NCBI GenBank assembly: GCA_963806535.1
Contig: CAWDYC010000007.1
Location: forward strand, 192,001-256,000
DNA length: 64,000 nt
Origin: Candidatus Bathyarchaeota archaeon
GTDB lineage: Archaea > Thermoproteota > Bathyarchaeia > Bathyarchaeales > Bathycorpusculaceae
Direction of reading: 5' to 3'
Shown: piece by piece, positions 1-64,000 of the stretch
Numbering within the stretch: position 1 is the stretch's first letter
How the letters are laid out: each line of letters opens with the position of its first letter
Notes under the pieces: model-generated
What the model saw: the letters and a program-made list of their open reading frames with translations, nothing else
What the model was told of the DNA's origin: nothing
Database searches by the model: none
Made by a program: the position numbers and the translations under genes

Positions 1-678
1 TTGGTTGTTGGACCGATCTTGGGAAAATGCGTTTCTGGCTTAGAGCCTGCAGAGCACACATCAAATGGCGTAACAACACCCTCGACATTGTGAATTGCGG
101 CTAAGGCTTTTTCTCCTGCCAAGTTTCAGAGCTTGTTTGTTTCTGCACATAACCCAGAAGTTGCCGCCCATAACGCCCTCGACCATAACCAAGATAACGC
201 TCAATAATGAAATCTGGAACCATCAAGGGAACAACGATGACTTCTCGTTCATGACGTGTTTCAATCCATTCATAACCATCGCCACAGTGACCAACAGTCT
301 CCATCATATCTAATTTGCCTTCAGCATTTGGCAACGCATCGTAAACAGCGGTGAAAGGCTTAACCAAGAATGTCTTGGCGGATGCGGTAGGAAAGTTCAG
401 TTTCAAACTTTTTTAGCGATTGCTCGAAGGTTTTTTTCGGGTTTATTTCTCCCCAGAACTGCAGTATTGCACCTGACGTTTGTCAATCGTTTCCTGCTGG
501 AAACAGATATTTTTCCACTCCGCCTTCGGTTCTGCCGATAACAACAGATGGCGTCGCGGTTGAGTCTTCAGCAGCTTTTCGTAATGTTTCGTCATTTTCT
601 GCCGTAATGATTACTCTGCAGAAGAGCCCAGTGAACGCTTCAGCGAAACGTATCTTCAATTTCTGCTTTTTTTGGCAT
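1..678 (-). CDS. Formylmethanofuran:H4MPT formyltransferase-like protein (divergent Ftr paralog); frameshifted, 3' end outside the window
   Basis: Manual translation across about 5 indels: [26 protein letters not shown]...[18 protein letters not shown]...[17 protein letters not shown]...GHCGDGYEW...GVMGGNFW...[13 protein letters not shown]...GPTTN. Matches Ftr family motifs (IEDTFAEAF, GDGY, GGNF). ATG overlaps the upstream TAA. Confidence 0.85.
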
Positions 679-1762
679 TATCCAAGTCTCCCAATGGCTA
701 CTCCTCGAACTTTTTTTCTAAATTCGCTACTTTCTTTGGCGACTGATTCCATATTTTGAGCTGTTACTATTTGAGCTTTAGGCAAAGCATTAGGATACAC
801 AGCTGAAAGCTGTTTAAGCAAAACAGGATCCACTTCGCTATATTCGAGTGCTGGAAAACCCCAAGACTGCAGAGCGTTGATTGCAACTTCTTTCCCAAAC
901 TTAGAGAACAAATCTGCAATAACTGCAGTTACCAGGTTGCTTTCTGAGAGAACAGCCACTTCTGCATTCTTGACTGCATAGCTGTTACCGTTGAAAGATA
1001 CTGTTAAGCCGCCGTTGTCACGGACCAGTTTGAAGGCTTCAACATCTGTTATGCTGTCGCCTACATACATTACATCTGCTAAATCTGCGCCCAAACGCTT
1101 CACCACATCTCGGATTGCCTCAGCTTTTTGTTCCCCGCCAACCGTCACCACATCAATTAGGAATTTTCCAACAAACATTCTTGGGAATTTCGCTCCAGAA
1201 AATCTCGTCCAAACGCTGAATAACAGCTTGGTCACTGTGCGAAAAATCTTCAATTGCTCGTTGCAGCTTTGGGAATTTCAATTAAATGCATTTGTGAGAT
1301 TTCTTGAGCAATTTTTCTTAGTTGGTCTTTTTCTTGCGGAGTGATAGCGCATTTGTCGAGGCTGACTTTGGTGCAGTACGTGTTTTTGTATGGGAATTCG
1401 ATGGCTTTGCAAAGGGCTTTGATATAGTGTTGGTAACTGGTGCTGACAATGAAAGCTTCAGCTATGGCTTGCACGTGGTGCAGGGTGTTTCTGCTGTTAG
1501 CGATTAAAATAATGTTGTTCTCGGAAAACGCATCCATCTGCCTATCAGTTACACCGTACGCTTTAAAGAAAGGCAAAATAAGCTTCAAAGTGCTTCCTGC
1601 AGAGTAACCGGGTTTTCGCAGAATATCTGCCAGCACATCATCATATTTGCTGATGTTAGCGAAAAGTGCGTCGCCGTTTGGAATAAAATTTGCAGCTAAC
1701 TCAAACGCGTTGTCGTTTTTTGAGATTGGTCCTTCACAGTCAGATATGAAGATGCGCTTCAC
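678..1762 (-). CDS. HAD-superfamily protein, EhaR-like; split by one frameshift near 1255
   Basis: ORFs 1250..1840 and 678..1253 join. Motif I-like FISDCEGPIS at the N-terminus, YVGDSITDVEAF and SFNGN near the C-terminus. GTG at 1762 overlaps the purD TGA. Confidence 0.75.
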
Positions 1763-3174
1763 ACTTTGTGCCTCAAATTCTCCATGTGTTTTACGCTTTT
1801 TGCAATGTGCTGTTTTGAGGCGATGTCTGTTCGGTTCCATAATGCGCCGCCTGTTATTGCTTTGGCGCCTTCTTGGCTGATTTGGCGGGCTTCCTCAATG
1901 CTTTTGCCGATGCCTAAAATTCCTATTGCACGAGATTTTAAGGCGTAGTTTTTGCCGTTTTTTGTTTCCATTGAACCGGGGTAAATTCGGATGTTTTTGC
2001 CGTATTTTTTGGTTAATGCGTAAGCTTTTGAGAGGTCAACTGGCGAGTTAAGTGCTGATTTGTCGACTTGTCTGGGGAACACTTCTGCGTAGCCGCCATA
2101 GTCGGGCGGAACCTTGTAGGTTAAGACTGATGCTGCCTTTTCCAATTCGACAGTTGCCAAATTTCCTTCAATCATTCGGAAGCATAAGTCGACAAAGTCG
2201 CCTTTGATTAGATGCAAGAAGGTTAATTATTTCTGGGTCTCCAGGTCGACTGTTGTTTTCGAGAACTTTGATGCCCTTGCCAGTGTGCATAAATGCTAAG
2301 TAAAGAGGTACACCTCTTAGCGCGGAGGCATCTTTGATTTTTGCGCTCCAACCCTTGAAAATTTTGTTAGCTAACAAAAGCTCCTGTTCACGTTCTGCGG
2401 CGGTCAAGAAAGGTAATTTGTCGTCAGTGTCTTTGTATGAGCCCATTCCGCCTGTGTTTGGACCTTTATCATCGTCGAAAGCGCGTTTGTAGTCACGTGT
2501 ATCGGGCAACGGAATGAAGTGTTTGCCGTCGCAGAAAGCCATGAAACTTGATTCTTCTCCGTCAATCTTTTCCTCAATAATGACTGAGCCATATTGGAAG
2601 TTGGACATGAAATGCTCAAAAAGTTGTTCTCGATTGGCAAAGTGGTCTCCCCAGACGCCAACACCTTTTCCCAGAGCGGGCTTATCGGGCTTAACTACAG
2701 CCTGATTATCTAATTCATCTAGCCAACGGTAAACATCGGCTTTAACGTCTGCAGCCTTTGTAATCGGCTGGGTTAAAAACTTTGAAGCGTGGATTAGCTT
2801 CTGGTGCAATCTCATCAAAAAGCACTCGCTGCTCAACTTTGCTGACTTCTATAGCGTACTGTTGCTTTGGACAAATAACAGGTATACCTGTGCGTTTCTC
2901 AACTTGGTCGCGGACGCCTTCAATTATGGGTTTTTCTGAGCCGACTAAAGCAAAACTGATTTTGTCTCTTGTTTGCCTCTGCGAATTTGCAGATTTCCTC
3001 CACATCCAAGTTCGGGATGACAACGTGTTTGGCAGCTTTTTCCGCGTTGAATGGGTTGCGTTGTTTGTCAGCGATGTAGAGTTCAACTTGATATTTTTTG
3101 CTTTGCAGAAGCGCATCAACCATAGCGACTTCTCTTGCACCATAAGAAACAACCAGTACACCTATTTTTTCCAT
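1759..3174 (-). CDS. purD: Phosphoribosylamine--glycine ligase; frameshifted into 4 ORFs
   Basis: GAREVA, GKGVGV, IIEEKIDGEE, DYKRAFDDDKGPNTGGMGSY, ENNSRPGDPE motifs. Confidence 0.92.
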
Positions 3175-3235
3175 TAGAGACACACCCTTATGCAAAGAAA
3201 ATAGAAGGGTTGCTTAATTTGCTTTGCCACCGCAG

Positions 3236-4718
3236 TTACGGCTGAACTTCTTCCGACTCATAGATTCTTGATTTTTCTTGATATCCAGCTAAGAATCTTT
3301 GTTTCATTGCGTCAGCCATTTTTTGTGCGCAAGGCGTTGGATACTCTCCGTTGATGCAGGCTAAGCAAAGTTGGTCTTTTGTTTGACCTGTTGCTTTCAC
3401 TAATGCTTCAATGGATTGGTAGCATACGCCGTCTGCACCTATGATTTTAGCTATTCCTTCTGCATCATGTCTTGAACCGACAAGTTGCCCATACGTTGAC
3501 ATGTCAATTCCGTATAAGCATGGACCGATAATTCGTGGAAAAGTAACAAAGACGTAGACTTTTTTGGCGCCTGCCTTTCGCAATTTATCAATTATTACTT
3601 TGGTTGTGTCTCCTCTAACTATGCTGTCTTCAGTTACGATAACTCGTTTTCCATCAACTTTGGAGCCTAAAATGTTAATTTTCTTATCAATAGTGGAAAA
3701 GCGCTCGACGTTTAGCAGAATGAAAGCTCGCTCTGTAACATAGCGGTGCCGTCTTGACGCCCGTTCCCATCTCAAACCAGACGCTTCATGAACACCCATC
3801 GCTGAGTCGTCTCCTGTTTCAGGCACTGAAAGAATAATGTCACTTTCCTTTACGACTTCAGGATTTTCTTTTACGATGTTTCTTCCGAAATCTTCTCGAA
3901 TTTCATAAACGTATTTGCCGTTGAACCTTGAATCAGGCCTTGCAAAATAAGCATATTCAAAAGCGCAGAAAGCTGGGCGAGGATTTTGTATAATTTGGAT
4001 GCGTTTGAAGCCGTCTTTTGAAACGGTTACGAGTTCGCCTGGTTTTAATTCAAAATCTCTTACAAAACTGTTCATGTCCAAGCCTACAGTTTCAGAGGAA
4101 AAAGCAAAAGTTTTAGCAACTGGGTCATGCCCAGCGCATAACGGTTTTATTCCATGTGGGTCTTTGAAAGCGAAAAAGTCGCCTTCTCCAGTTATGCCTG
4201 TTACGGAGAATGCGCCGTCTAAACTTTCCATAACCTCTTTGGCTGCAGACGGCAGGTCTTTGCCTTGTTTTAGGGCTAAGAGCATTTTGTTACATACAAT
4301 GTCAGAATCGCAGCTGTAAGTAAAATCTGGAAAGTTTTGAGTACATTTCTTTTTTCAGCGGCAGGGTGTTAACGATGTTGCCGTTAAATGAGAGAGCAAG
4401 TTTTATGCCATTTACTTGGGCAACGACTGGTTGGGTGCCCTCTATTATGGAGACATCGTCGCATTTGCCTGAGGTTGTGTACCTTACGTTGCCGATGCCT
4501 ATTGATCCAGGCAGACGGCCAAACCATTCTTTTATGGCGTCATTTTTTACTTTAGGAACTAAATCCAAGTTTTTGTAGGTAAAAAATTGTTTATCACTAT
4601 AAGTAAGAAATCCGTGCGATTGGTGCCCTCGATGGTTTTGAGCACGTAACCCCCAATAAACATATGGAAAGACAGGTTGATTTTCATAGTTTATTGCGCC
4701 AAAGATACCACAGCCCAT
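3236..4718 (-). CDS. purF: Amidophosphoribosyltransferase; one frameshift near 4300
   Basis: N-terminal CGIFG, QNHRG, CAFEYAYFARPDS, PRPP loop EDSIVRGDT, PCLYGIDM, CLACING. Confidence 0.93.
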
Positions 4719-5075
4719 TTTGGTTCCTTCCCGCGTAATTATGCATGTACTTACAGAAGGGGTTTATCAGCTTTTTGTACATATTTTAGCTAAAAACATG
4801 GGATTTTTGACATAATACAACTTAAACTACAAGAAAAGAATCTTGCACAATTTGAAAAGTATTTAGCTATCGAAAACTTCCGCTTTTGTTTAAGTTTGTT
4901 AATTTTTTTGTTTTGCTGATTTCGTTGATAAAACAGGGACAGAATTTTGGATTTAATTTAGAAAGTAGAACAACAACAGTTGGTGTTAGCATTGGGTGTT
5001 GTTCTTCTCTGAAAGAAGAAGGACGGCTGGAAATAGCACTGTCCTCCTTCTTCTCTGCGTGGAAAAGAGTCGTTG

Positions 5076-5474
5076 TTATTTTTGCTTGTATTCGAGTATG
5101 CCGAAGTGGTTGCCTTCAGGATCCAGCGCCAGCGCCCACCAGCCTAAGCCTGGAATCTCCATCTTTGGCACAACAATTTTGCCGCCTAAAGCCTCAATTT
5201 TCTTGCTGTATTCTTCAACTGATTCAACCGAAATATAGTTTGTTGGCTTAGCCATATCAGGCATTGAAGAGTCTTTTCTCAGGTATAATCCGCCGTTTAC
5301 TCCAGGACGAATAGGCATCATTGTTTTTTCATCCACAGGAACGGTTCCTAACAAATAATATTCGGTTGGTCCAGGGTATTTTTCTATTGTCCAGCCAAAC
5401 AAATCACCATAGAATTTCTTCAGTTTTTCTGCATCGTTGGCTGGAATTTCAAAATGCACAATTGTATGATCCAA
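5076..5474 (-). CDS. VOC/glyoxalase-family protein
   Basis: IVHFEIPA..FYGDLFGW, YISVESV, GGKIVVPKMEIPG.GWWA..DPEGNHFG. Confidence 0.88.
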   Translation of the reverse strand: MDHTIVHFEIPANDAEKLKKFYGDLFGWTIEKYPGPTEYYLLGTVPVDEKTMMPIRPGVNGGLYLRKDSSMPDMAKPTNYISVESVEEYSKKIEALGGKIVVPKMEIPGLGWWALALDPEGNHFGILEYKQK

Positions 5475-5753
5475 AAAATCACCACTAATTCAATTCTAAG
5501 CGAAAATAAAAAGTTTAAGGATCGCCTCTTCCGAGGAGAATCCATTAATTTATTGTTGATTAAGCTTGCTGCACCATTACAATGATTTTATTTTAAGTAT
5601 CTTCCTTGTTCAGCCAAAAGTACTTTGCCAACGGTATTTGTGGCCCAGAAAGGTGGAGTTGGGGTAGCACATGTCTTGCTTTTCTCACCTGCTTATCTAA
5701 TGGTGCATGATCTATCGTGGGAACTAATAGAACTGCGGGTTAGACGCATTCAT

Positions 5754-5773
5754 CCTGCCGCTAACGCGGCAGG
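5754..5773. repeat. GC-rich hairpin, possibly an IS200/IS605-type end remnant or a terminator
   Basis: CCTGCCGC-TAAC-GCGGCAGG, a perfect 8-bp stem in a TTCAT...TATTCT context within an AT-rich intergenic region. Confidence 0.4.
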
Positions 5774-5873
5774 TATTCTGCTAGGTTTTTTATAAAAACC
5801 TGATTGAAGCTTAAATTTTATAATTCAAACTGAATGCAGAATCGAAATAAAAAATTAAAGAAGAAAAGAAAAT

Positions 5874-5984
5874 TTATAGTTGCCATTTCTCAATGAGATA
5901 CTTGGGTATCTCACTAATGTCTCGCGGACCAACGAGGACTTTCCAGCCGCTGAGTTCTTCGATTTCGCCGCTGATGCGCGCTGC
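5874..5984 (-). repeat. Duplicated 3' end of cdhE (direct repeat of 7205..7315)
   Basis: Encodes AARISGEIEELSGWKVLVGPRDISEIPKYLIEKWQL* versus ASRISGEIEELSGWKVLVGPRDSSEIPKYLIEKWQP*. 10 mismatches in 111 nt by manual count. Confidence 0.95.
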
Positions 5985-5986
5985 GA

Positions 5987-6013
5987 ACGTACGTCCCATA
6001 AGTACTTACACCC
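5987..6013. repeat. Degenerate ACTTA-N7-TAAGT site at the 3' boundary of the ATPase gene
   Basis: ACGTACGTCCCATAAGT-ACTTACACCC. 15/17 match to 7089..7105, followed by a second half-unit. Confidence 0.7.
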
Positions 6014-7085
6014 TTTCCGCGCCTGCTAGGAGCAGCGAGCGAAGCATCGGGTCTTCAACGCGATACCGCCCTTTTTCTTCATGAATTAACATGCCAGCTC
6101 TAAGGTTCTTGATTATTCTGGCAACAGTAGAATCATTAACTATTGCGCCCTTAGCCAAGCACACGGCAGTCTTAATTTCTGTCCAACTAGATGGTTTGAC
6201 CATTTGCTTAAGCGCTGCAAGGTACGCTGAACGGTCTCGGTTCTGGAAGAAATGGTCAAGCTCATCAGCAACAACTCGAGAGGCTTCTACAATAGTTTCC
6301 TCAATGGCTCGTTCATATGGAAGACGTTGAACACACACCTTATTTCCGTATAGAGTTAGCCATCCTGGAATACCGTCTAAGCATTCAACCGCATTGTTTA
6401 TCCTAGAGCTGGAAATTTCAAATGCACATTGAGAGAATCCTTTCTTAAGAAATTCCTTGGATTGCTCTTCAATAAAGGGATGTACTTCTAAGATGGCGGG
6501 CGAACGACCATAAAGGGGCGAGGTGGAATCAGGCTCTAAAAGTGTTTTCATTAAACCAAATATCGACCCTGTAAAAACAAATGTTAAATTGCTGTGAGTA
6601 TTGAATAAGTTTGCTAAAATTCTCAGTAAACGCCCAGAAATGGGAGCGAGTTCCTGAACTTCATCGAGTTCGATTACGTATTGCTCCTTTTGCCTTCCCA
6701 AAGCATCAAGCAAGTCCCAAAGAGTTGCCATTGGTTTTTTAGATAGAGTAATACTTATTCCGTTTGAGCCAAAGGTTGCACCATCAATGCGTACATTTTT
6801 GATTTTAGCAATAATACTTTTTTCTTCATTCAATGCTCGGGCTAAGGCGCTAAGAAAGTCATTTGTTCCTTTTGCCCCCCAAAGGTTAACATAAACGACT
6901 TTTATGTTTTGACGCATTAAAGTGGCGCCGACGGCTTTTAGTAAACTTGTTTTGCCAACCATTCTTGGACCTTGGACGGCAACCCATCTTTTTGCCTGTA
7001 ATAAGCGAACAAGGGTTGCGAGTTCTTGGTCGCGACCAAAAAGTTCTTTTGGTGATTCCTTTGGTTTTAAGTCAAACAACGACAT
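6006..7085 (-). CDS. Archaeal ATPase (AAA+/STAND-like, COG1672-type) with C-terminal wHTH
   Basis: LFDLKPKE..LFGRDQEL, Walker A GPRMVGKT, Walker B IELDEVQEL, TGS, SPLYGR, LDGIPGWL, YRVEDP. Confidence 0.88.
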   Translation of the reverse strand: MSLFDLKPKESPKELFGRDQELATLVRLLQAKRWVAVQGPRMVGKTSLLKAVGATLMRQNIKVVYVNLWGAKGTNDFLSALARALNEEKSIIAKIKNVRIDGATFGSNGISITLSKKPMATLWDLLDALGRQKEQYVIELDEVQELAPISGRLLRILANLFNTHSNLTFVFTGSIFGLMKTLLEPDSTSPLYGRSPAILEVHPFIEEQSKEFLKKGFSQCAFEISSSRINNAVECLDGIPGWLTLYGNKVCVQRLPYERAIEETIVEASRVVADELDHFFQNRDRSAYLAALKQMVKPSSWTEIKTAVCLAKGAIVNDSTVARIIKNLRAGMLIHEEKGRYRVEDPMLRSLLLAGAERV

Positions 7086-7088
7086 TTT

Positions 7089-7123
7089 ACTTACGCCCCA
7101 TAAGTTACTTATGCCCCGTAAGT
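7089..7123. repeat. Two tandem 17-bp palindromic sites just upstream of the ATPase ATG
   Basis: ACTTACGCCCCATAAGT-T-ACTTATGCCCCGTAAGT. Confidence 0.8.
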
Positions 7124-7204
7124 AAAAAGCATTACTCCAAAATCCACAGTAAAGGTAATTTTCCAAAAATATTGAAAAATATTAAAAAGAAGAAAGGGTA
7201 TGGC

Positions 7205-8640
7205 TTATGGTTGCCATTTCTCTATGAGATACTTGGGTATCTCACTGCTGTCTCGTGGTCCAACCAGGACTTTCCAGCCGCTGAGTTCTTCGATTTCGCC
7301 GCTGATTCGTGATGCTTTGCCTGGGATGATGATTTTGCGGTGTTTGACTTTGCTTTCGATGCCTGATGCTTTGATTGCGTCTGCGACTCGTTCTGCTGTT
7401 AGTTTGCGTCCTGCGACTCCGCTGTCGATTGCTGAGCCTTCTGTTTCGACTACGATTAGGTATGCGTTGAGTTTGTTGCTTTCTATGTCTGAGGCTACTG
7501 TGTAGTAGGTTAATGCAAAGTTTGTTGTGAACATTACTGGTGAGTTTTCGTCTGGTGTGCCGTACACTTTGAGTCCTGGAGCAACTGCGACTGGTTTGCG
7601 TGGGTCAGTGTAGATGTTTTGGCGTAGCACTGTTGTTGGTAGTAGTGCCCATCCGTCGTCGCCGTGCATTACAAGTACATCTGCGTAGCGGACAACAAGC
7701 ATTGAGGCTATGTATGCTTCTCGCCATTTGATCAGGTCTTCAGCTGTTTCGCCTTTGTCTACCCAAGCAACCATTGGTACACCCAACAAGGGTAAGCCAG
7801 CTAGTTCTTCGCCGCCTTTGGTTGCTGCTCTGCGCAGCATTGTGAAGTTGTTTATTGTGTCTGCTAAGCCTTCGTTTATGAATGTGCCTGGGTCTAAGAA
7901 CTATGTCTTTTACGCCGTAAGTCATCAGGGTTTTTGCAAGGAAACAAGTGCGGTTAGGTCGTTTGGTGCAGATGCAACTAGTGGGCAATCGTACATTATG
8001 GCGAGTTCTGCCATGTCTTTCCAGTTGGTTGCAGTTTGCCGCGTAGAGTAGTGGTCTTGCTTTTGGCGCTGCCATTAAACCTGCTTCAGCTATTGCTGGG
8101 TTCAGGGTGCAAAGTATCATTGGCAGCTTGGTGGTTTCTGAAACTTTTTTGACGGCTGCTTTGAATTTGTCTGCGTCTTCTGATGTGCATCTGACAGCTA
8201 TCATGTCCAGTTTTAAGTGTGTTGCCGATGTATTCGAAGCTAAAGTTATCTGTCTTTTGTACTCGCGTGACAACTTCTTGCTCTGACATTTCGTCGGTTA
8301 CGTCGATTGCGATGGCTGTTGGGTTTTTGTATGTGAATTCATGGCGGTACATGACAAGTTTTCCGCCGATTTTCTTTGCTTTGTCGCCAACGCCAACAAT
8401 GACTTCTTTGACTGCTGGCTTTAGCAGTTCTTTGAGTTTAGCGTATGATTTCTCGTTTTCTTTCTTTAGCAGCGGTTTGCAACTGTCGAGTTCTAATTCG
8501 CGGTTGACAATTTTTGTGGCAAATGCCATGCAGTTGTCTACGCCGCATTCTTTGCAGTTAATTTTTGGAAGCAGCTTGTAAATGTCTATGGGGCTTAATT
8601 CTTTTAATCCAGCTTTCTTTTTCTCGCTCATCTCAACCAT
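7205..8640 (-). CDS. cdhE: ACDS gamma subunit (corrinoid Fe-S protein, large); frameshifted into 3 ORFs
   Basis: IYKLLPKINCKECGVDNCMAFA, VMYRHEF, LRQNIYTDPRKP, TTNFALTYYTV, VGPRDSSEIP. Confidence 0.93.
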
Positions 8641-8645
8641 GCTCC

Positions 8646-9881
8646 TTAAGCTTTTACTGTTACCCAACTTGCGTATTTTGCTGGGTCAGCTTTTTTGCCG
8701 CTTGTCAGGTAGTTTGTGACGTCTTTGAGTGTTTTTACGGCTGCTGGGTGCATCATCATGAATAAGTCAACGCCAGCAAGCAACAGTGTAAGTGCAGTTG
8801 TTACTTCCCAAAGTGGACCTCTTAGCTCGCGTGGTTCCCATTCAGCAGACATTTTTAGCCATGCTTCACGGGCTGCCCAAGCGTTTGTTGTTCCAGAGGA
8901 CATTGGTTGTGCTAGTTCTGAGTCGCCCATTAAGCCGCCTATTCTTGCGCGTTCCATGTTTGTGAATGCGTAGTCTAAGCCGTAGCCTAATGCTGCTGTG
9001 GTTAAGTCCATAACGATGTCTTCTTTGCCAAGGTAATCGTATAGGCGCCTGTTCAGTTCGCGTGCTAGGTTCAGGTCCATTGGTGTGAATGATAATGCTG
9101 CATGACCGTTTTTCTTAACGTATTTTGCGCATCGTTCAACGTCCATGTCGCGTGTAATTGAGCTGATTAGGAAGCGTTCACCTGGGAAAGCGTTACAGAT
9201 TGCTTCGAAAACGTCTGCGTCTTTAACTGGGTCACCGCATCCACCGATTACGAGTGGAACATCAACGGCTTGCAGGATTTTTTCAACGGTTTTTACTGCG
9301 TCTTTTGGTGTAGCATCTTTGAGTAAGGGGTCAATGCTGATTAAGTGGACTGTAACCATGTCTGCGCCGAATTTTTCGACTGCAAGTTTTGCCCATGCTG
9401 CTGGGTCGCCAACGACGTCTTTAACGTGCATCTTGACGGCTTTGCTTAATGGGACTTCCATGTCGAAAACGTCAAGTGTGATTACTGGTTTGTGGGTTAT
9501 TGGTCGCTCAAAAGTGTAGAAAGCAGGAGAAACTTCTCCGCCTATGGTGAGTGATTTTCCGCGTGTGCCGCCGTCTTTTCTTGTTGCCCCAAGTGTTACT
9601 TCAGAGATTTTGTTTGGGTAAGTTTCGATTGGTGGTAGGAAAGGCACTTGTAGCATTGAAAGTGGTTTTCCGCCTGCTACTGCGCCTGGAAGCTTTAGTT
9701 TGGGCATTATTTGCCCAGCCATGCCGGGTTCAAAGATTATTTCTAAGTCTTTGACGTCCATTTGGAAGTCTTCCAGCTCGATTTGCTGGAATTTTGCGAG
9801 CGCTTCAAGTAAGTCGTCGCTTAGTTTTAGTCCTTCAACGTCTTTCTTTTTGTCTGTGTCGTTTTGGGGCGTAGAAATCAC
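8646..9881 (-). CDS. cdhD: ACDS delta subunit (corrinoid Fe-S protein, small)
   Basis: LGAT..DGGTRG, GGCGDPVKD, ALGYGLDY..TNMERAR, NAWAAREAW, RGPLWE, MMMHP. Confidence 0.95.
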   Translation of the reverse strand: MISTPQNDTDKKKDVEGLKLSDDLLEALAKFQQIELEDFQMDVKDLEIIFEPGMAGQIMPKLKLPGAVAGGKPLSMLQVPFLPPIETYPNKISEVTLGATRKDGGTRGKSLTIGGEVSPAFYTFERPITHKPVITLDVFDMEVPLSKAVKMHVKDVVGDPAAWAKLAVEKFGADMVTVHLISIDPLLKDATPKDAVKTVEKILQAVDVPLVIGGCGDPVKDADVFEAICNAFPGERFLISSITRDMDVERCAKYVKKNGHAALSFTPMDLNLARELNRRLYDYLGKEDIVMDLTTAALGYGLDYAFTNMERARIGGLMGDSELAQPMSSGTTNAWAAREAWLKMSAEWEPRELRGPLWEVTTALTLLLAGVDLFMMMHPAAVKTLKDVTNYLTSGKKADPAKYASWVTVKA

Positions 9882-11290
9882 CGTTTGTCTTTGTCGTTTT
9901 TGACTGTTGTTATGATGACTTTGTTAGCGTAGATTTTTGCGTCTTTAAGTATGATTTTGAATCCGCCGGCCATTATTGGCAGTGTTCCTGCTGTTGCAAC
10001 TGGCATCATTGTGCCTGCTGCTTCTTCGTTAACTTGGACTGCTTGTGCTTCTCGTGCTGGTGCTTCTTCTGCTTCCCATCTTGCAACTACTGGGTGATTC
10101 TTAGCTTTCAGGAATGTTTTGAGTTCTTCTACGTTCTTTGCGTCTTCTTCAGTCGCTATTTTGTCAACTAAGTCTTTGGGTATGAAGTCTTTTACTTTTT
10201 CTTTGACTTCTTTAGGTACCCAAACTATGCGGTTCCATCCACCGTCTGCTGCGAAGAATTTCTTGCTTCTCATGTATTCGATGGACATTCCGTGGAATCC
10301 GTCGATTTGTCTTCCGCCTGCTGCTGAGTCTGCGATGGTGCTGAAGGGTAAGCCGTTTACGGCTGCTCCTTTGAAGCTTCTGTTTACTACTGCTAATCCG
10401 TCGACTTCTGGGACATAGAATGTTACTGCTTCGAAGCATCCGCATGAAGTGTGTGGGTGATCAAATGCTGTGTAGAGCCAAACTTGGTTAACTTCGCCCA
10501 TTGTGCGTTTCTTGGCGGCTTCGTTGACGCCTGAGAATTCACCTTTTTCTTCGTTGATCATTTCGCCTCTTGGAATTGCGAAGACTGGACCTTTCGGGTC
10601 GATGCTTGCTGAGGCTTTGCCGTCAAACCAGCTGATTGCACCGCAGTTGCTGTATCTTTGAGGTGTAATGATGCAGACGTGGCTTGGTGCGAATGATTGA
10701 CATAGAGCACAGCCATAGAATGTGTCGACTTCTGAGTCTTTGAGACCTCTGGCTTTTGCGTCGCGTGATTCATATGCTTGCATTGCTTCAGGGGTCATTT
10801 CCTCTAGTTTTGCTGGGTCGGTTATGAAGGTAATTTGTACTTTCTCAATAATTGGCAGTTCACTCTTGAATAAGCGGTAGAGAACTTTGCCGATTGGTTC
10901 AAAACTGTTTAAGCCTTTTTGGAATGATTTTTTGCCTATGCGTATCCAGATGTCATAGCGCTGGTTTAGGTGCATGAAGCCTTCGATGTAGTTTAGGTAG
11001 CCGTGAATACGCCTTTCAATGACACCTTCGAGGCCTTGGTCGAGTTTTGCGCCTGCAGCTTCAACGAGGATGCCGAATGGGTATGCACCGCCTTCTTTTA
11101 GGTCTTTTAGGTCTGGGCCGATGATGGTGATTTTTCCATCTTCGACTTCATTCATGGGTTTTACTTTTGCTAGTTCAAACTTTTGTTTGACTGTGGGTCC
11201 GCCGAGTTCTACTTGCATGTCATTTCTTCGGATACGTTCGCCTTCGAATATTACGCCAACTTCAACAGGTATATCTTTAAACATTGACAT
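9878..11290 (-). CDS. cdhC: ACDS beta subunit (acetyl-CoA synthase)
   Basis: FEGERIR, HLNQRYDIWIR, FYGCALCQSFAPSHVC, PHTSCGCFE. Confidence 0.96.
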   Translation of the reverse strand: MSMFKDIPVEVGVIFEGERIRRNDMQVELGGPTVKQKFELAKVKPMNEVEDGKITIIGPDLKDLKEGGAYPFGILVEAAGAKLDQGLEGVIERRIHGYLNYIEGFMHLNQRYDIWIRIGKKSFQKGLNSFEPIGKVLYRLFKSELPIIEKVQITFITDPAKLEEMTPEAMQAYESRDAKARGLKDSEVDTFYGCALCQSFAPSHVCIITPQRYSNCGAISWFDGKASASIDPKGPVFAIPRGEMINEEKGEFSGVNEAAKKRTMGEVNQVWLYTAFDHPHTSCGCFEAVTFYVPEVDGLAVVNRSFKGAAVNGLPFSTIADSAAGGRQIDGFHGMSIEYMRSKKFFAADGGWNRIVWVPKEVKEKVKDFIPKDLVDKIATEEDAKNVEELKTFLKAKNHPVVARWEAEEAPAREAQAVQVNEEAAGTMMPVATAGTLPIMAGGFKIILKDAKIYANKVIITTVKNDKDKR

Positions 11291-11293
11291 TTT

Positions 11294-11836
11294 TTAATTT
11301 CCTCCATTAAATTTTGAGGTCATTACTTTGAGATTTGCAGCCCATTCTTCAAGGGTTGCATTTGGGAAAGACCAGCTTGCATGAACATGGAACAGGTTGT
11401 CAAGAGTCATGGTTTTGAGGTCTGGTGCAAAATGTTTGAGTCCACAGAGCATCAATGATTCAACATAGTAAGGTAACCCGACAAACATAACTAGGTCTGG
11501 GTGCCCTTTACCGTCTAAGCCTTGCCAGGTTGGATCAACTACTAGGTTGCCAATTTCCATTGCATTCATGAATGCCGCTGGTTGGTATCCGCGTTTTATG
11601 AATTCGCCAACCATGTGGGCTGTTGCTACAACGGGAACTTTGGAAGCGTTAGCGAAGTCAATTAGATATTCGATTAATTGTTTGCCTTCCATGTACCTTT
11701 CAGTCGCGTTGCTTCCCACAATAAGAAGGGGACGTTGGGCTTTTTTGATCATTGCTACTGCTATCTCGGGTTTTTGAATTGGGTTTGCTTTTTTAGTTGA
11801 GGCTATTTCTGCACATTGCCATGGTTCACAGGACAT
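11294..11836 (-). CDS. cdhB: ACDS epsilon subunit
   Basis: MIKKAQRPLLIVG, DPTWQGLDGKG, LKHFAP, HASWSFPN. Lies between cdhA and cdhC. Confidence 0.93.
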   Translation of the reverse strand: MSCEPWQCAEIASTKKANPIQKPEIAVAMIKKAQRPLLIVGSNATERYMEGKQLIEYLIDFANASKVPVVATAHMVGEFIKRGYQPAAFMNAMEIGNLVVDPTWQGLDGKGHPDLVMFVGLPYYVESLMLCGLKHFAPDLKTMTLDNLFHVHASWSFPNATLEEWAANLKVMTSKFNGGN

Positions 11837-14201
11837 AGTTTATCTCTCCATTTACTCCTTCATTTTTCGGACCATTCTTGGAAGCAAGTGTTGGGTCCGG
11901 AATTACTGTTTCTTTCCAGTCGTGTGCTTCAAGTATCTTCGTGAATTCGTCTTTCATGGTCATTGGGACATCAGCCATTGTTCTCACGAATAGATGCAAG
12001 TCATTTGGCATAACTCCTAAGTATCGTTTGCTTAAGTCAACGTAGTGGCTTAGTTTTATGCTGCGTCCTTTCCATGTGTCGTTTGGTCTAATGCAAAGTT
12101 TTGCGATTGCAACCATACATTCCTCTTTGGTTTCAACTGAGTTGAAGAGGTGTTCTGGTGCTGGTCCGACTCTAACTTTGTCGCCTGTACGTGCATCGTA
12201 AACTTCAAAGTCTTCTGGTTTGTCTTCTCTGCCAAGGAGCATACGACGATACTTTACTCCGTGTGGACCGACGAGGACTGGTATCCCTAAGCGCCAGAAT
12301 CCTGCTGCGATTGATGCTGCTTTCTGGGAGTATGCGCCCCAAGCTAAGCCGACTGCACCTAAGCGGTTGTGGATGTAATCTGCGATTTCTTCATAGTTGC
12401 CTCTTAATGGGCGTTTGGCGAAGATGTTTGCTACTTTGATAGCTGCACCTGCAATATGGCTGTTTGAAACACATGAGCCTACGTTTAGGACTCCTCCAGC
12501 TTCGAATCCGCCTGGGAATTCTTCGTAGAGGGTTTTGCCTTCGCTGTTGCGGTAGCTGCCTGCAGACATTGCTGAGCATCCTGACAATGCAACGATGTAC
12601 CGTCTGCTTGCGAATTCTCTGCAAATGTCATAGACGTCTTTGCCGCCTTTTGGATAGTTACTACATCCTACTACTGCTACAATTCCCGGAATTTCTCCAA
12701 GGACGATTGGGCTGCCGACGTTGCGGATTTCGACATCTGAAACTGCGCCTCTGCCCACTCGGCATAGGTTGTCTTCGCAGAGCATGGCTTTTTCGCCTGC
12801 TTTAATGATTAGGCTGTGTATCATGATTTTTTGTGGGCACGCTTCTTCGCATCTTCCGCATCCGATACAGGTCTCATATAGGTCGGTTAATAGGGATAGG
12901 TCACCTTTTGCTGCTGCTTTCATGGCTGCTGGAATAGCGTAGTCTTGCGGACAATTACGTTGACAAGACTTGCATTGAGTGCAGGTCTTTGCAATCTGCT
13001 GAAGTTCTTCTAAACTTGGAAGAACGTTCTTTTTCTTGCGGATTGGAGCGACTTTTTGGGCAACGCGAACTGCGACTTCGCCGACTTTTTCGGCGTCGAG
13101 AATTAGTACGCCTTTGACCTTACCGCTTACGAGGTCAGCAACAATTTCGTCTGCTGGGTCGTTAGTGCGGTTCTTGAAACCCACACAGTTCTTTTCTGAT
13201 GCTGCGATGACTGGTGTGTTAACTTTAGTGGCTTCGTCATAGACATCTGTTCGGATACATTGTTCGTCGAGTACAACTACGTCTGCTAAGCCTGCACGTA
13301 TGAACCTTAACTCCCAGCTTATTGGACCGACTATTTTTGCACGATTATAGTATCGAGTCGTATCAAGAGCAGTACAGCATAAACCCACAATCTCAATTTT
13401 GTCATCGACTTTGTTGTCTTTTGCGTAATCGATGATTCCGACTGAGGGCATAACGTTGTGGCCGATGCACATAATAACGGGTTTGGTTCTGTCAACGCTT
13501 GCGATGCCTAATTTAACGAGTGGCGCTTCCGGGTCTGCTTTTGGAAAGCCTAAGGCGGAGATTTGTGCGATATCACCGACTTCCATGCCTACATGGTCAA
13601 TCATGCCAACGTGAAAAGCTTTTGATTCAAAGTCTAAATTGTTGCTTTCTTGACCGGTGTGTCCTACCGCAAGGATTTGTGTGATTTGTTCTTCGGTATA
13701 AGTTAAAATATCATCTAAGTCGCCGAGTGTTTCAGGCTTTATACCAGTAACAAGACGACTAACCGGGGCTTCAACTTTTACGTTTAATCCGCCGACGTCT
13801 AAGGGGTATCTTCGGCCATATTTTTCAATTAAGGAGTGAAGAAGGTGACGTGAGTGGGCTGTGTGACAGGCTGCTCCAATTGCACAAGCTAACATCACAA
13901 TACGAGATGATTGAGTTGCGATGTCTATACCACATGCACCGCGTTTTCCAGCTGTCAAATCGCATTTTCCAAAAGTGCAAAGACAACAAAGATCACAATC
14001 AGGCATGTAGAAGGGTTTGTACTTGTTGAGAAGCTTCATGTCCCAGTCCCGAAGGGCAGTCATGGAGGGCATTGGTGTTGGACCCATGGGCTCAGTATAG
14101 TTATCGTTAATAACCTTGCCAATGGATAATTCAAAGTTTTTAATTTGACCATTACTGGTCTTCATTTCGTCTATTTTTACATGGACGTTTTTAGTTGTCA
14201 A
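11826..14201 (-). CDS. cdhA: ACDS alpha subunit (CO dehydrogenase); last ~20 codons probably frameshifted
   Basis: CDLCCLCTFGKCDL, GHN, GLCCT, DEQCIR, two CxxCxxC..CP clusters, GCSNYP, GSCVSNSH, WGAYSQKA. An alternative frame near 11880 gives LPRMVRKMKE*. Confidence 0.96.
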   Translation of the reverse strand: MTTKNVHVKIDEMKTSNGQIKNFELSIGKVINDNYTEPMGPTPMPSMTALRDWDMKLLNKYKPFYMPDCDLCCLCTFGKCDLTAGKRGACGIDIATQSSRIVMLACAIGAACHTAHSRHLLHSLIEKYGRRYPLDVGGLNVKVEAPVSRLVTGIKPETLGDLDDILTYTEEQITQILAVGHTGQESNNLDFESKAFHVGMIDHVGMEVGDIAQISALGFPKADPEAPLVKLGIASVDRTKPVIMCIGHNVMPSVGIIDYAKDNKVDDKIEIVGLCCTALDTTRYYNRAKIVGPISWELRFIRAGLADVVVLDEQCIRTDVYDEATKVNTPVIAASEKNCVGFKNRTNDPADEIVADLVSGKVKGVLILDAEKVGEVAVRVAQKVAPIRKKKNVLPSLEELQQIAKTCTQCKSCQRNCPQDYAIPAAMKAAAKGDLSLLTDLYETCIGCGRCEEACPQKIMIHSLIIKAGEKAMLCEDNLCRVGRGAVSDVEIRNVGSPIVLGEIPGIVAVVGCSNYPKGGKDVYDICREFASRRYIVALSGCSAMSAGSYRNSEGKTLYEEFPGGFEAGGVLNVGSCVSNSHIAGAAIKVANIFAKRPLRGNYEEIADYIHNRLGAVGLAWGAYSQKAASIAAGFWRLGIPVLVGPHGVKYRRMLLGREDKPEDFEVYDARTGDKVRVGPAPEHLFNSVETKEECMVAIAKLCIRPNDTWKGRSIKLSHYVDLSKRYLGVMPNDLHLFVRTMADVPMTMKDEFTKILEAHDWKETVIPDPTLASKNGPKNEGVNGEINYVL

Positions 14202-14338
14202 ATTGGAAACCTCTGTAAAGGTTTACGTGTATGCTGCATTACAATCTTTTTAAACCTTTCCAGATTTCTTAGGCAAAAGTCACGGTGTAGATATAGAAAT
14301 GCAATGATTCTTAAAAAATAATGTAAAAAAGGCGTGGA

Positions 14339-15103
14339 CTATAGGTAACCCAAAGTCTTCAGTATTTCCTTCACTGAGAGGTATGCTTTGTTGTCTTTTG
14401 GCAAGTCAATCAAGGATTTCCCGTTAAGTACATAATCATCTAATTGTTCGTCGTCAGCGATTTTTCCTAAGTATTTGAATTTTAAGTCAGTTTCAGCCTG
14501 TTTGCCAAGTTCTGTGGGAAAACGGTAGCCACCGACCAAGTAAAAGTTATCATATTTCATGTCAACTTCTTTAACTATTCTAACAGCACGTTTTACGTGG
14601 TCAAGAGACTTCTTTGAGTGATCAAGAATGTCGAATATGTCACTGACTGTTGAAGTGATACGTCTGTTGAGGTTTTCTAGTCCTGCTGGCGAATCAATGA
14701 GTATGTATTTGTAATTCTTTGTCAACGATTCTAAAGCCCCTTTCAAAGCGGAATTTGGCATACAGTAGCAGCCTTCAACCCATTTTGTTCCGACTGAAAG
14801 GAAATCAAAATTCTTGCTTTCATACAAGCCTTTTTCCCAAATTCTGCTTTCAATTCGCTCCGTTGGGGGAACGCCGACTGTTGTGCCACCCTGCTCAATG
14901 AAGGTGCTTACCAAGAGTTCGGCGATAGTTGATTTTCCAGCCTCTTTCAAGTCTACTCCGATCATTTCAGCAAGATTCTGATCTGGATCAGCATCAACCA
15001 ACAGCAAGGGTGATTGATTGGTTTCGATAAATGCCTTTGCCATTAAGGCTGTGAAACTTGATTTACCTGTTCCACCACGTCCAACTGTTACAAGAGTTTT
15101 CAT
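14339..15103 (-). CDS. cooC: CooC/AcsF-type nickel-insertion ATPase
   Basis: GRGGTGKS, VDADPDQNL, EGCYC, DSPAGLE. Adjacent to cdhA. Confidence 0.88.
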   Translation of the reverse strand: MKTLVTVGRGGTGKSSFTALMAKAFIETNQSPLLLVDADPDQNLAEMIGVDLKEAGKSTIAELLVSTFIEQGGTTVGVPPTERIESRIWEKGLYESKNFDFLSVGTKWVEGCYCMPNSALKGALESLTKNYKYILIDSPAGLENLNRRITSTVSDIFDILDHSKKSLDHVKRAVRIVKEVDMKYDNFYLVGGYRFPTELGKQAETDLKFKYLGKIADDEQLDDYVLNGKSLIDLPKDNKAYLSVKEILKTLGYL

Positions 15104-15122
15104 TTAATAAAACCTCAAAGTC

Positions 15123-15902
15123 TTATGCTGTTTTCTTAATCAAAAGCTCACATATATCATCTATGGTCTTAACTGCTAAGATTTCTTTGTTTTTAAGCGG
15201 GGTTACGCCAAGCATATCAGCCTCGATAACCTTTTGATCGTAAGGTACAAAGGAAAGCAGGGAAAGCCCGTTTTTGTCTGCAAAGCTTTGAATTGCCTCT
15301 TTTTGAGTGTCATTCATCACTCTGTTTCCGATGAGGTAGAGCTGTTTCATTCCAGCCTGTGACGCCAGGTCATGAATATGTTTGGCAATTTCAAGTGATT
15401 TCAAATTGGAATCCGCGACGATGAGTAATGCGTCGACTTGTCTCGCGGTTCCTCTTCCGATGTGTTCTACACCTGCCTCTAAGTCCATAACAACAGCTTC
15501 ATTCCGCTCAACCACAAGGTGCCTTAGCAATGCGCGGATGACCGCGTTTGGGGCACACATGCAGCCTGCCTCCATAGCCTGTACCGTGCCCATAACAATC
15601 AAGTTTACTCCCATCGGAGTGGCTATAGAGTAGTCTCTAACGATGTCATCAACAGTGAAATTCAAATTATAAACACTATTGTAACCTGTGCTTGTTTTAG
15701 ACTCTACTAGAGGCTTATTCTCTGTAATGGGCACTATTTTGCGGGTTTCCTGAGCCGACAACCCCAGAGTCAAACCTAAGTTCGGAGATGAATCAGCGTC
15801 TATCGCGATAGTTTTTAATCCGCGTTCAACAAAACCGCGTGCTAAACCGCCTGCAATCAAGGTTTTGCCAACGCCGCCTTTACCAGAAACTGCTACCTTC
15901 AT
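15123..15902 (-). CDS. cooC: CooC-type nickel-insertion ATPase, second paralog
   Basis: GKGGVGKT, IDADSSPNL, GCMC, DLEAGVEHIGRG. Confidence 0.9.
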   Translation of the reverse strand: MKVAVSGKGGVGKTLIAGGLARGFVERGLKTIAIDADSSPNLGLTLGLSAQETRKIVPITENKPLVESKTSTGYNSVYNLNFTVDDIVRDYSIATPMGVNLIVMGTVQAMEAGCMCAPNAVIRALLRHLVVERNEAVVMDLEAGVEHIGRGTARQVDALLIVADSNLKSLEIAKHIHDLASQAGMKQLYLIGNRVMNDTQKEAIQSFADKNGLSLLSFVPYDQKVIEADMLGVTPLKNKEILAVKTIDDICELLIKKTA

Positions 15903-16066
15903 TCGATTCACGTACTTAAATAAATTTAAGTAAACATTAATTTACGTTTCTTTAAAATTAAAAAATTCAATTCAATTCTATACATAAATTTTTAAGTCTT
16001 TAGCTTTTACTTGATACTGGTCATTACCAAGAGAACTTTTTTCGCCAAAATTAGGAGGTGAATTAT

Positions 16067-16351
16067 TTGTTATATGAAGCAACTCACACTCATCCTGCCA
16101 CTCAATGTCCCCTGTTGAGTTCAGAAGGTAAAGCAATGCTTAAGCAACTATTCAGCGCCGGCAACATCAAAAAATCAGGAATCAATTTAGTTGCAGCCTA
16201 CATGAGCTGCCCAGCAGACACATCAGCTGACCATAAAGGTTTTTTCACGATAGAGGCAGATAACCCGACAACAGTTTCAAAATACTTCGGTCAAATGGCA
16301 GTTGAAGTAAGACCAGTGCAACCCTTAAGCGAAGTAGCAAAAAAATTATAG
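16067..16351 (+). CDS. Small hypothetical protein (H-x-H-x4-C-P motif)
   Basis: AGGAGGTG RBS before the TTG start; THTHPATQCP. Confidence 0.65.
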   Translation: MLYEATHTHPATQCPLLSSEGKAMLKQLFSAGNIKKSGINLVAAYMSCPADTSADHKGFFTIEADNPTTVSKYFGQMAVEVRPVQPLSEVAKKL

Positions 16352-16443
16352 AAACAAAACACATCAAGGATTCTGAACCATAGCTTTCCGAATTCAAGTC
16401 GCATAAGCGCTGATATTCCTACATAATCCCCTATTTTAATCCC

Positions 16444-16773
16444 TTATCCGTATGTAATGCGCTCAAATACTTCTTTTCTTAGAGTATTTACAAGTTCAGG
16501 TGTTAAGGCATCAACGACCGTGTATATTCTGGCGTCAACAATTGAGTACATACGTTTAGTTCCATCCTTTCTGCATCGCACTATTCCAGAATCTTTTAAG
16601 ATTTTCAGGTGACGTGAAACGAGCGGTTGAATAAGATTCAGATGAGGAATTATCTGACAAACGCATTTTTCGCCATCGCGCAGATAAAATATTATTTCTA
16701 ACCTAATTGGATCTGCAAGTGAATGGAAAACCGTGGAAATGAATCTGTTTTGATTGTCTGCTTTGGAAGCCAT
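16444..16773 (-). CDS. ArsR/SmtB family regulator
   Basis: FHSLADPIRLEI, EKCVCQI, VSRHLKILK. Confidence 0.9.
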   Translation of the reverse strand: MASKADNQNRFISTVFHSLADPIRLEIIFYLRDGEKCVCQIIPHLNLIQPLVSRHLKILKDSGIVRCRKDGTKRMYSIVDARIYTVVDALTPELVNTLRKEVFERITYG

Positions 16774-16940
16774 GATTTCCCTAAAATCATAACTATATTT
16801 AAAATTTGCTATTTTTTTAAGTATTAATATGTTAGAGAATCGAATAGTCAACAAATTAGTCGTATATCACAGTAGTAAAGAAAAATGAGTCACTGAAAAT
16901 ATATCAAAATATAAATATAACAATATAGTCTTTTTTCTGC

Positions 16941-18263
16941 ATGAAGAAAGCAAACCGTGCCCTAAAACTTCTCATTATTTTTATTTTGTCATTATCAGCA
17001 TTCTCTGGCATGCTATTATCTCAAGTCTCGATAGTATCTGCTAATTCCTCCGACAATTGGTCAATGTTTCACCATGATCTAGTTCATTCAGGCTATTCAA
17101 CCAGTACATCAACAGCAACCTCTTCCACTTTACTTTGGAACTTTACAACCAACAGTGTAGTTTCGGCGTCTCCAGCAGTTGTTGATGGGCGCGTTTACAT
17201 CGGCTCTGATGGCGGAGTCGCCTACTGCCTTGACGCGTCAACTGGCGCCGAAATATGGAACTATACATCCCAAGCCACAACTAATGCTCATTTCGGGGAA
17301 GGTTCAGCAATAGGCTCTTCAATGGCGGTCGCCGAAGGCAAAGTATACTTCGGATGTTACGACCGAAACGTCTACTGTCTCGATGCTTCCACAGGTAACA
17401 AAATTTGGAATTATACAACAGGAAACACCGTTGAATCCTGTCCATCCATCTCTAACGGTTATGTGTACGTTGGTTCTTGGGACGGAAACGTCTATTGTCT
17501 AGATGCTTTAACAGGAAGCAAGATTTGGAACTACACAACTGGAAGCCAAGTAGAATCGTCCCCATCTATTGTAGACGGCAAAGTCTATGTTGGATCAGTC
17601 GACAGTTATGTTTACTGTTTGGACGCGTCTACTGGCGACAAAATCTGGAGTTACAAAACAGGGAATCTTGTGCAATCTACTCCGGCAGTTGTTGATGGGC
17701 GTGTTTACATTGGCTCCGAAGATATGTACGTCTACTGTCTTGATGCTGCGACTGGAGTACAATTATGGAATTTCTCAGCCTCAGGATGGGTTGACTCATC
17801 CCCAGCAGTAGTCAATGGTTATGTTTATGTCGGATGCGCCGTTGTGGACCCGGCTCAAAATGATCTTCCTTCAAACCTTTACTGCCTTAAAGCGTCGACC
17901 GGTGAGAAAGTTTGGAATTATACTATGAAGGGAGGGGCTAGTTTTTCATCTCCTGCAGTTGCAAACGGCTACGTGTACATGGGTGATTGGGCTCACAATG
18001 TATATTGCCTTGACGCATCAACGGGCGCTGAAGTGTGGACCTTTGAGACCCAAAACCATGTGAATTCTTCTCCTGCTATTGCAGATGGCAACGTCTACGT
18101 GGGGTCTTGGGATCATATTGTTTACGCCTTCGGCAACGCTAAAGAGGAAGTTTCGCCGTCAGGTTCGCTGTCTACAGAAAGCATTTACCTCATAGTTGTA
18201 ATAATCGCTGCCTTATGTGTCATCGTCGGAGCCATTCTATTGTTAAGACAAAGAAAACACTGA
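16941..18263 (+). CDS. Secreted, membrane-anchored PQQ-binding-like beta-propeller protein
   Basis: Signal peptide, WSMFHHD, about 8 repeats of SSPAV.DG.VYxGS.D..VYCLDASTG..IW, C-terminal TM helix plus basic tail. Confidence 0.9.
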   Translation: MKKANRALKLLIIFILSLSAFSGMLLSQVSIVSANSSDNWSMFHHDLVHSGYSTSTSTATSSTLLWNFTTNSVVSASPAVVDGRVYIGSDGGVAYCLDASTGAEIWNYTSQATTNAHFGEGSAIGSSMAVAEGKVYFGCYDRNVYCLDASTGNKIWNYTTGNTVESCPSISNGYVYVGSWDGNVYCLDALTGSKIWNYTTGSQVESSPSIVDGKVYVGSVDSYVYCLDASTGDKIWSYKTGNLVQSTPAVVDGRVYIGSEDMYVYCLDAATGVQLWNFSASGWVDSSPAVVNGYVYVGCAVVDPAQNDLPSNLYCLKASTGEKVWNYTMKGGASFSSPAVANGYVYMGDWAHNVYCLDASTGAEVWTFETQNHVNSSPAIADGNVYVGSWDHIVYAFGNAKEEVSPSGSLSTESIYLIVVIIAALCVIVGAILLLRQRKH

Positions 18264-18358
18264 TTTTCCTAATTTCCTAACGCCAATGTATCTTTTTTAA
18301 GGAATGAATTCCCTATAATTGACGAGCACAATGGTGTTAGCAGCTTGAAAAATATCAA

Positions 18359-18380
18359 TAACAATATTTAAATATTGTTA
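18359..18380. promoter_or_regulatory. Perfect 22-bp palindrome centred on a TATA-like TTTAAA, upstream of a ferredoxin gene
   Basis: TAACAATATTTAAATATTGTTA, about 43 bp before ATG 18423. Confidence 0.55.
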
Positions 18381-18422
18381 ATGTGCTAAATGAATTTAGA
18401 TAACCCCAGTAAGTGACAATTT

Positions 18423-18707
18423 ATGTCTGAAGAAACATATGAAGGAGTTCCTCGAACCAAAATAACTTGGGACCCAAAGATAGACTACGACAAATGTATT
18501 ACTTGTGGAAAATGCGTAGATTTCTGCCACATGGGCACTTACAAATTTGAAGACAAAGATGGCAAAAAAAGAACGGTCGTTAACCCCAATACATGCATCG
18601 TGCTCTGTAGAGGTTGTGAAGACATTTGTCCTGTCGATGCCATCACACATCCCTCAGAAGAGGAAACTCAAAAGATAATTGGCAAATTGCAAAAAGCCAA
18701 AGCTTAA
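18423..18707 (+). CDS. 2x[4Fe-4S] ferredoxin
   Basis: CITCGKCVDFC and CIVLCRGCEDICP. Confidence 0.9.
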   Translation: MSEETYEGVPRTKITWDPKIDYDKCITCGKCVDFCHMGTYKFEDKDGKKRTVVNPNTCIVLCRGCEDICPVDAITHPSEEETQKIIGKLQKAKA

Positions 18708-18738
18708 CCAAGTCGTCAAATACCATCCGTCATCAAAA

Positions 18739-19185
18739 TTAGAGAAGTCCAAAAATGTGGATCAAGGCACCGTTAACTATGGAAATGACCCATATAATGA
18801 AAGTGGGCATCATCCACTTCTTCCATAGTGCACAGGTCATTTTTGAAGGACCTTTCCGTAACCATGCAGTAACTAGAATGATACCTAAAACCTCTGCCGC
18901 TGTCCCCAAAACCACATGAGACCACACAGTTATAGAAGCCGAGAACGAAAGCCCGTCAAATTCATTAACACCTCCCAGAAAAGTTGGAATCATCACTAAG
19001 AAGATAAGAATAGTATGAAGAATTAGCGCAGCTAAAGTTGAGTAGCCATGACGGATAAAATTTTTTTGGCCACTTGGTCCCCTTGACAAGGGAAGACCTA
19101 AAATTAACAGAAACAAAATCGCGATCTGAATAGACAAGCTAACATTGCCCACAGGATCAAGAGCCATAGCTACAATGCTAAACAA
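18739..19185 (-). CDS. Four-TM membrane protein with TM histidines (DUF420/cytochrome-b-like)
   Basis: Hydrophobic helices containing RHG, LHT, SHV and IHI. Confidence 0.6.
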   Translation of the reverse strand: MFSIVAMALDPVGNVSLSIQIAILFLLILGLPLSRGPSGQKNFIRHGYSTLAALILHTILIFLVMIPTFLGGVNEFDGLSFSASITVWSHVVLGTAAEVLGIILVTAWLRKGPSKMTCALWKKWMMPTFIIWVISIVNGALIHIFGLL

Positions 19186-19813
19186 TTAAATGAACCTCCA
19201 ACTCTTCAAACCAAAAAAGAGCGAGCAATTTCAATTAGCAACAGTTCCTGAACTATAAAGGTTATTCCTTAGGCAAGGGCATAAACTTTTTTCCAAATTC
19301 AGCAATTGAAAATAAAGGTCACACCGATAAGCGTGCCATAATTAGGTTGACTCTTTTCTGATTATTTACGTTTTACGCTAAGCTCTGGGTCAGCAAGCGT
19401 TGTGAAGATCCCCAAGCCAAACTATACATTTTCCCAGCAAACGTTTGTCATTGTTTCTCTATCCTAACCGAATGTTTCTTAACAAATTTTTCAAGTCGAC
19501 TAATCGTAATATTACTTATTCTTAGGATCTATTTCGAGGTAATTATATGATAGATAACGTTGAGGCTGTCTGAGTAAGTCATAGGTGTTTCTTGGCTAAT
19601 ATCCCATGATTCCAATTCACAAGAAACGTTTTTTATCACTTCAATTAGATACTCTAATCGTTATGCTTTAACATGCAACTTCACCGGATCAAGTAAAACT
19701 TTGAATTTACGGCTTATGTAACGTTAGGCTCTCTTGCTTAAGGATACCTGTTCAGGGCAAAAATAACAAATACTTGAGCCTTAATTTTTTCACTAGCATT
19801 TGAATTGGTTAGT

Positions 19814-19950
19814 TTGGATAGAAATCAAACCTCCGATGACTTCAGCACTCTATCAATAGATGAAACTTTGAGCCGATTGCAGAGCAATCCAACGATAGGT
19901 TTCATGCAAACAGAAGTAAAACAGAGAATCGAATGATATAGGCAGAATGG
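19814..19950 (+). pseudogene. 5' relic of a P-type ATPase
   Basis: MDRNQTSDDFSTLSIDETLSRLQSNPTIGFMQTEVKQRIE*YRQN resembles the cation-ATPase N-terminal GL...EV..R...YG.N motif. Confidence 0.6.
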
Positions 19951-20030
19951 GCTTCTATCAGACATAGCAAACTTGGCGGTTTTCTTGGCAAGCGACGAAT
20001 CCAACTACATAACAGGTCAATGCATTACAC
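19941..20030 (+). pseudogene. 3' relic of an SDR oxidoreductase
   Basis: GRMG..DIANLAVFLASDESNYITGQCIT, the classic SDR C-terminal signature. Confidence 0.75.
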
Positions 20031-22452
20031 TCAGTCAAATGGTTTGCGTATAAGGCGAGTTTTTATCTGATCATTAAATAACAGTCCAAAAACAAAGAAC
20101 CATGCCAATGCTAAAGCCACGTACACAGGCGGTATTGGTGATAATCCAGGTATTCCTGTAATTGAGATAATCGACGAAATTAGTATGTCCGCAATTACTG
20201 CAATTAAAAGGGGTCGGCTCGGTTTTGACTCCCAGAAATTGCCCCTTTCCCGCACAACAAAAATTGTGAATAACCCGCCGAAAAGTAACATGTCAAACGA
20301 GAAAGTATTCAATGCTGCACTATTTGATAGCCCCAAGTAGTTAAGTCCCAAATAAAGCAGACCCAAAGACTCAATGACGCTTGCAACTCCTAGTATTGCT
20401 GCTCCTTTAACAAGAGGCGTAATATTCCATGTTTCAGGTTTTTCCGATGGACGTACATTATCTGTTGAAAGCGAGATAGTGACAAAGTCCACCAAGAAAA
20501 GCAATAGAACCACTTGGAAGGCACCTACAACGAACAATCCGGTTAGTAGAAATGCAACGATAACAAACAAGACTACCTGGAAAGTTTTTACAATCTTATT
20601 AAAAATCCAAGTCAATATCCGCTGATAAATCATTCTGCCAGTAACAACTAAATTTACCACGTTGGACAAGCCTTCTTCAGTTAAAACAACACTGGCTGAA
20701 CCCTTCGCCACATCAGTAGCATTACTTACGGCTATTCCAACCTCAGCCTGCTTTAACGCGGCAGCGTCGTTTATTCCGTCGCCAGTCATTCCAACAACAT
20801 GCTTTTCCGCCTGCAACCCTTTGACAATCCGGTACTTGCCTTCTGGATAAATTTCAGCAAAACCGTCGCTTTTATCAACGACTTCAGCTGCAACAATAGC
20901 ATCCTGGCTTCTAGTGTTCTCAACATCAGCCATGCGCGTAACTTTATCGCCTAAACCCACTTCTTGCGCTATCTGCTTTGCAATAGGCAGCGAATCACCG
21001 GTCAGCATTTTAACCGAAATTCCCAGAGATCGAAGCTTAGCAATCAGTTTTGCAGAATCCTTCCGTGGTTTATCATAAAGCCCCACTAAACCAACTATCT
21101 CCATTGCAGACGCTTCTTTGCCAATTGCCACAGCTATAACCCTGTAGCCTTTATTAGCCAAAACATCGACTTTCTGCTCAATGGTTTCTTTTTCATCTTC
21201 TTTGGTGCAGCAGGCCTGCACTACTGCTGAAACAGCACCTTTTATAACTCTAAATGTTTCACCTTTCTTCTCAACTATCGCTTCCGTTTTGCGCGTGGAA
21301 GGGTCAAAGGGGATAAATTTCTTCTGCTCATATTCGTCTGACTTTAATTTCTTATCTTCAAGGGCACCAAAGAATGCTAGATCAATTGGATCCTGATTCG
21401 CTTTTTGGGAAGCTAAAGCGCCAAATATGAGAGCATCATCTTTCGTGTAACTATTCATCTCTACAATGTCGGCTATTGACAGCTTATTTTCAGTAATAGT
21501 TCCAGTTTTATCAGCGCACAACACATCCATAAGCGCAGCATCTTCAGACGCACTAAGCCTAGTAACTAAAACGCCCTTTCGTGCGAGTTCAAAGGAGCCC
21601 AAAGCCATAGTAATCGTAAACATGGTTGGCAAAGCTACTGGAATTGCAGACACAAGCAAGACCAGCGCCAGGGACACTACATCTAAGAGGTTTACTCCTC
21701 GAACCCAAGAAACAACAGCGGTAATAACAAGCAAGGAAACAACCAAAACAAGAAGCCACTTCATGAGGCTGGAAATAACCTCTTCCATATGCAGCTTAGG
21801 CTTGGCCAACTGAACAAGCTGTGTCGTCTTGCCAAAATACGTGTGAACACCCGTGGCAGTAACAACACCTGTAACCTCACCCTTTCTAACAAGCGACCCA
21901 GAGTAAACAACATCACCAGTCTTTTTGTCAATAGGAAGGGATTCGCCGGTTATGGCTGACTGATCAACTGTTGCTTCAGAATCAACTATCTTAAAATCCG
22001 CAGGAACAAAGTCACCTAATCTAACCCTGATGACATCGCCAGGTACAACTTCAGCAGCATTTAATGTCTGCCACAGTCCATCCCGTAAGACACGCGTCTT
22101 TAGCTGCAGTTTCTGCTTGAGGGCTCCAACAGCTCGTGTAGCTTGCCGTTCTTGGATAAATCCTAAAATGGCGTTTACAAGCAGCAAGGCTGTTATTATG
22201 TAGAGGTCCAAGTATTTGCCTAAAACTAAAGACAGCACAATGGCTACTTCAAGCATCCAGGCCGTTAAGCCCCAGAACTTCTTTGCAAAAGTTATTGCCG
22301 AATTTGCCTGTTTCTCCGCTACTTCATTGCGCCCATATTGTTTTTGCCTTTCTTTGACCCTGATCAGAACTTAAGCCATTTGCAACATCAACATTTAAGG
22401 CATCATCTGCTTGTTTCTTCGATTTATCGGCATCTGATCCTTTTGCGGTCAT
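20031..22452 (-). CDS. P-type IIIA proton-efflux ATPase; frameshift near 22360
   Basis: YGRNEV..KKFWGLTAWMLE, TGES, IPVALP, DKTGT, FDP, KGA, MLTGD, TGDGIND. Confidence 0.9.
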
Positions 22453-22509
22453 TTTTTTGATCTATCCAGTTAAATGAAAGATAAACAAACTTTGGATCAG
22501 CTGCATACC

Positions 22510-23095
22510 CTACAATTGAACTGTCCGCTTGCAAACTAATTCATAATGGTATGGTCCTGCATCCGTCTGTTTTACAACAGTAAAGCCGCTCTCTGAAAGG
22601 ATCCGCTTAGCCTCATCTTCGGATAGGCGACTTTTTAGTGGTGGTCCATGTTCTGTTTTAATTTTTTTCCAGTCTACATCAATGATGTATGCTGTGAGTT
22701 TAGATATGCGTTTAACTTCTTGAAAGAAAGTTTTCCTGTCATCTACTTCGTGAAGAACGTTCGCGAAAAGGACAAGGTCGACAGATTCTTTAGGAATCCC
22801 AGTATGACACACATCGCTATTGACAATTTTAATTACTTTTGGATTCACTCCCGACTTGGCAATGTTTTCCTTCAAGCTGTCCAGCATATTCTGATCACTA
22901 TCAACAGCATACACGAGACCTTTTTCTCCAGTTATCTGAGCCATTGGTATAGTAAAGAAGCCCAGGTCCTGAGCCTAGGTCAGCCATCGTCATTCCTTTT
23001 GTGGCATCTGCGCATTTTAAAATGGTTTCAGGATTATGCCATTGCTTTCTTTCTTCGGACATTAAGAACTTGGCACGGTCGGTATGATTTTCCAT
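22510..23095 (-). CDS. Class I SAM-dependent methyltransferase; one frameshift
   Basis: MADLGSGPG, then VYAVDSD, ANVLHE, VDWKK..HGPP. Confidence 0.85.
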
Positions 23096-23291
23096 TGCTA
23101 ACTCCTCATTTGCTTATGCGAAAATCAATTCCAGTATTAATGTGCGCTGGTTCAAAAATTCTTTAGCAAGGGAAAGCAAATAAAGAAGGCATTGTTAAGC
23201 ATGTTTTCTCTTCGCAACTTCATTTCACCAAGCATGTAAAAGAAGCTTGGTTTGCATTAAAAAAATGAAATTGTATCCTGGTTGTTGAAAA

Positions 23292-23486
23292 TCAGTTACT
23301 TTTTAACTTTATAGCATTAGCTGGACATTTTGCTATGCAATCGCCACATCCATGACAAAACTTTGGCTCAACAAAGTTTGGGTCGTTATTGTCGATGCGG
23401 AAAATTGCTTTAGCATGACATGCCTTTGCTGCCTGACACTCAATACATCGTAAGCATCTGTTTGGTTCAATGAAGGCCTTATGCAT
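23292..23486 (-). CDS. Small [4Fe-4S] ferredoxin-like protein
   Basis: CLRCIECQAAKAC and CHGCGDCIAKCP. Confidence 0.85.
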   Translation of the reverse strand: MHKAFIEPNRCLRCIECQAAKACHAKAIFRIDNNDPNFVEPKFCHGCGDCIAKCPANAIKLKSN

Positions 23487-23613
23487 AGCCCTCACTTGGA
23501 AGGTTTCCACAACGCCTTATTGCGATTTACGACCCGACTGACTACAGCAAACGCCGAAATTCCTAGTAAGCTAACAAGCAACAAAAGCTTAATCACGTTA
23601 AACTCCCCCGAGG

Positions 23614-24093
23614 CTATACTACCTCTTTTGGGTTTTTTGGTTTTCTTGGTCGCCATGTTAAAGCACTATAGATCGTAAACACTAAGAGAGCCACAAACAC
23701 TGCTGCTTTGATGGCCGTGAAATCTACGATGGCTGAGTAGAGTGCGAATGCTGCGGGGAATCCTCCGATGTATAGTGTGAAAAATATTGCTGTGGGCAGT
23801 TTGTAGTTGTATTTGTAGTCTTTAAAGATGCGTCTGCCAAAGTACAAGGCTGCCAAGCGCCCCATGCCATGAGTGCATTTTATGCAATTGTAGCATGGAC
23901 GTAGGCAACCCAGAAGGTGAAGTACACCATAAATCAAGATAAGTGTTAGGATAAAAAACACAATACCTGTTGTGAAATCATATAGCAGAAAAGCCACTGA
24001 ATCAAGAACAATCCATAGGAAAAGCGCTAGGTTACCAAAGAGAACTAGTTTTTCTGGGAAGAAAATTGGGCGACCGTTTTTTGGTTCTGTCAT
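23614..24093 (-). CDS. Membrane protein with a Cys cluster
   Basis: Four TM helices; CLRPCYNCIKCTHG. Confidence 0.7.
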   Translation of the reverse strand: MTEPKNGRPIFFPEKLVLFGNLALFLWIVLDSVAFLLYDFTTGIVFFILTLILIYGVLHLLGCLRPCYNCIKCTHGMGRLAALYFGRRIFKDYKYNYKLPTAIFFTLYIGGFPAAFALYSAIVDFTAIKAAVFVALLVFTIYSALTWRPRKPKNPKEVV

Positions 24094-24261
24094 GACAGCC
24101 TCTTCCAAGTGATTGACATATAAGGTTTTTTTAGCACAACAAATTCGCGCGCGTGCAATAAGCTGTTCCAGCGGATAGCCAGGAGGTTGCCGCCAGCAAA
24201 CCGTGATTTTACCGCTTCTATTTTTTCTTCAACACTCGTCATGTGCTATCCTCTGTGGCTG

Positions 24262-24672
24262 CTATCCCAGATACCGTTTGATCATCGCTTCGATATGCGC
24301 TTTGGGGTAAGCGCCAACTAATCTCTCAACTTCTTTGCCATGATTGAAGATGATTATAGTTGGAATGCTCATTATTCCAAAGCTGCTCGGCACTACTTGA
24401 TTCTCGTCAACGTTCATTTTTCCAAACGCTGCTTTACCGGTATATTCAGCTGATAGTGCCTCAATTATGGGTCCTACCATTCGGCATGGGCCACACCAAG
24501 GAGCCCAAAAGTCCACCACCAGTAATTCATTTGCTGAGACTGCTCCTGAAAAGTTGCTATCAGTCAGAATTATTGGCGGTTTTGCAACTGGTGTTTGACC
24601 TTTTTTGGCGGCGTCTAGCATTGCTTGAATTTTTCTGAGTCTTATTTGTTCTAATTCATTTTCCTGATACAT
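24262..24672 (-). CDS. trxA: Thioredoxin
   Basis: DFWAPWCGPC, SIPT. Confidence 0.93.
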   Translation of the reverse strand: MYQENELEQIRLRKIQAMLDAAKKGQTPVAKPPIILTDSNFSGAVSANELLVVDFWAPWCGPCRMVGPIIEALSAEYTGKAAFGKMNVDENQVVPSSFGIMSIPTIIIFNHGKEVERLVGAYPKAHIEAMIKRYLG

Positions 24673-24706
24673 GCATTAAATACCTCATTTTCTTCGCGAT
24701 CGGATT

Positions 24707-24814
24707 TTAAGCTTGTTTTTGAGCGTTTAACCTTGCTACCCAGACCTTGCAGGTTGGAGAGTGGTCACATAGCTCTTCGGGAATACCGCGTGGACATTCA
24801 ATTTTTTTCTGCAT
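24707..24814 (-). CDS. Putative 35-aa Cys/His small protein (below the ORF track cutoff)
   Basis: MQKKIECPRGIPEELCDHSPTCKVWVARLNAQKQA, directly upstream of trxA on the same strand. Confidence 0.4.
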   Translation of the reverse strand: MQKKIECPRGIPEELCDHSPTCKVWVARLNAQKQA

Positions 24815-24922
24815 CACTATACTTCCTATGCTGTACCATTGCATCTCGCTTCCAAATATATCTTACGGTATTGTCAATACCAAACAATACCATTTATATG
24901 TAAGATTTGATAATCACTTCTT

Positions 24923-25306
24923 ATGGAAAGCATTAACCTACTAACAAAAAAGGGCGCCTCCTGCACCGACTTACTTACATGCCTATACAACCTAAAACCC
25001 TCAGACCTTGAAGTCCTCCTTGCGCTGGCAAAAAATGAAAACGCTACGCTTGACCAAATCGCAAAAATAGTGCAGAAGGATCGAAGCTCAGTACACCGCT
25101 GCCTTTCTAAGCTTGTAAGCATAAATTTAGTAAACAGGCAGTCAAAATCTCTCAAAGGCGGCGGATACTACCACACTTACGCTATGCTTGACCCAGCAAC
25201 AATTAAGAAGCATGCACTCGAGCGAGTAAAAGAAATCACTGAAAGCCTTGAAGCACTTGTAGACAGCTTCGAATCAGATCTCCAAAAACACTTAAAACAA
25301 GCGTAA
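24923..25306 (+). CDS. TrmB-like wHTH regulator with an N-terminal Cys pair
   Basis: SCTDLLTCLYNL, KDRSSVHRCLSKL, GGGYYHTY. Confidence 0.85.
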   Translation: MESINLLTKKGASCTDLLTCLYNLKPSDLEVLLALAKNENATLDQIAKIVQKDRSSVHRCLSKLVSINLVNRQSKSLKGGGYYHTYAMLDPATIKKHALERVKEITESLEALVDSFESDLQKHLKQA

Positions 25307-25359
25307 AAAACATAAGTCAAGGAAAAGAAAATAAAGAAAGAACATAACGGTGAGAGCAA

Positions 25360-25740
25360 ATGGAATGTGAACGCTGCAAATCATCTATAAATGAAGGAGA
25401 ATCCTATGACCTCAACGGACAAGTTTTATGCGAAGATTGCTACATGTATGAAACTAACCCTCCAAAAGCTTGTGACCCCATGGCTGTGTCATCAGCCTTA
25501 TCTGTGCGAAAGCAATTAGGCCAATCAGGAAGTTCAGGCTTAACTGAGTTACAGCAAAAAATCTACAACACCATAGAGAAATACGGCAAAATTACAAAAG
25601 AAGACTTGATCAAGACCCTAAACATCAAACCAGAGCAGTTAGAGCAAGAATTTGCTTTCTTTAGGCATTGCGAACTACTCCGAGCCTTTAGAGAAGACGG
25701 CAAAATTTACTTTACAAAATGGGAAACAAAAAGCGCTTGA
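25360..25740 (+). CDS. Zn-finger plus wHTH hypothetical protein
   Basis: CERC...LCEDC, KACDPMAV, RHCELLR. Confidence 0.75.
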   Translation: MECERCKSSINEGESYDLNGQVLCEDCYMYETNPPKACDPMAVSSALSVRKQLGQSGSSGLTELQQKIYNTIEKYGKITKEDLIKTLNIKPEQLEQEFAFFRHCELLRAFREDGKIYFTKWETKSA

Positions 25741-25796
25741 AATTTTAGCACTTAGAAAAAGGCTCGCAACTATCTAACCAATGCAATCAAGATGAT

Positions 25797-26153
25797 CTAA
25801 CGTGATAACTTCAATTCCGAAATTCTTTTTTGGACTATGTCCGCCAACTTTTCTTGGAGGCTTTCTTCTGGAATTTTCTTGTCTAATTTGTCAATTATTC
25901 GGGCGAGTTCCTCATCGCCGACTGTAGTTCTTAACCACTTCTGGAAGTCACCGCGGTCAAAGTGAAATTTGATCGATTGTGTATCAATGCTTCCCATGTC
26001 TCTTAAGAATGAGCAAAGGGACAATGCTGTTTCACCGGTATAATGGCCATCTGGCATGAAAAAATGGAAGCCTTGAGCATAAGGAACTGGCCTCAGAATT
26101 TTCTGAGCCGCTTCTGCATTGCAACTATTTTGAGTGTTATCCAAATTGACCAC
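25797..26153 (-). CDS. DUF5752-family protein
   Basis: GFHF...YTGETA.SL, SIKFH..RGDFQKWL..VGD.ELA. Confidence 0.75.
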   Translation of the reverse strand: MVNLDNTQNSCNAEAAQKILRPVPYAQGFHFFMPDGHYTGETALSLCSFLRDMGSIDTQSIKFHFDRGDFQKWLRTTVGDEELARIIDKLDKKIPEESLQEKLADIVQKRISELKLSR

Positions 26154-26161
26154 CCACAGAA

Positions 26162-26698
26162 TTAGAGCAGCTTACCTATGCGCCTTGAGTCATCTTTTAC
26201 GACTTGCAATTGTTCAGCAGTGGGTTTTCCTCTGACATCGCCTAATCTACCCAAAGTGCTATGTTCAAGTGAGCCGTGGAATTCGCTTAAAACGTACCAT
26301 TCATCGATAACATTGAAACCTATGTGCTCAAAATATTGTCGTATATCTTTGCCAACTGGAGTTGCCTCGTCAATTCCTGTATGTGGTCCAGAGTAAGTTA
26401 CGAAGACTATCGCGTTTTTCCCTGGAACTTTTGGAGCTGAAGGCTTGATTTTACCATTTTGTCGATATTCAGCGAATTTTTTCTTAAGAAAGTTTGTCAC
26501 TGGTTCAGGAGGATGCCAAGAGTACGACGGACAACCTACGCAAACTAAATCATAGTCAAAATAATCAAGCGCTTCTGCTTCCTCAGGCTTCTTAATTGTT
26601 ACTTGAATGCTCGCTTCTTCTAAGCCCTGTTTGATTGCATTAGCCACTTTTTCAGTGTTACCTGTCTTAGACCAGTAAATTACCAGAGCAGTCTTCAT
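26162..26698 (-). CDS. Flavodoxin-family protein
   Basis: IYWSKTGNTEKVA, GCPSY. Confidence 0.88.
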   Translation of the reverse strand: MKTALVIYWSKTGNTEKVANAIKQGLEEASIQVTIKKPEEAEALDYFDYDLVCVGCPSYSWHPPEPVTNFLKKKFAEYRQNGKIKPSAPKVPGKNAIVFVTYSGPHTGIDEATPVGKDIRQYFEHIGFNVIDEWYVLSEFHGSLEHSTLGRLGDVRGKPTAEQLQVVKDDSRRIGKLL

Positions 26699-26716
26699 TT
26701 GTAGGTCCTTAGGCGT

Positions 26717-27145
26717 CTATTCCGTTTTTCCTTCAAATTCAACCTTGACTGGCGTTGGTTCTTTAAAGATAAACAACACAGGACAATTTGCTTCGGTTCT
26801 TCTCCAAGCAGCCTCTAGCAGTTCTTTCCTTGCATCAGAGGAAGCATTGACTTTCATAGTAACACCGCTTATAATCGGTGAATCCGGCGATTTGTCAGCT
26901 TCAGCAGTAACTTCAACCATCTTGAGTTTAATGTTACTTTTCTTGCAAACGTCAGCAAAGATTGTCACGCCGCAGTCAGCTAACGCCATCAAGCTTAGTT
27001 CAAGTGCTGTTGGACCACAGTCTGTTCCTCCTGCAGCAGTCGAAAGGTCACATTCAATGCTGTGGTTTCTTTGATTGTCGACCTTAGAACGAACGTTTTC
27101 AATCCATATTGCTTTGGCCTTAATTTTGGGCATAATTTTCACCAT
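26717..27145 (-). CDS. OsmC-family protein
   Basis: GGTDCGPT..L..LADC...NCPV. Confidence 0.88.
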   Translation of the reverse strand: MVKIMPKIKAKAIWIENVRSKVDNQRNHSIECDLSTAAGGTDCGPTALELSLMALADCGVTIFADVCKKSNIKLKMVEVTAEADKSPDSPIISGVTMKVNASSDARKELLEAAWRRTEANCPVLFIFKEPTPVKVEFEGKTE

Positions 27146-27148
27146 TTA

Positions 27149-27194
27149 GTTTGGGTACTAAACAATATTAATATCTTGCGTTTACAAAATAAAC
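27149..27194. promoter_or_regulatory. 46-bp double-palindrome element, copy A (upstream of osmC)
   Basis: GTTTGGGTACTAAAC-AATATTAATATCTTGC-GTTTACAAAATAAAC. Confidence 0.8.
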
Positions 27195-27372
27195 GAAATA
27201 AAACAGGAGATAATCTAAATGTTGCGCTTATAAACCTTGACGAAAATAAAATTTGTAATCTATTATTAAGCTTAGGCAAATGATCTGAAAATAAGCGCAA
27301 GTATTGACTCCACTAGAATAAAACAAATAATAAACGGTTATTCAGTTTTATCCTTCTCGACGGTTTAGGATT

Positions 27373-27510
27373 ATTTGTCCTTGCCATGATTGGAGTTTTA
27401 ATTTAGAAACTGGCGAATATGAGGATGCGCCGTTAATGAAGCTGGTAAGTTACGAGTGGAAAATTAAGGCAGGCAAAATCTGGGTAAAGTTTGAGGATGA
27501 GGATCAATGA
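27373..27510 (+). pseudogene. 3' relic of a Rieske-type ferredoxin
   Basis: ICPCHDWSFNLETGEY...KLVSYEWKIKAGKIWVKF. The first CxH motif and the start are absent. Confidence 0.7.
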
Positions 27511-27645
27511 GTGATGTTTTAAACAAAGTGTTTACTGAAAGTTAGGATTTAATTTTAAGGCAATGAATTTTACATATTTTTCTCTATTAGATAAATACCT
27601 AAATTACAGTGCAATCTTGTAAAAGAAGAAAGAAGGATCACCTGA

Positions 27646-28146
27646 TTGAATAGCATAACATACAATCCTATCGGGATAGTGCACTCCCCTTTTAAGGAAC
27701 CAAAGGGCGTGCCTATTCAGACAACCGCATCAAAGGGCATTAGAGGGACAATAGAAGTAAACCCAGAATATACTGAAGGTTTAAAGGACATAGAAGGCTT
27801 CTCACACCTTTTTCTTCTTTACCATTTCAGTTTGGTTAAGAGATCGTCTTTGACTGTCAAACCATTTCTAGATGATAAACTCCATGGAGTGTTCGCTACC
27901 CGCTCACCATCTAGACCCAATGCAATCGGCCTATCCATAGTCCGCCTAACAAGAATCGAAAACAATATTCTATACATCCAAGATGTGGACATCGTAGACG
28001 ATACCCCACTGTTGGACATTAAACCTTACGTTCCCAAGTTTGATTACCGAAAAACAAGTAAAATAGGCTGGTTTAGAGGCAAACTTGACAAACTCGTAGA
28101 GGCAAAAGATGACGGCAGATTCTGCAGCACGAATAATCGAGACTGA
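27646..28146 (+). CDS. tsaA: TrmO/TsaA-family SAM-binding protein
   Basis: IGIVHSPF, EGFSH, GVFATRSPSRPNAIG, TPLLDIKPY. Confidence 0.88.
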   Translation: MNSITYNPIGIVHSPFKEPKGVPIQTTASKGIRGTIEVNPEYTEGLKDIEGFSHLFLLYHFSLVKRSSLTVKPFLDDKLHGVFATRSPSRPNAIGLSIVRLTRIENNILYIQDVDIVDDTPLLDIKPYVPKFDYRKTSKIGWFRGKLDKLVEAKDDGRFCSTNNRD

Positions 28147-28222
28147 AGCGTCTATTTGTAATAAGCCACAGAGCCAAACTTTTTACCGATATCAAAATGG
28201 TTTTTAATCATAAATATAGCTG

Positions 28223-28417
28223 TCATTTAAGACAGGGATTTTTTTCTTCGCTTTGCAATGCTCTATCCACTATCGTAGAGTACATTTGAGTTACTTGTTT
28301 TCGTTTTATGCACTGTCTTAATAATTTTTGAGCGGTCTCACTCCAGTCTACTTCAGAGTATTTGCTCATTTCTTTTTCCAATTCATCATCTATAGTTACA
28401 ATCAATTGACGAGTCAA
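28223..28417 (-). CDS. Small ribbon-helix-helix-like protein
   Basis: LIVTIDDELEKEMSKYSEVDWSE pattern. Confidence 0.55.
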   Translation of the reverse strand: MTRQLIVTIDDELEKEMSKYSEVDWSETAQKLLRQCIKRKQVTQMYSTIVDRALQSEEKNPCLK

Positions 28418-28514
28418 ATCATTGCATCTCCAATCCAAATAGGTGAAGACAGCACAAAATTAGTCTTGTGGTAAAGACGAATTATAGAAAAGGCAATTCA
28501 AGAGATCTCGGTAA

Positions 28515-28922
28515 TCATTCGACTTCGTTAGTAATAATCATTATTGAGAAGTTGATTTGTTTAACCGGCTTGTTTGCCTTTAACCCCTCAATTAAGCCTT
28601 TCAAGCGCTTAGCTGGGCCTTTGATTACCATGACCTCAAGACAACTATTTTTTGTCAGATGTGAATGAAGATAAGCTGTTATCATATTTCTAAATTCATG
28701 ATGAAGCGTGGACAATTCTTCGTTCTTATCTCTCCTTTCATAAAGAATCGTGACTGTGGCGATTATGTTACCCTTGAGTTTGCCGAGTTCTTTGTACTCA
28801 ATTAAGTAAGTGCGGATGGCTTGCCTTACCACTTCTGATCGCGCTGCTGATCTCTCTTTGTCAAGAATGGCGTCTAAATCTTTAAGCAAATCATTAGGCA
28901 ATGAAACGCTAATTATGCTCAC
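28515..28922 (-). CDS. nikR: Nickel-responsive regulator
   Basis: ISVSLPNDLL, RSEVVRQAIR, LHHEF, HSHL...CLEV. Confidence 0.88.
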   Translation of the reverse strand: MSIISVSLPNDLLKDLDAILDKERSAARSEVVRQAIRTYLIEYKELGKLKGNIIATVTILYERRDKNEELSTLHHEFRNMITAYLHSHLTKNSCLEVMVIKGPAKRLKGLIEGLKANKPVKQINFSIMIITNEVE

Positions 28923-28926
28923 ATGC

Positions 28927-29814
28927 TCACCAATTTTCACTACTTTCACGCTGCTCAAGAATAGTAGACAGCTTTTTCCACATAGTTATTATTTCGTCCG
29001 CTATGCCGCTTTTAGGAGCATATTCAACTATGGTTTTTCCATTAATCATGGCTTGAGTAACCTCAGCGCTAAAAGGGATAATGCCCAAAACGTCAATTCT
29101 CTTTTCTTTGCAAAAATTCAAAATCTTGTTAGTATTACCCGTGTTTATATCGTACATGTTTATGCAAACAAACGGAACAACATTGAAGTGATCAAGAAGT
29201 GTCAAAACCCTTTCAAGGTCATGGATTCCTGAAAGAGTAGGCTCCGTGACCACTAGTGCTGCATCTACCCCTGTGATTGAAGCAATAACGGAACAGCCAA
29301 TTCCAGGCGAACCGTCGATAATAATCAAATCGCAGTTTTCTTTTTCGGCTAACATTTTGGCGTTTTGCCGAACTATTGTAACGAGTTTTCCAGAATTGGA
29401 TTCACCGGGATTAAGCTTGGCATGTGACATGAAGCCATATTTCGTTTTTGAAATGAAAGCTTTTCCAGAGATTCTAGGAGCCAAAGTTATGGCACCGATT
29501 GGGCAAACAAATTTACAGACACCGCAGCCCTCACAGGCAATAAGGTCAACATCCAAACCATTCGTTATAGCACTAAAATTGCATTTTTCCTTGCATATAC
29601 CACAATGGCTGCATTTTGTTTTGTCAATGACAGCTACCTTTGAACCTATGAAATCCTGCGTTTTAATTATCTCGGGATGGAGAAGTATGTGAAGGTCAGA
29701 CGCGTCTACGTCGCAATCTGTCACAACCGCTTTTTTTGCTAGTACAGCGAAAGAGGCTGTGATCGACGTTTTGCCAGTGCCACCTTTTCCACTTAAAATC
29801 GTTAGCTGCTTCAT
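28927..29814 (-). CDS. MinD-superfamily ATPase with inserted ferredoxin
   Basis: GKGGTGKT, DCDVDA, CSHCGIC/CEGCGVC, SGKLV, PGIGC, VTEPT. Confidence 0.88.
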   Translation of the reverse strand: MKQLTILSGKGGTGKTSITASFAVLAKKAVVTDCDVDASDLHILLHPEIIKTQDFIGSKVAVIDKTKCSHCGICKEKCNFSAITNGLDVDLIACEGCGVCKFVCPIGAITLAPRISGKAFISKTKYGFMSHAKLNPGESNSGKLVTIVRQNAKMLAEKENCDLIIIDGSPGIGCSVIASITGVDAALVVTEPTLSGIHDLERVLTLLDHFNVVPFVCINMYDINTGNTNKILNFCKEKRIDVLGIIPFSAEVTQAMINGKTIVEYAPKSGIADEIITMWKKLSTILEQRESSENW

Positions 29815-30647
29815 TTTTTGATTAACCTCGCTATTTCACTGTGGAGCGCCCTAAACTTCTCGTCCCATTCAGGCATTTCCGTTATGAAGGGGATGCCTCT
29901 TGAATAGAGCTCGGCTATTCTTCTTTGATAAGGAATTTCCATGAGTATGCGGATATTCTCTTTTTTGCAGTAAGCATACACTTTTTTGTCACCTATACCT
30001 GCACGATTGACAATCACACCAATAGGAACCGCAATCTTTCGCAAAACCTCAACAGCTATCTTCAGATCATGCAAACCAAAAGGCGTGGGCTCCGTCACAA
30101 GAATACAAAAATCGCTACCTTTTACGGCCTCAACAAACGGACACGAAGTTCCTGGGGGAGAATCAATAATCACTTCACTTTTTAGATCAATTTGTTTTTT
30201 AACCGCCTTAATAACTGGCACAGCCATGGGCTTGCCGACTTCTAGTTCTCCATACACGAGGTTCAAATCATCAATTGAGCTAAAGTTTAAGGTTCCAATC
30301 TTGTGTTTTTCTTCAGTTATAGCTTTTTTGGGGCAAACTAGTGCGCAGCCACCACAACTGTGGCAGAGCTCAGGGAAAACAAGAAGTTGGTCTTTAAGAG
30401 CGAAGAGCGCGTTGTACTTGCAGAACTTAGCGCATTCGCTACAGTAATCACACAATCCCAACTCTATTCTGGGAACCGTGGTGTAAACGGGTTTTGTCCT
30501 AATCAGATTTGACTGCAAAAACAAATATGCGTTTGGTTCTTCCACGTCGCAATCTAAGAGCTGACAGCGTCCGATAGAAAGCGCCATGTTTACGGCTAGA
30601 GATGTTTTTCCTGTGCCTCCTTTGCCGCTTGCAATCGCCACAATCAT
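29811..30647 (-). CDS. MinD-superfamily ATPase with inserted ferredoxin (partner)
   Basis: GKGGTGKT, DCDVEEPN, CHSCGGC, PPGTSCP, EPTPFGLHDL. Confidence 0.88.
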   Translation of the reverse strand: MIVAIASGKGGTGKTSLAVNMALSIGRCQLLDCDVEEPNAYLFLQSNLIRTKPVYTTVPRIELGLCDYCSECAKFCKYNALFALKDQLLVFPELCHSCGGCALVCPKKAITEEKHKIGTLNFSSIDDLNLVYGELEVGKPMAVPVIKAVKKQIDLKSEVIIDSPPGTSCPFVEAVKGSDFCILVTEPTPFGLHDLKIAVEVLRKIAVPIGVIVNRAGIGDKKVYAYCKKENIRILMEIPYQRRIAELYSRGIPFITEMPEWDEKFRALHSEIARLIKK

Positions 30648-30695
30648 CTCATAATCACCTATTCGTCAAAAAAAGTTCAAGGGGAATTTGATTTT

Positions 30696-31088
30696 TCATG
30701 TTTCAGCAACAGCCTTCTTCAGAGTCTTTATAGCTATTTCAGCGCATTCCTCTTTTGTTTCTGGTAAGCCTCCAAGTGCCTTCAATATGTCATCTTCCGT
30801 AAGCTTCTTCACGGTACTAAGAGAGTGCCCTTTAATTATCAGGGTCAAAGCGGACATTGCAGACGATGAACCAGGGCAACCGTAACAGAGAAATTTGGCG
30901 TCTTTAATGATTTCGCCGTTTAATTTTATGTACAACCGTATTAAGTCACCTGAGTTTCCAAGAAAGACCGCGTTTGCATCGGGGCTTTCAATTACGCCCA
31001 TGTTTACATCGTTTTGATATAACTCAATAGCTCTGTCTGAATAACCTAATTCGATGAGCTGTTTGGCTTCTAATTTTTTGTCAGTCAT
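30696..31088 (-). CDS. IscU/NifU-N-like scaffold protein
   Basis: GDLIRLYIK...DAKF.CYGC, LGGLP..KEECA. The first scaffold Cys is absent. Confidence 0.8.
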   Translation of the reverse strand: MTDKKLEAKQLIELGYSDRAIELYQNDVNMGVIESPDANAVFLGNSGDLIRLYIKLNGEIIKDAKFLCYGCPGSSSAMSALTLIIKGHSLSTVKKLTEDDILKALGGLPETKEECAEIAIKTLKKAVAET

Positions 31089-31112
31089 TTTATATCGCCA
31101 GAAGAATCAAGA

Positions 31113-31511
31113 TTAATGATGATGGTGTTCTTCATGATCGTGATGCGCAGCATTCGGGCAGCCTTCTGTTAATTCTTCCAGTTTACCCTGCTTGTATGCT
31201 TCAACGACTTCTTTGACTGTGTTTGCGTTTGCTTTTAGCACTTCAATGCCTGCGTTTTGGAACGCCATTATTCCGCGGGGTCCCATGCCATGAACTACTA
31301 TAGCTGTAGGTTGAAGTTTGGTAAGTTGGTCATGGGGTGATCCTGTTCCTCCAACATGTTCGCTAACGTTTGTGACTGCATTCACGTTTGTAAGTTCGCC
31401 TTTACTGTCAATCTCAACAACTGTGAAATAGGGTGCTCTTCCAAAATGTTCTGCCAATGGAGCGTTTATGCCTTCTTGATTGTCTGTAGGAATTATTATT
31501 TTATTTGTCAA
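31113..31511 (-). CDS. NifB/NifX-family protein with His-rich tail
   Basis: EHFGRAPYF, GMGPRG, C-terminal CPNAAHHDHEEHHHH. Confidence 0.85.
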   Translation of the reverse strand: MTNKIIIPTDNQEGINAPLAEHFGRAPYFTVVEIDSKGELTNVNAVTNVSEHVGGTGSPHDQLTKLQPTAIVVHGMGPRGIMAFQNAGIEVLKANANTVKEVVEAYKQGKLEELTEGCPNAAHHDHEEHHHH

Positions 31512-31581
31512 TTTTTCACCTCCGATGCTCGCCAAGTTTTTTGTTGATTATCCTCAAACTGATAGACCATATGGTTGGTGT

Positions 31582-31962
31582 TCATTGGCCCTGACCTCTT
31601 ACAGCGCCGAAATGGCCTCCAACAGTGGAAACGCTAGTTTTCTTTAATTCGCCTCTCTTGAACTTCTCAACGACTTCTCTAATAGTTCCAGAAGCATCTG
31701 TCATTATTTCTATGCCTGCCGCCGATAATGCCCTGAAAGCGTTAGGTCCGACATTCCCAGTTATCAGCACTTTTGCGCCTTTGTTTGCGATTGTTTGTGC
31801 TGCATAGATTCCTGCGCCTTCCCTTGTGCCTGCCGCCAAGTTTGGAATGGCTTCAAACTGCATAGTTTCGGTATCTATAATTATCAGATAAGCGCATCTG
31901 GCGAATCGAGGGTCTAATTGGGCTTCCAAACTGTTTGAAGTTGAGCTTAAACATACTTTCAT
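31582..31962 (-). CDS. NifB/NifX-family protein
   Basis: DPRFARC, GAGI.AAQ, TGNVGPNAF. Confidence 0.87.
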   Translation of the reverse strand: MKVCLSSTSNSLEAQLDPRFARCAYLIIIDTETMQFEAIPNLAAGTREGAGIYAAQTIANKGAKVLITGNVGPNAFRALSAAGIEIMTDASGTIREVVEKFKRGELKKTSVSTVGGHFGAVRGQGQ

Positions 31963-31991
31963 TTTTTATTCTCCCTTGTCTTAATTAGTAA

Positions 31992-32897
31992 TTATCTATC
32001 TTTTTCGAGAAACTGCAGAGTTTTCTTGACTATTTCAGTGAAAACAATTGCTGTTGGCAGATTGGGGTTCTCTTCTATGAATGGTATTCCAGTGTCCGAG
32101 TCATTACATACCTTTGGGTCTATTGGTATGTTTCCTAAGTAGGGCACTGCCAAATCTTCCGCTATTCTTTTGCCGCCTCCGGACCTGAAAATATCGATTT
32201 TTTTTCCACAGTCAGGGCAAACGTATCCGCTTAAGTTTTCGATAATCCCGATTATTGGAACGCCGACTTGTTTAGCAAAAGTTACTGATTTCTTGACCAC
32301 AGCTTCTGAAACCTCTGAAGGCATCGTCACTATGACTACACCGTCCATATCTGGTATTAATTGCATAACAGTTAATGGTTCATCTCCAGTTCCAGGGGGG
32401 AGATCTACAAAGAGATAATCTAATTCGCCCCAAACCACATCTGATAGGAACTGTTGGATAAGCCTCATCTTTAAGGGACCGCGCCAAATCACTGGTGTCT
32501 CGTCGTTTTTAAGTAAAAAGTCCATTGACGCCACCTTTACTCCTAGGCGACCCGTAACTGGCAAGAACCCTCCGTCAGGTATCCCTGTAAGTGTTTGTCC
32601 TTTTAGACCCAGCATCTTTGGGATACATGGACCATGAATGTCTGCGTCAAGAACGCCGACTCTATTGCCTCGAGCCGCGAATGCCATTGCCAGATTTGCT
32701 GTTACCGTGCTTTTGCCTACTCCGCCTTTTCCGCTGATTACAGCAATTTTATATTTAATTTTTTTCAGTTGCTGTTTTAATTTTTGCTGTTTTTGGTATT
32801 CTTGTTTTTTGGCGTCGTTGCATTGATCTGATGTATTGCATGAATCACATTCTTCAGTGCATTCGTTTGCCTTTTTTTGTTTAATAATGCTTGCCAT
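31992..32897 (-). CDS. Mrp/NBP35 Fe-S carrier ATPase
   Basis: GKGGVGKS, DADIHGP, VIWRGP, DLPPGTGD, CPDC, N-terminal Cys motif. Confidence 0.92.
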   Translation of the reverse strand: MASIIKQKKANECTEECDSCNTSDQCNDAKKQEYQKQQKLKQQLKKIKYKIAVISGKGGVGKSTVTANLAMAFAARGNRVGVLDADIHGPCIPKMLGLKGQTLTGIPDGGFLPVTGRLGVKVASMDFLLKNDETPVIWRGPLKMRLIQQFLSDVVWGELDYLFVDLPPGTGDEPLTVMQLIPDMDGVVIVTMPSEVSEAVVKKSVTFAKQVGVPIIGIIENLSGYVCPDCGKKIDIFRSGGGKRIAEDLAVPYLGNIPIDPKVCNDSDTGIPFIEENPNLPTAIVFTEIVKKTLQFLEKDR

Positions 32898-32921
32898 TCT
32901 TCAAACACTTGAGTGAAAATA

Positions 32922-32967
32922 GTTTAATAACTAAATAGTATTAATACATTTTGTTTATAAAATAAAC
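32922..32967. promoter_or_regulatory. 46-bp element, copy B (upstream of the mrp operon)
   Basis: GTTTAATAACTAAAT-AGTATTAATACATTTT-GTTTATAAAATAAAC. Confidence 0.85.
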
Positions 32968-33019
32968 CATTTACCTGAATTAAACAGCATTAGCCCTCGA
33001 AAAAAGTGAGGGAACGGCC

Positions 33020-34198
33020 TTACAAATTGAATGCTTCCTTAAGCACTTGCACCTTATCAGTTCTTTCCCATGTGAATTCTGGTTCTTCTCGCCCAAAATG
33101 CCCAAACGCCGCTGTTTTTCTATAAATGGGCCTCAAAAGGTCTAGTTGCTTAATGATTGCCTTAGGTCGCATGTCAAAGGTTTTATTCACTAGTTCAAGA
33201 ATTTTTTCATTTGAGGTTTTGCCTGTACCAAATGTGTTTATCATCACAGAAACTGGTTGAGCAACACCGATGGCATAGCATATTTGGACTTCACATTGAT
33301 CCGCTAAACCTGCTGCAACAATGTTCTTGGCGATATACCTCGCCATATAGCAACCGCTCCTATCAACTTTCGACGGGTCCTTTCCGGAGAAGCATCCGCC
33401 ACCATGCCGTCCAACACCGCCATAGGTGTCAACGATTATTTTTCGACCCGTTAAACCTGAATCCGCTAAAGTGCCTCCAACAATAAATTGCCCTGTACCA
33501 TTAACGATGAATTTTGTTTCTTGGGTAAGCATGTTGGCAGGGATGACTTTTTTTATCACCTGGTTAATTATATCTTCACGCATTCTTTCTCTTTCAATAG
33601 CTGTTGTGTGCTGTGCAGCGATTACTACTGTCATAACTCTAGTGGGTTTCCCATTAACATATTCAACTGTAACTTGAGATTTACCGTCTGGTCGCAAATA
33701 GGGTAAAACTTTGCTTTTTCTGCATTCGGCCAAACGCTTAACAAGTTTGTGAGATAGCATTATGGGCAAGGGCATTAACTCCTCTGTTTCATTTGAAGCG
33801 TAACCAAACACCATGCCTTGATCACCAGCACCTTGTTCGTGATCGGTGGTTTCATTTACGCCTGCCGCGATATCCGGCGACTGTTCCGTGAAAGAGGTTA
33901 AAACACCGCATGTTTCACAATCCAGCCCGTCTTTAGCGTTGTCAAAACCAATTTCCTTTAGCGTTGCTCTGATTACTTGTGGGATGGATACATAGCAAGA
34001 TGTTGTGATTTGTCCAGTAACAATTATGTTCCCTTGCATCACTAACGTTTCGCAGTCGACCCTTGCGTTTGGGTCTTTACTTATTATGGCGTCTAGGACG
34101 CTGTCAGACACTTGGTCTGCTACTTTGTCAGGGTGTCCTTCTGCGACAGATTCTGATGAAAATAAATATCGTTCTGTTTCTTTGCTCGAAGTACTCAA
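33020..34198 (-). CDS. metK: S-adenosylmethionine synthetase (bacterial/eukaryotic type)
   Basis: [48 protein letters not shown]. Confidence 0.95.
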
Positions 34199-34225
34199 TT
34201 TCTTTCACCTTAATGCTAAACAAAA

Positions 34226-34271
34226 GTTTAATAGATAAACATCATTAATACTTTGTGTTTATAAAGTAAAC
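34226..34271. promoter_or_regulatory. 46-bp element, copy C (between divergent metK and lrp-1)
   Basis: GTTTAATAGATAAAC-ATCATTAATACTTTGT-GTTTATAAAGTAAAC. Confidence 0.87.
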
Positions 34272-34272
34272 A

Positions 34273-34851
34273 GTGATTGCTTTGGACGAAAAAGGCAAGA
34301 AAATAATCACCATGCTTCAAGAAGATGGCCGAACAACATTAAAAGAAATAGCTAAAAATATTGACTTAACGAGCATGGGCACCAAGAAACGACTTGAAAA
34401 GCTTCTGAAAAACGGAACAATAAAAGTGTCAGCTCTGATTAACTCAAACGCCCTTGAACTTCACCCAGCCATAGTCATGTTAGAAATGGATAGTGCTGAA
34501 GCAATGCAGCAACTCCTTGACCGGTTTGAAGAGTGCCCACGAATAATACAGATATTCAAAACCGTAGGAGGCTTCAACCTTATAGCCATAGTTATAGCAG
34601 AAAACCCCCAAACTCTTGAAAGCATATCTATGGAAAAATGCTCAATGAGAAGCGGTCCTGGAATACGCCGCTCCGAATTCTATTCAATAAGCGAAATGTT
34701 CTTTTCGCCTTTCCTTCAGATACGGGAAGACTTAGCACAACAAGAAAAGAAAGCAGCACCATGTAAAGTTGATTGTGACCCATGTAATCGGTATGAAAAC
34801 AAGAAATGTGTTGGATGCCCTACAACCACATGTTACCGGGGAACTCTATAG
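34273..34851 (+). CDS. Lrp/AsnC regulator with C-terminal Cys cluster (paralog 1)
   Basis: LQEDGR HTH, RAM-like domain, PCKVDCDPCNRY..KCVGCPTTTC. Confidence 0.9.
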   Translation: MIALDEKGKKIITMLQEDGRTTLKEIAKNIDLTSMGTKKRLEKLLKNGTIKVSALINSNALELHPAIVMLEMDSAEAMQQLLDRFEECPRIIQIFKTVGGFNLIAIVIAENPQTLESISMEKCSMRSGPGIRRSEFYSISEMFFSPFLQIREDLAQQEKKAAPCKVDCDPCNRYENKKCVGCPTTTCYRGTL

Positions 34852-34866
34852 CAAGAGAATGAACTT

Positions 34867-34997
34867 TTGGCTGACGAATCAGGAGAGTTGAAAGAGGTAT
34901 CGAAAATAGAAATTGTTTCTTTAATGATAATATAGCCAGATTTTCTCTCAAGGGATTGGAACCCACAACTGGAATATCTACTGCCTTGCCGAACATA
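34867..34997 (+). pseudogene. 5' relic of an MBL-fold gene (paralog of 40059..41036)
   Basis: MADESGELKEVSKIEIVSLM versus [22 protein letters not shown], then frameshifts and a stop. Confidence 0.75.
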
Positions 34998-35072
34998 ACA
35001 TTTCAAATAATAATGTTAGTGAAAACTTTCCGGAGCGTTAAATAATAAATTAAATTCAGGTGTGGAATTGAT

Positions 35073-35487
35073 ATGGACAAAAAAAGACCTTTATACATTT
35101 TGCCTTGACGATGCACTTTCGCCTGTAACTTCAACTGTGTACATTGCCTGTCCGCAGAAAAACCTATAGCTCAAGACGAAATAAGCACTGAAGAAGCAAA
35201 AAGAATCGTTGACCAAGCGTATGAGTTTGGCTCAAGTCTCTTTGGGGTAACCGGTGGAGAAGCCTTATTGCGCAAAGACCTCTTCGAAGTAATAGCTTAT
35301 GCCCGTAAGGTTGGCATATGCACATGCATCAGTACTGATGGTCGTCTCCTCGACAATAAAGCGTATGAAAAGATAGCCCGAAATGAAGTAAAAGTGTACA
35401 TCAGTATAGATGGTTGCGAAACCACAAATGATTTAGTGTGAGGAAAGGGGACCTACACTGCAGCTATTTTTTACCATAGAACCTAAA
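35073..35487 (+). pseudogene. Truncated radical SAM gene
   Basis: LP*RCTFACNFNCVHC...GVTGGEALLRKDLFE...ISIDGCETTNDLV*GKG. Two in-frame TGA codons, C-terminal half missing. Confidence 0.85.
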
Positions 35488-35555
35488 TCGCCGGCTTGTT
35501 CAGCTAAAACGTGCAAGAGCGGAAGATCAAAAATGAAAAGATGTAAAAAGAAGAT

Positions 35556-36662
35556 TTAGTTTATTTTCGCTAGCGGATTCTTGCGGAGTTCTTCAAACAT
35601 TTTGGGATCTTCGCGCAAAATTTTGGGTACATAGTTGCATGCTGGGTCTGATGCGAAGAGGTCACCGGTATAGAATTCAGCCCGTGTTCTGCATCCACCG
35701 CAGATTTCTCTGTACTCGCACACTCCGCATTTACCATTGAGGTTGCTTTTGTCACGCAGTTTAAGGTGGAACTCGCTCTTCTGCAATTGCTCCCATGCGG
35801 TGCGCAGCTTTGTATCCTTGACGTTGCCCACGCGGTAACCTTCGTTGAATCCACAACTACGATAATCTCCGTTTTCTGTAATGCCAATATAGTTGCCCCC
35901 GATTGTGCATCTACCCAAGTAACCTTCGTTGAACCAGTCCCAAAAGTCCACACTGTTCTTCTGTTTGACTATACGGGCGTAGAATGGTGCGTAGACGTTA
36001 ACTTTGACTTTTCCATAGAGTCTCCGTTGGATTTCATAGATTTCATCGAATGCAACCTCATATTGCTCTGGTGTTGGAGCAAGGTCGATCATGTTTGTTC
36101 CTGCTCTGCCCACAGGAACGAGGTTGTGGTAAACGGCTGAGCGAGCATGATATTGTTCAGCTAAGGCTGCGGTATGGGATAGTTCATGAATGTTATACCT
36201 GGTCATGGTCGTAACTAGGCAGTCCAGTAGTCCTACGCTACTAAGCTTCTGTATAGCGTGGAGGGCTTTGTCATAGCCGCCCTGCCGTCTAATCTTGTCG
36301 TTTGTGGCTTTAGTGCCGTCAATGCTGATAGCAGTCTTCACATTGTACTTTGTCAGTTTATTGAAGCGTTCTTCATCCCAAGCATAACCGCTGGTGATTA
36401 AACTTACGTTGAGCCCATGTTCTTTCTCCGCATACTCGATAATTTCCCATATGTCTGGCCGAATCAATGGCTCTCCGCCGCTGATTCCAAACCATTTGGA
36501 ACCGAAAGCAGCAATTTCATCAACCATATGTTTGGCTTGCGTAGTTGTGAGCTCTTGGTCTTTAGCGTATTCTTTTGTGTAACTGCAATATGTGCAAGTG
36601 CCAACACAGTTGCGGGTACAGCGCCAAACAACCATAAACAAGGGGACCGTGGTAGGATTCAT
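35556..36662 (-). CDS. Radical SAM/SPASM enzyme (NirJ/Ahb-like)
   Basis: CTRNCVGTCTYC, SGGEPL, ISIDG, SPASM C..G...C and GKCGVCEYREICGGCRTRA...DPAC. Confidence 0.88.
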   Translation of the reverse strand: MNPTTVPLFMVVWRCTRNCVGTCTYCSYTKEYAKDQELTTTQAKHMVDEIAAFGSKWFGISGGEPLIRPDIWEIIEYAEKEHGLNVSLITSGYAWDEERFNKLTKYNVKTAISIDGTKATNDKIRRQGGYDKALHAIQKLSSVGLLDCLVTTMTRYNIHELSHTAALAEQYHARSAVYHNLVPVGRAGTNMIDLAPTPEQYEVAFDEIYEIQRRLYGKVKVNVYAPFYARIVKQKNSVDFWDWFNEGYLGRCTIGGNYIGITENGDYRSCGFNEGYRVGNVKDTKLRTAWEQLQKSEFHLKLRDKSNLNGKCGVCEYREICGGCRTRAEFYTGDLFASDPACNYVPKILREDPKMFEELRKNPLAKIN

Positions 36663-36794
36663 TTAATTCAGGGTCCCATAAGGCTCTTCCCAAGAATCAG
36701 TAACAACCTTTCCTACTGATAATTCCAAGTTTTTTGCGTAACCAATACTATTGTTTAGGTCACCAATTTTTAAATGTAAATTTTTGCTTGTCAA
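36663..36794 (-). CDS. 43-aa ORF homologous to the CdhA N-terminus (small protein or relic)
   Basis: MTSKNLHLKIGDLNNSIGYAKNLELSVGKVVTDSWEEPYGTLN. 20/38 ungapped identity to CdhA residues 1-38. GAGGGG RBS; its TAA abuts the radical SAM ATG. Confidence 0.7.
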   Translation of the reverse strand: MTSKNLHLKIGDLNNSIGYAKNLELSVGKVVTDSWEEPYGTLN

Positions 36795-36827
36795 CTTTTT
36801 CCCCTCGTAGTTGCACTTTGAAAAGCA

Positions 36828-36873
36828 GTTTAATAGCTAAACATTATTAATATATTGCGCTTATAAAATAAAC
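36828..36873. promoter_or_regulatory. 46-bp element, copy D (upstream of the mini-CdhA ORF and radical SAM gene)
   Basis: GTTTAATAGCTAAAC-ATTATTAATATATTGC-GCTTATAAAATAAAC. Confidence 0.85.
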
Positions 36874-37195
36874 TAACAACCATGATTCTATCGTGTCAGC
36901 CGGTTTGGGGTAAACGCCTAAATTGTGCGAGGTTATTCTTCGAAAGAGGGATTAGCGCTTCAGGGATAAATGAACTAATATACATGCCCATCCGAGTTGT
37001 TCGATCTCCTTTTTAGAAACCTGAAGGAGCGCCTACACAAGAGGCGGCGTCAAGGCGTACCAAGAGAACACAATGACAAATCAACCAAGCAGGCAAACGT
37101 CTCTGAGGAATGTATCTCTTATGTGCAAGCTTATAACCTAAAGGATATCAATATTTTTTGTTTGAACAATAAATTGAAAAGTATTCTCGTCTGTT

Positions 37196-39373
37196 TTAAA
37201 ATAGGCTATTAAGGTTTGCAATGGATTTCTTTCTCAAAGCTGTATAGATCAAGATTACTGACGCTATAATAATTACTGAAACAATTATTGCGAAGAACCA
37301 CCATTGACTCCACAAGCAAGGAGAGGATGAGTTCTTCGCAATATTGCTCATAGAGACCTCTGCCATGGCACCGCTAAATCCATGCCCGATATAAAGTTCG
37401 CTTCCTCGAATTATCGGCCCTGTAGGATTTTGCACGCCAGAAGTAACCACAATGCTTTGTTGTACTCCGTTGACATAGATGTGCATGCCTGTGTTGAGGC
37501 TGCGAGTGAAAGTTATGCGGATCCATTCGTTAAGAGGAATAGCAGAGGTAGTTGCTATTTCGTTAAACCCGCCTGTTTCAGTGGTTACATAACCTCTTAT
37601 GGCACCTACAGGCACCGCACTCCCATTTCCAGGCATTAATCCGTTTATGGATAAACCCAAGATTCGAGGAGGCAATTCGGAAGTATCACTAAGAGTACAC
37701 TTGACTATGATATTATTGTATGAATAGTTTTCAATTGCATTTACCTTTATCCACGCATCAATAGTCATTTCTCCGGTTGTATCTAAACTTGGGGAGACAT
37801 CCACGAACAAGTACTGGTTGTCCGTAAAGTTTAGCGCATAACCAAATTTGCCTTTAACAATTGCTAGAGTGTAGGATAAGTTGGTTTCATAGCCTACAAT
37901 AGCGGGGTTCTGGCCTGTAGAGTCTGATATTACTAGGTTTGGTTGGATTTTTCCAAAATTCCACTGGGCAATAAGATGATTTGACGATAACGGAGCAGGT
38001 AAAATTGCTGAAGGGGCTGCATCAAATGTCGATGCGTTGAAGGGCGACATGAGTGGATAGCCGTCGGTATTGTTGATGCCGACAATAAATGGCGTATCTC
38101 CTATTCCATCGCTTTCTGGCTGGTTCTGGTTTGGTCCTTTTTTCACGTCAGAGTCTGTATAATTACTCCAGTAGTTGCCTCCCGCTGGGTAGCCGTTGTC
38201 CCAAGATTGAATGTTATAGCCTGAACCAGTGAAGACGTTTTGGGAATTATTTATGAAATTGTTGTTATAGATTTTGTTGCTGCATGTAATGAAATTTGGC
38301 GCGATGTATATCCCTACAAGGTTATTCGCTATAGAATTAGCGATTATACTGTTACCAGAAGCTTGAATGTATATTCCGTTAACTCTATTTTCTGCTATAT
38401 TGTTTCGATAGATTACTGTGTTTGACGATCCAAGTTCTATTCCTCGCATGTTACCGGTAATATTATTATCAGATATTTGATCCAGATAACCGGTAAGTAC
38501 CACTCCAGCCCCATTTCTGTTGTTGCAAATTGTGTTATTGCATATTATTTTCGAAGAACCGCCGTACAGTGCGATACCGCCTTGAGTGTTAGCGGTTATA
38601 TTATTTTGTGAAATAGTTAGGTTAGATTTCCCGCCACCACAACAGACTACTCCCCAGGCAGTATTAACTATGTTATTTCCTATTATGGTGCAATTGTCCC
38701 CTCCTACGCTATTGCTTGGTATGGTTTCTTCACCTATTGTAATGCTGTTAAAGGTGCCCGCGCCTATGCTTATTCCATTGGCATAATAGGACGAGTTTGA
38801 GTAACTTTTACCTTCGATTGTGAGCCCTGAAATCTCAACGTCGTTAGCTCTAATTGTGAAAACGTTATCGCCAGGAGCACCGCCGCTTCCAACTACGAGG
38901 GTATTTTTGCTATCCTCACCGATAATCGATATTTGCTTATCAATTACTGGATTTTCATAGTAAATACCATCTTTGACATATATTGTGTCGCCTTGAGAAG
39001 CATTTCCAATTGCATCCAAAAGAGTTGGATAATCGTCTGGAACCAATATTGTGTTCCTTAAATGAGAAATCGCCCCGTTTTCATGAAATTTTGTTGTTTG
39101 TTGGTCAACAGGTGGCTGTTGAGCAATAGATTGACAAACATTTGCAGACAAGATTGAGTTAGAATTTCCAGTTGATCCATAACTCGCAAGTATTGAAAGA
39201 ATCAGTAAGACAACAATACAAACGCTAAAAACGACTTTATAATGTACATTTCCCCAACGCACGCTTTGAAAAGTCTTGTCCGAACTCTTTTTTCCCGTCA
39301 GGGAATTTGACTTTATTTTGGGTCGACTGTATTTCTTTACAGTTTTTTTAACATTTCGAATTTCTTTATTCAA
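37196..39373 (-). CDS. Membrane-anchored NosD/parallel beta-helix plus LamG-like surface protein
   Basis: VPDDYPT..GDTIYV, Asn-rich PbH1 repeats, WDNGYPAGGNYWS, DGIGDTP, LamG-like TIDAWIK/YVNG, terminal TM helices. Confidence 0.85.
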   Translation of the reverse strand: MNKEIRNVKKTVKKYSRPKIKSNSLTGKKSSDKTFQSVRWGNVHYKVVFSVCIVVLLILSILASYGSTGNSNSILSANVCQSIAQQPPVDQQTTKFHENGAISHLRNTILVPDDYPTLLDAIGNASQGDTIYVKDGIYYENPVIDKQISIIGEDSKNTLVVGSGGAPGDNVFTIRANDVEISGLTIEGKSYSNSSYYANGISIGAGTFNSITIGEETIPSNSVGGDNCTIIGNNIVNTAWGVVCCGGGKSNLTISQNNITANTQGGIALYGGSSKIICNNTICNNRNGAGVVLTGYLDQISDNNITGNMRGIELGSSNTVIYRNNIAENRVNGIYIQASGNSIIANSIANNLVGIYIAPNFITCSNKIYNNNFINNSQNVFTGSGYNIQSWDNGYPAGGNYWSNYTDSDVKKGPNQNQPESDGIGDTPFIVGINNTDGYPLMSPFNASTFDAAPSAILPAPLSSNHLIAQWNFGKIQPNLVISDSTGQNPAIVGYETNLSYTLAIVKGKFGYALNFTDNQYLFVDVSPSLDTTGEMTIDAWIKVNAIENYSYNNIIVKCTLSDTSELPPRILGLSINGLMPGNGSAVPVGAIRGYVTTETGGFNEIATTSAIPLNEWIRITFTRSLNTGMHIYVNGVQQSIVVTSGVQNPTGPIIRGSELYIGHGFSGAMAEVSMSNIAKNSSSPCLWSQWWFFAIIVSVIIIASVILIYTALRKKSIANLNSLF

Positions 39374-39417
39374 CTAACAACCCTTGATTTGTTTGAGACT
39401 TGAGTTTTTAAGACAAA

Positions 39418-39463
39418 GTTTAACAGACAAACTTTATTAATACATATCGTTTATAAAATAAAC
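39418..39463. promoter_or_regulatory. 46-bp element, copy E (upstream of lrp-2)
   Basis: GTTTAACAGACAAAC-TTTATTAATACATATC-GTTTATAAAATAAAC. Confidence 0.85.
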
Positions 39464-39476
39464 TCGTGAATTTACT

Positions 39477-40046
39477 GTGGATGAAATTGATAAGAAAATA
39501 ATAGCGCAACTCCAAGCAGACGGGCGGATGACCTTACAGGAGCTTTCCAAATCCATCGGGTTCACAAGTATGGGAACCAAGAAAAGACTAGAGCGACTGC
39601 TGAAAAAAGGAACAATTAAAGTGTCAGCCCTCATAAATCCGAACGTGCTCCAACTTCACCTAGCAATCGTAATGCTTGAAATGGAGAGCGCAGAAGCAAT
39701 GCAGGAGCTCCTTAATCGATTTGAGCAGTGCCCCAGAATAGTTCAGATTTTTAAAACAGTGGGCGGTTACAACCTTATTGCGCTCGTGGTTGCAGAAACT
39801 TTAGAAACACTCGAAAGCATTTCTATGGAAAAATGCTCTCTCAGATGCAGCAAGGGTATACGCCGTTCAGAATTCTACCCCGTAAGCGAAACTTACTTTT
39901 CACCTTTCATTCAGATAAGAGAACAACTTGCAACAAAAGAAAACAAGGTTTCACCGTGCAAGGTTAATTGTGACCCTTGCAATCGATACGAGCTCCAAAA
40001 ATGTGTTGGTTGCCCAACCACAATAAATTACCGAGGAACTTTATAG
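39477..40046 (+). CDS. Lrp/AsnC regulator with C-terminal Cys cluster (paralog 2)
   Basis: Highly similar to 34273..34851; PCKVNCDPCNRY..KCVGCP. Confidence 0.9.
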   Translation: MDEIDKKIIAQLQADGRMTLQELSKSIGFTSMGTKKRLERLLKKGTIKVSALINPNVLQLHLAIVMLEMESAEAMQELLNRFEQCPRIVQIFKTVGGYNLIALVVAETLETLESISMEKCSLRCSKGIRRSEFYPVSETYFSPFIQIREQLATKENKVSPCKVNCDPCNRYELQKCVGCPTTINYRGTL

Positions 40047-40058
40047 TTGGGTTAGAAT

Positions 40059-41036
40059 TTGACAATAGAACCCGTAGACTTGAAAGAAGCATCAAAGCTA
40101 GAAATCATTTCCTTAATGGACAACAATGTAGATTTTCTTTCAAGCAATGTTAGAAAAGAAGCGCAATCGTTTCGGCACTGGACTAAAGACAAATTGGGAC
40201 CAGAGTGGGCTCACGTACATACAGAGTTGCCGTTTGCAGAGCACGGTTTTTCCATGCTAATTAGGGTTTTTCAAAATCAAGAAATGTGCACAATTCTTTT
40301 TGATACAGGCATTAGTTCTAACGGAGTCATTATTAATGCTGAGCGCATGGGCATTGATTTGAGTGAAGTTTCTTATGTTGTCCTTTCCCATGGTCATTAT
40401 GATCATTTTGGTGGATTGCAAGCAATAGTTAAAGTTGTTAACAAAATCGACTTGCCAATAATAGCTCACGATGACATGGTAAAACGTAGAGGAACCTCCA
40501 GTCTTAGTGGAGATTTAAGGGAGTATCCACTTTTTCCTAGTTTAGAACAGTTAACTCCAGCAAAAATCGTTAAAACAAAAAAGCCGTATTTAATTGCCAA
40601 TGATTTGGCGTGCATTACTGGAGAAATTCCAAGAAAAACAACTTTTGAAAAGGGGTTAACGCAAAATAAAACTTATAGTGAAAACTCTTGGAAGACCGAC
40701 CTATTCCTGGATGACCGTGCCTTAGTCATTAATATCAAAGACAGAGGCTTGGTTATCATTTCTGGGTGTGCTCACTCTGGGATTATAAACACCGTACGAT
40801 ATGCTCAACATATTACTGGATTAACAAAGGTTTACGCAATATTTGGCGGCTTTCATTTAGCTGGAAAAGAATTTGAGAAGAGAATTGAACCTACGATAGA
40901 AGGGCTAAAAGACATAAATCCTGAATTAATAGTACCCTCACATTGCACAGGATGGCGAGCATTAATTCGAATAGCTCAAGTGTTCCCAAATGCCTTTGTT
41001 TACAATAGCGTTGGAAATATTTACCAATTCGAATAA
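40059..41036 (+). CDS. MBL-fold metallo-hydrolase (COG1237-like)
   Basis: [36 protein letters not shown]. Confidence 0.88.
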
Positions 41037-41101
41037 CAGCTTTTTCTAAAGATGGACTTGAGGATTATAAACGCAAAAAGACTCAATCGAAGACGAGCAA
41101 T

Positions 41102-43519
41102 ATGAGCCAAGAAAAAAACAAAAAAATCACCTTCAACATCGGCGGAATGAGTTGCATAAATTGCTCACTCTCCATAGAGAAAGCACTATCTAAACTAAAC
41201 GGTGTAACTCACGCCACCGTCAACTTCGCCGCTGAAAAAGCAATCATAGAATACAACCCAGAGATCGTCGACCAGAAAACCATAGAGAACACCATCGCTG
41301 AATCAGGATACCGGGTTATCCATGAGAAAATCGTGCTTCAGATAGGTGGCATGAGCTGCGTTAACTGCGCCCAAAGCATAGAAAAAGCATTAAACAGCAA
41401 AGAAGGCGTCTACAACGCAACCGTCAACTTTGCTACAGAAAAAGTCACCGTTGAATATAACCCAGAACAACTGAGCTTGGCTGGAATCAAAAAGACAATA
41501 CAAGAAGTTGGCTACCAAATAATTGAACACGAAAAAACCTTTCAGGATGCTGAAGGCAAAGAGCGCCAACGTCACATTCGACGCCTAAAAATCCTTTTGG
41601 CAGCAAGTGTTGCATTGACTGCCCCCATTATCATCTTGATGCTGTTCCCTGTTTTGCCTATGGAACAGAACAATATTTTGATGTTTATTTTGGCAACCCC
41701 GGTACAATTCATTGTCGGATGGACATTTTACGTTGGCGCATACAAGGGCTTGAGAAACAAAACCGCCAACATGGACACCTTAATTGCCATGGGAACATCT
41801 ACCGCTTGGCTCTACAGCACAGCAGTTACGTTTGCCCCAAGCATATTTCCAGGCGCCGGAGTTTTCTTCGATACAGCCACAATGATCATGAGCTTCATTT
41901 TGCTTGGAAAACTCTTAGATGCCATTGCAAAAGGCAGAACATCAGAAGCCATAAGAAAAATCATGGGTCTGCAAGCAAAAACTGCCAGAGTAATCAGAAA
42001 TAGCGAAGAACAAGAGATACCGATTGAAGATGTCCAAGTAGGAGACATTGTGATTGTTAGACCAGGAGAAAAAATCCCTGTTGACGGCATCGTTACCGAA
42101 GGCTACTCAGCAGTAGACGAGAAAGTCATCACAGGCGAAAGCATACCCGTTGAAAAGAAAAGCGGAGACCAAGTGGTTGGTGCCACCATGAACAAAACTG
42201 GGGTGCTTAAATTCAAAGCCACCAAAGTCGGCAAAGACACAGTTCTTGCCCAGATCATAAGCATGGTTGAAGATGCTTTAAGTTCAAAAGCACCTATTCA
42301 AAGACTAGCAGATATTGCGTCAGGCTATTTTGTTCCAACTATCATAATAACCGCCACGCTATCCGCCATGGCATGGTATTTCATAGCTGGCGCAACCTTC
42401 ATTTTTGCCCTTACAGTTTTCATCGCTGTGTTAATTGTTGCTTGTCCCTGCGCTCTTGGACTTGCTACCCCTACAGCCATCATGGTTGGAGTTGGGAAAG
42501 GAGCAGAAAACGGGATTTTAATCAAAAATGGCGAAACACTAGAAGCGGCTCATAAGCTTCAAACAGTTGTTTTTGATAAAACAGGCACACTAACCAAAGG
42601 CGAGCCTGAAGTCACAGATATCATCCCAACAGAAGCTTTTATTGAAGACCAACTTTTACAGCTAGCCAGCATTGCAGAGAAAAACTCTGAGCACCCTCTT
42701 GGAGAAGCGATAGTAAAGAAGGCAAAAGAGAAAGGCCTCCAGATTGATGAACCTGACGTCTTCAACGCCCTGCCGGGATATGGAGTGGAAGTAGAGCATA
42801 AAGGCGTCAAAATATTGTTGGGCAATCGCAGACTCATGGAAGCTAATAACCTGGACATTAGTGCATTTGACATTAAGATGAAGAGGCTTGAGGAAGAAGG
42901 AAAAACCGCAATGCTACTTGCAGTTGACACTCAGCTTGCAGGATTGATTGCTGTGGCTGACACCTTAAAGGAACATTCTGCCGACGCCGTAAAAACCCTT
43001 CAGCAAATGGGCTTAGAGGTCATCATGATTACAGGGGATAACCAAAGAACTGCCAACGCCATAGCAAAACAATTGGGCGTTAATGGCGTGTTCTCCGAAG
43101 TCCTTCCTAGCGAAAAAAGCACTGAAATAAAGCGGCTGCAATCCGAAGGCAAAGTTGTTGCTATGGTTGGAGACGGAATAAACGATGCTCCCGCTTTGGC
43201 GCAGGCAAACATTGGAATTGCTGTTGGCAGCGGAACGGATGTAGCTATTGAAACGGGGGATATAGTGTTAATTAAGAATGATTTGAGGGATGTAGTGGTA
43301 GCTATTCAGTTAAGCCGTGCTACGATGAAGAAAATCCGTCAGAATCTATTCTGGGCATTCTTCTACAACATCGTCCTCGTTCCCTTGGCGGCAGGCGCAT
43401 TCTACCCGATCTTGCATGTTCTATTTAACCCAGTGTACGCGGCAGCTGCCATGGCAAGCAGTTCAGTAACTGTAGTTACCAACGCTTCACTCCTCAGAAG
43501 GTTTAAACCAAAAGTCTAA
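41102..43519 (+). CDS. copA: Cu(I)-translocating P1B ATPase
   Basis: Two GMSCxNC HMA domains, CPC, DKTGT, SEHP, GDGIND, FFYN, MASSS. Confidence 0.93.
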
Positions 43520-43555
43520 TCATAAAAATTAACCAATGTTGGAGGTGAGAAAAGT

Positions 43556-43744
43556 ATGGCTAAAGATTTGGTATGCAATATGGAAGTTGACGAGAAAACT
43601 GCAAAATACAAAACAATCTACCAAGGCAAATACTACTATTTCTGCGCACCAGGATGCAAAAAATCCTTCGAAGCAAACCCCCAAAAATACATCGGCGGTA
43701 ACTCGTCAAGTCAAAATTGCAGTTGCGGTCAGGACCACTGCTAA
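43556..43744 (+). CDS. YHS/TRASH metal-binding protein
   Basis: DLVCNMEV...YYFCAPGC..F..NP.KY, directly after copA. Confidence 0.85.
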   Translation: MAKDLVCNMEVDEKTAKYKTIYQGKYYYFCAPGCKKSFEANPQKYIGGNSSSQNCSCGQDHC

Positions 43745-43770
43745 ACCGCTAAAGTTTAGCCTTAATAACT

Positions 43771-43830
43771 TTTTTTTGACTAAATTTGATTTTTCTCGAC
43801 TTATTTTGACTTTTTACGACTTTTTTTGAC
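43771..43830. repeat. Six degenerate 10-bp tandem repeats (TTTTTTTGAC-like)
   Basis: tttttttgac taaatttgat ttttctcgac ttattttgac tttttacgac tttttttgac. Confidence 0.7.
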
Positions 43831-43970
43831 TCAACCTACAAAGAAAACAAAGCCTAAATCAAAAAAACAGCCTAATTCACAAAGAACAGAATCTTCGCAG
43901 AAATCCGTCAGCAAGAAAAAACAACAAAAAATAGTTCCCAAAAACATGAGTTCTTTGGCATTTCCTTTTT

Positions 43971-44020
43971 CTTACATTTTCTTACAAATTCTTACAGAAA
44001 TTTACAGATTCTTACAGATT
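43971..44020. repeat. Five degenerate 10-bp tandem repeats (CTTACAGATT-like)
   Basis: cttacatttt cttacaaatt cttacagaaa tttacagatt cttacagatt. Confidence 0.75.
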
Positions 44021-44181
44021 AAGACGCAATCTGCAAACGAATCAAATCCTAGACCAAAAAAGCAACCCAAAACACAAAGAACAAAAACTGCAAACTACTG
44101 TTGTTCTTTTAAAGACATTCGCCAGCAAAATATCGAAGTAAATAAACAAAGTAAAATATTCTTTAAAAAAAATAGAAAAAG

Positions 44182-45657
44182 CTACTGTGCCTTTGGAGTT
44201 GGCGCTGGAGGCTGCATAGACATTTCTGGCTGAATGATCTTGGCAAAATTCTTCTTTGCACGATTTTGTTTCAGCGTAGCCAGTTTAACGACCTCATCTT
44301 TGTTAATTTCAGCTGTTGTCAACTGTGTGTTTTCCAGAAGTGTTCTACCTATATCTGATCGAACGATTACGGTTGAATACCCTTCAGGGCTTCCAACTGA
44401 ACCTACAGATATGTCCGCGTATTTGTTGCTGAAGTCATCGCAGAAATTACAGCCGTGCTCTTGAGCTGCTGACAAATCTTTCACTGCAACAACATATTCC
44501 TTGCCTTCAACTGTAGCTGTGAATTTGCCCTTGTGAATCTGAGTCTTCTCGACCTTGTCCAAGTCGACTCCCATTTGATTCTGAACGGCAACCTTAAGCT
44601 TATCATAATCAAAAGCCTCAAAACAGAACAGCCCAACTATCGTAAGTTGCAAATTAGGATATTTTGTAAGCATTACCTGCTGGATTTTTCTTGCAGCACG
44701 AACTTCGCAGGGTGTACCGACAACGACGATTTTCCGCTTACCCTTCTCAATTAAATCGTCAAGTAACCAAAGCATTTTAACACGAAGGTACTTTGTGCTT
44801 TCAGCCTTAATGATGTCATCCACACTCTCGGTTACCACTGCTTCAGCTTGATAACCTTCTGTACGTTGCACAACGATGGCTGTATCAAATATGCCTTTCT
44901 GCATACCAGAGACAAGCAAGGATGTTGCAACTCCACCATCCTGCCCTCCGAAAGAACTCTTGGCTGCCAGAATTTGGCTATAGACCCCGAGGTTTTCATC
45001 ATATGTTCCTTTCAGGAATTGCTGATTGATTTTTTTGCCATCTTCGTCCGTCATAGCATACGTATAAGCTCTTCTTCGTTTGGAGTTCGTAGGGCAAACT
45101 TTGACGCAAGCACCACAACCAATACAATCGTTCGAGAATGTTTGGTAAGGTGTGGTAACTTCCCTTTCTACTCCACGTTTAGCAAAGTCTATGGCGTTTA
45201 CACCGACTAATTCGTCACAGACCCGAGTGCATAACCCGCACAGGATGCAGTCCTCGTCTTCATCTTCTACCCAGAAACTTTGTTTTTCAATACCGTATTC
45301 AAGCGCCAAATCCTTGATTTTTTGAACCTTAGGAGTACGCGCCAAAAGCAATTCTAGCAATAGTTTACGTACCTTGATGGTTTTTTCAGATTTAGTGTAA
45401 ACTACCAAGCCTTCTTCAACTGGGTAGTTGCAGGAGGTAACAATGCGACTTCTTCCCCGCTTATCTATAATTTCTACTGAACAGATGCGACATGACCCAA
45501 ATGGAGAAAGCGCTTTATGGTAACAGAGAGTTGGAATGTCTATGCCCATGCTTTTTGCTGCATCAAGGAGGGTTGCGCCTTCTTTTGCCCTTACTTCTCG
45601 ACCATCTATTTTTAATGTAATTTCTTGCTGGCTTGGTTCCGTCGGTTTTACCTCCAT
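44182..45657 (-). CDS. HydA/NuoG-like N-terminal Fe-S module fused to an FrhB/FdhB (F420-binding) domain
   Basis: IPTLCY..GSCRIC..TSC, CILCGLC..VC, CIGCGAC..CP, then GQDGGVATSLL, VGTPCE, GLFCFEAF, CNFCDD..ADISVGSVGSP.G. Confidence 0.9.
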   Translation of the reverse strand: MEVKPTEPSQQEITLKIDGREVRAKEGATLLDAAKSMGIDIPTLCYHKALSPFGSCRICSVEIIDKRGRSRIVTSCNYPVEEGLVVYTKSEKTIKVRKLLLELLLARTPKVQKIKDLALEYGIEKQSFWVEDEDEDCILCGLCTRVCDELVGVNAIDFAKRGVEREVTTPYQTFSNDCIGCGACVKVCPTNSKRRRAYTYAMTDEDGKKINQQFLKGTYDENLGVYSQILAAKSSFGGQDGGVATSLLVSGMQKGIFDTAIVVQRTEGYQAEAVVTESVDDIIKAESTKYLRVKMLWLLDDLIEKGKRKIVVVGTPCEVRAARKIQQVMLTKYPNLQLTIVGLFCFEAFDYDKLKVAVQNQMGVDLDKVEKTQIHKGKFTATVEGKEYVVAVKDLSAAQEHGCNFCDDFSNKYADISVGSVGSPEGYSTVIVRSDIGRTLLENTQLTTAEINKDEVVKLATLKQNRAKKNFAKIIQPEMSMQPPAPTPKAQ

Positions 45658-45658
45658 T

Positions 45659-47596
45659 TTAGTTCGCCTTCTTAACTGGTTTTTTCAGTCTCTGTTCCTC
45701 AGGGATTGGCGGTGGAACAGGTTTTCCAGAAATCTTCATAACCGCCTTGAACTTGCAGGCTTCGAAGCAGCTGCCGCATTTAATGCACTTTGATTGATCA
45801 ACTATGTGAATCTTACCTACCGCTCCATCGATGGCTTGGACAGGGCAATTTCGTGAGCATAATGTACACGCGTTGCATTTGGCTGGGTCTATGTAGAAAT
45901 TTATGAGCGGCTTGCAAGCTAATGCGGGACACCTTTTTTCTTTGATATGTGCTTCATATTCATCTGCAAAGTATCGAAGTGTTGTAAGCGTTGGGTTTGC
46001 AGAAGTCTGGCCTAAAGCACAGAGTGCCGAAGAATTTGAAGCCTCAGCAATTTGCCCAAGTTTCTTGATGTCGCCTTCTTCACCCTTACCTGAAACTATA
46101 TCGTTTAGGATTTTTCTTGCTTGTTTTAGTCCTTCTCGGCAGGGCACACATTTACCGCATGACTCATCGCAAAGAAAGTTGACAAAGTATCTTGCTACGT
46201 CTACCATACAGGTGTCTTCGTCCATAACGATTAATCCACCTGAGCCCATGATTGCACCAAGTTTTTTGAGCTCATCAAAATCTACGGGTGTATCGAGGTA
46301 TTGTTCGGGAATTATGCCGCCTGAAGGCCCCCCAGCTTGAACTGCCTTAAATTTCTTTCCGTTTCGTATGCCGCCGCCTATTTTGAAAATAATGTCTCTA
46401 AGAGTCATACCCATTGCGACTTCAACTAGACCAGTGTTGTTGACTTTGCCTGCTAGCGCGAAGATTTTGGTGCCTTTGCTGCCTGTCGTGCCAATTTTTG
46501 TAAACCAATCGGCGCCGTTGTTTATAATTACTGGAACGTTTGCGTAAGTTTCAACGTTGTTTAATACGCTTGGCTTGTCCCAAAGGCCCTTCTCAGCGGT
46601 ATGGACATATTTTGGTCGGGGCTCTCCGACTCGACCTTCAATCGCAGTCATTAGCGCACTTGATTCGCCCGAAACAAAGGCTCCAGCTCCTTTGTGGATT
46701 TTGACTTTGAAGTTGAATCCTGAACCCAGAATGTTATCGCCAAGCAATCCATAAGCAGTAGCTCGATCTATGGCCTTCTGCATGTTCTCCACTGCAAGTG
46801 GATATTCTTGGCGAACATAAATGAAGCCTTCATGAGAACCAATCGCATAAGCAGCAATTATTAGACCCTCCAGAATACTATGCGGGTTACCCTCCATCAA
46901 AGCGCGATTCATGAAAGCGCCCGGGTCGCCTTCGTCACAGTTAACTATAACGTATTTTGGTTCGCCTTTTGCTTTGCGGGTGGAATCCCATTTTTGAAAA
47001 GTTGGAAAACCTCCCCCTCCACGACCTCGCAGTTGTGACTGCTTAATTTCGTCCATTACTTGGTCGGGAGTCATTTGGAACAGTACTTTGGAGAGGGCTT
47101 TGTACCCATCTAAAGCAATGTAATCTTTTATTTTTTTTGGGTCTATTGCGGCATTGTTATCCATGAGAAGTCTGTACTGATACTTATAGAAAGGCACGTC
47201 AACAAGACGCTTGACCTTCTCGCCCGTGTTAGGATCAGCATAAAGTAAGCGTTCAACAATTTCTTTGTTCATAACAGTTTTTGAAACGATTTCTGGTACG
47301 TCAGAAGGCTGCACTTTGAAATAAGCTATGTTTTCAGGGTAAATAACGACACGTGGACCTTTTTCACAAAAACCCAAGCAACCTGTTTGCTTAATGTCTA
47401 CTTTGCCGTCTAAACCTTGTTTTTTGAATTCATCTTGGAAGGCTTGAAGGACAGCTTTTGCGCCAAGAGCTTCGCAACCTGTACTTATGCATAGTGTGAC
47501 AGCGGGTTTTTTAAAGTCTGTTTTGCCGATGAGTTCGCTTCGGAGTTTTTCTAAGTCAGCTGGAGAGTTCAAACGAACCATGTTTGGATTCCTCAT
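45659..47596 (-). CDS. HydB/NuoF-like FMN/NAD(P)H subunit with N-terminal 2Fe-2S and C-terminal 2x[4Fe-4S]
   Basis: TGCLGFCEKGP, LRGRGGGGFP, NCDEGDPGAFM, GAGAFVSGESSAL, ESCGKCVPCREG, HIKEKRCPALAC. Confidence 0.92.
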   Translation of the reverse strand: MRNPNMVRLNSPADLEKLRSELIGKTDFKKPAVTLCISTGCEALGAKAVLQAFQDEFKKQGLDGKVDIKQTGCLGFCEKGPRVVIYPENIAYFKVQPSDVPEIVSKTVMNKEIVERLLYADPNTGEKVKRLVDVPFYKYQYRLLMDNNAAIDPKKIKDYIALDGYKALSKVLFQMTPDQVMDEIKQSQLRGRGGGGFPTFQKWDSTRKAKGEPKYVIVNCDEGDPGAFMNRALMEGNPHSILEGLIIAAYAIGSHEGFIYVRQEYPLAVENMQKAIDRATAYGLLGDNILGSGFNFKVKIHKGAGAFVSGESSALMTAIEGRVGEPRPKYVHTAEKGLWDKPSVLNNVETYANVPVIINNGADWFTKIGTTGSKGTKIFALAGKVNNTGLVEVAMGMTLRDIIFKIGGGIRNGKKFKAVQAGGPSGGIIPEQYLDTPVDFDELKKLGAIMGSGGLIVMDEDTCMVDVARYFVNFLCDESCGKCVPCREGLKQARKILNDIVSGKGEEGDIKKLGQIAEASNSSALCALGQTSANPTLTTLRYFADEYEAHIKEKRCPALACKPLINFYIDPAKCNACTLCSRNCPVQAIDGAVGKIHIVDQSKCIKCGSCFEACKFKAVMKISGKPVPPPIPEEQRLKKPVKKAN

Positions 47597-48060
47597 TTAT
47601 AGTTGGAAAGGAGTTTTCCTATGGTTGTTACGGAGAGTTTGCCGTGGTATTGGCCGTCAATTTCAATCACGGGTCCAAGGGCGCAGCAGCCTAGGCAGTT
47701 AACGGTTTCTAGTGAAAAATTTTTGTCAGAGGTTGTTTCGCCTGCCTTAATGTTTAAGGTTCGTTCTATGGAATCTAAAATTCTTGGTCCTCCGCGGACA
47801 TAACAGGCGGTTCCAGCACATACACGAACAAGGTGACGCCCACGTGGTTTGAGGCTTAATGCTGTATAGAAGCTGGCAACTCGGTAAATTTCGCTTACTG
47901 GAATCTTGAGCCGTTTGTTTATCCTCATAATGGCTTCTTTAGGTATCCAGTTGAGCTCATGCTGAATATCTAAAAGTAACTGAATCAAAACTCCTTCGCC
48001 GTCAACATATTTATCGATGATTTTATCGATTTGTTCAATTGACATTTGTGGGGTCTCCAC
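47593..48060 (-). CDS. HydC/NuoE-like 2Fe-2S subunit
   Basis: VASFY, VCAGTACYVRG, NCLGCCALGP. Confidence 0.92.
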   Translation of the reverse strand: METPQMSIEQIDKIIDKYVDGEGVLIQLLLDIQHELNWIPKEAIMRINKRLKIPVSEIYRVASFYTALSLKPRGRHLVRVCAGTACYVRGGPRILDSIERTLNIKAGETTSDKNFSLETVNCLGCCALGPVIEIDGQYHGKLSVTTIGKLLSNYK

Positions 48061-48189
48061 TACGATTAGAATCTTAAACTACATCTTTCAATTAAATAAG
48101 GGTTTGTCGCTATTTTTATAATGTTCTTTGTTTAATACGGCGATTTGAACACAACCCTTGTAATCGTTTTTATTGACTTTTAGTAAACG

Positions 48190-48840
48190 TCAGTCACTAT
48201 GTTTTCTGCTGAAGCCGATCTGCTCTAAAAATCGTTTAGAAATAGTAGTGTTTTGAATTTTAAATAATTTTTTCAGATCTTCGGCAGAATCAATATCCGC
48301 TGCAAGCTTACTTGAAAAGTGTATCCTAACACCTATGTTGTTTAAAAAAGCTTGTCGGATGTGTTTTAGGAAGCTTTCAGGTCCATAACAAGCGGGTATA
48401 AGCTTAGGAGGATGCTGGTAAAGTGCATTGGTTCCCCAATCATGTGAAGGAGATAAAACAATCGCTGAGCTGACATCATCAGCAAGTTGGATGATTCGAT
48501 TAATTTCTTCGGAGTCAATGAGTGGGACATCTGCTGGCAAAACAAGAACCGAACGCGCACCTTTTTGAATGCAATAGGATGTGGTTTCGTCAATAGTTGA
48601 ATTCAAAGACGCCCCTTTAGCAAACCGATAAAAAGCTCCAAACTCTTCCGCCGTCTTCCGAACTATGAAATCATCAGCCACCACAACAACTTTGTCTACA
48701 ACAGAAGTTTGAAGCGCCTTTAAGACATCTTGCAGCATAGTTAACGTAAGCATTTCACGTTGCTGCGGTGTGAAAACTGTTGAAAGCCTCTTTTTTGAAT
48801 CGGCAAGCTTTTTTACTGGGATAATTGCGTAGATAGCCAC
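48190..48840 (-). CDS. cofC: 2-phospho-L-lactate/PEP guanylyltransferase (F420 synthesis)
   Basis: AIIPVK..SKKRLS, MLQDVL, PADVP, GTNAL, DIDSAEDL. Confidence 0.88.
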   Translation of the reverse strand: MAIYAIIPVKKLADSKKRLSTVFTPQQREMLTLTMLQDVLKALQTSVVDKVVVVADDFIVRKTAEEFGAFYRFAKGASLNSTIDETTSYCIQKGARSVLVLPADVPLIDSEEINRIIQLADDVSSAIVLSPSHDWGTNALYQHPPKLIPACYGPESFLKHIRQAFLNNIGVRIHFSSKLAADIDSAEDLKKLFKIQNTTISKRFLEQIGFSRKHSD

Positions 48841-48958
48841 TTTTTGAAAACCGCCAACAAGTACCAAACGAGCAACAGGATTCAATATTGCTAATTGAGA
48901 ATTGAACGTTGCCTAAAAATATTTAGATAGGCGCGCGATTAAACGCGCTTTCTAAAAT

Positions 48959-49957
48959 TTAGCTTTTAAAGTGGGGAATAATTTTGCTACCGATCAAGTC
49001 GATAGAGTTTTTAACGTTGGTGCCGATCGGGGAGCCGACTACGAATTGGCTAATGCCGATTTTTTGAAGACCTGCTATTTTTTCAATGCATACATCTGGT
49101 GTGCCGCAAATTGAGAATGCATCAATCATTTCTGGTGTTACTGCTGCTAAGGCTTTTGGAAAATCGCCTGCTTTAAGTGCTGCGCGTAATTCGTCTGCTT
49201 TAGCTACATCTATTTTGTGTTTTTCAAGAACTGGCGGTGGACTACCTGCGACTATGAAGGCTACGACTGGTGTTGCGGCTTTCGTGGCTTTTTTGGGATC
49301 CTCGTTAACTGAGAATGATGTGTAAGCTGTTATATCAACATCGCTGGGTGATTTGCCTGCTTGTTTCATTCCTTCATTTGCCATTTTCACCGCGAATTCT
49401 ATGTCGCTTGGATGACTGGCGTTAATTAGAACTCCATCACCGATTTTTCCAGCCATCTCCAGCATTTTTGGACCCTGAGCGCCAACGTAAACTGGAATCT
49501 TGTTAGCTGGTTTAAAGTTGAATTTTGCGCCTGCAGCTTTGAAAACTTCACCTTGAAAAGCAACTTTTTCGCCGGCGGTTAATTTTCGGAACATTTCAAT
49601 TGATTCTCTTACGGCTGCTAATGGTTTGCCCATGTCTATGCCGACAGCTTCAAGAGTGGTTTTGTCGCCTGCACCCATTCCAAGCACAACTCTTCCCGGC
49701 GCTAGCTCGTTCAGTGTTGCGATGGCTTGTGCGGTTATAACTGGGTTAACCATCCACGGATTGGTTACTCCCGTTCCGAAAGTGATTTTGTTTGTAAACA
49801 AAGCTGCAGCGGCCAAAGTAACATAAACATTACGGTTGCCAAAGTGATCAGTTACCCATAGGTTGTCAAACCCGCTGTTTTCAGCCTGGATAGCGTAAGC
49901 TGCTAATTTCCAGTATGGTTCTTTTGGAACAAATTCAATTCCGAATTTTAGTGCCAA
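48959..49957 (-). CDS. mer: F420-dependent methylene-H4MPT reductase
   Basis: KFGIEFVP, TDHFGNRN, GVTNP, GAQGPKML, DGVLINASHP, GSPIG. Confidence 0.93.
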   Translation of the reverse strand: MALKFGIEFVPKEPYWKLAAYAIQAENSGFDNLWVTDHFGNRNVYVTLAAAALFTNKITFGTGVTNPWMVNPVITAQAIATLNELAPGRVVLGMGAGDKTTLEAVGIDMGKPLAAVRESIEMFRKLTAGEKVAFQGEVFKAAGAKFNFKPANKIPVYVGAQGPKMLEMAGKIGDGVLINASHPSDIEFAVKMANEGMKQAGKSPSDVDITAYTSFSVNEDPKKATKAATPVVAFIVAGSPPPVLEKHKIDVAKADELRAALKAGDFPKALAAVTPEMIDAFSICGTPDVCIEKIAGLQKIGISQFVVGSPIGTNVKNSIDLIGSKIIPHFKS

Positions 49958-49958
49958 A

Positions 49959-50243
49959 TTACATGCCTCCTTTCTTTATTTCTTCAGCCAATTGTGTCAT
50001 TTGCATTTCATTTAATGCAGCCATGGTTTTTTCTGGTTCAAGTAGCAATGCTACTTCGAGAAGAATTGAAACGCCGGTTTTGTTTTTTATGATTCCTTGC
50101 TGCATAGCGGAGAGCATACAGTTAGCGAGTTTAGTTGGCATTTTTCCTTCATTCTTAGTTGTTAAAACGAAATTAAGCAGTTGATCGGATAATGGTCCCA
50201 ACTTTTCAGCAGGAACCAAATCAGCTAATTTAGGATAATCCAT
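49959..50243 (-). CDS. Small hypothetical protein upstream of mer
   Basis: 94-aa ORF with GGAG RBS, ending 2 nt before the mer start. Confidence 0.7.
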   Translation of the reverse strand: MDYPKLADLVPAEKLGPLSDQLLNFVLTTKNEGKMPTKLANCMLSAMQQGIIKNKTGVSILLEVALLLEPEKTMAALNEMQMTQLAEEIKKGGM

Positions 50244-50300
50244 ACAAGGTTAACTCCTATAGCGAAAAGTAATTACAAGATGTATTTAAAAAGCTGTCGT

Positions 50301-52967
50301 TCATGAAATAACCAAGGATAAGCGAAGGGTTTCATCGTCATCAATTTCAGTTTTGAATCCTAATCTGTTACACAGGTTTAGCATTTTGTCGTTATTGACC
50401 ATGACAAAACCATATATTTTCTGCAGGTCCTTATCCTTCGCTATTCTAATTAGAGAATCCATCAATTTGAAGCCTACCCCATAGCCTTGCCATTGATCCC
50501 CCACTAAGACAGCAAATTCGCCGCTTTTTCCGTAAGGGTCCGTAATTAGTCTGGAAACACCAATTATTTGTTTACTGCTTGGATTTTCTGCCACCATAGC
50601 AATTTCTCTATCATAGTCCAAGTTACAGTATCGTGTTAATGTTTCGTGAGAAAGTTCTTTTATTATTTCAAAGAATCGAAAACGCATTGTTTGAGGAGAA
50701 AGCGATTTGAAAAGCTCGTTGAATTTGGCTTCGTCTTCAGGTTTTATAGCTCGCAAATGAACAAGGGAGCCATTTTTGTCATTCCAGTTGGAACTATATT
50801 TGCTTGGGTAGGGGGCGATTACAAGGTGTTCATGAAACCCGATGTCTTGGATGATGTTATTTGGGTCCAGAACAATTCGTGCATCAACTGCAAAAGCACT
50901 GTTCTTATCTAAAATCAAAGGGTTTACGTCAATTTCTTTGATTTCAGGAAAGTCTATAACGAGTTGAGAAAACTTGACCAAGATTTCTTCAAGAACTTTA
51001 ATATTTAATGGAAATTCCGATAAATGTGAGTAACGATAGATCATTGTGTCCTCTATTAGCCGTCTTGCAAGCACCTGATTTAGAGGAGGGAAACCAATGC
51101 TTACGTCTTTGATTAACTCAGCTTCCGTGCCGCCTCTCCCAAAAATCACCACTGAACCGAACTGAGAATCTTTTTTGCTACCAATTAGTAATTCATAGTT
51201 TTTTTTGAATATCATTGGCTGAATTGCGACACCTTGAAATTCTGCGTTTCCACTTAGTTTTTGCACTTTTTTGGCTAGTTCATCGAAGCAAGCTTGAACT
51301 TCTAAGGTTGAGCATACGTTGAGGATTACGCCTGCGATTTGGGATTTATGTGTGACCTGCGGAGACAAAGCTTTCATAACTACTGGAAAACCAATTTTGG
51401 AAGCTAAAACTTCGGCTTCTTCTGGTGTTGTGGCAACTAAAGTCTTAACTGTGGGTATTTTATAGGCCCCTAAAAAGCGAAGAGAATCACACAAACCAAG
51501 AACTTGTTGCCCTTGGCTGTGCGCTTGTTTTAAAATGGATTTGAGTGCAGCTGAGTTTGCTGGCTCTTCAGAGAGTTCTTCTGGTGTCTGGTAAAGTAGT
51601 TCTAAATCTTGAGTATATCGGTACATGTACATGAATGTTGAAACAGCTTGTTCGGGTGTCGGAAAAGTTGGAATGCCATTTCTTAGAAGAGACCTACGGG
51701 CTTCACCGCATCTGGAATCTTCACCCATCAAGCAGGTAAGTATGGGCTTCTTTGTTTGCTGCGATAACTCCAGAACTGCTTTTGCGACGGCAGACGGATC
51801 AGATGCTGCTTGAGGCGCATAGATTAGTAGAAAACCATTGCTGTTCTCGTCTTTCAAGCATAGTTCCATAACATCTTTGAATCTCGCTGGCGTTGCTTCT
51901 TCGAGAATGTCGATTGGATTTGCCGTACAGCAATAGGGCGGCAAAATATTCCTTATTTCCTTCATTGTTTCCTGACTTAACGGTGACAGTTTTCCGCCTT
52001 TGGCGATAAGTTGGTCCGCAGCCATGATACCTGGACCCCCAGCATTTGTGATAATTGTCAAATTAGATCCTGTAGGGTTTGGCTGCATCGCCAAAGCTTC
52101 TGCACAGTTAAACAGATCAATCATTGTTTCTACTCTGACAACCCCAGCACGCCTAAAAGCCGAGTCATAAACCGCATCTTCTCCACCCAAAAAACCGCTG
52201 TGAGAAGTAGCTGGAATAGCAGTTTCTTTGAAACGTCCAGCTTTAACAACTACTATAGGCTTGGTTCTCGCAAAGCCTCGTGCAGCACTCATGAATTTCC
52301 GCGCATTCTTAATAAACTCAACATATAAAACGATACTTTTGGTTTGAGAATCAGCTCCAAAATAATCAATTAAGTCACCAAAATCCACATCAAGCATTGA
52401 CCCCGTAGACACGACGGCGCTGAATCCAACTTGAGCCTCTGAAGCCCAATCTAATGCAGAAGCGCATAAAGCGGCACTTTGAGAAATAAAGGCGATTTTC
52501 CCAGGACTAGCTTTTTCATCCGCGAAAGTTGCATACAGATTTGCTTTGGGTCTAATGATTCCAAAACTTTTGGGACCTATAATTCTCATTTCATACTTCT
52601 TTTGGAGTTCAAGAATTTTCTTTTCAATAAGAACGCCTTCTTCACCAACCTCTCTAAAACCTGCAGAACAAATTATTATTCCGGAAACTCCGGCTTCACC
52701 GCATTCCTCAACAATCTGTGGCACAGTGTGCGCTGGAACAGCAATTATAGCTAAATCTATCATTCGAGGAATTTTACTAATGCTCGGATAAGCAGTAATC
52801 CCATGCACTGTATCCCTAAAGGCGTTTACAGGAAAAACTTCACCTTTGAAACCGACCCCAATCAGATTCCCCAAAATTTTGGCGCCTATAGACCCTTCTC
52901 TGTCACTTGCACCTACCACAGCTATACGTTTAGGGCTGAACAGATTGTTAAGTTTCTCGACACCCAT
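50301..52967 (-). CDS. ADP-forming acyl-CoA ligase-like protein with C-terminal GNAT (Pat-type)
   Basis: IAVVGAS, SQSAA, TNAGGPG, NPIDI, HKS..GV.LN ATP-grasp, EIDVNPL, then LRAIKPED..RFRFF..EFAVLV.D.WQG.G.G. Confidence 0.9.
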   Translation of the reverse strand: MGVEKLNNLFSPKRIAVVGASDREGSIGAKILGNLIGVGFKGEVFPVNAFRDTVHGITAYPSISKIPRMIDLAIIAVPAHTVPQIVEECGEAGVSGIIICSAGFREVGEEGVLIEKKILELQKKYEMRIIGPKSFGIIRPKANLYATFADEKASPGKIAFISQSAALCASALDWASEAQVGFSAVVSTGSMLDVDFGDLIDYFGADSQTKSIVLYVEFIKNARKFMSAARGFARTKPIVVVKAGRFKETAIPATSHSGFLGGEDAVYDSAFRRAGVVRVETMIDLFNCAEALAMQPNPTGSNLTIITNAGGPGIMAADQLIAKGGKLSPLSQETMKEIRNILPPYCCTANPIDILEEATPARFKDVMELCLKDENSNGFLLIYAPQAASDPSAVAKAVLELSQQTKKPILTCLMGEDSRCGEARRSLLRNGIPTFPTPEQAVSTFMYMYRYTQDLELLYQTPEELSEEPANSAALKSILKQAHSQGQQVLGLCDSLRFLGAYKIPTVKTLVATTPEEAEVLASKIGFPVVMKALSPQVTHKSQIAGVILNVCSTLEVQACFDELAKKVQKLSGNAEFQGVAIQPMIFKKNYELLIGSKKDSQFGSVVIFGRGGTEAELIKDVSIGFPPLNQVLARRLIEDTMIYRYSHLSEFPLNIKVLEEILVKFSQLVIDFPEIKEIDVNPLILDKNSAFAVDARIVLDPNNIIQDIGFHEHLVIAPYPSKYSSNWNDKNGSLVHLRAIKPEDEAKFNELFKSLSPQTMRFRFFEIIKELSHETLTRYCNLDYDREIAMVAENPSSKQIIGVSRLITDPYGKSGEFAVLVGDQWQGYGVGFKLMDSLIRIAKDKDLQKIYGFVMVNNDKMLNLCNRLGFKTEIDDDETLRLSLVIS

Positions 52968-53137
52968 TTTTTTGAACACTCGAAATGAGAAATAGCCTGT
53001 ATTAATTATATACCAATAAGTGGTTTTAAAACTTACCAATTTTCACCCAATTTTGGAGTCTATAATTAAAAAGCGGAACAGATAAGCTTTAAAGCAATTT
53101 TCCCGTAGCCATCTTTAATTCAGAAGGAAACACAGAA

Positions 53138-53896
53138 ATGGACGCCATAAAGATAATTGCAGTTGAAAATCTACCGCTAATAAATCCTGGAGATAACATA
53201 GCAAAACTCATTTCTGAAGCCGCAAAAAAACAAGGCACACCTCTGCAAGAAAATGATGTAATAGTAGTTACTCATGTAGTGGTTTCAAAAGCTGAAGGAA
53301 ACATCATCAACCTTGATGAAGTGACTCCTTCTGGGAAAGCAAAAGAAATCGCACAGCAAACAAACAAGGACCCAGCATTAGTTGAGGTTATTCTCAGAGA
53401 AACAAAAGAAATAGTTCGCATAGGACAAAATAGCATAATAACAGAAACCAAAAGTGGAATAGTCTGTGCGAATGCGGGAATAGATAGGTCTAATGTTTCT
53501 GGCGATCAAAACGTTGTTCCGTTGCCAAAAAACCCAAACGCTTCTGCACAAAAAATTAGACAAGAAATAAAAGCATTAGCAGGAGTTAACGTTGCAGTTA
53601 TCGTTTCTGACACTCATGGCAGACCGCTTCGCCTTGGAGAAATAAATGTGGCAGTTGGCGTAGCAGGAATTAAACCGATAAGAGATAGACGTGGTGAAAA
53701 AGACCTTTTCGGATATGTGCTTCGAATAAAACAAACCGCCATAGCAGATGAATTATCTTCAGCCGCGGAACTTGTTATCGGCCAAGCCAATGAAGGAATC
53801 CCAGCCGCAATCATTCGAGGATACACTTACCAAACAACCGAGGGCGCCTCAACAACGGAACTCATTAGAGCCAAAGAAAAAGACCTCTTCAGGTAA
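53138..53896 (+). CDS. cofE: Coenzyme F420-0:L-glutamate ligase
   Basis: PLINPGD, VVSKAEG, CANAGIDRSN, SDTHGRPLR.G, ADEL, DLFR. Confidence 0.92.
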   Translation: MDAIKIIAVENLPLINPGDNIAKLISEAAKKQGTPLQENDVIVVTHVVVSKAEGNIINLDEVTPSGKAKEIAQQTNKDPALVEVILRETKEIVRIGQNSIITETKSGIVCANAGIDRSNVSGDQNVVPLPKNPNASAQKIRQEIKALAGVNVAVIVSDTHGRPLRLGEINVAVGVAGIKPIRDRRGEKDLFGYVLRIKQTAIADELSSAAELVIGQANEGIPAAIIRGYTYQTTEGASTTELIRAKEKDLFR

Positions 53897-53947
53897 CTTC
53901 AACAAAGTTCAATAACCCAATAGCATAAGATACGTGAAAAACACGAG

Positions 53948-54289
53948 ATGAAAATGATGGATGTAAAGTCTCCTGAAGAATTTTTCTTGGAAAAGCTTCC
54001 TGAAAGATTCAAGCCAGAAAAAGCTGCAGGCATCGAAGCTGTAATTCAATTAAGTTTAAGCGGCGGTCCAAAGGAACAAGATTGGGTATTTATTATAAAA
54101 GACCGGAAGCTGCAAGTTACTCAAGGAACTAATCCTTCAGCCACGCTATCGCTTAGAATTTCCGAAAGCGACTTCATGGATATTATAAATGGAAAATTAA
54201 GCGCTGAAAAAGCTTTCTTTACTGGAAGAATTCGTTTTCAAGGTAACATTAGTTTAGCTTTGAAATTAAGAGATGCCGGTTTACTTTAA
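53948..54289 (+). CDS. SCP2 sterol-binding domain protein
   Basis: F.PEKAAG..A.IQ, AFFTGRI.FQGN..LALKL. Confidence 0.85.
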   Translation: MKMMDVKSPEEFFLEKLPERFKPEKAAGIEAVIQLSLSGGPKEQDWVFIIKDRKLQVTQGTNPSATLSLRISESDFMDIINGKLSAEKAFFTGRIRFQGNISLALKLRDAGLL

Positions 54290-54826
54290 ACCAAGCTTTT
54301 TAACAACCTGCGGGGGCAAGTCATCTTCGCCAACTTTGAATGTTTGAGGCTCATCAATTTGTACAATCGCCCGCAACTCATCAGGCTCTAATTGACAGAT
54401 AAGTTCAGTCAGCTCTTTTTTTGCAACTTCTAAATGGTTTTTGAAAGCAGTTTTGTCTTTAAAAAGAACCCCTGCGTAAGCGCAGAGCTCTGATTTTTTG
54501 AGGAACCACTCAATCTTTTTAGTCGAAAAGTTTATGTCAAACGTTATCGGTCCCGAAACGCATGTTTCAGGCTTAACAGGATGTACCGAGCATTTGCCCG
54601 TTTTCTTATTAAAAAGCCCACAGTAAATAAGCTCATCAACGCTTGGAAAAGAATAATTTTCTTTTGAGAACGGTTTTTGGATATTAAGTCTTTGTTCTTC
54701 TAAATATTTTTTTATGATTTTTTTCCGGTTTTCAGTTAACGGTGGTTTTGCATCTTGGCAGCATATACTTTTGCATTGGCTGCAAACATCAAACGAGTAG
54801 GTTGTTCCTTTGTTATCGGTCGCCAT
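54281..54826 (-). CDS. YkgJ-family Cys-cluster protein
   Basis: CSQCKSICC, C..F....GKCSVHPVKPETC..GP. Confidence 0.8.
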   Translation of the reverse strand: MATDNKGTTYSFDVCSQCKSICCQDAKPPLTENRKKIIKKYLEEQRLNIQKPFSKENYSFPSVDELIYCGLFNKKTGKCSVHPVKPETCVSGPITFDINFSTKKIEWFLKKSELCAYAGVLFKDKTAFKNHLEVAKKELTELICQLEPDELRAIVQIDEPQTFKVGEDDLPPQVVKKLGLK

Positions 54827-54841
54827 TCTGGGACACATCTT

Positions 54842-56030
54842 TTAGAAGTAGGGTTCATTATCGGAAAGGCTCTTAATAAGCGTTGAATACACGTTGATTA
54901 CCGCCTCATGGAAATCTGTTTTCTCTGCTCGATTCAAAACACATTTCCGAATAATTTCAGACAAGTTGCCGTTTTCTATTCTCTTCTTGATAATCCAGAG
55001 ATATCGTTTTTCGTCTTCTTCCGCATGATCAAAAGCCAAGTTAAGGTAGTGTTGACATACTTGCCTAGCTGTTTTGCCATGAGGACTTGACACCTTGGCG
55101 TTTAACCCTTCCTTAACTATTCTGTTAAAATCACTAACTAGCAGATTGTGTGGCAAAAGCTCAGTTTTCAAAGCAATCAAGCCTCTAATGGCAGCACGTA
55201 TAAAACAGCTCAAAGCTACATCAGATTTAACGCATTCCTGCTCATCCATAACACGAACTTCAAGAGCACACCGATCGAAACGGAAAATTACACCTCTTGA
55301 ATTTACCCATTCCCGATGCAAAAGTGTTTTGCTTGCGCCAGCTTTAGCCAAGTCCTGTGAGTATCGTTCGACAACATCTTGATTGTACTGACTAAATGAG
55401 GTAACATAATCGGGAATAACTTCACCAGTAACACTAGGAATTTCCTTTTGATTTATCTTGTAAAATTGCAATCGGTTATCATTGTCTGGACCTATTTTTC
55501 CCTCATAAATTGGTGAGGAAGCAGCAATTGCTGGAAGGTAAGTCGATAAATTTGCGAGCTGATTGTGAATTTGGACACCGTCCTCTTCTGATCGGTATGG
55601 AAGGTTTAGGTGGAAGCTCTGTATATTTAGCCATCCATGCTGGTTTAAGTTGAAAATCTTGCCGAATTCTTGATAGATTTTTTTGTGGTAGTGAGGCCAA
55701 ATACCTGTGTCTTTTAGCTGCAGCAAGGGATGCATTCCTGTTCCTAGAAGGTTAGCCCCATGTTTCTGCACGATTTGATTTAGCGTTGAAACGGCGTTTT
55801 GCATAGTCTCCTCAAATTGGACTGGAGATTTGAATGGAGAATTGGCTTTTACTTCCATCACATGCAACTGCAACTCTTTACCAAAAGTGAAAGATGGCAG
55901 TTCTACGAAGTTGATGATTTTTCCGCAATAATCTTTTATGATTTTATCGGCGATGGGCATTACCTTCAATTCAGGCGTCACTAGTGAAAGTTCATGCTCT
56001 GGCCCAAGGACCTCAAGGGGTTTAAACGTT
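54842..56030 (-). CDS. Glutamate-cysteine ligase family 2 (GCS2) protein; start codon uncertain
   Basis: The frame extends upstream of GTG 55981 through FKPLEVLGPEHELSL (GxExE motif). Also GMHP, QSFHLNL, AASSP, RFDR.ALEVRVMD. Confidence 0.85.
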
Positions 56031-56135
56031 GATTTTACCTCGTTTTATTTAGCGCTTGATTTGTGATGGCAATATGATAATAGTTAATCTTAAATACATC
56101 TCCACTAATATCGCATTTCAGTTACCTGGTGTCTC

Positions 56136-56837
56136 ATGACCGTGTTGGTCGTCTCAAATATCGACCTAACCTATAACATACAAGTAATGAAGCCCGCAAC
56201 GTTTTTAGATTCCACAATCAAAGAACCCACCCTCAATCTTAACAACGAATACAGATACATGAAAACGGGCTACTATGTTTCAATGCATGCTGAAATTTTA
56301 GGAAGCAACGTTATCCCATCATGCGAAAACATTATTGATTCCAGCAGAACCCCGATTCTGCTTCTGAGGGCAACTAGAGCTGGAGTACCAACCTTACCCT
56401 TTCTTGTTACAGATTCGGTGAAAAAAATAGCAACTGAAATCGGCTACCCAGCAATTGTTTTTGCCGTAAACCCATTCATTTATGATGGCTACAAAATCGC
56501 TACCAACAAAAGCTCACTGTACCGAGCTATGAAAAGTTTAGGTATGAACTACAAATTCGCTGTTTGCGCGCAACCGCTAAAAGGTGAACTTCTTACTACC
56601 AAATCATTCTTTGGCAAAACTACAGATCAAGATCCGAGGACACAAGAAATTGCCCAGAGAGTATATGAAATCTTTAAAATTCCACTTTGCAATTTGCACA
56701 TTCAAAAAGCGCAAGATAAAGCTTATTTGTGTGGACTGCAACCCCTAAGCAAAGAGGAGCTTACGGAACAAGACTTGCAACAGATCTCCAAAGAGGTCTC
56801 GCTCATTTCTGAGCAGGGTGAACACTTCGGTGTCTAA
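56136..56837 (+). CDS. RimK-like ATP-grasp N-terminal (RLAN) domain protein
   Basis: NL...YRYMKTGYYVSMHAE..G..VIPS. Confidence 0.75.
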   Translation: MTVLVVSNIDLTYNIQVMKPATFLDSTIKEPTLNLNNEYRYMKTGYYVSMHAEILGSNVIPSCENIIDSSRTPILLLRATRAGVPTLPFLVTDSVKKIATEIGYPAIVFAVNPFIYDGYKIATNKSSLYRAMKSLGMNYKFAVCAQPLKGELLTTKSFFGKTTDQDPRTQEIAQRVYEIFKIPLCNLHIQKAQDKAYLCGLQPLSKEELTEQDLQQISKEVSLISEQGEHFGV

Positions 56838-57708
56838 GATCGCATGCTTTGTTGAGAAATATAATTTTACCGACCCCCGCGAGCAAGGCGCGCTCCAAAA
56901 CTTCAAGATAGCAGCAGAAAAACAAGGAAGCGAATTCAATTTCCTTTTCCGCGAAGACATTTCTAATGTGCCAAAATATGATGCTGTTTTCATTAGGGCA
57001 ACAACAGACCCATTGAATACCGCTTACGTTGTTTCCAAAACAGCATGGGAACTCGGCATGAAAGTCATCGATGATCCCGAATCCATTACTATATGCGGCA
57101 ACAAAATCCACCAATACGCTTTATTTGAAAAGTTTAACGTCCCACACATACCCACCGTTTTCCTAAGCAAAGATGAGCTACATCACAAAAAAATCAGCGA
57201 CATATTCGATGAACTCGGAAAACCAGTTGTTATAAAGGCACCCTACACAAGCTTTTCACGTTATGTAGAGAAAGCTGCATGCGAAACAAGCTTCAGAGAT
57301 GTCGCTAAACGGTTCTTTAAGAAATCGGATGTTTTAGCAATTCAAAAGTTTACTCCCACAGCTTTTGACTGGAGAGTCGGCGTCTTAAACAACGACATAC
57401 TCTACGTATGCAAATACATGATTCCCAAAGGCAAATGGAAGCATGGTGCCAAGTTACGCGGCAAGCCGACGGTGATTTGGGGCAGAACAGTAAGCATGAA
57501 AAAACGAGAGCTGCCGACTAGGCTTAGGGAAGTAGCTTTGAAGGCATGCAGTGTTGTCGGTAAAGGGCTCTATGGCGTTGACATAAAAGAAGTAGATGGC
57601 GACTACGTTGTGGTAGAAGTTAACGATAACCCAAGCATTTACGCTGGCTACGAAGACTCAATGGACCACGACATTTATCAACGAATTATCAACTACCTAT
57701 CCGAGTAG
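56830..57708 (+). CDS. RimK-family ATP-grasp ligase
   Basis: YDAVFIRATT, VIDDP.SI..C.NK, IKAPYTSFS, FDWRVGVL, GLYGVDIK, EVNDNP. Confidence 0.88.
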   Translation: MSKIACFVEKYNFTDPREQGALQNFKIAAEKQGSEFNFLFREDISNVPKYDAVFIRATTDPLNTAYVVSKTAWELGMKVIDDPESITICGNKIHQYALFEKFNVPHIPTVFLSKDELHHKKISDIFDELGKPVVIKAPYTSFSRYVEKAACETSFRDVAKRFFKKSDVLAIQKFTPTAFDWRVGVLNNDILYVCKYMIPKGKWKHGAKLRGKPTVIWGRTVSMKKRELPTRLREVALKACSVVGKGLYGVDIKEVDGDYVVVEVNDNPSIYAGYEDSMDHDIYQRIINYLSE

Positions 57709-57776
57709 TCTCCTGATTCTTTTCGACACGTATTTATCTTAACGTTTCTTAACAAACTGCATCGAGTGACTCGAAT

Positions 57777-58760
57777 ATGACTCATAAAGAAACTGAAGCA
57801 CATAAGGTTCCTGTTGAAGATTACCAATTTACAGAAAAAATGTCCGTTGATGAACTTGTGCAGCAAATGGATAAGGCGTGGGGTTTTACCGCGGGTAAGA
57901 TTTCCACTGGCGTAGGCATTATGGAATCCATGATAAATGCCAAAGGGTGTGTAAAGTTTCTTTCATTTACCGCTGACATCGTAGCCACAGGCACTCGAGG
58001 CGTAATCAGAGAGCTTGTTAAACGTAAACTCGTTGACGTGCTTATTACAACATGTGGAACCTTGGACCATGATGTAGCTCGTTGCTGGAAAGACTATTAC
58101 AAAGGCAGCTTCATAATGAACGATTCTAAACTGCACCAGGAAGGGTTAAACCGCCTTGGAAACGTGCTTGTCCCAAACGACAGCTATGGCATAATTATAG
58201 AAAAGAAAATCCTTGGGCTCCTCGAAGAGCTTTACAAAGAGGGCAAACGCGATCTTTCAACCTCCCAACTTTGCCGGGAAATTGGATTACGATGCTGTAA
58301 TGAAACCTCGATTCTTTATTGGGCAGCGAGAAACAACATTCCCGTCTTTGTACCAGGCATAACCGATGGTTCAGTGGGTTACCAGCTCTGGTTCTTCAGC
58401 CAAGACCACCACGACTTCAGAATTAACTTACTCAAAGATGAAGGTGACCTCAACAACATCGTTTTCGACGCCAAAAAAAGTGGTGCGTTAATTGTTGGGG
58501 GAGGAATCTCAAAACACCACACCATTTGGTGGAACCAATTCAAAGACGGCTTAGACTACGTCGTCTACATTACCACAGCAGACGAATGGGATGGCAGCCT
58601 CAGCGGCGCAAGACCCCGAGAAGCAGTTTCATGGGGAAAAATCAACGAAAAAGCCAAACGTATAATGATTGAAGGCGACGCCACAGTAATAATGCCTATA
58701 ATGACAAGCGCTCTTATCGACAGGTTAAGCAAAAAGAAAACTGCCAAAAAAAGCAGTTGA
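57777..58760 (+). CDS. dys: Deoxyhypusine synthase
   Basis: GFTAG, NRLGNV, GITDGS, GGGISKHH, DGSLSGARPREAVSWGKI. Confidence 0.9.
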   Translation: MTHKETEAHKVPVEDYQFTEKMSVDELVQQMDKAWGFTAGKISTGVGIMESMINAKGCVKFLSFTADIVATGTRGVIRELVKRKLVDVLITTCGTLDHDVARCWKDYYKGSFIMNDSKLHQEGLNRLGNVLVPNDSYGIIIEKKILGLLEELYKEGKRDLSTSQLCREIGLRCCNETSILYWAARNNIPVFVPGITDGSVGYQLWFFSQDHHDFRINLLKDEGDLNNIVFDAKKSGALIVGGGISKHHTIWWNQFKDGLDYVVYITTADEWDGSLSGARPREAVSWGKINEKAKRIMIEGDATVIMPIMTSALIDRLSKKKTAKKSS

Positions 58761-58791
58761 CACCGAGCCGATAGCATAACAAAAGAATATG

Positions 58792-59532
58792 CTAATTTTG
58801 GTTTCCTTTGGCCACATTTCTTTTCTGGGTTATGACAACAGCGATGGCAACACTTATGGCAACAGCTAACATCAGTATTAAGGGACTTAATTCGGGGACG
58901 GTCGGCGTAGGGTTTGTTGAACCGAAAATGTTTGTTGCTATGACGCTGTATGAGAACATTGATGTTACAGTTTGTGGTTGAAGTTGAGTAACGGTCGTAG
59001 ATGATGCTTCCAAAAGCATCCCTGAAAGCTTATCATACACATAGTTTTGTGTCGTGTCGTAGCCGGGCGTAGAAATTGTAACGTTGAGGATGTTAACGCT
59101 ACGCGTTGTGCCGAGGTATGTTCGATCTGCCGTTTGGTTAACTGAATAAGTGTTTGCAGGCGGTATTTCATCTCCCTGGTTTAGGTTAGCAGCGATTATA
59201 TATCCTTGAGGCGTTGGCACCCCTTTTTTTGTTCCTAACGACAAGTCCCAAATATCTGATGTGCCGCTGCCGGGTAGTGCAGTTCCATTTTTGTACTCCC
59301 CAGTAGAAAGCAAGGTAACCAAGCTGCCTGATACGCTCACTACCTGCAAGTTTAGAAAGCCGTAGTTGTTGAAGGGTTCGTAGCCAATGCCAATGCCAAC
59401 AAAATTCCCGTATCTCACATATTGGCCCACGGTAACTCCAGGGTTGTATTGAACGCAAAGAACTGGTGCAGCTAAAGCTACTAAAATGACGGCTGCCAAT
59501 GAGAATGATAAAATTAATTTTGAATTTAACAA
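58792..59532 (-). CDS. Secreted protein with PEF-CTERM-like anchor
   Basis: Signal peptide, YDKLSGMLLE, PTPTVPEL followed by a TM helix and basic tail. Confidence 0.75.
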   Translation of the reverse strand: MLNSKLILSFSLAAVILVALAAPVLCVQYNPGVTVGQYVRYGNFVGIGIGYEPFNNYGFLNLQVVSVSGSLVTLLSTGEYKNGTALPGSGTSDIWDLSLGTKKGVPTPQGYIIAANLNQGDEIPPANTYSVNQTADRTYLGTTRSVNILNVTISTPGYDTTQNYVYDKLSGMLLEASSTTVTQLQPQTVTSMFSYSVIATNIFGSTNPTPTVPELSPLILMLAVAISVAIAVVITQKRNVAKGNQN

Positions 59533-59576
59533 ATTAAAACTTCCGTACTATTTCTTATCGAGGTCCTTCTAAAAAA

Positions 59577-59723
59577 CTAGGCTATTCGTCTTGCTCCACA
59601 ATGAGGACAGAAAGAGGCAGTTTCAACAAACAAGGTTCCGCAGTACTTGCAAGGCACCATTTTAACCTCTTTGATCGATTTCCTCTCCTCTTCGTCGCCA
59701 CCACAGCAACCACATGGACACAT
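59577..59723 (-). CDS. 48-aa Cys-rich zinc-ribbon protein (not in the ORF track)
   Basis: MCPCGCCGGDEEERKSIKEVKMVPCKYCGTLFVETASFCPHCGARRIA, with an AGGAGG RBS. Confidence 0.8.
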   Translation of the reverse strand: MCPCGCCGGDEEERKSIKEVKMVPCKYCGTLFVETASFCPHCGARRIA

Positions 59724-59740
59724 TTAGTTTTGTTCCTCCT

Positions 59741-60079
59741 TTACGATGAGTAAGTTTTTGCAATGTCTTGTTTTTGGTTGAGTTGATCTATGAGCACTTC
59801 TCTCATTGTGTCGCATGCTTGGCTGATTTTGGGGCTTGCAACTCGATAATAGATGTTTGAGCCTTCTTTTCGGGTCTTCACTATCTGCCTTTGCCTCATT
59901 AACGCTAGATGCTGTGAAATGTTGGATTGGCTTGCGCCTAACGTGTTTGTTAAGTCGTTGACGGTTTTTTCTCCATCCTTTAAGTAGTGAATAATTGCTA
60001 ATCTTAGAGGATGCGAAAGCGTTTTTGCTATCTCTGCTTGCAATTCGTAAATTGTCATGTCGAAGTTTGGTTTCACCAT
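59741..60079 (-). CDS. ArsR/SmtB family regulator
   Basis: KTLSHPLRLAI, SQSNISQHLALMR, RKEG..IYY. Confidence 0.9.
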   Translation of the reverse strand: MVKPNFDMTIYELQAEIAKTLSHPLRLAIIHYLKDGEKTVNDLTNTLGASQSNISQHLALMRQRQIVKTRKEGSNIYYRVASPKISQACDTMREVLIDQLNQKQDIAKTYSS

Positions 60080-60178
60080 AACGGATTCCTGAAGTATTCA
60101 TATATTCTAACATAGCTTCGCCCTATTATGTTTTTTATTTTTCCAAAAAATGGAAAAAGAGGTTGAATGTTAATCGCC

Positions 60179-61012
60179 TTAGCTGACTTGCAGTTCTTGT
60201 ATGAAGGTTCCATGCCAGGTGTGAACCCAGACTTGGCCACTGTAGCCGTTTATGCTTAACATGCCGAATGTAGTGGTTCCGTTGAGGACTTCAATAGTAT
60301 AGTATCCATAGAATGTTGTGACATCGCCAGTTGTGGTTCCCGACAGGTAAGTGTTGAGGTATTGCTGAGCATTAGTTGTTGCTTGAGCTGTAGTGACCGG
60401 CATTACTGTTGTAGGTGTTCCGAAGATTCCGTCTAAGATGCCGCTTCTCATCATGCCATACTTAGTATTCCACATCATGTTGGGTCCCATCTCCGGGTAA
60501 ATGCTCCCAGTGTACTTGTCGATCAGTAGCTCGAATGCTCCGTTGCCTGTGCTTTTCTCGTTAACTTGGACGTAAAAGTTCGCTGAGTACTCTTCAATTT
60601 GCTTTACGACCAAGTCAGGGTTGCCAATTGAAGTTATGTAGTTTTGGGCTATCGTTGCTGCGTTGTTAATGCTTAGTGGAGATCCGTTGTAAGTGTAGGG
60701 TGCTGTATATCCGTAGCCGCTCATCATTCCTCCAAAGCCGTAGCCATTGCCCAGTCGACCCATCATTCCGCCTCCGAACATGAAGGGGTAAACAGGTTGA
60801 TAGTACTGGGTTGATGGTGCGGGGGCGTTAGTTGTGCCTGTTGTGTAAGGTGGATTGCTATATCCATAGCCGGATCCGTAACCTCCGCCCATCATTCCGC
60901 CATAGCCACCGTAACGTCCTCCCATCATGCCTAGGGCGAACACACTTGTGGTTAGCAGGGCAGCCATTACTACTGCGATGCTGACCAATGTTATTATTTT
61001 TGAAGTTTTCAT
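60179..61012 (-). CDS. Secreted Gly/Met-rich protein with PepSY-like domains
   Basis: Signal peptide, repeated GGMMG, ELLID..TG.I.PEMGPNMMWNTKYG, WVHTWHG. Confidence 0.75.
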   Translation of the reverse strand: MKTSKIITLVSIAVVMAALLTTSVFALGMMGGRYGGYGGMMGGGYGSGYGYSNPPYTTGTTNAPAPSTQYYQPVYPFMFGGGMMGRLGNGYGFGGMMSGYGYTAPYTYNGSPLSINNAATIAQNYITSIGNPDLVVKQIEEYSANFYVQVNEKSTGNGAFELLIDKYTGSIYPEMGPNMMWNTKYGMMRSGILDGIFGTPTTVMPVTTAQATTNAQQYLNTYLSGTTTGDVTTFYGYYTIEVLNGTTTFGMLSINGYSGQVWVHTWHGTFIQELQVS

Positions 61013-61063
61013 TTTATTTCACCTTTACATATATTATGGTATTCGAATGATATGATAGTTGGC

Positions 61064-61095
61064 TGAAACAGTTGTGAAACAGTTTTGAAACGGTC
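61064..61095. promoter_or_regulatory. Three direct repeats with an 11-bp period
   Basis: TGAAACAGTT-G-TGAAACAGTT-T-TGAAACGGTC, about 50-80 bp upstream of 61012. Confidence 0.6.
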
Positions 61096-61328
61096 TGTTT
61101 TGACCGCGAGATGGCCAACTTGGGTGTTTCTTCCGTTAACCACATCATTCAAACGCATATTCTAATATACTAATATCTTGCTTTTAGGCTTTCCTATGAA
61201 TAACCCAAATTTCTCCATCAAGAAACATGGAAAAGGTTTCCGACCCCCAAGTATCCAGCCTTTACATAAAATAATATTAAATTCGTTAATAACAAAAAAT
61301 ATCTAAAAAAGAAAATGAAAGTGGGGTG

Positions 61329-62393
61329 TTATTGAACGCCTTCGAATAGCCAGCTCATGTCTGGCCCTTTGCGTTTTTCTGGAACACGTTCACATAGTGC
61401 GTGGGCTATCAGTGGCAACGCGATTGTTGCGTCACAGTAACATACAGCCCGTGTGCCTTCTTTGCTGTTTATTTTGCCCCAGCTGATGGCTTCTTCCAAC
61501 GTGCAGCCGCTTAAGCCGCCCCATTGGGGTGAATCAGTGGTTAATTGTATAGCGTATTTGTGGGGGTAGTAGTATTCTTGTAGACCTTTGCGCAAGCCGC
61601 CCTTCCTTCCTTTTACCCCTTGGTCGCATGTTAGTGGTGAGACGGATATGGCAATGAGTTGGGTTAGGTCTTTGGGAACTCCACCGCCGATATAGACTAC
61701 GCCGACCTCTTTGGTTTTTGTTCCTATACTGACAAATTGGTCAAATTCTTTAACAGAATCAATGACGACGTTATGTCCTTGGTTTTTAGCCATCAAAAAG
61801 GTTTCTCCGTAGGCGCTATCAACCATGGCTGGGCTGAAAATTGGGACACCGTTGGCTGCTGCAATTGCAGAGATTGCGGGGATTTTTTTCTTACCCAGAT
61901 ATTTTCCAAGCAGGTAGAGGAATTCGGCTGATGTATAGTTGTAATCGGTTTTACAGGTCATGACGAAGTCTGTGACAAGCGTTTCCATTTCTCGGTAGTC
62001 GGTTTCTTTGCCATAGACATCATAGTAACGGTTGACATCATCATGGAGCAACTGCTCGTCATTCACCATGTGGCTGCCTTGATAGTAACCTAAACCCATG
62101 GCGTCTACAATGTCTTCTGAAACGTTTGCACCAGTGGAAACCAGCACGTCGATGAAACGGTTTTCCATAAGCCAATTGATTATTGTCCATTGACCGGCTG
62201 TGCTCATTGATCCTGCAAAGCCCATTGCAATTGTGAGGTCTTTTTCTTTAAGCATGTTTTCCCAAACATCAACAGCTTCACCAAGTTTGCGTCCTTGGTA
62301 AGCGGTTTTGCTCATTTCCGTTAAAAGTTGTGAAATGCTTTTTTGTTTAACTTTGATTGGTTCGAGTTTCTTTTTGAAATATGGATCGCTCAT
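61329..62393 (-). CDS. Deoxyhypusine synthase-like paralog
   Basis: AYQGRKLGEA, VSTGAN, SPAMVDS, GGGVPKD, WGGLSGCTLEEAISWGKI, CDATIALP. Confidence 0.88.
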   Translation of the reverse strand: MSDPYFKKKLEPIKVKQKSISQLLTEMSKTAYQGRKLGEAVDVWENMLKEKDLTIAMGFAGSMSTAGQWTIINWLMENRFIDVLVSTGANVSEDIVDAMGLGYYQGSHMVNDEQLLHDDVNRYYDVYGKETDYREMETLVTDFVMTCKTDYNYTSAEFLYLLGKYLGKKKIPAISAIAAANGVPIFSPAMVDSAYGETFLMAKNQGHNVVIDSVKEFDQFVSIGTKTKEVGVVYIGGGVPKDLTQLIAISVSPLTCDQGVKGRKGGLRKGLQEYYYPHKYAIQLTTDSPQWGGLSGCTLEEAISWGKINSKEGTRAVCYCDATIALPLIAHALCERVPEKRKGPDMSWLFEGVQ

Positions 62394-62827
62394 TAGTGTG
62401 CACCTCGTTTTACATTATTAGGCTTGTATATGAAATTTGCCATTGCAAAAATTAGCCACTTATGCCTCTGATGACGTTATCTCAACCAGAATTCAGTCAC
62501 CATGTGCGTACACTATAAAGGTTTGTTTGAAGTGTTATTTATTTTATATTAACCCCGCTAATAGCAATATCCGCAAATGATTTTTAAGGAATCTTGAAAA
62601 CTGAAAAAATCCAGCCAAGTCCTGCCGGAGCGCTTACACAATATCATCGAGGATCCAGTGAACAGCATAAAGAATTGCACTGCAAAATCTTGCAGGTAAA
62701 AAACCTTATCTCCTTTAAGGTAACGTATATACAAATGTACTGACAAAACGTATATATTTCTAGCTACCGGAAGGTAGCGAAAAAAAAAATTTAAAACCAA
62801 AACTTGAAATTCAATTAGTTTTGAAAG

Positions 62828-64000
62828 CTACATTTTTTCTGGCGCCACGACACCGATCAGAGTTAATGCGTTATGCATTACGATTTGTATTGATTGAGTT
62901 AATGTTAAGCGTGCATCGCTAAGATCTTGTGAGTCAGCTTTTATGACAGACAAAGCATTGTAAAATGTGTTGAATTTGTCCGCTAAAGCGTTTACGTAGT
63001 CAGCAATCAAATTCGGCTTAAGGTACTCTGTGGCTTCGATAAAGGTGTCTGGGAAACTTGCAAGATTCAAGATAAGTTCGTACTCAAGTTTCTCCTTGAG
63101 CAATTCGTAAGCTGGTTCTGCTGGTTCTCTTGCTGCCTTCCGCAAAATGCTACACGCCCTTGCATGAGTATATTGCACGTATGGTGCGCTGTTGGTTTCG
63201 AAGTTTAGAACCCGTTCCCAAGTGAATATAACTGGTTTTGATGTGTCAACATCAACAAGAGCATAACGCACAGCGCCTAATCCGACGAAGTTAGCGATTT
63301 TACGTTTTTCCTCTTCCGAAAGCTGCGGGGAACGCTTCGAAACTTCTTCGTAAGCACGTTGAACTGCTTCGTCGAGAACTTGGTCAAAAGTGATGTAGTG
63401 CCCTCTGCGGCTACTCATCTTGTACCCTGGCAAAGTAACCAAGTTGTAAGCGAAATGAACCAAATTCTCAGCGTATTCGCTGTAGCCTAAAGCAAAAAGA
63501 GCAATTTTTAGTTGCAGCTGCGCCAGCGACTGCTCCACTCCAATAACATTGACAACTTTTTGCGCGTGCTTGAATTTCCACAGAGTGTAAGCTAAATCTC
63601 GAGTGGTGTACAATGTTGTGCCGTCTGCCCGCCCAAGCGTCAAAGGTGGAACTTCATTATTCTCGCTCAACCCCAACTTGGGCTTCAACTTTAGGGTCTC
63701 GACAACTTTTTCGGCGTCAAATTCTACCACGCCTTCTTCGCTATAGACGAAGGGTGAAGTCTTAAGCTTCTGCAAAACCTCATTAACTTGCCCACTCCAA
63801 ACGAAGTCGCTTTCCCAATCCCATGAGTCATATGTAACTTCAACTCGCTTCATGGTTTCTCGAAAGCCCTCAAGGCATAGGTCGCTTACTTCTCTAATGA
63901 GTTTTTTAGCTTTGGGTTCTCCGTCTTCATAAGCACGATTTAAACGGTTTATTTCTTCCTCAGGATTTTCATCTTCTCCGATTTTAATCATTAACAAATC
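62828..64000 (-). CDS. argS: Arginine--tRNA ligase (5' end outside the window)
   Basis: RADGTTLYTTRDLAY, KMSSRRG, GAVRY, SAPYVQYTHARACSIL, FNTFYN. Confidence 0.95.
   Translation of the reverse strand, partial: DLLMIKIGEDENPEEEINRLNRAYEDGEPKAKKLIREVSDLCLEGFRETMKRVEVTYDSWDWESDFVWSGQVNEVLQKLKTSPFVYSEEGVVEFDAEKVVETLKLKPKLGLSENNEVPPLTLGRADGTTLYTTRDLAYTLWKFKHAQKVVNVIGVEQSLAQLQLKIALFALGYSEYAENLVHFAYNLVTLPGYKMSSRRGHYITFDQVLDEAVQRAYEEVSKRSPQLSEEEKRKIANFVGLGAVRYALVDVDTSKPVIFTWERVLNFETNSAPYVQYTHARACSILRKAAREPAEPAYELLKEKLEYELILNLASFPDTFIEATEYLKPNLIADYVNALADKFNTFYNALSVIKADSQDLSDARLTLTQSIQIVMHNALTLIGVVAPEKM

Follow-up and report, generated by a model that had tools for sequence, protein, structure and literature searches.

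The formylation of GAR to FGAR, the third step of purine biosynthesis, is catalyzed by PurN or PurT, which draw on 10-formyl-folate or on formate plus ATP. Passages of Brown 2011 (PMC3261824) report no GAR formyltransferase in two Archaeoglobi, in four Methanobacteriales (Methanothermobacter, Methanosphaera and two Methanobrevibacter; the text writes 'Methanomicrobiales') and in M. kandleri, in agreement with the statement in an earlier note on this DNA that several H4MPT-using archaea have no recognizable PurN or PurT. Together with passages of PMC9012536, the lineages reported to lack both comprise Archaeoglobi, Methanobacteriales, M. kandleri and ANME-1, and the same passages report a paralog of Ftr, Ftr2, in ANME-1, ANME-2a, ANME-2b, Archaeoglobales, M. 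kandleri and M. marburgensis.

The closest described counterpart of the locus presented here is the end of the eha operon of Methanothermobacter, where EhaR, EhaS and EhaT represent the same three families, in the same order, as the HAD protein, Ftr2 and PfkB-family kinase discussed below. Kaster 2011, which bears out the earlier note's mention of an ehaR/ftr-like pair behind this operon, gives Ftr and ribokinase as old annotations of eha genes and places EhaS and EhaT among the subunits of Eha on the ground that their genes are transcribed together with those of the hydrogenase, an assignment that counts against our proposal; the literature takes the eha trio as part of the hydrogenase, without an assigned function. 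In similar eha loci of Methanobacterium, Methanobrevibacter and Methanosphaera, HAD-Ftr2-PfkB comes after genes for hydrogenase subunits and polyferredoxins. Here we describe a locus, reaching over the edge of a 64,000-nucleotide stretch of Bathyarchaeota DNA (the window), in which the trio comes after purF-purD, unlike that of Methanothermobacter, which comes after hydrogenase genes.

A purine gene cluster with a divergent Ftr paralog

The earlier note had placed purF and purD in series with a HAD gene of EhaR type and a divergent Ftr-like gene, on one strand and with overlapping stop and start codons, and this reading is confirmed (Table 1). The HAD gene starts at 1840 or 1762, the latter being the likely start: a GTG in frame at 1762-1760 overlaps the TGA (1761-1759) that ends purD, and the N-terminus obtained from it resembles those of HAD orthologs from other lineages. 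The HAD stop in turn overlaps the Ftr2 ATG (TAATG, 680-676). The Ftr2 gene starts at 678 and leaves the window at the window's start, ending at C7:191766, 234 nt outside, with its last 78 codons beyond the window. The note's pairing of Ftr with the HAD protein stands, but a PfkB kinase gene beyond the window makes the set one of three proteins rather than two.

Table 1. Features of the cluster; positions are those of the window unless prefixed C7
Feature	Position	Strand	Basis and state
purF (glutamine PRPP amidotransferase)	3236..4718	-	ORFs; two pieces, one frame change near 4340
purD (GAR synthetase)	1759..3174	-	ORFs, TIGR00877; four pieces, about three frame changes; divergent type
EhaR-like HAD-superfamily gene (AF1437 family)	678..1840	-	Three pieces, two frame changes near 1255 and 1178
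Ftr2-type (EhaS-type) Ftr paralog	1..678	-	Pfam FTR and FTR_C; first ~226 codons, about six frame changes
PfkB-family kinase (EhaT-like)	C7:190855-191766, outside the window		Directly after the Ftr2 gene; intact, PF00294 180 bits
purM-purL-purQ	C7:186282-190848, outside the window		Converge on the PfkB gene

The purF gene was named from our reading of its sequence and its place before a TIGR00877-confirmed purD, and its pieces share 96-99% identity with the unbroken purF of a relative, G013. Likeness to the G013 ortholog also guided the choice of the purD start, 3174, and the TIGR00877 match covers C7:194192-194743. Intact, full-length purD orthologs of HAD-bearing genomes score 206-270 bits with TIGR00877, below its cut-off of 288 bits; the PurD proteins of genomes with PurN or PurT mostly score 300-505 bits.

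Examination of the Ftr paralog recovered both FTR and FTR_C in its pieces, and the two divergent motifs quoted in the earlier note are present in the translation. Its G013 ortholog is intact (302 aa) and 94% identical over the C-terminal piece of the window gene. A tree of Ftr homologs separates 33 Ftr2 rows from 24 canonical Ftr rows by a 100/100 branch, with the window paralog on the Ftr2 side; it is not the sole ftr of its genome, as a canonical one lies at C10:100475-101488 (NF002554 396 bits, TIGR03119 381 bits, both above cut-off). The Ftr2 ortholog scores 338 bits with NF002554 and 241 bits with TIGR03119, and intact Ftr2 proteins in general reach 338-350 bits with the former (cut-off 297) and 217-257 bits, below the equivalog cut-off of 292.6, with the latter. 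Since they thus pass NCBI's Ftr subfamily model, they may still have ordinary Ftr activity.

In structural terms Ftr2 shares the two-lobe fold of canonical Ftr (1FTR/2FHJ/2FHK, 1M5S, 1M5H): the Ftr2 profile matches the solved chains over their full length at 244-265 bits, and the ortholog was modelled with a pLDDT of 95.2. E250 is invariant across 23 aligned sequences (15 Ftr2, 8 canonical) and aligns with the glutamate of Ftr and FhcD to which passages of PMC6926001 ascribe stabilization of the oxyanion. In contrast, R99, C130, C206 and G220-P221 are Ftr2-specific invariant residues that stand in place of canonical motifs. Relative to canonical Ftr, the T-G-F-A-T-S loop has a one-residue deletion and new residues, RIGQ has become RIRQ and FGDG has become x-C-G-x-G, and two residues are deleted ahead of the SGSK motif. 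The genomic company also differs from that of canonical Ftr. A precedent for such recruitment is FhcD of the formyltransferase/hydrolase complex of methylotrophic bacteria (6S6Y), an Ftr homolog drawn into a multi-protein system with another physiological purpose, which the Ftr2 profile picks up at 170 bits; however, FhcD still catalyzes the MFR/H4MPT reaction and has Fwd-like subunits as binding partners, whereas no Fwd-like partners were found with Ftr2.

For the HAD protein, a Pfam scan recovered HAD families in the 3' piece and no family at all in the 5' piece, and its Pfam and NCBIfam matches are only to generic HAD-IB/IIB families. Residues invariant in an 11-sequence alignment include D34, E36, G37, P38, S133-T134-S135, K238 and G260-D261-S262-I263-T264-D265, of which D34 and E36 would form a D-x-E motif I. 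The model (pLDDT 91.4) has as its best solved match AF1437 of Archaeoglobus fulgidus (PDB: 1Y8A; E 5e-20, TM 0.90 on the target, 26% identity), a structural-genomics HAD protein of unassigned function. Its genus, Archaeoglobus, is reported to carry Ftr2 and to be without PurN/PurT; a whole-word literature search recovered no functional paper for AF1437 or 1Y8A.

Distribution against PurN and PurT

Neither PurN nor PurT is recognizable in the genome containing the window, which is 91.75% complete: PF00551 gives no match at E<=0.1, and PurT scores 38 bits at best, its cut-off being 502. The genome does have purM, purL, purQ, purE and two purP genes, with purM-purL-purQ abutting the cluster. We then surveyed three phylum- or class-level samples, counting PurT at limits of our own choosing (E<=1e-40, or at least 210 bits in Halobacteriota), and the Ftr2 clade anti-correlates with purN/purT in each. 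Among 151 Bathyarchaeia genomes, the identical draw in all searches, 122 have purD; both PurT and PF00551 are absent from 51 of the 53 of these with Ftr2, while 61 of the 69 without it have PurT (12) or PF00551 (49), matches to which may include formyltransferases besides PurN. Ftr2 is present in 139 of 141 genomes of a Methanobacteria-like sample, which yielded no PF00551 and no PurT; all Methanobacteria may represent one event. The 251 Halobacteriota include 104 with Ftr2, 97 of them with neither PurN nor PurT and none with any PurT-like match, and PurN or PurT is found in 133 of the 147 others. Because the genomes are related rather than independent, Fisher p-values for Ftr2 against PurN/PurT make the case look stronger than it is. 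The pattern recurs within a single family, f17, whose 14 genomes comprise 2 with Ftr2, 8 with PurT, 1 with PurN and 3 with none.

Co-occurrence of Ftr2 with PurN or PurT is limited to 2 of 56 Bathyarchaeia (G031 and G172, with a PurN-like or PurT-like gene), 0 of 141 Methanobacteria and 7 of 104 Halobacteriota, with the HAD protein also present in all five tested of these seven. Eight purD-positive Bathyarchaeia and 14 Halobacteriota have none of the three; they must use some other solution, be auxotrophic or have gaps in their assemblies.

The operon itself is well conserved within Bathyarchaeia. All five genes, purF-purD-HAD-Ftr2-PfkB, are found in 18 of 20 loci of relatives, the remaining two ending at contig ends, and in 47 of 60 named Bathyarchaeia-type loci; one genome (G041) has the order purC-purF-purD-HAD-Ftr2-PfkB-purE-purM. 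The expectation that linkage to pur genes would recur across archaea is thus borne out in Bathyarchaeia but fails elsewhere: 0 of 20 Ftr2 loci of other phyla have purF or purD nearby, and outside Bathyarchaeia Ftr2 lies after Eha hydrogenase genes or alone. The position directly 3' of purD is the same slot that the known enzymes occupy, being filled by PurT in G045, G143, G099 and G036, by PurN in G135, G089 and G124, and by HAD-Ftr2-PfkB in the other loci, in parallel with the near-complementary distribution.

A three-protein module and its predicted role

We report here, as a new observation, that the HAD protein, Ftr2 and the PfkB kinase (the EhaR/S/T trio) behave as one module, co-occurring even when their genes are unlinked. 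The HAD profile matches 62 of the 151 Bathyarchaeia, namely all 56 Ftr2 genomes, G023 and five with a PurN-like gene replacing Ftr2 after purD. Among Halobacteriota it matches 9 of 10 genomes with Ftr2, frequently at an unlinked site, and 0 of 5 genomes without it; EhaT-type PfkB proteins score 236-321 bits in 5 of 5 Ftr2-positive genomes and at most 172 bits in five Ftr2-negative genomes. The EhaS-type Ftr2 proteins of the Methanobacterium, Methanobrevibacter and Methanosphaera loci are 53-57% identical to the Bathyarchaeia protein, and in the tree the eha-locus proteins nest among the Bathyarchaeia sequences. G062 and G056 have purF-purD-PurN-like-HAD-PfkB-FolD, the PurN-like gene swapping out Ftr2 alone. 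Since the HAD protein and kinase remain in such cases, their link seems to be with the acceptor of the reaction rather than with the formyl donor. Counting against the proposal, weak PurN-like PF00551 matches without HAD occur in two Bathyarchaeia families (23 of 27 genomes in f24 and 5 of 5 in f21).

These comparisons support the idea of the earlier note that the paralog may be a GAR formyltransferase. We propose, with a probability of roughly 0.6 and from comparative genomics, that HAD-Ftr2-PfkB carries out step 3 in archaea devoid of PurN and PurT, drawing the formyl group from the methanofuran/H4MPT pool; Ftr2 is probably the formyl-transferring part, with the AF1437/EhaR-type HAD protein and the EhaT-type, ribokinase-like PfkB kinase as its partners. 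The reaction would be that of PurN/PurT, to which Ftr2 bears no homology; unlike them, it would need two further proteins, and the donor would be formyl-MFR or N5-formyl-H4MPT in place of formyl-folate or free formate. As a low-confidence model of the individual roles, the HAD protein could strip the 5'-phosphate from GAR, Ftr2 could formylate the glycinamide riboside, and the kinase could put the phosphate back using ATP; removal and re-addition of phosphate would turn a formyl transfer from amide to amine, in itself nearly isoenergetic, into an irreversible one for one ATP, as with PurT. Against the proposal as a whole, a passage of Brown 2011 (PMC3261824) holds that formyl-H4MPT is not believed to act as a formyl donor. 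A search of a literature library recovered no paper linking Ftr2 to purine synthesis.

It is unlikely that Ftr2 is instead a second, anabolic formylmethanofuran:H4MPT formyltransferase feeding C1 units to biosynthesis, with the true GAR formyltransferase elsewhere. The entire two-lobe Ftr fold, the retained key glutamate and the NF002554 scores fit such an isoenzyme, and passages of Chadwick 2022 (PMC9012536) regard Ftr2 as a paralog of the catabolic enzyme that is expressed less; however, the isoenzyme would explain neither the absence of Ftr2 from nearly all PurN/PurT genomes, most of which have Ftr1, nor its position between purD and purE/purM, the PurN-like gene in its exact place, the need for a HAD protein and a kinase, or the replaced motifs.

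Release by the module of formate (or activated formate) from formyl-MFR or formyl-H4MPT to supply formate-dependent ligases, with a PurP-like ATP-grasp enzyme then formylating GAR, appears improbable. It can be likened to PurU feeding PurT in E. coli or to the Fhc complex of methylotrophs, FhcD being described in passages of PMC6926001 as an Ftr homolog working in a formate-generating complex, and the genome has its two purP genes in tandem; moreover, PurP needs formate, and cluster II PurP-like proteins are uncharacterized according to passages of Brown 2011 (PMC3261824). Yet a supplier of formate would be expected alongside PurT rather than excluding it, whereas Ftr2 is found in 0 of 48 TIGR01142-matching Halobacteriota genomes and in 1 of 13 such Bathyarchaeia (G031, a weak match of 175 bits). 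The same passages of Brown 2011 give Methanobacteriales a single PurP-like protein, and G062 and G056 have replaced Ftr2 with a PurN-like transferase rather than with a hydrolase.

Rather improbable is a role on some other ribosyl or cofactor intermediate, for instance in nucleoside salvage or coenzyme synthesis, with the anti-correlation mirroring the divide between folate-using and H4MPT-only organisms. The module lies away from pur genes outside Bathyarchaeia and terminates the eha operon in Methanobacteria, and the substrates of the HAD and PfkB proteins are unassigned; but it is contained in the pur operons of many Bathyarchaeia families, G028 has lost purD along with the operon, and f17 includes H4MPT-only genomes with Ftr1 and PurT that are without the module.

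The window genes carry about 12 single-base frameshifts, as read from the ORFs, within 4.9 kb (about six in Ftr2, two in HAD, three in purD and one in purF), and a broken copy of Ftr2 counts against the proposal. The neighboring PfkB and cdhA-D genes are open, as would fit decay of the cluster. Most likely, however, the frameshifts are assembly errors and not gene decay, since the orthologs are intact in relatives (open in 27 of 27 having the gene). That the cluster is a decaying array of pseudogenes, with purines scavenged, is highly improbable: contigs from four other metagenome runs, which represent relatives rather than the same strain, have one base fewer at 129, 179, 1178, 1254-1260, 2213, 2966-2968 and 4340-4342, each listed change being one extra base in the window; no in-frame stops interrupt the genes, the pieces are 89-99% identical to intact G013 proteins, about 12% of the assembly's 5-kb bins are equally poor in long open frames, cdhE is split as well, and very long contigs, of assumed long-read origin, characterize the 'MFD' MAGs that are the closest relatives with a name.

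If formylation of GAR is indeed the function of HAD-Ftr2-PfkB, the module would fill a purine step that is without a known enzyme in many archaea.

The purF-purD cluster and its frame breaks

The earlier note had read purF, purD, an EhaR-like HAD gene and an Ftr-like gene as a series on one strand, and this order is borne out on the minus strand (see table). The stop/start overlaps it claimed are likewise real, TAATG at 680-676 and GTGA at 1762-1759, the GTG of the latter lying in the HAD frame, and both peptide motifs it quoted are present in the translation. Pfam searches identified FTR (PF01913) and FTR_C (PF02741), the distal and proximal lobes, in the window's Ftr pieces, and HAD families and PfkB in the neighbors, so that the divergent paralog, here termed Ftr2 (EhaS type), is flanked by both HAD and PfkB. 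FTR and FTR_C were the only Pfam matches of the Ftr pieces; homology to PurN (Formyl_trans_N) or PurT (ATP-grasp) was not found. The source genome, from which the window covers C7:192001-256000, spans 2.95 Mb in 12 contigs with a completeness of 91.75%. A search of it for mcrA found none, and with the most similar loci coming from Bathyarchaeota this led us to reject ANME-1 as its affiliation. A CO dehydrogenase/acetyl-CoA synthase gene set (7205-15911, minus strand) lies 2.5 kb from purF.

Features of the window and the adjoining part of its contig (window positions unless prefixed C7, the contig)
Feature	Position	Strand	Remarks
purF	4718-3236	minus	
purD	about 3174-1759	minus	
HAD-like gene	1840 or 1762 to 678	minus	
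Ftr-like gene (Ftr2)	678 to beyond window start, end C7:191766	minus	
PfkB-family kinase	C7:190855-191766		intact; directly after Ftr-like gene, outside window
purM, purL, purQ	C7:186282-190848	opposite	converging on PfkB kinase
cdhE	7205-8667	minus	split, three frames; named by eye from translation
cdhD	8646-9881	minus	named by eye from translation
cdhC	9878-11290	minus	named by eye from translation
cdhB	11294-11836	minus	named by eye from translation
cdhA	11826-14201	minus	then two CooC-like ATPases; named by eye from translation
secreted-looking protein	16941-18263	plus	repeated 'VYCLDASTG' units, beta-propeller-like by eye; unrelated to the finding
P-type ATPase-like gene	20031-22256	minus	unrelated to the finding

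Reading of the stop-to-stop segments revealed about 12 frame changes across the purF, purD, HAD and Ftr genes. Orthologs of the Ftr paralog are present in 27 of 30 relatives, all 27 being open over about 302 codons without internal stops, and identity between the pieces in the window and the proteins of one relative, G013, is 89-99%. Contigs of four other metagenome runs (at least 88% likeness) have exactly one base fewer at frame-change sites (one-base differences at 129, 179, 1178, 1254-1260, 2213, 2966-2968 and 4340-4342); they cover the frame changes partially, four of the six in Ftr being without informative cover, and belong to related strains, so that their support for assembly error is indirect. 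Bins of 5 kb as poor in open frames of at least 250 codons as this one (0.20 vs a mean of 0.53) make up about 12% of the assembly. A search of public sequencing runs recovered at most 0.12 of the sampled words in the best run and at most 0.05 in RNA runs. We take the frame breaks to be assembly errors, and our comparisons are based on intact orthologs, with the window's copy left unmended.

A separate canonical ftr, which the earlier note had proposed to look for along with purN and purT, was found on contig C10 (C10:100556-100978; PF01913 188 bits vs 73 and 40 bits for the window pieces). This gene, Ftr1, the canonical formylmethanofuran:H4MPT formyltransferase, is intact with 338 codons and scores 396 bits with NF002554 and 381 bits with TIGR03119, both above the cut-offs. 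Neither purN nor purT was recognised in the genome by profile or tblastn: PF00551 gave no match at E<=0.1, the best PurT score was 38 bits vs a cut-off of 502, and tblastn with Bathyarchaeia PurN, PurN-like, PurT and FolD queries recovered nothing except a 46-bit ATP-grasp match. By tblastn the genome has purM, purL, purQ and purE along with a tandem pair of purP; the purC query used recovered no such gene. The purE and purP-like genes lie together outside the window (G000:C5:190216-194046), and the purP-like genes are 41% and 32% identical to Bathyarchaeia PurP. This tandem pair may correspond to the cluster I/II purP pair described as uncharacterised in Brown 2011. A PurP paralog was also considered as the missing enzyme and set aside.

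Ftr2, its HAD protein and its kinase

A profile search of 1.84 billion representatives recovered 939 relatives at E<=0.001. We prepared a careful maximum-likelihood tree (IQ-TREE) of 62 full-length rows, comprising 33 Ftr2 (labelled from motifs and a first quick tree), 24 canonical and 5 far-group sequences. As would be expected of the paralog postulated at the outset, Ftr2 stands apart from canonical Ftr across a branch with 100/100 support that recurs in 200/200 bootstrap trees; the tree is unrooted, and Ftr2 may hence be a grade and not a clade. On the window paralog's side of the split are all the sequences named as Methanobacterium, Methanobrevibacter, Methanosphaera, Methanophagales and Alkanophaga. 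Those of the first three genera nest among the Bathyarchaeia Ftr2, and Methanophagales, Alkanophaga and one Methanocellales MAG form a separate Ftr2 group. The Methanobacteria rows (L115-L137) lie inside the Bathyarchaeia group (L058-L114), the joint set having 99/98 support, and the sequences suggest a transfer of the module between Methanobacteria and Bathyarchaeia. One Bathyarchaeia-like Ftr2 (L091; 69% identical) stands alone among unrelated genes in a record titled uncultured Methanomicrobia archaeon, and may represent a mis-binned contig or a recent transfer.

Intact Ftr2 proteins pass the subfamily model NF002554 (338-350 bits vs a cut-off of 297) and fall below the TIGR03119 equivalog cut-off (217-257 bits vs 292.6), and solved canonical Ftr chains in turn match the Ftr2 profile with 244-265 bits. 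The differences from canonical Ftr comprise a one-residue deletion and new residues at the T-G-F-A-T-S loop, RIRQ in place of RIGQ, x-C-G-x-G in place of F-G-D-G, a two-residue deletion ahead of the S-G-S-K motif, and I-G-P-T-T-N in place of x-A-S-T-N. R99, C130, C206 and G220-P221 are invariant across 36 Ftr2 sequences, and a glutamate, E250 as numbered in the G013 ortholog, shows no substitution in an alignment of 23 Ftr1 and Ftr2 sequences. The latter residue is equated by alignment position only with Glu252 of FhcD, described in PMC6926001 as the catalytic glutamate stabilising the tetrahedral oxyanion. The predicted model of the ortholog has a pLDDT of 95.2.

The HAD protein is characterized by the conserved blocks Asp-x-Glu, S-T-S, Lys and G-D-S-I-T-D, with D34, S133-T134-S135, K238 and D261/D265 invariant, residues that on our own reading may map onto the four catalytic motifs; the +2 residue is Glu (E36) and not Asp. 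NCBIfam offers only generic HAD-IB/IIB names for it. Its predicted model (pLDDT 91.4) has as best structural match AF1437 of Archaeoglobus fulgidus (1Y8A), a protein of unknown function, followed by phosphoserine phosphatases and, much lower, cytosolic 5'-nucleotidase. The kinase is a member of the PfkB family (PF00294, 180 bits) whose ribokinase-like scores lie below every NCBIfam equivalog cut-off (e.g. TIGR02152, 172 bits vs 299.65).

The slot after purD and the near-complementarity with PurN and PurT

The full order purF-purD-HAD-Ftr2-PfkB is present in 18 of 20 loci from the same genus and order, and the other two end at contig edges. We then surveyed the 80 best Ftr2 loci in a species-representative collection; these are mostly named Candidatus Bathyarchaeota or Bathyarchaeia (three-quarters Bathyarchaeia, the nearest 75-86% identical), with Archaeoglobi, Methanopyri and Methanococci not among them by name. 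The 60 Bathyarchaeia-type loci comprise 47 with purF-purD-HAD-Ftr2-PfkB, five with purD-HAD-Ftr2-PfkB, four with HAD-Ftr2-PfkB (three of them cut by contig ends), three with Ftr2-PfkB and one with Ftr2 alone. The other 20 loci comprise eight with HAD-Ftr2-PfkB, three with Ftr2-PfkB, four with HAD and Ftr2 and five with Ftr2 alone, and neither purF nor purD is found in the flanks of any of them (0/20). Thus, the recurrence beside pur genes that the earlier note had proposed to test across archaea holds within Bathyarchaeia and fails in the other lineages of this survey. The Methanobacterium trio comes after hydrogenase subunits of NuoH-, NuoB- and NuoD-like type and two polyferredoxins. This layout matches the eha operon of PMC3087415, in which Ftr and ribokinase were earlier annotations of EhaS and EhaT, and agrees with the ehaR/ftr-like pair that the earlier note placed behind the eha operon in Methanothermobacter.

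DISPLACEMENT at one slot: the gene that immediately follows purD in Bathyarchaeia is PurT (G045, G143, G099 and G036), PurN (G135, G089, G124 and others by coordinates) or HAD-Ftr2-PfkB. In the genome G041 the trio is embedded in a longer series, purC-purF-purD-HAD-Ftr2-PfkB-purE-purM. Two further genomes, G062 and G056, display the order purF-purD-PurN-like-HAD-PfkB-FolD, and G163 follows it as far as its contig reaches, ending in HAD. In G062 and G056 the formyltransferase alone is exchanged, and the HAD and kinase are kept. The three PurN-like proteins that we scanned after purD score 51-75 bits with TIGR00639, below the cut-off of 150. This divergent protein, 278-330 residues in length, follows purD in G032, G040, G062, G056 and G163 (L143-L147), with an EhaR-like HAD next in three of the five loci. 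Its start reads GWFSSGRD, where PurN has a GSN loop. A further locus (L155; G023:C45:5000-11543), from a relative in the same taxonomic order, has purF-purD-HAD and then no Ftr2 start in the last 430 bases of its contig; Ftr2 was not found elsewhere in that 95%-complete genome, G023.

For the wider distribution we used a broad Ftr2 profile (A4, 36 rows) that scores Ftr2 at 371 bits or more even in fragments vs at most 285 bits for Ftr1. The genomes are related and not independent, so that we give counts (p-values would carry no weight), and the co-occurrence lists were compiled by hand, with set sizes checked against the search tallies and single slips possible. A sample of 151 Bathyarchaeia, drawn identically for each search, contains 56 genomes with Ftr2, 13 with a PurT-like protein (E<=1e-40), 54 with PF00551 and 122 with purD. 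Among the 53 purD-positive genomes with Ftr2, only two have a second candidate, a weak PurT-like match of 175 bits in G031 and a PF00551 match of 79 bits in G172. The 69 purD-positive genomes without Ftr2 divide into 12 with PurT, 49 with PF00551 and eight with nothing, three of the eight being 61-66% complete. Ftr2 occurs in three of the 29 genomes without purD, where a contig edge or poor assembly is likely. Within a single family, f17, the three solutions alternate (two Ftr2, eight PurT, one PurN, three none).

A second sample ('phylum of G174', n=141), which we read as Methanobacteria, has both Ftr types throughout and lacks internal contrast: 139 genomes have Ftr2, one has a fragment of 295 bits, and one has a best E of 1.5e-72, in the range that we read as Ftr1; PF00551 and PurT were each found in none of the 141. 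The third sample, 251 Halobacteriota, contains 104 genomes with Ftr2 (one borderline at 306 bits), 127 with PF00551 and 48 with TIGR01142 at E<=1e-40, of which the 17 with at least 210 bits were counted as PurT and the rest as PurK-like. Neither PurN nor PurT accompanies Ftr2 in 97 of the 104; the remaining seven have PF00551, and a TIGR01142 match occurs in none. Conversely, PurN or PurT occurs in 133 of the 147 genomes without Ftr2, leaving 14 with neither. The proposed anti-correlation of the paralog with purN/purT is thus seen in all three samples, with nine co-occurrences overall and 22 genomes that have purD or Ftr1 and no solution.

The HAD profile matches 62 of the 151 Bathyarchaeia: all 56 Ftr2 genomes, G023, and five genomes from families f14 and f27 with a PurN-like gene. 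Genomes of this sample with PurT or canonical PurN gave no match, nor did some PurN-like genomes of families f21 and f24. In Halobacteriota the HAD is present in nine of ten Ftr2 genomes tested vs none of five without Ftr2, and in two genomes (G382 and G350) roughly 0.9-1.5 Mb separate it from Ftr2. The EhaT-type kinase scores 236-321 bits in five of five Ftr2 genomes and at most 172 bits in five genomes without Ftr2. The module is sometimes split in Halobacteriota: in G350 (C1:138683-140555) the HAD adjoins PfkB, with Ftr2 1.5 Mb away. In G391 (C1:946194-949049) HAD and Ftr2 are 0.9 kb apart, and the same genome has PurN. Additionally, Bathyarchaeia PurD falls into two TIGR00877 score classes (cut-off 288): full-length PurD of HAD genomes, like that of family f21, lies at about 206-270 bits, and that of most PurN/PurT genomes at 300-505 bits. 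The purF beside low-scoring PurD is 29-98% identical to the PurF of G013.

A candidate module for the third step of purine synthesis

The third step, conversion of GAR to FGAR, is catalyzed by PurN (PF00551) or PurT in known systems. According to PMC3261824, its enzyme has been listed as missing since 2011 in Archaeoglobi, Methanobacteriales and Methanopyrus, and PMC9012536 listed it again in 2022 for ANME-1, in agreement with the statement in the earlier note that several H4MPT-using archaea lack a recognisable PurN/PurT (M. kandleri among others). The passages of PMC9012536 (Chadwick 2022) that we consulted record Ftr2 in ANME-1, ANME-2a, ANME-2b, Archaeoglobales, M. kandleri and M. marburgensis, and treat Ftr2 and the missing step in separate, unconnected sections. 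Our literature search, with subscription journals and supplements outside its scope, found nothing linking Ftr2, EhaS or AF1437 to GAR formylation. Given the slot between purD and later pur genes and the exchange with PurN/PurT there, the complementarity in three lineages, the lack of another candidate in the own genome and the match with the literature, we regard the Ftr2 module as the strongest candidate for the GAR formyltransferase that is missing, with a probability of roughly 0.6. Beside PurN and PurT, GAR formylation would then have a third enzyme type, Ftr2, related to neither.

Because the HAD and kinase persist where a PurN-like enzyme stands in for Ftr2, the ribosyl acceptor is their probable substrate. 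Conceivably, the EhaR-type HAD would strip the 5'-phosphate from GAR, Ftr2 would formylate glycinamide riboside with formyl-methanofuran (or formyl-H4MPT) as donor, and the EhaT-type kinase would re-phosphorylate the formylated product in an ATP-driven cycle. That such a dephosphorylate-formylate-rephosphorylate cycle makes FGAR in archaea without PurN/PurT is a guess, and a rather unlikely one, though the order of the genes (HAD-Ftr2-PfkB) and the ribokinase-like kinase are in keeping with such a cycle. Formyl-methanofuran is, like FGAR, an N-formylated primary amine. Given this resemblance and the +4.4 kJ/mol for transfer from formyl-H4MPT to the furan amine (PMC6926001), transfer to GAR should be near equilibrium, and this may be the reason that a kinase using ATP and a phosphatase-like protein accompany Ftr2. 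In methanogens the trio genes stand at the end of the anaplerotic Eha operon. Eha, as Lie et al. reportedly found in 2012, refills the pathway with reduced ferredoxin for formyl-methanofuran synthesis. Under the step-3 reading it would replace formyl groups drained into purines, and this would explain that position.

Linkage to pur genes is seen in a single class, which counts against a role in the third step, and so do the nine co-occurrences, the 22 genomes with purD or Ftr1 and no solution, the PurN-like genomes of f21 and f24 that lack the HAD, the score of Ftr2 above the cut-off of the curated Ftr subfamily model, and the broken copy in the window. Among rival readings, we think an anabolic Ftr isoenzyme improbable, give a slim chance to a module that supplies formate to a PurP-like ligase, see little to recommend an unrelated ribosyl pathway, and hold a pseudogene to be highly improbable. 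Each of the four explains the exclusion of PurT and the exchange in the slot after purD less well than a GAR formyltransferase does.

The last three eha genes have been without a function ever since their description. If the module does catalyze the third step, one gene family would close a hole in the purine pathway of rumen and gut methanogens, and also of archaea that oxidise methane or alkanes, of sulfate-reducing Archaeoglobi and of the Bathyarchaeia abundant in sediments, and PurN and PurT would be joined by a third kind of GAR formyltransferase. Automatic annotation as "Ftr", and metabolic models that count these genes as catabolic, would then need correction, and methanogen-specific enzymes of an essential pathway would become possible inhibitor targets. 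Through the module, formyl groups would pass directly out of the methanofuran/H4MPT pool to nucleotides, and purine synthesis would be coupled to the C1 intermediate with which the Wood-Ljungdahl pathway and methanogenesis begin.
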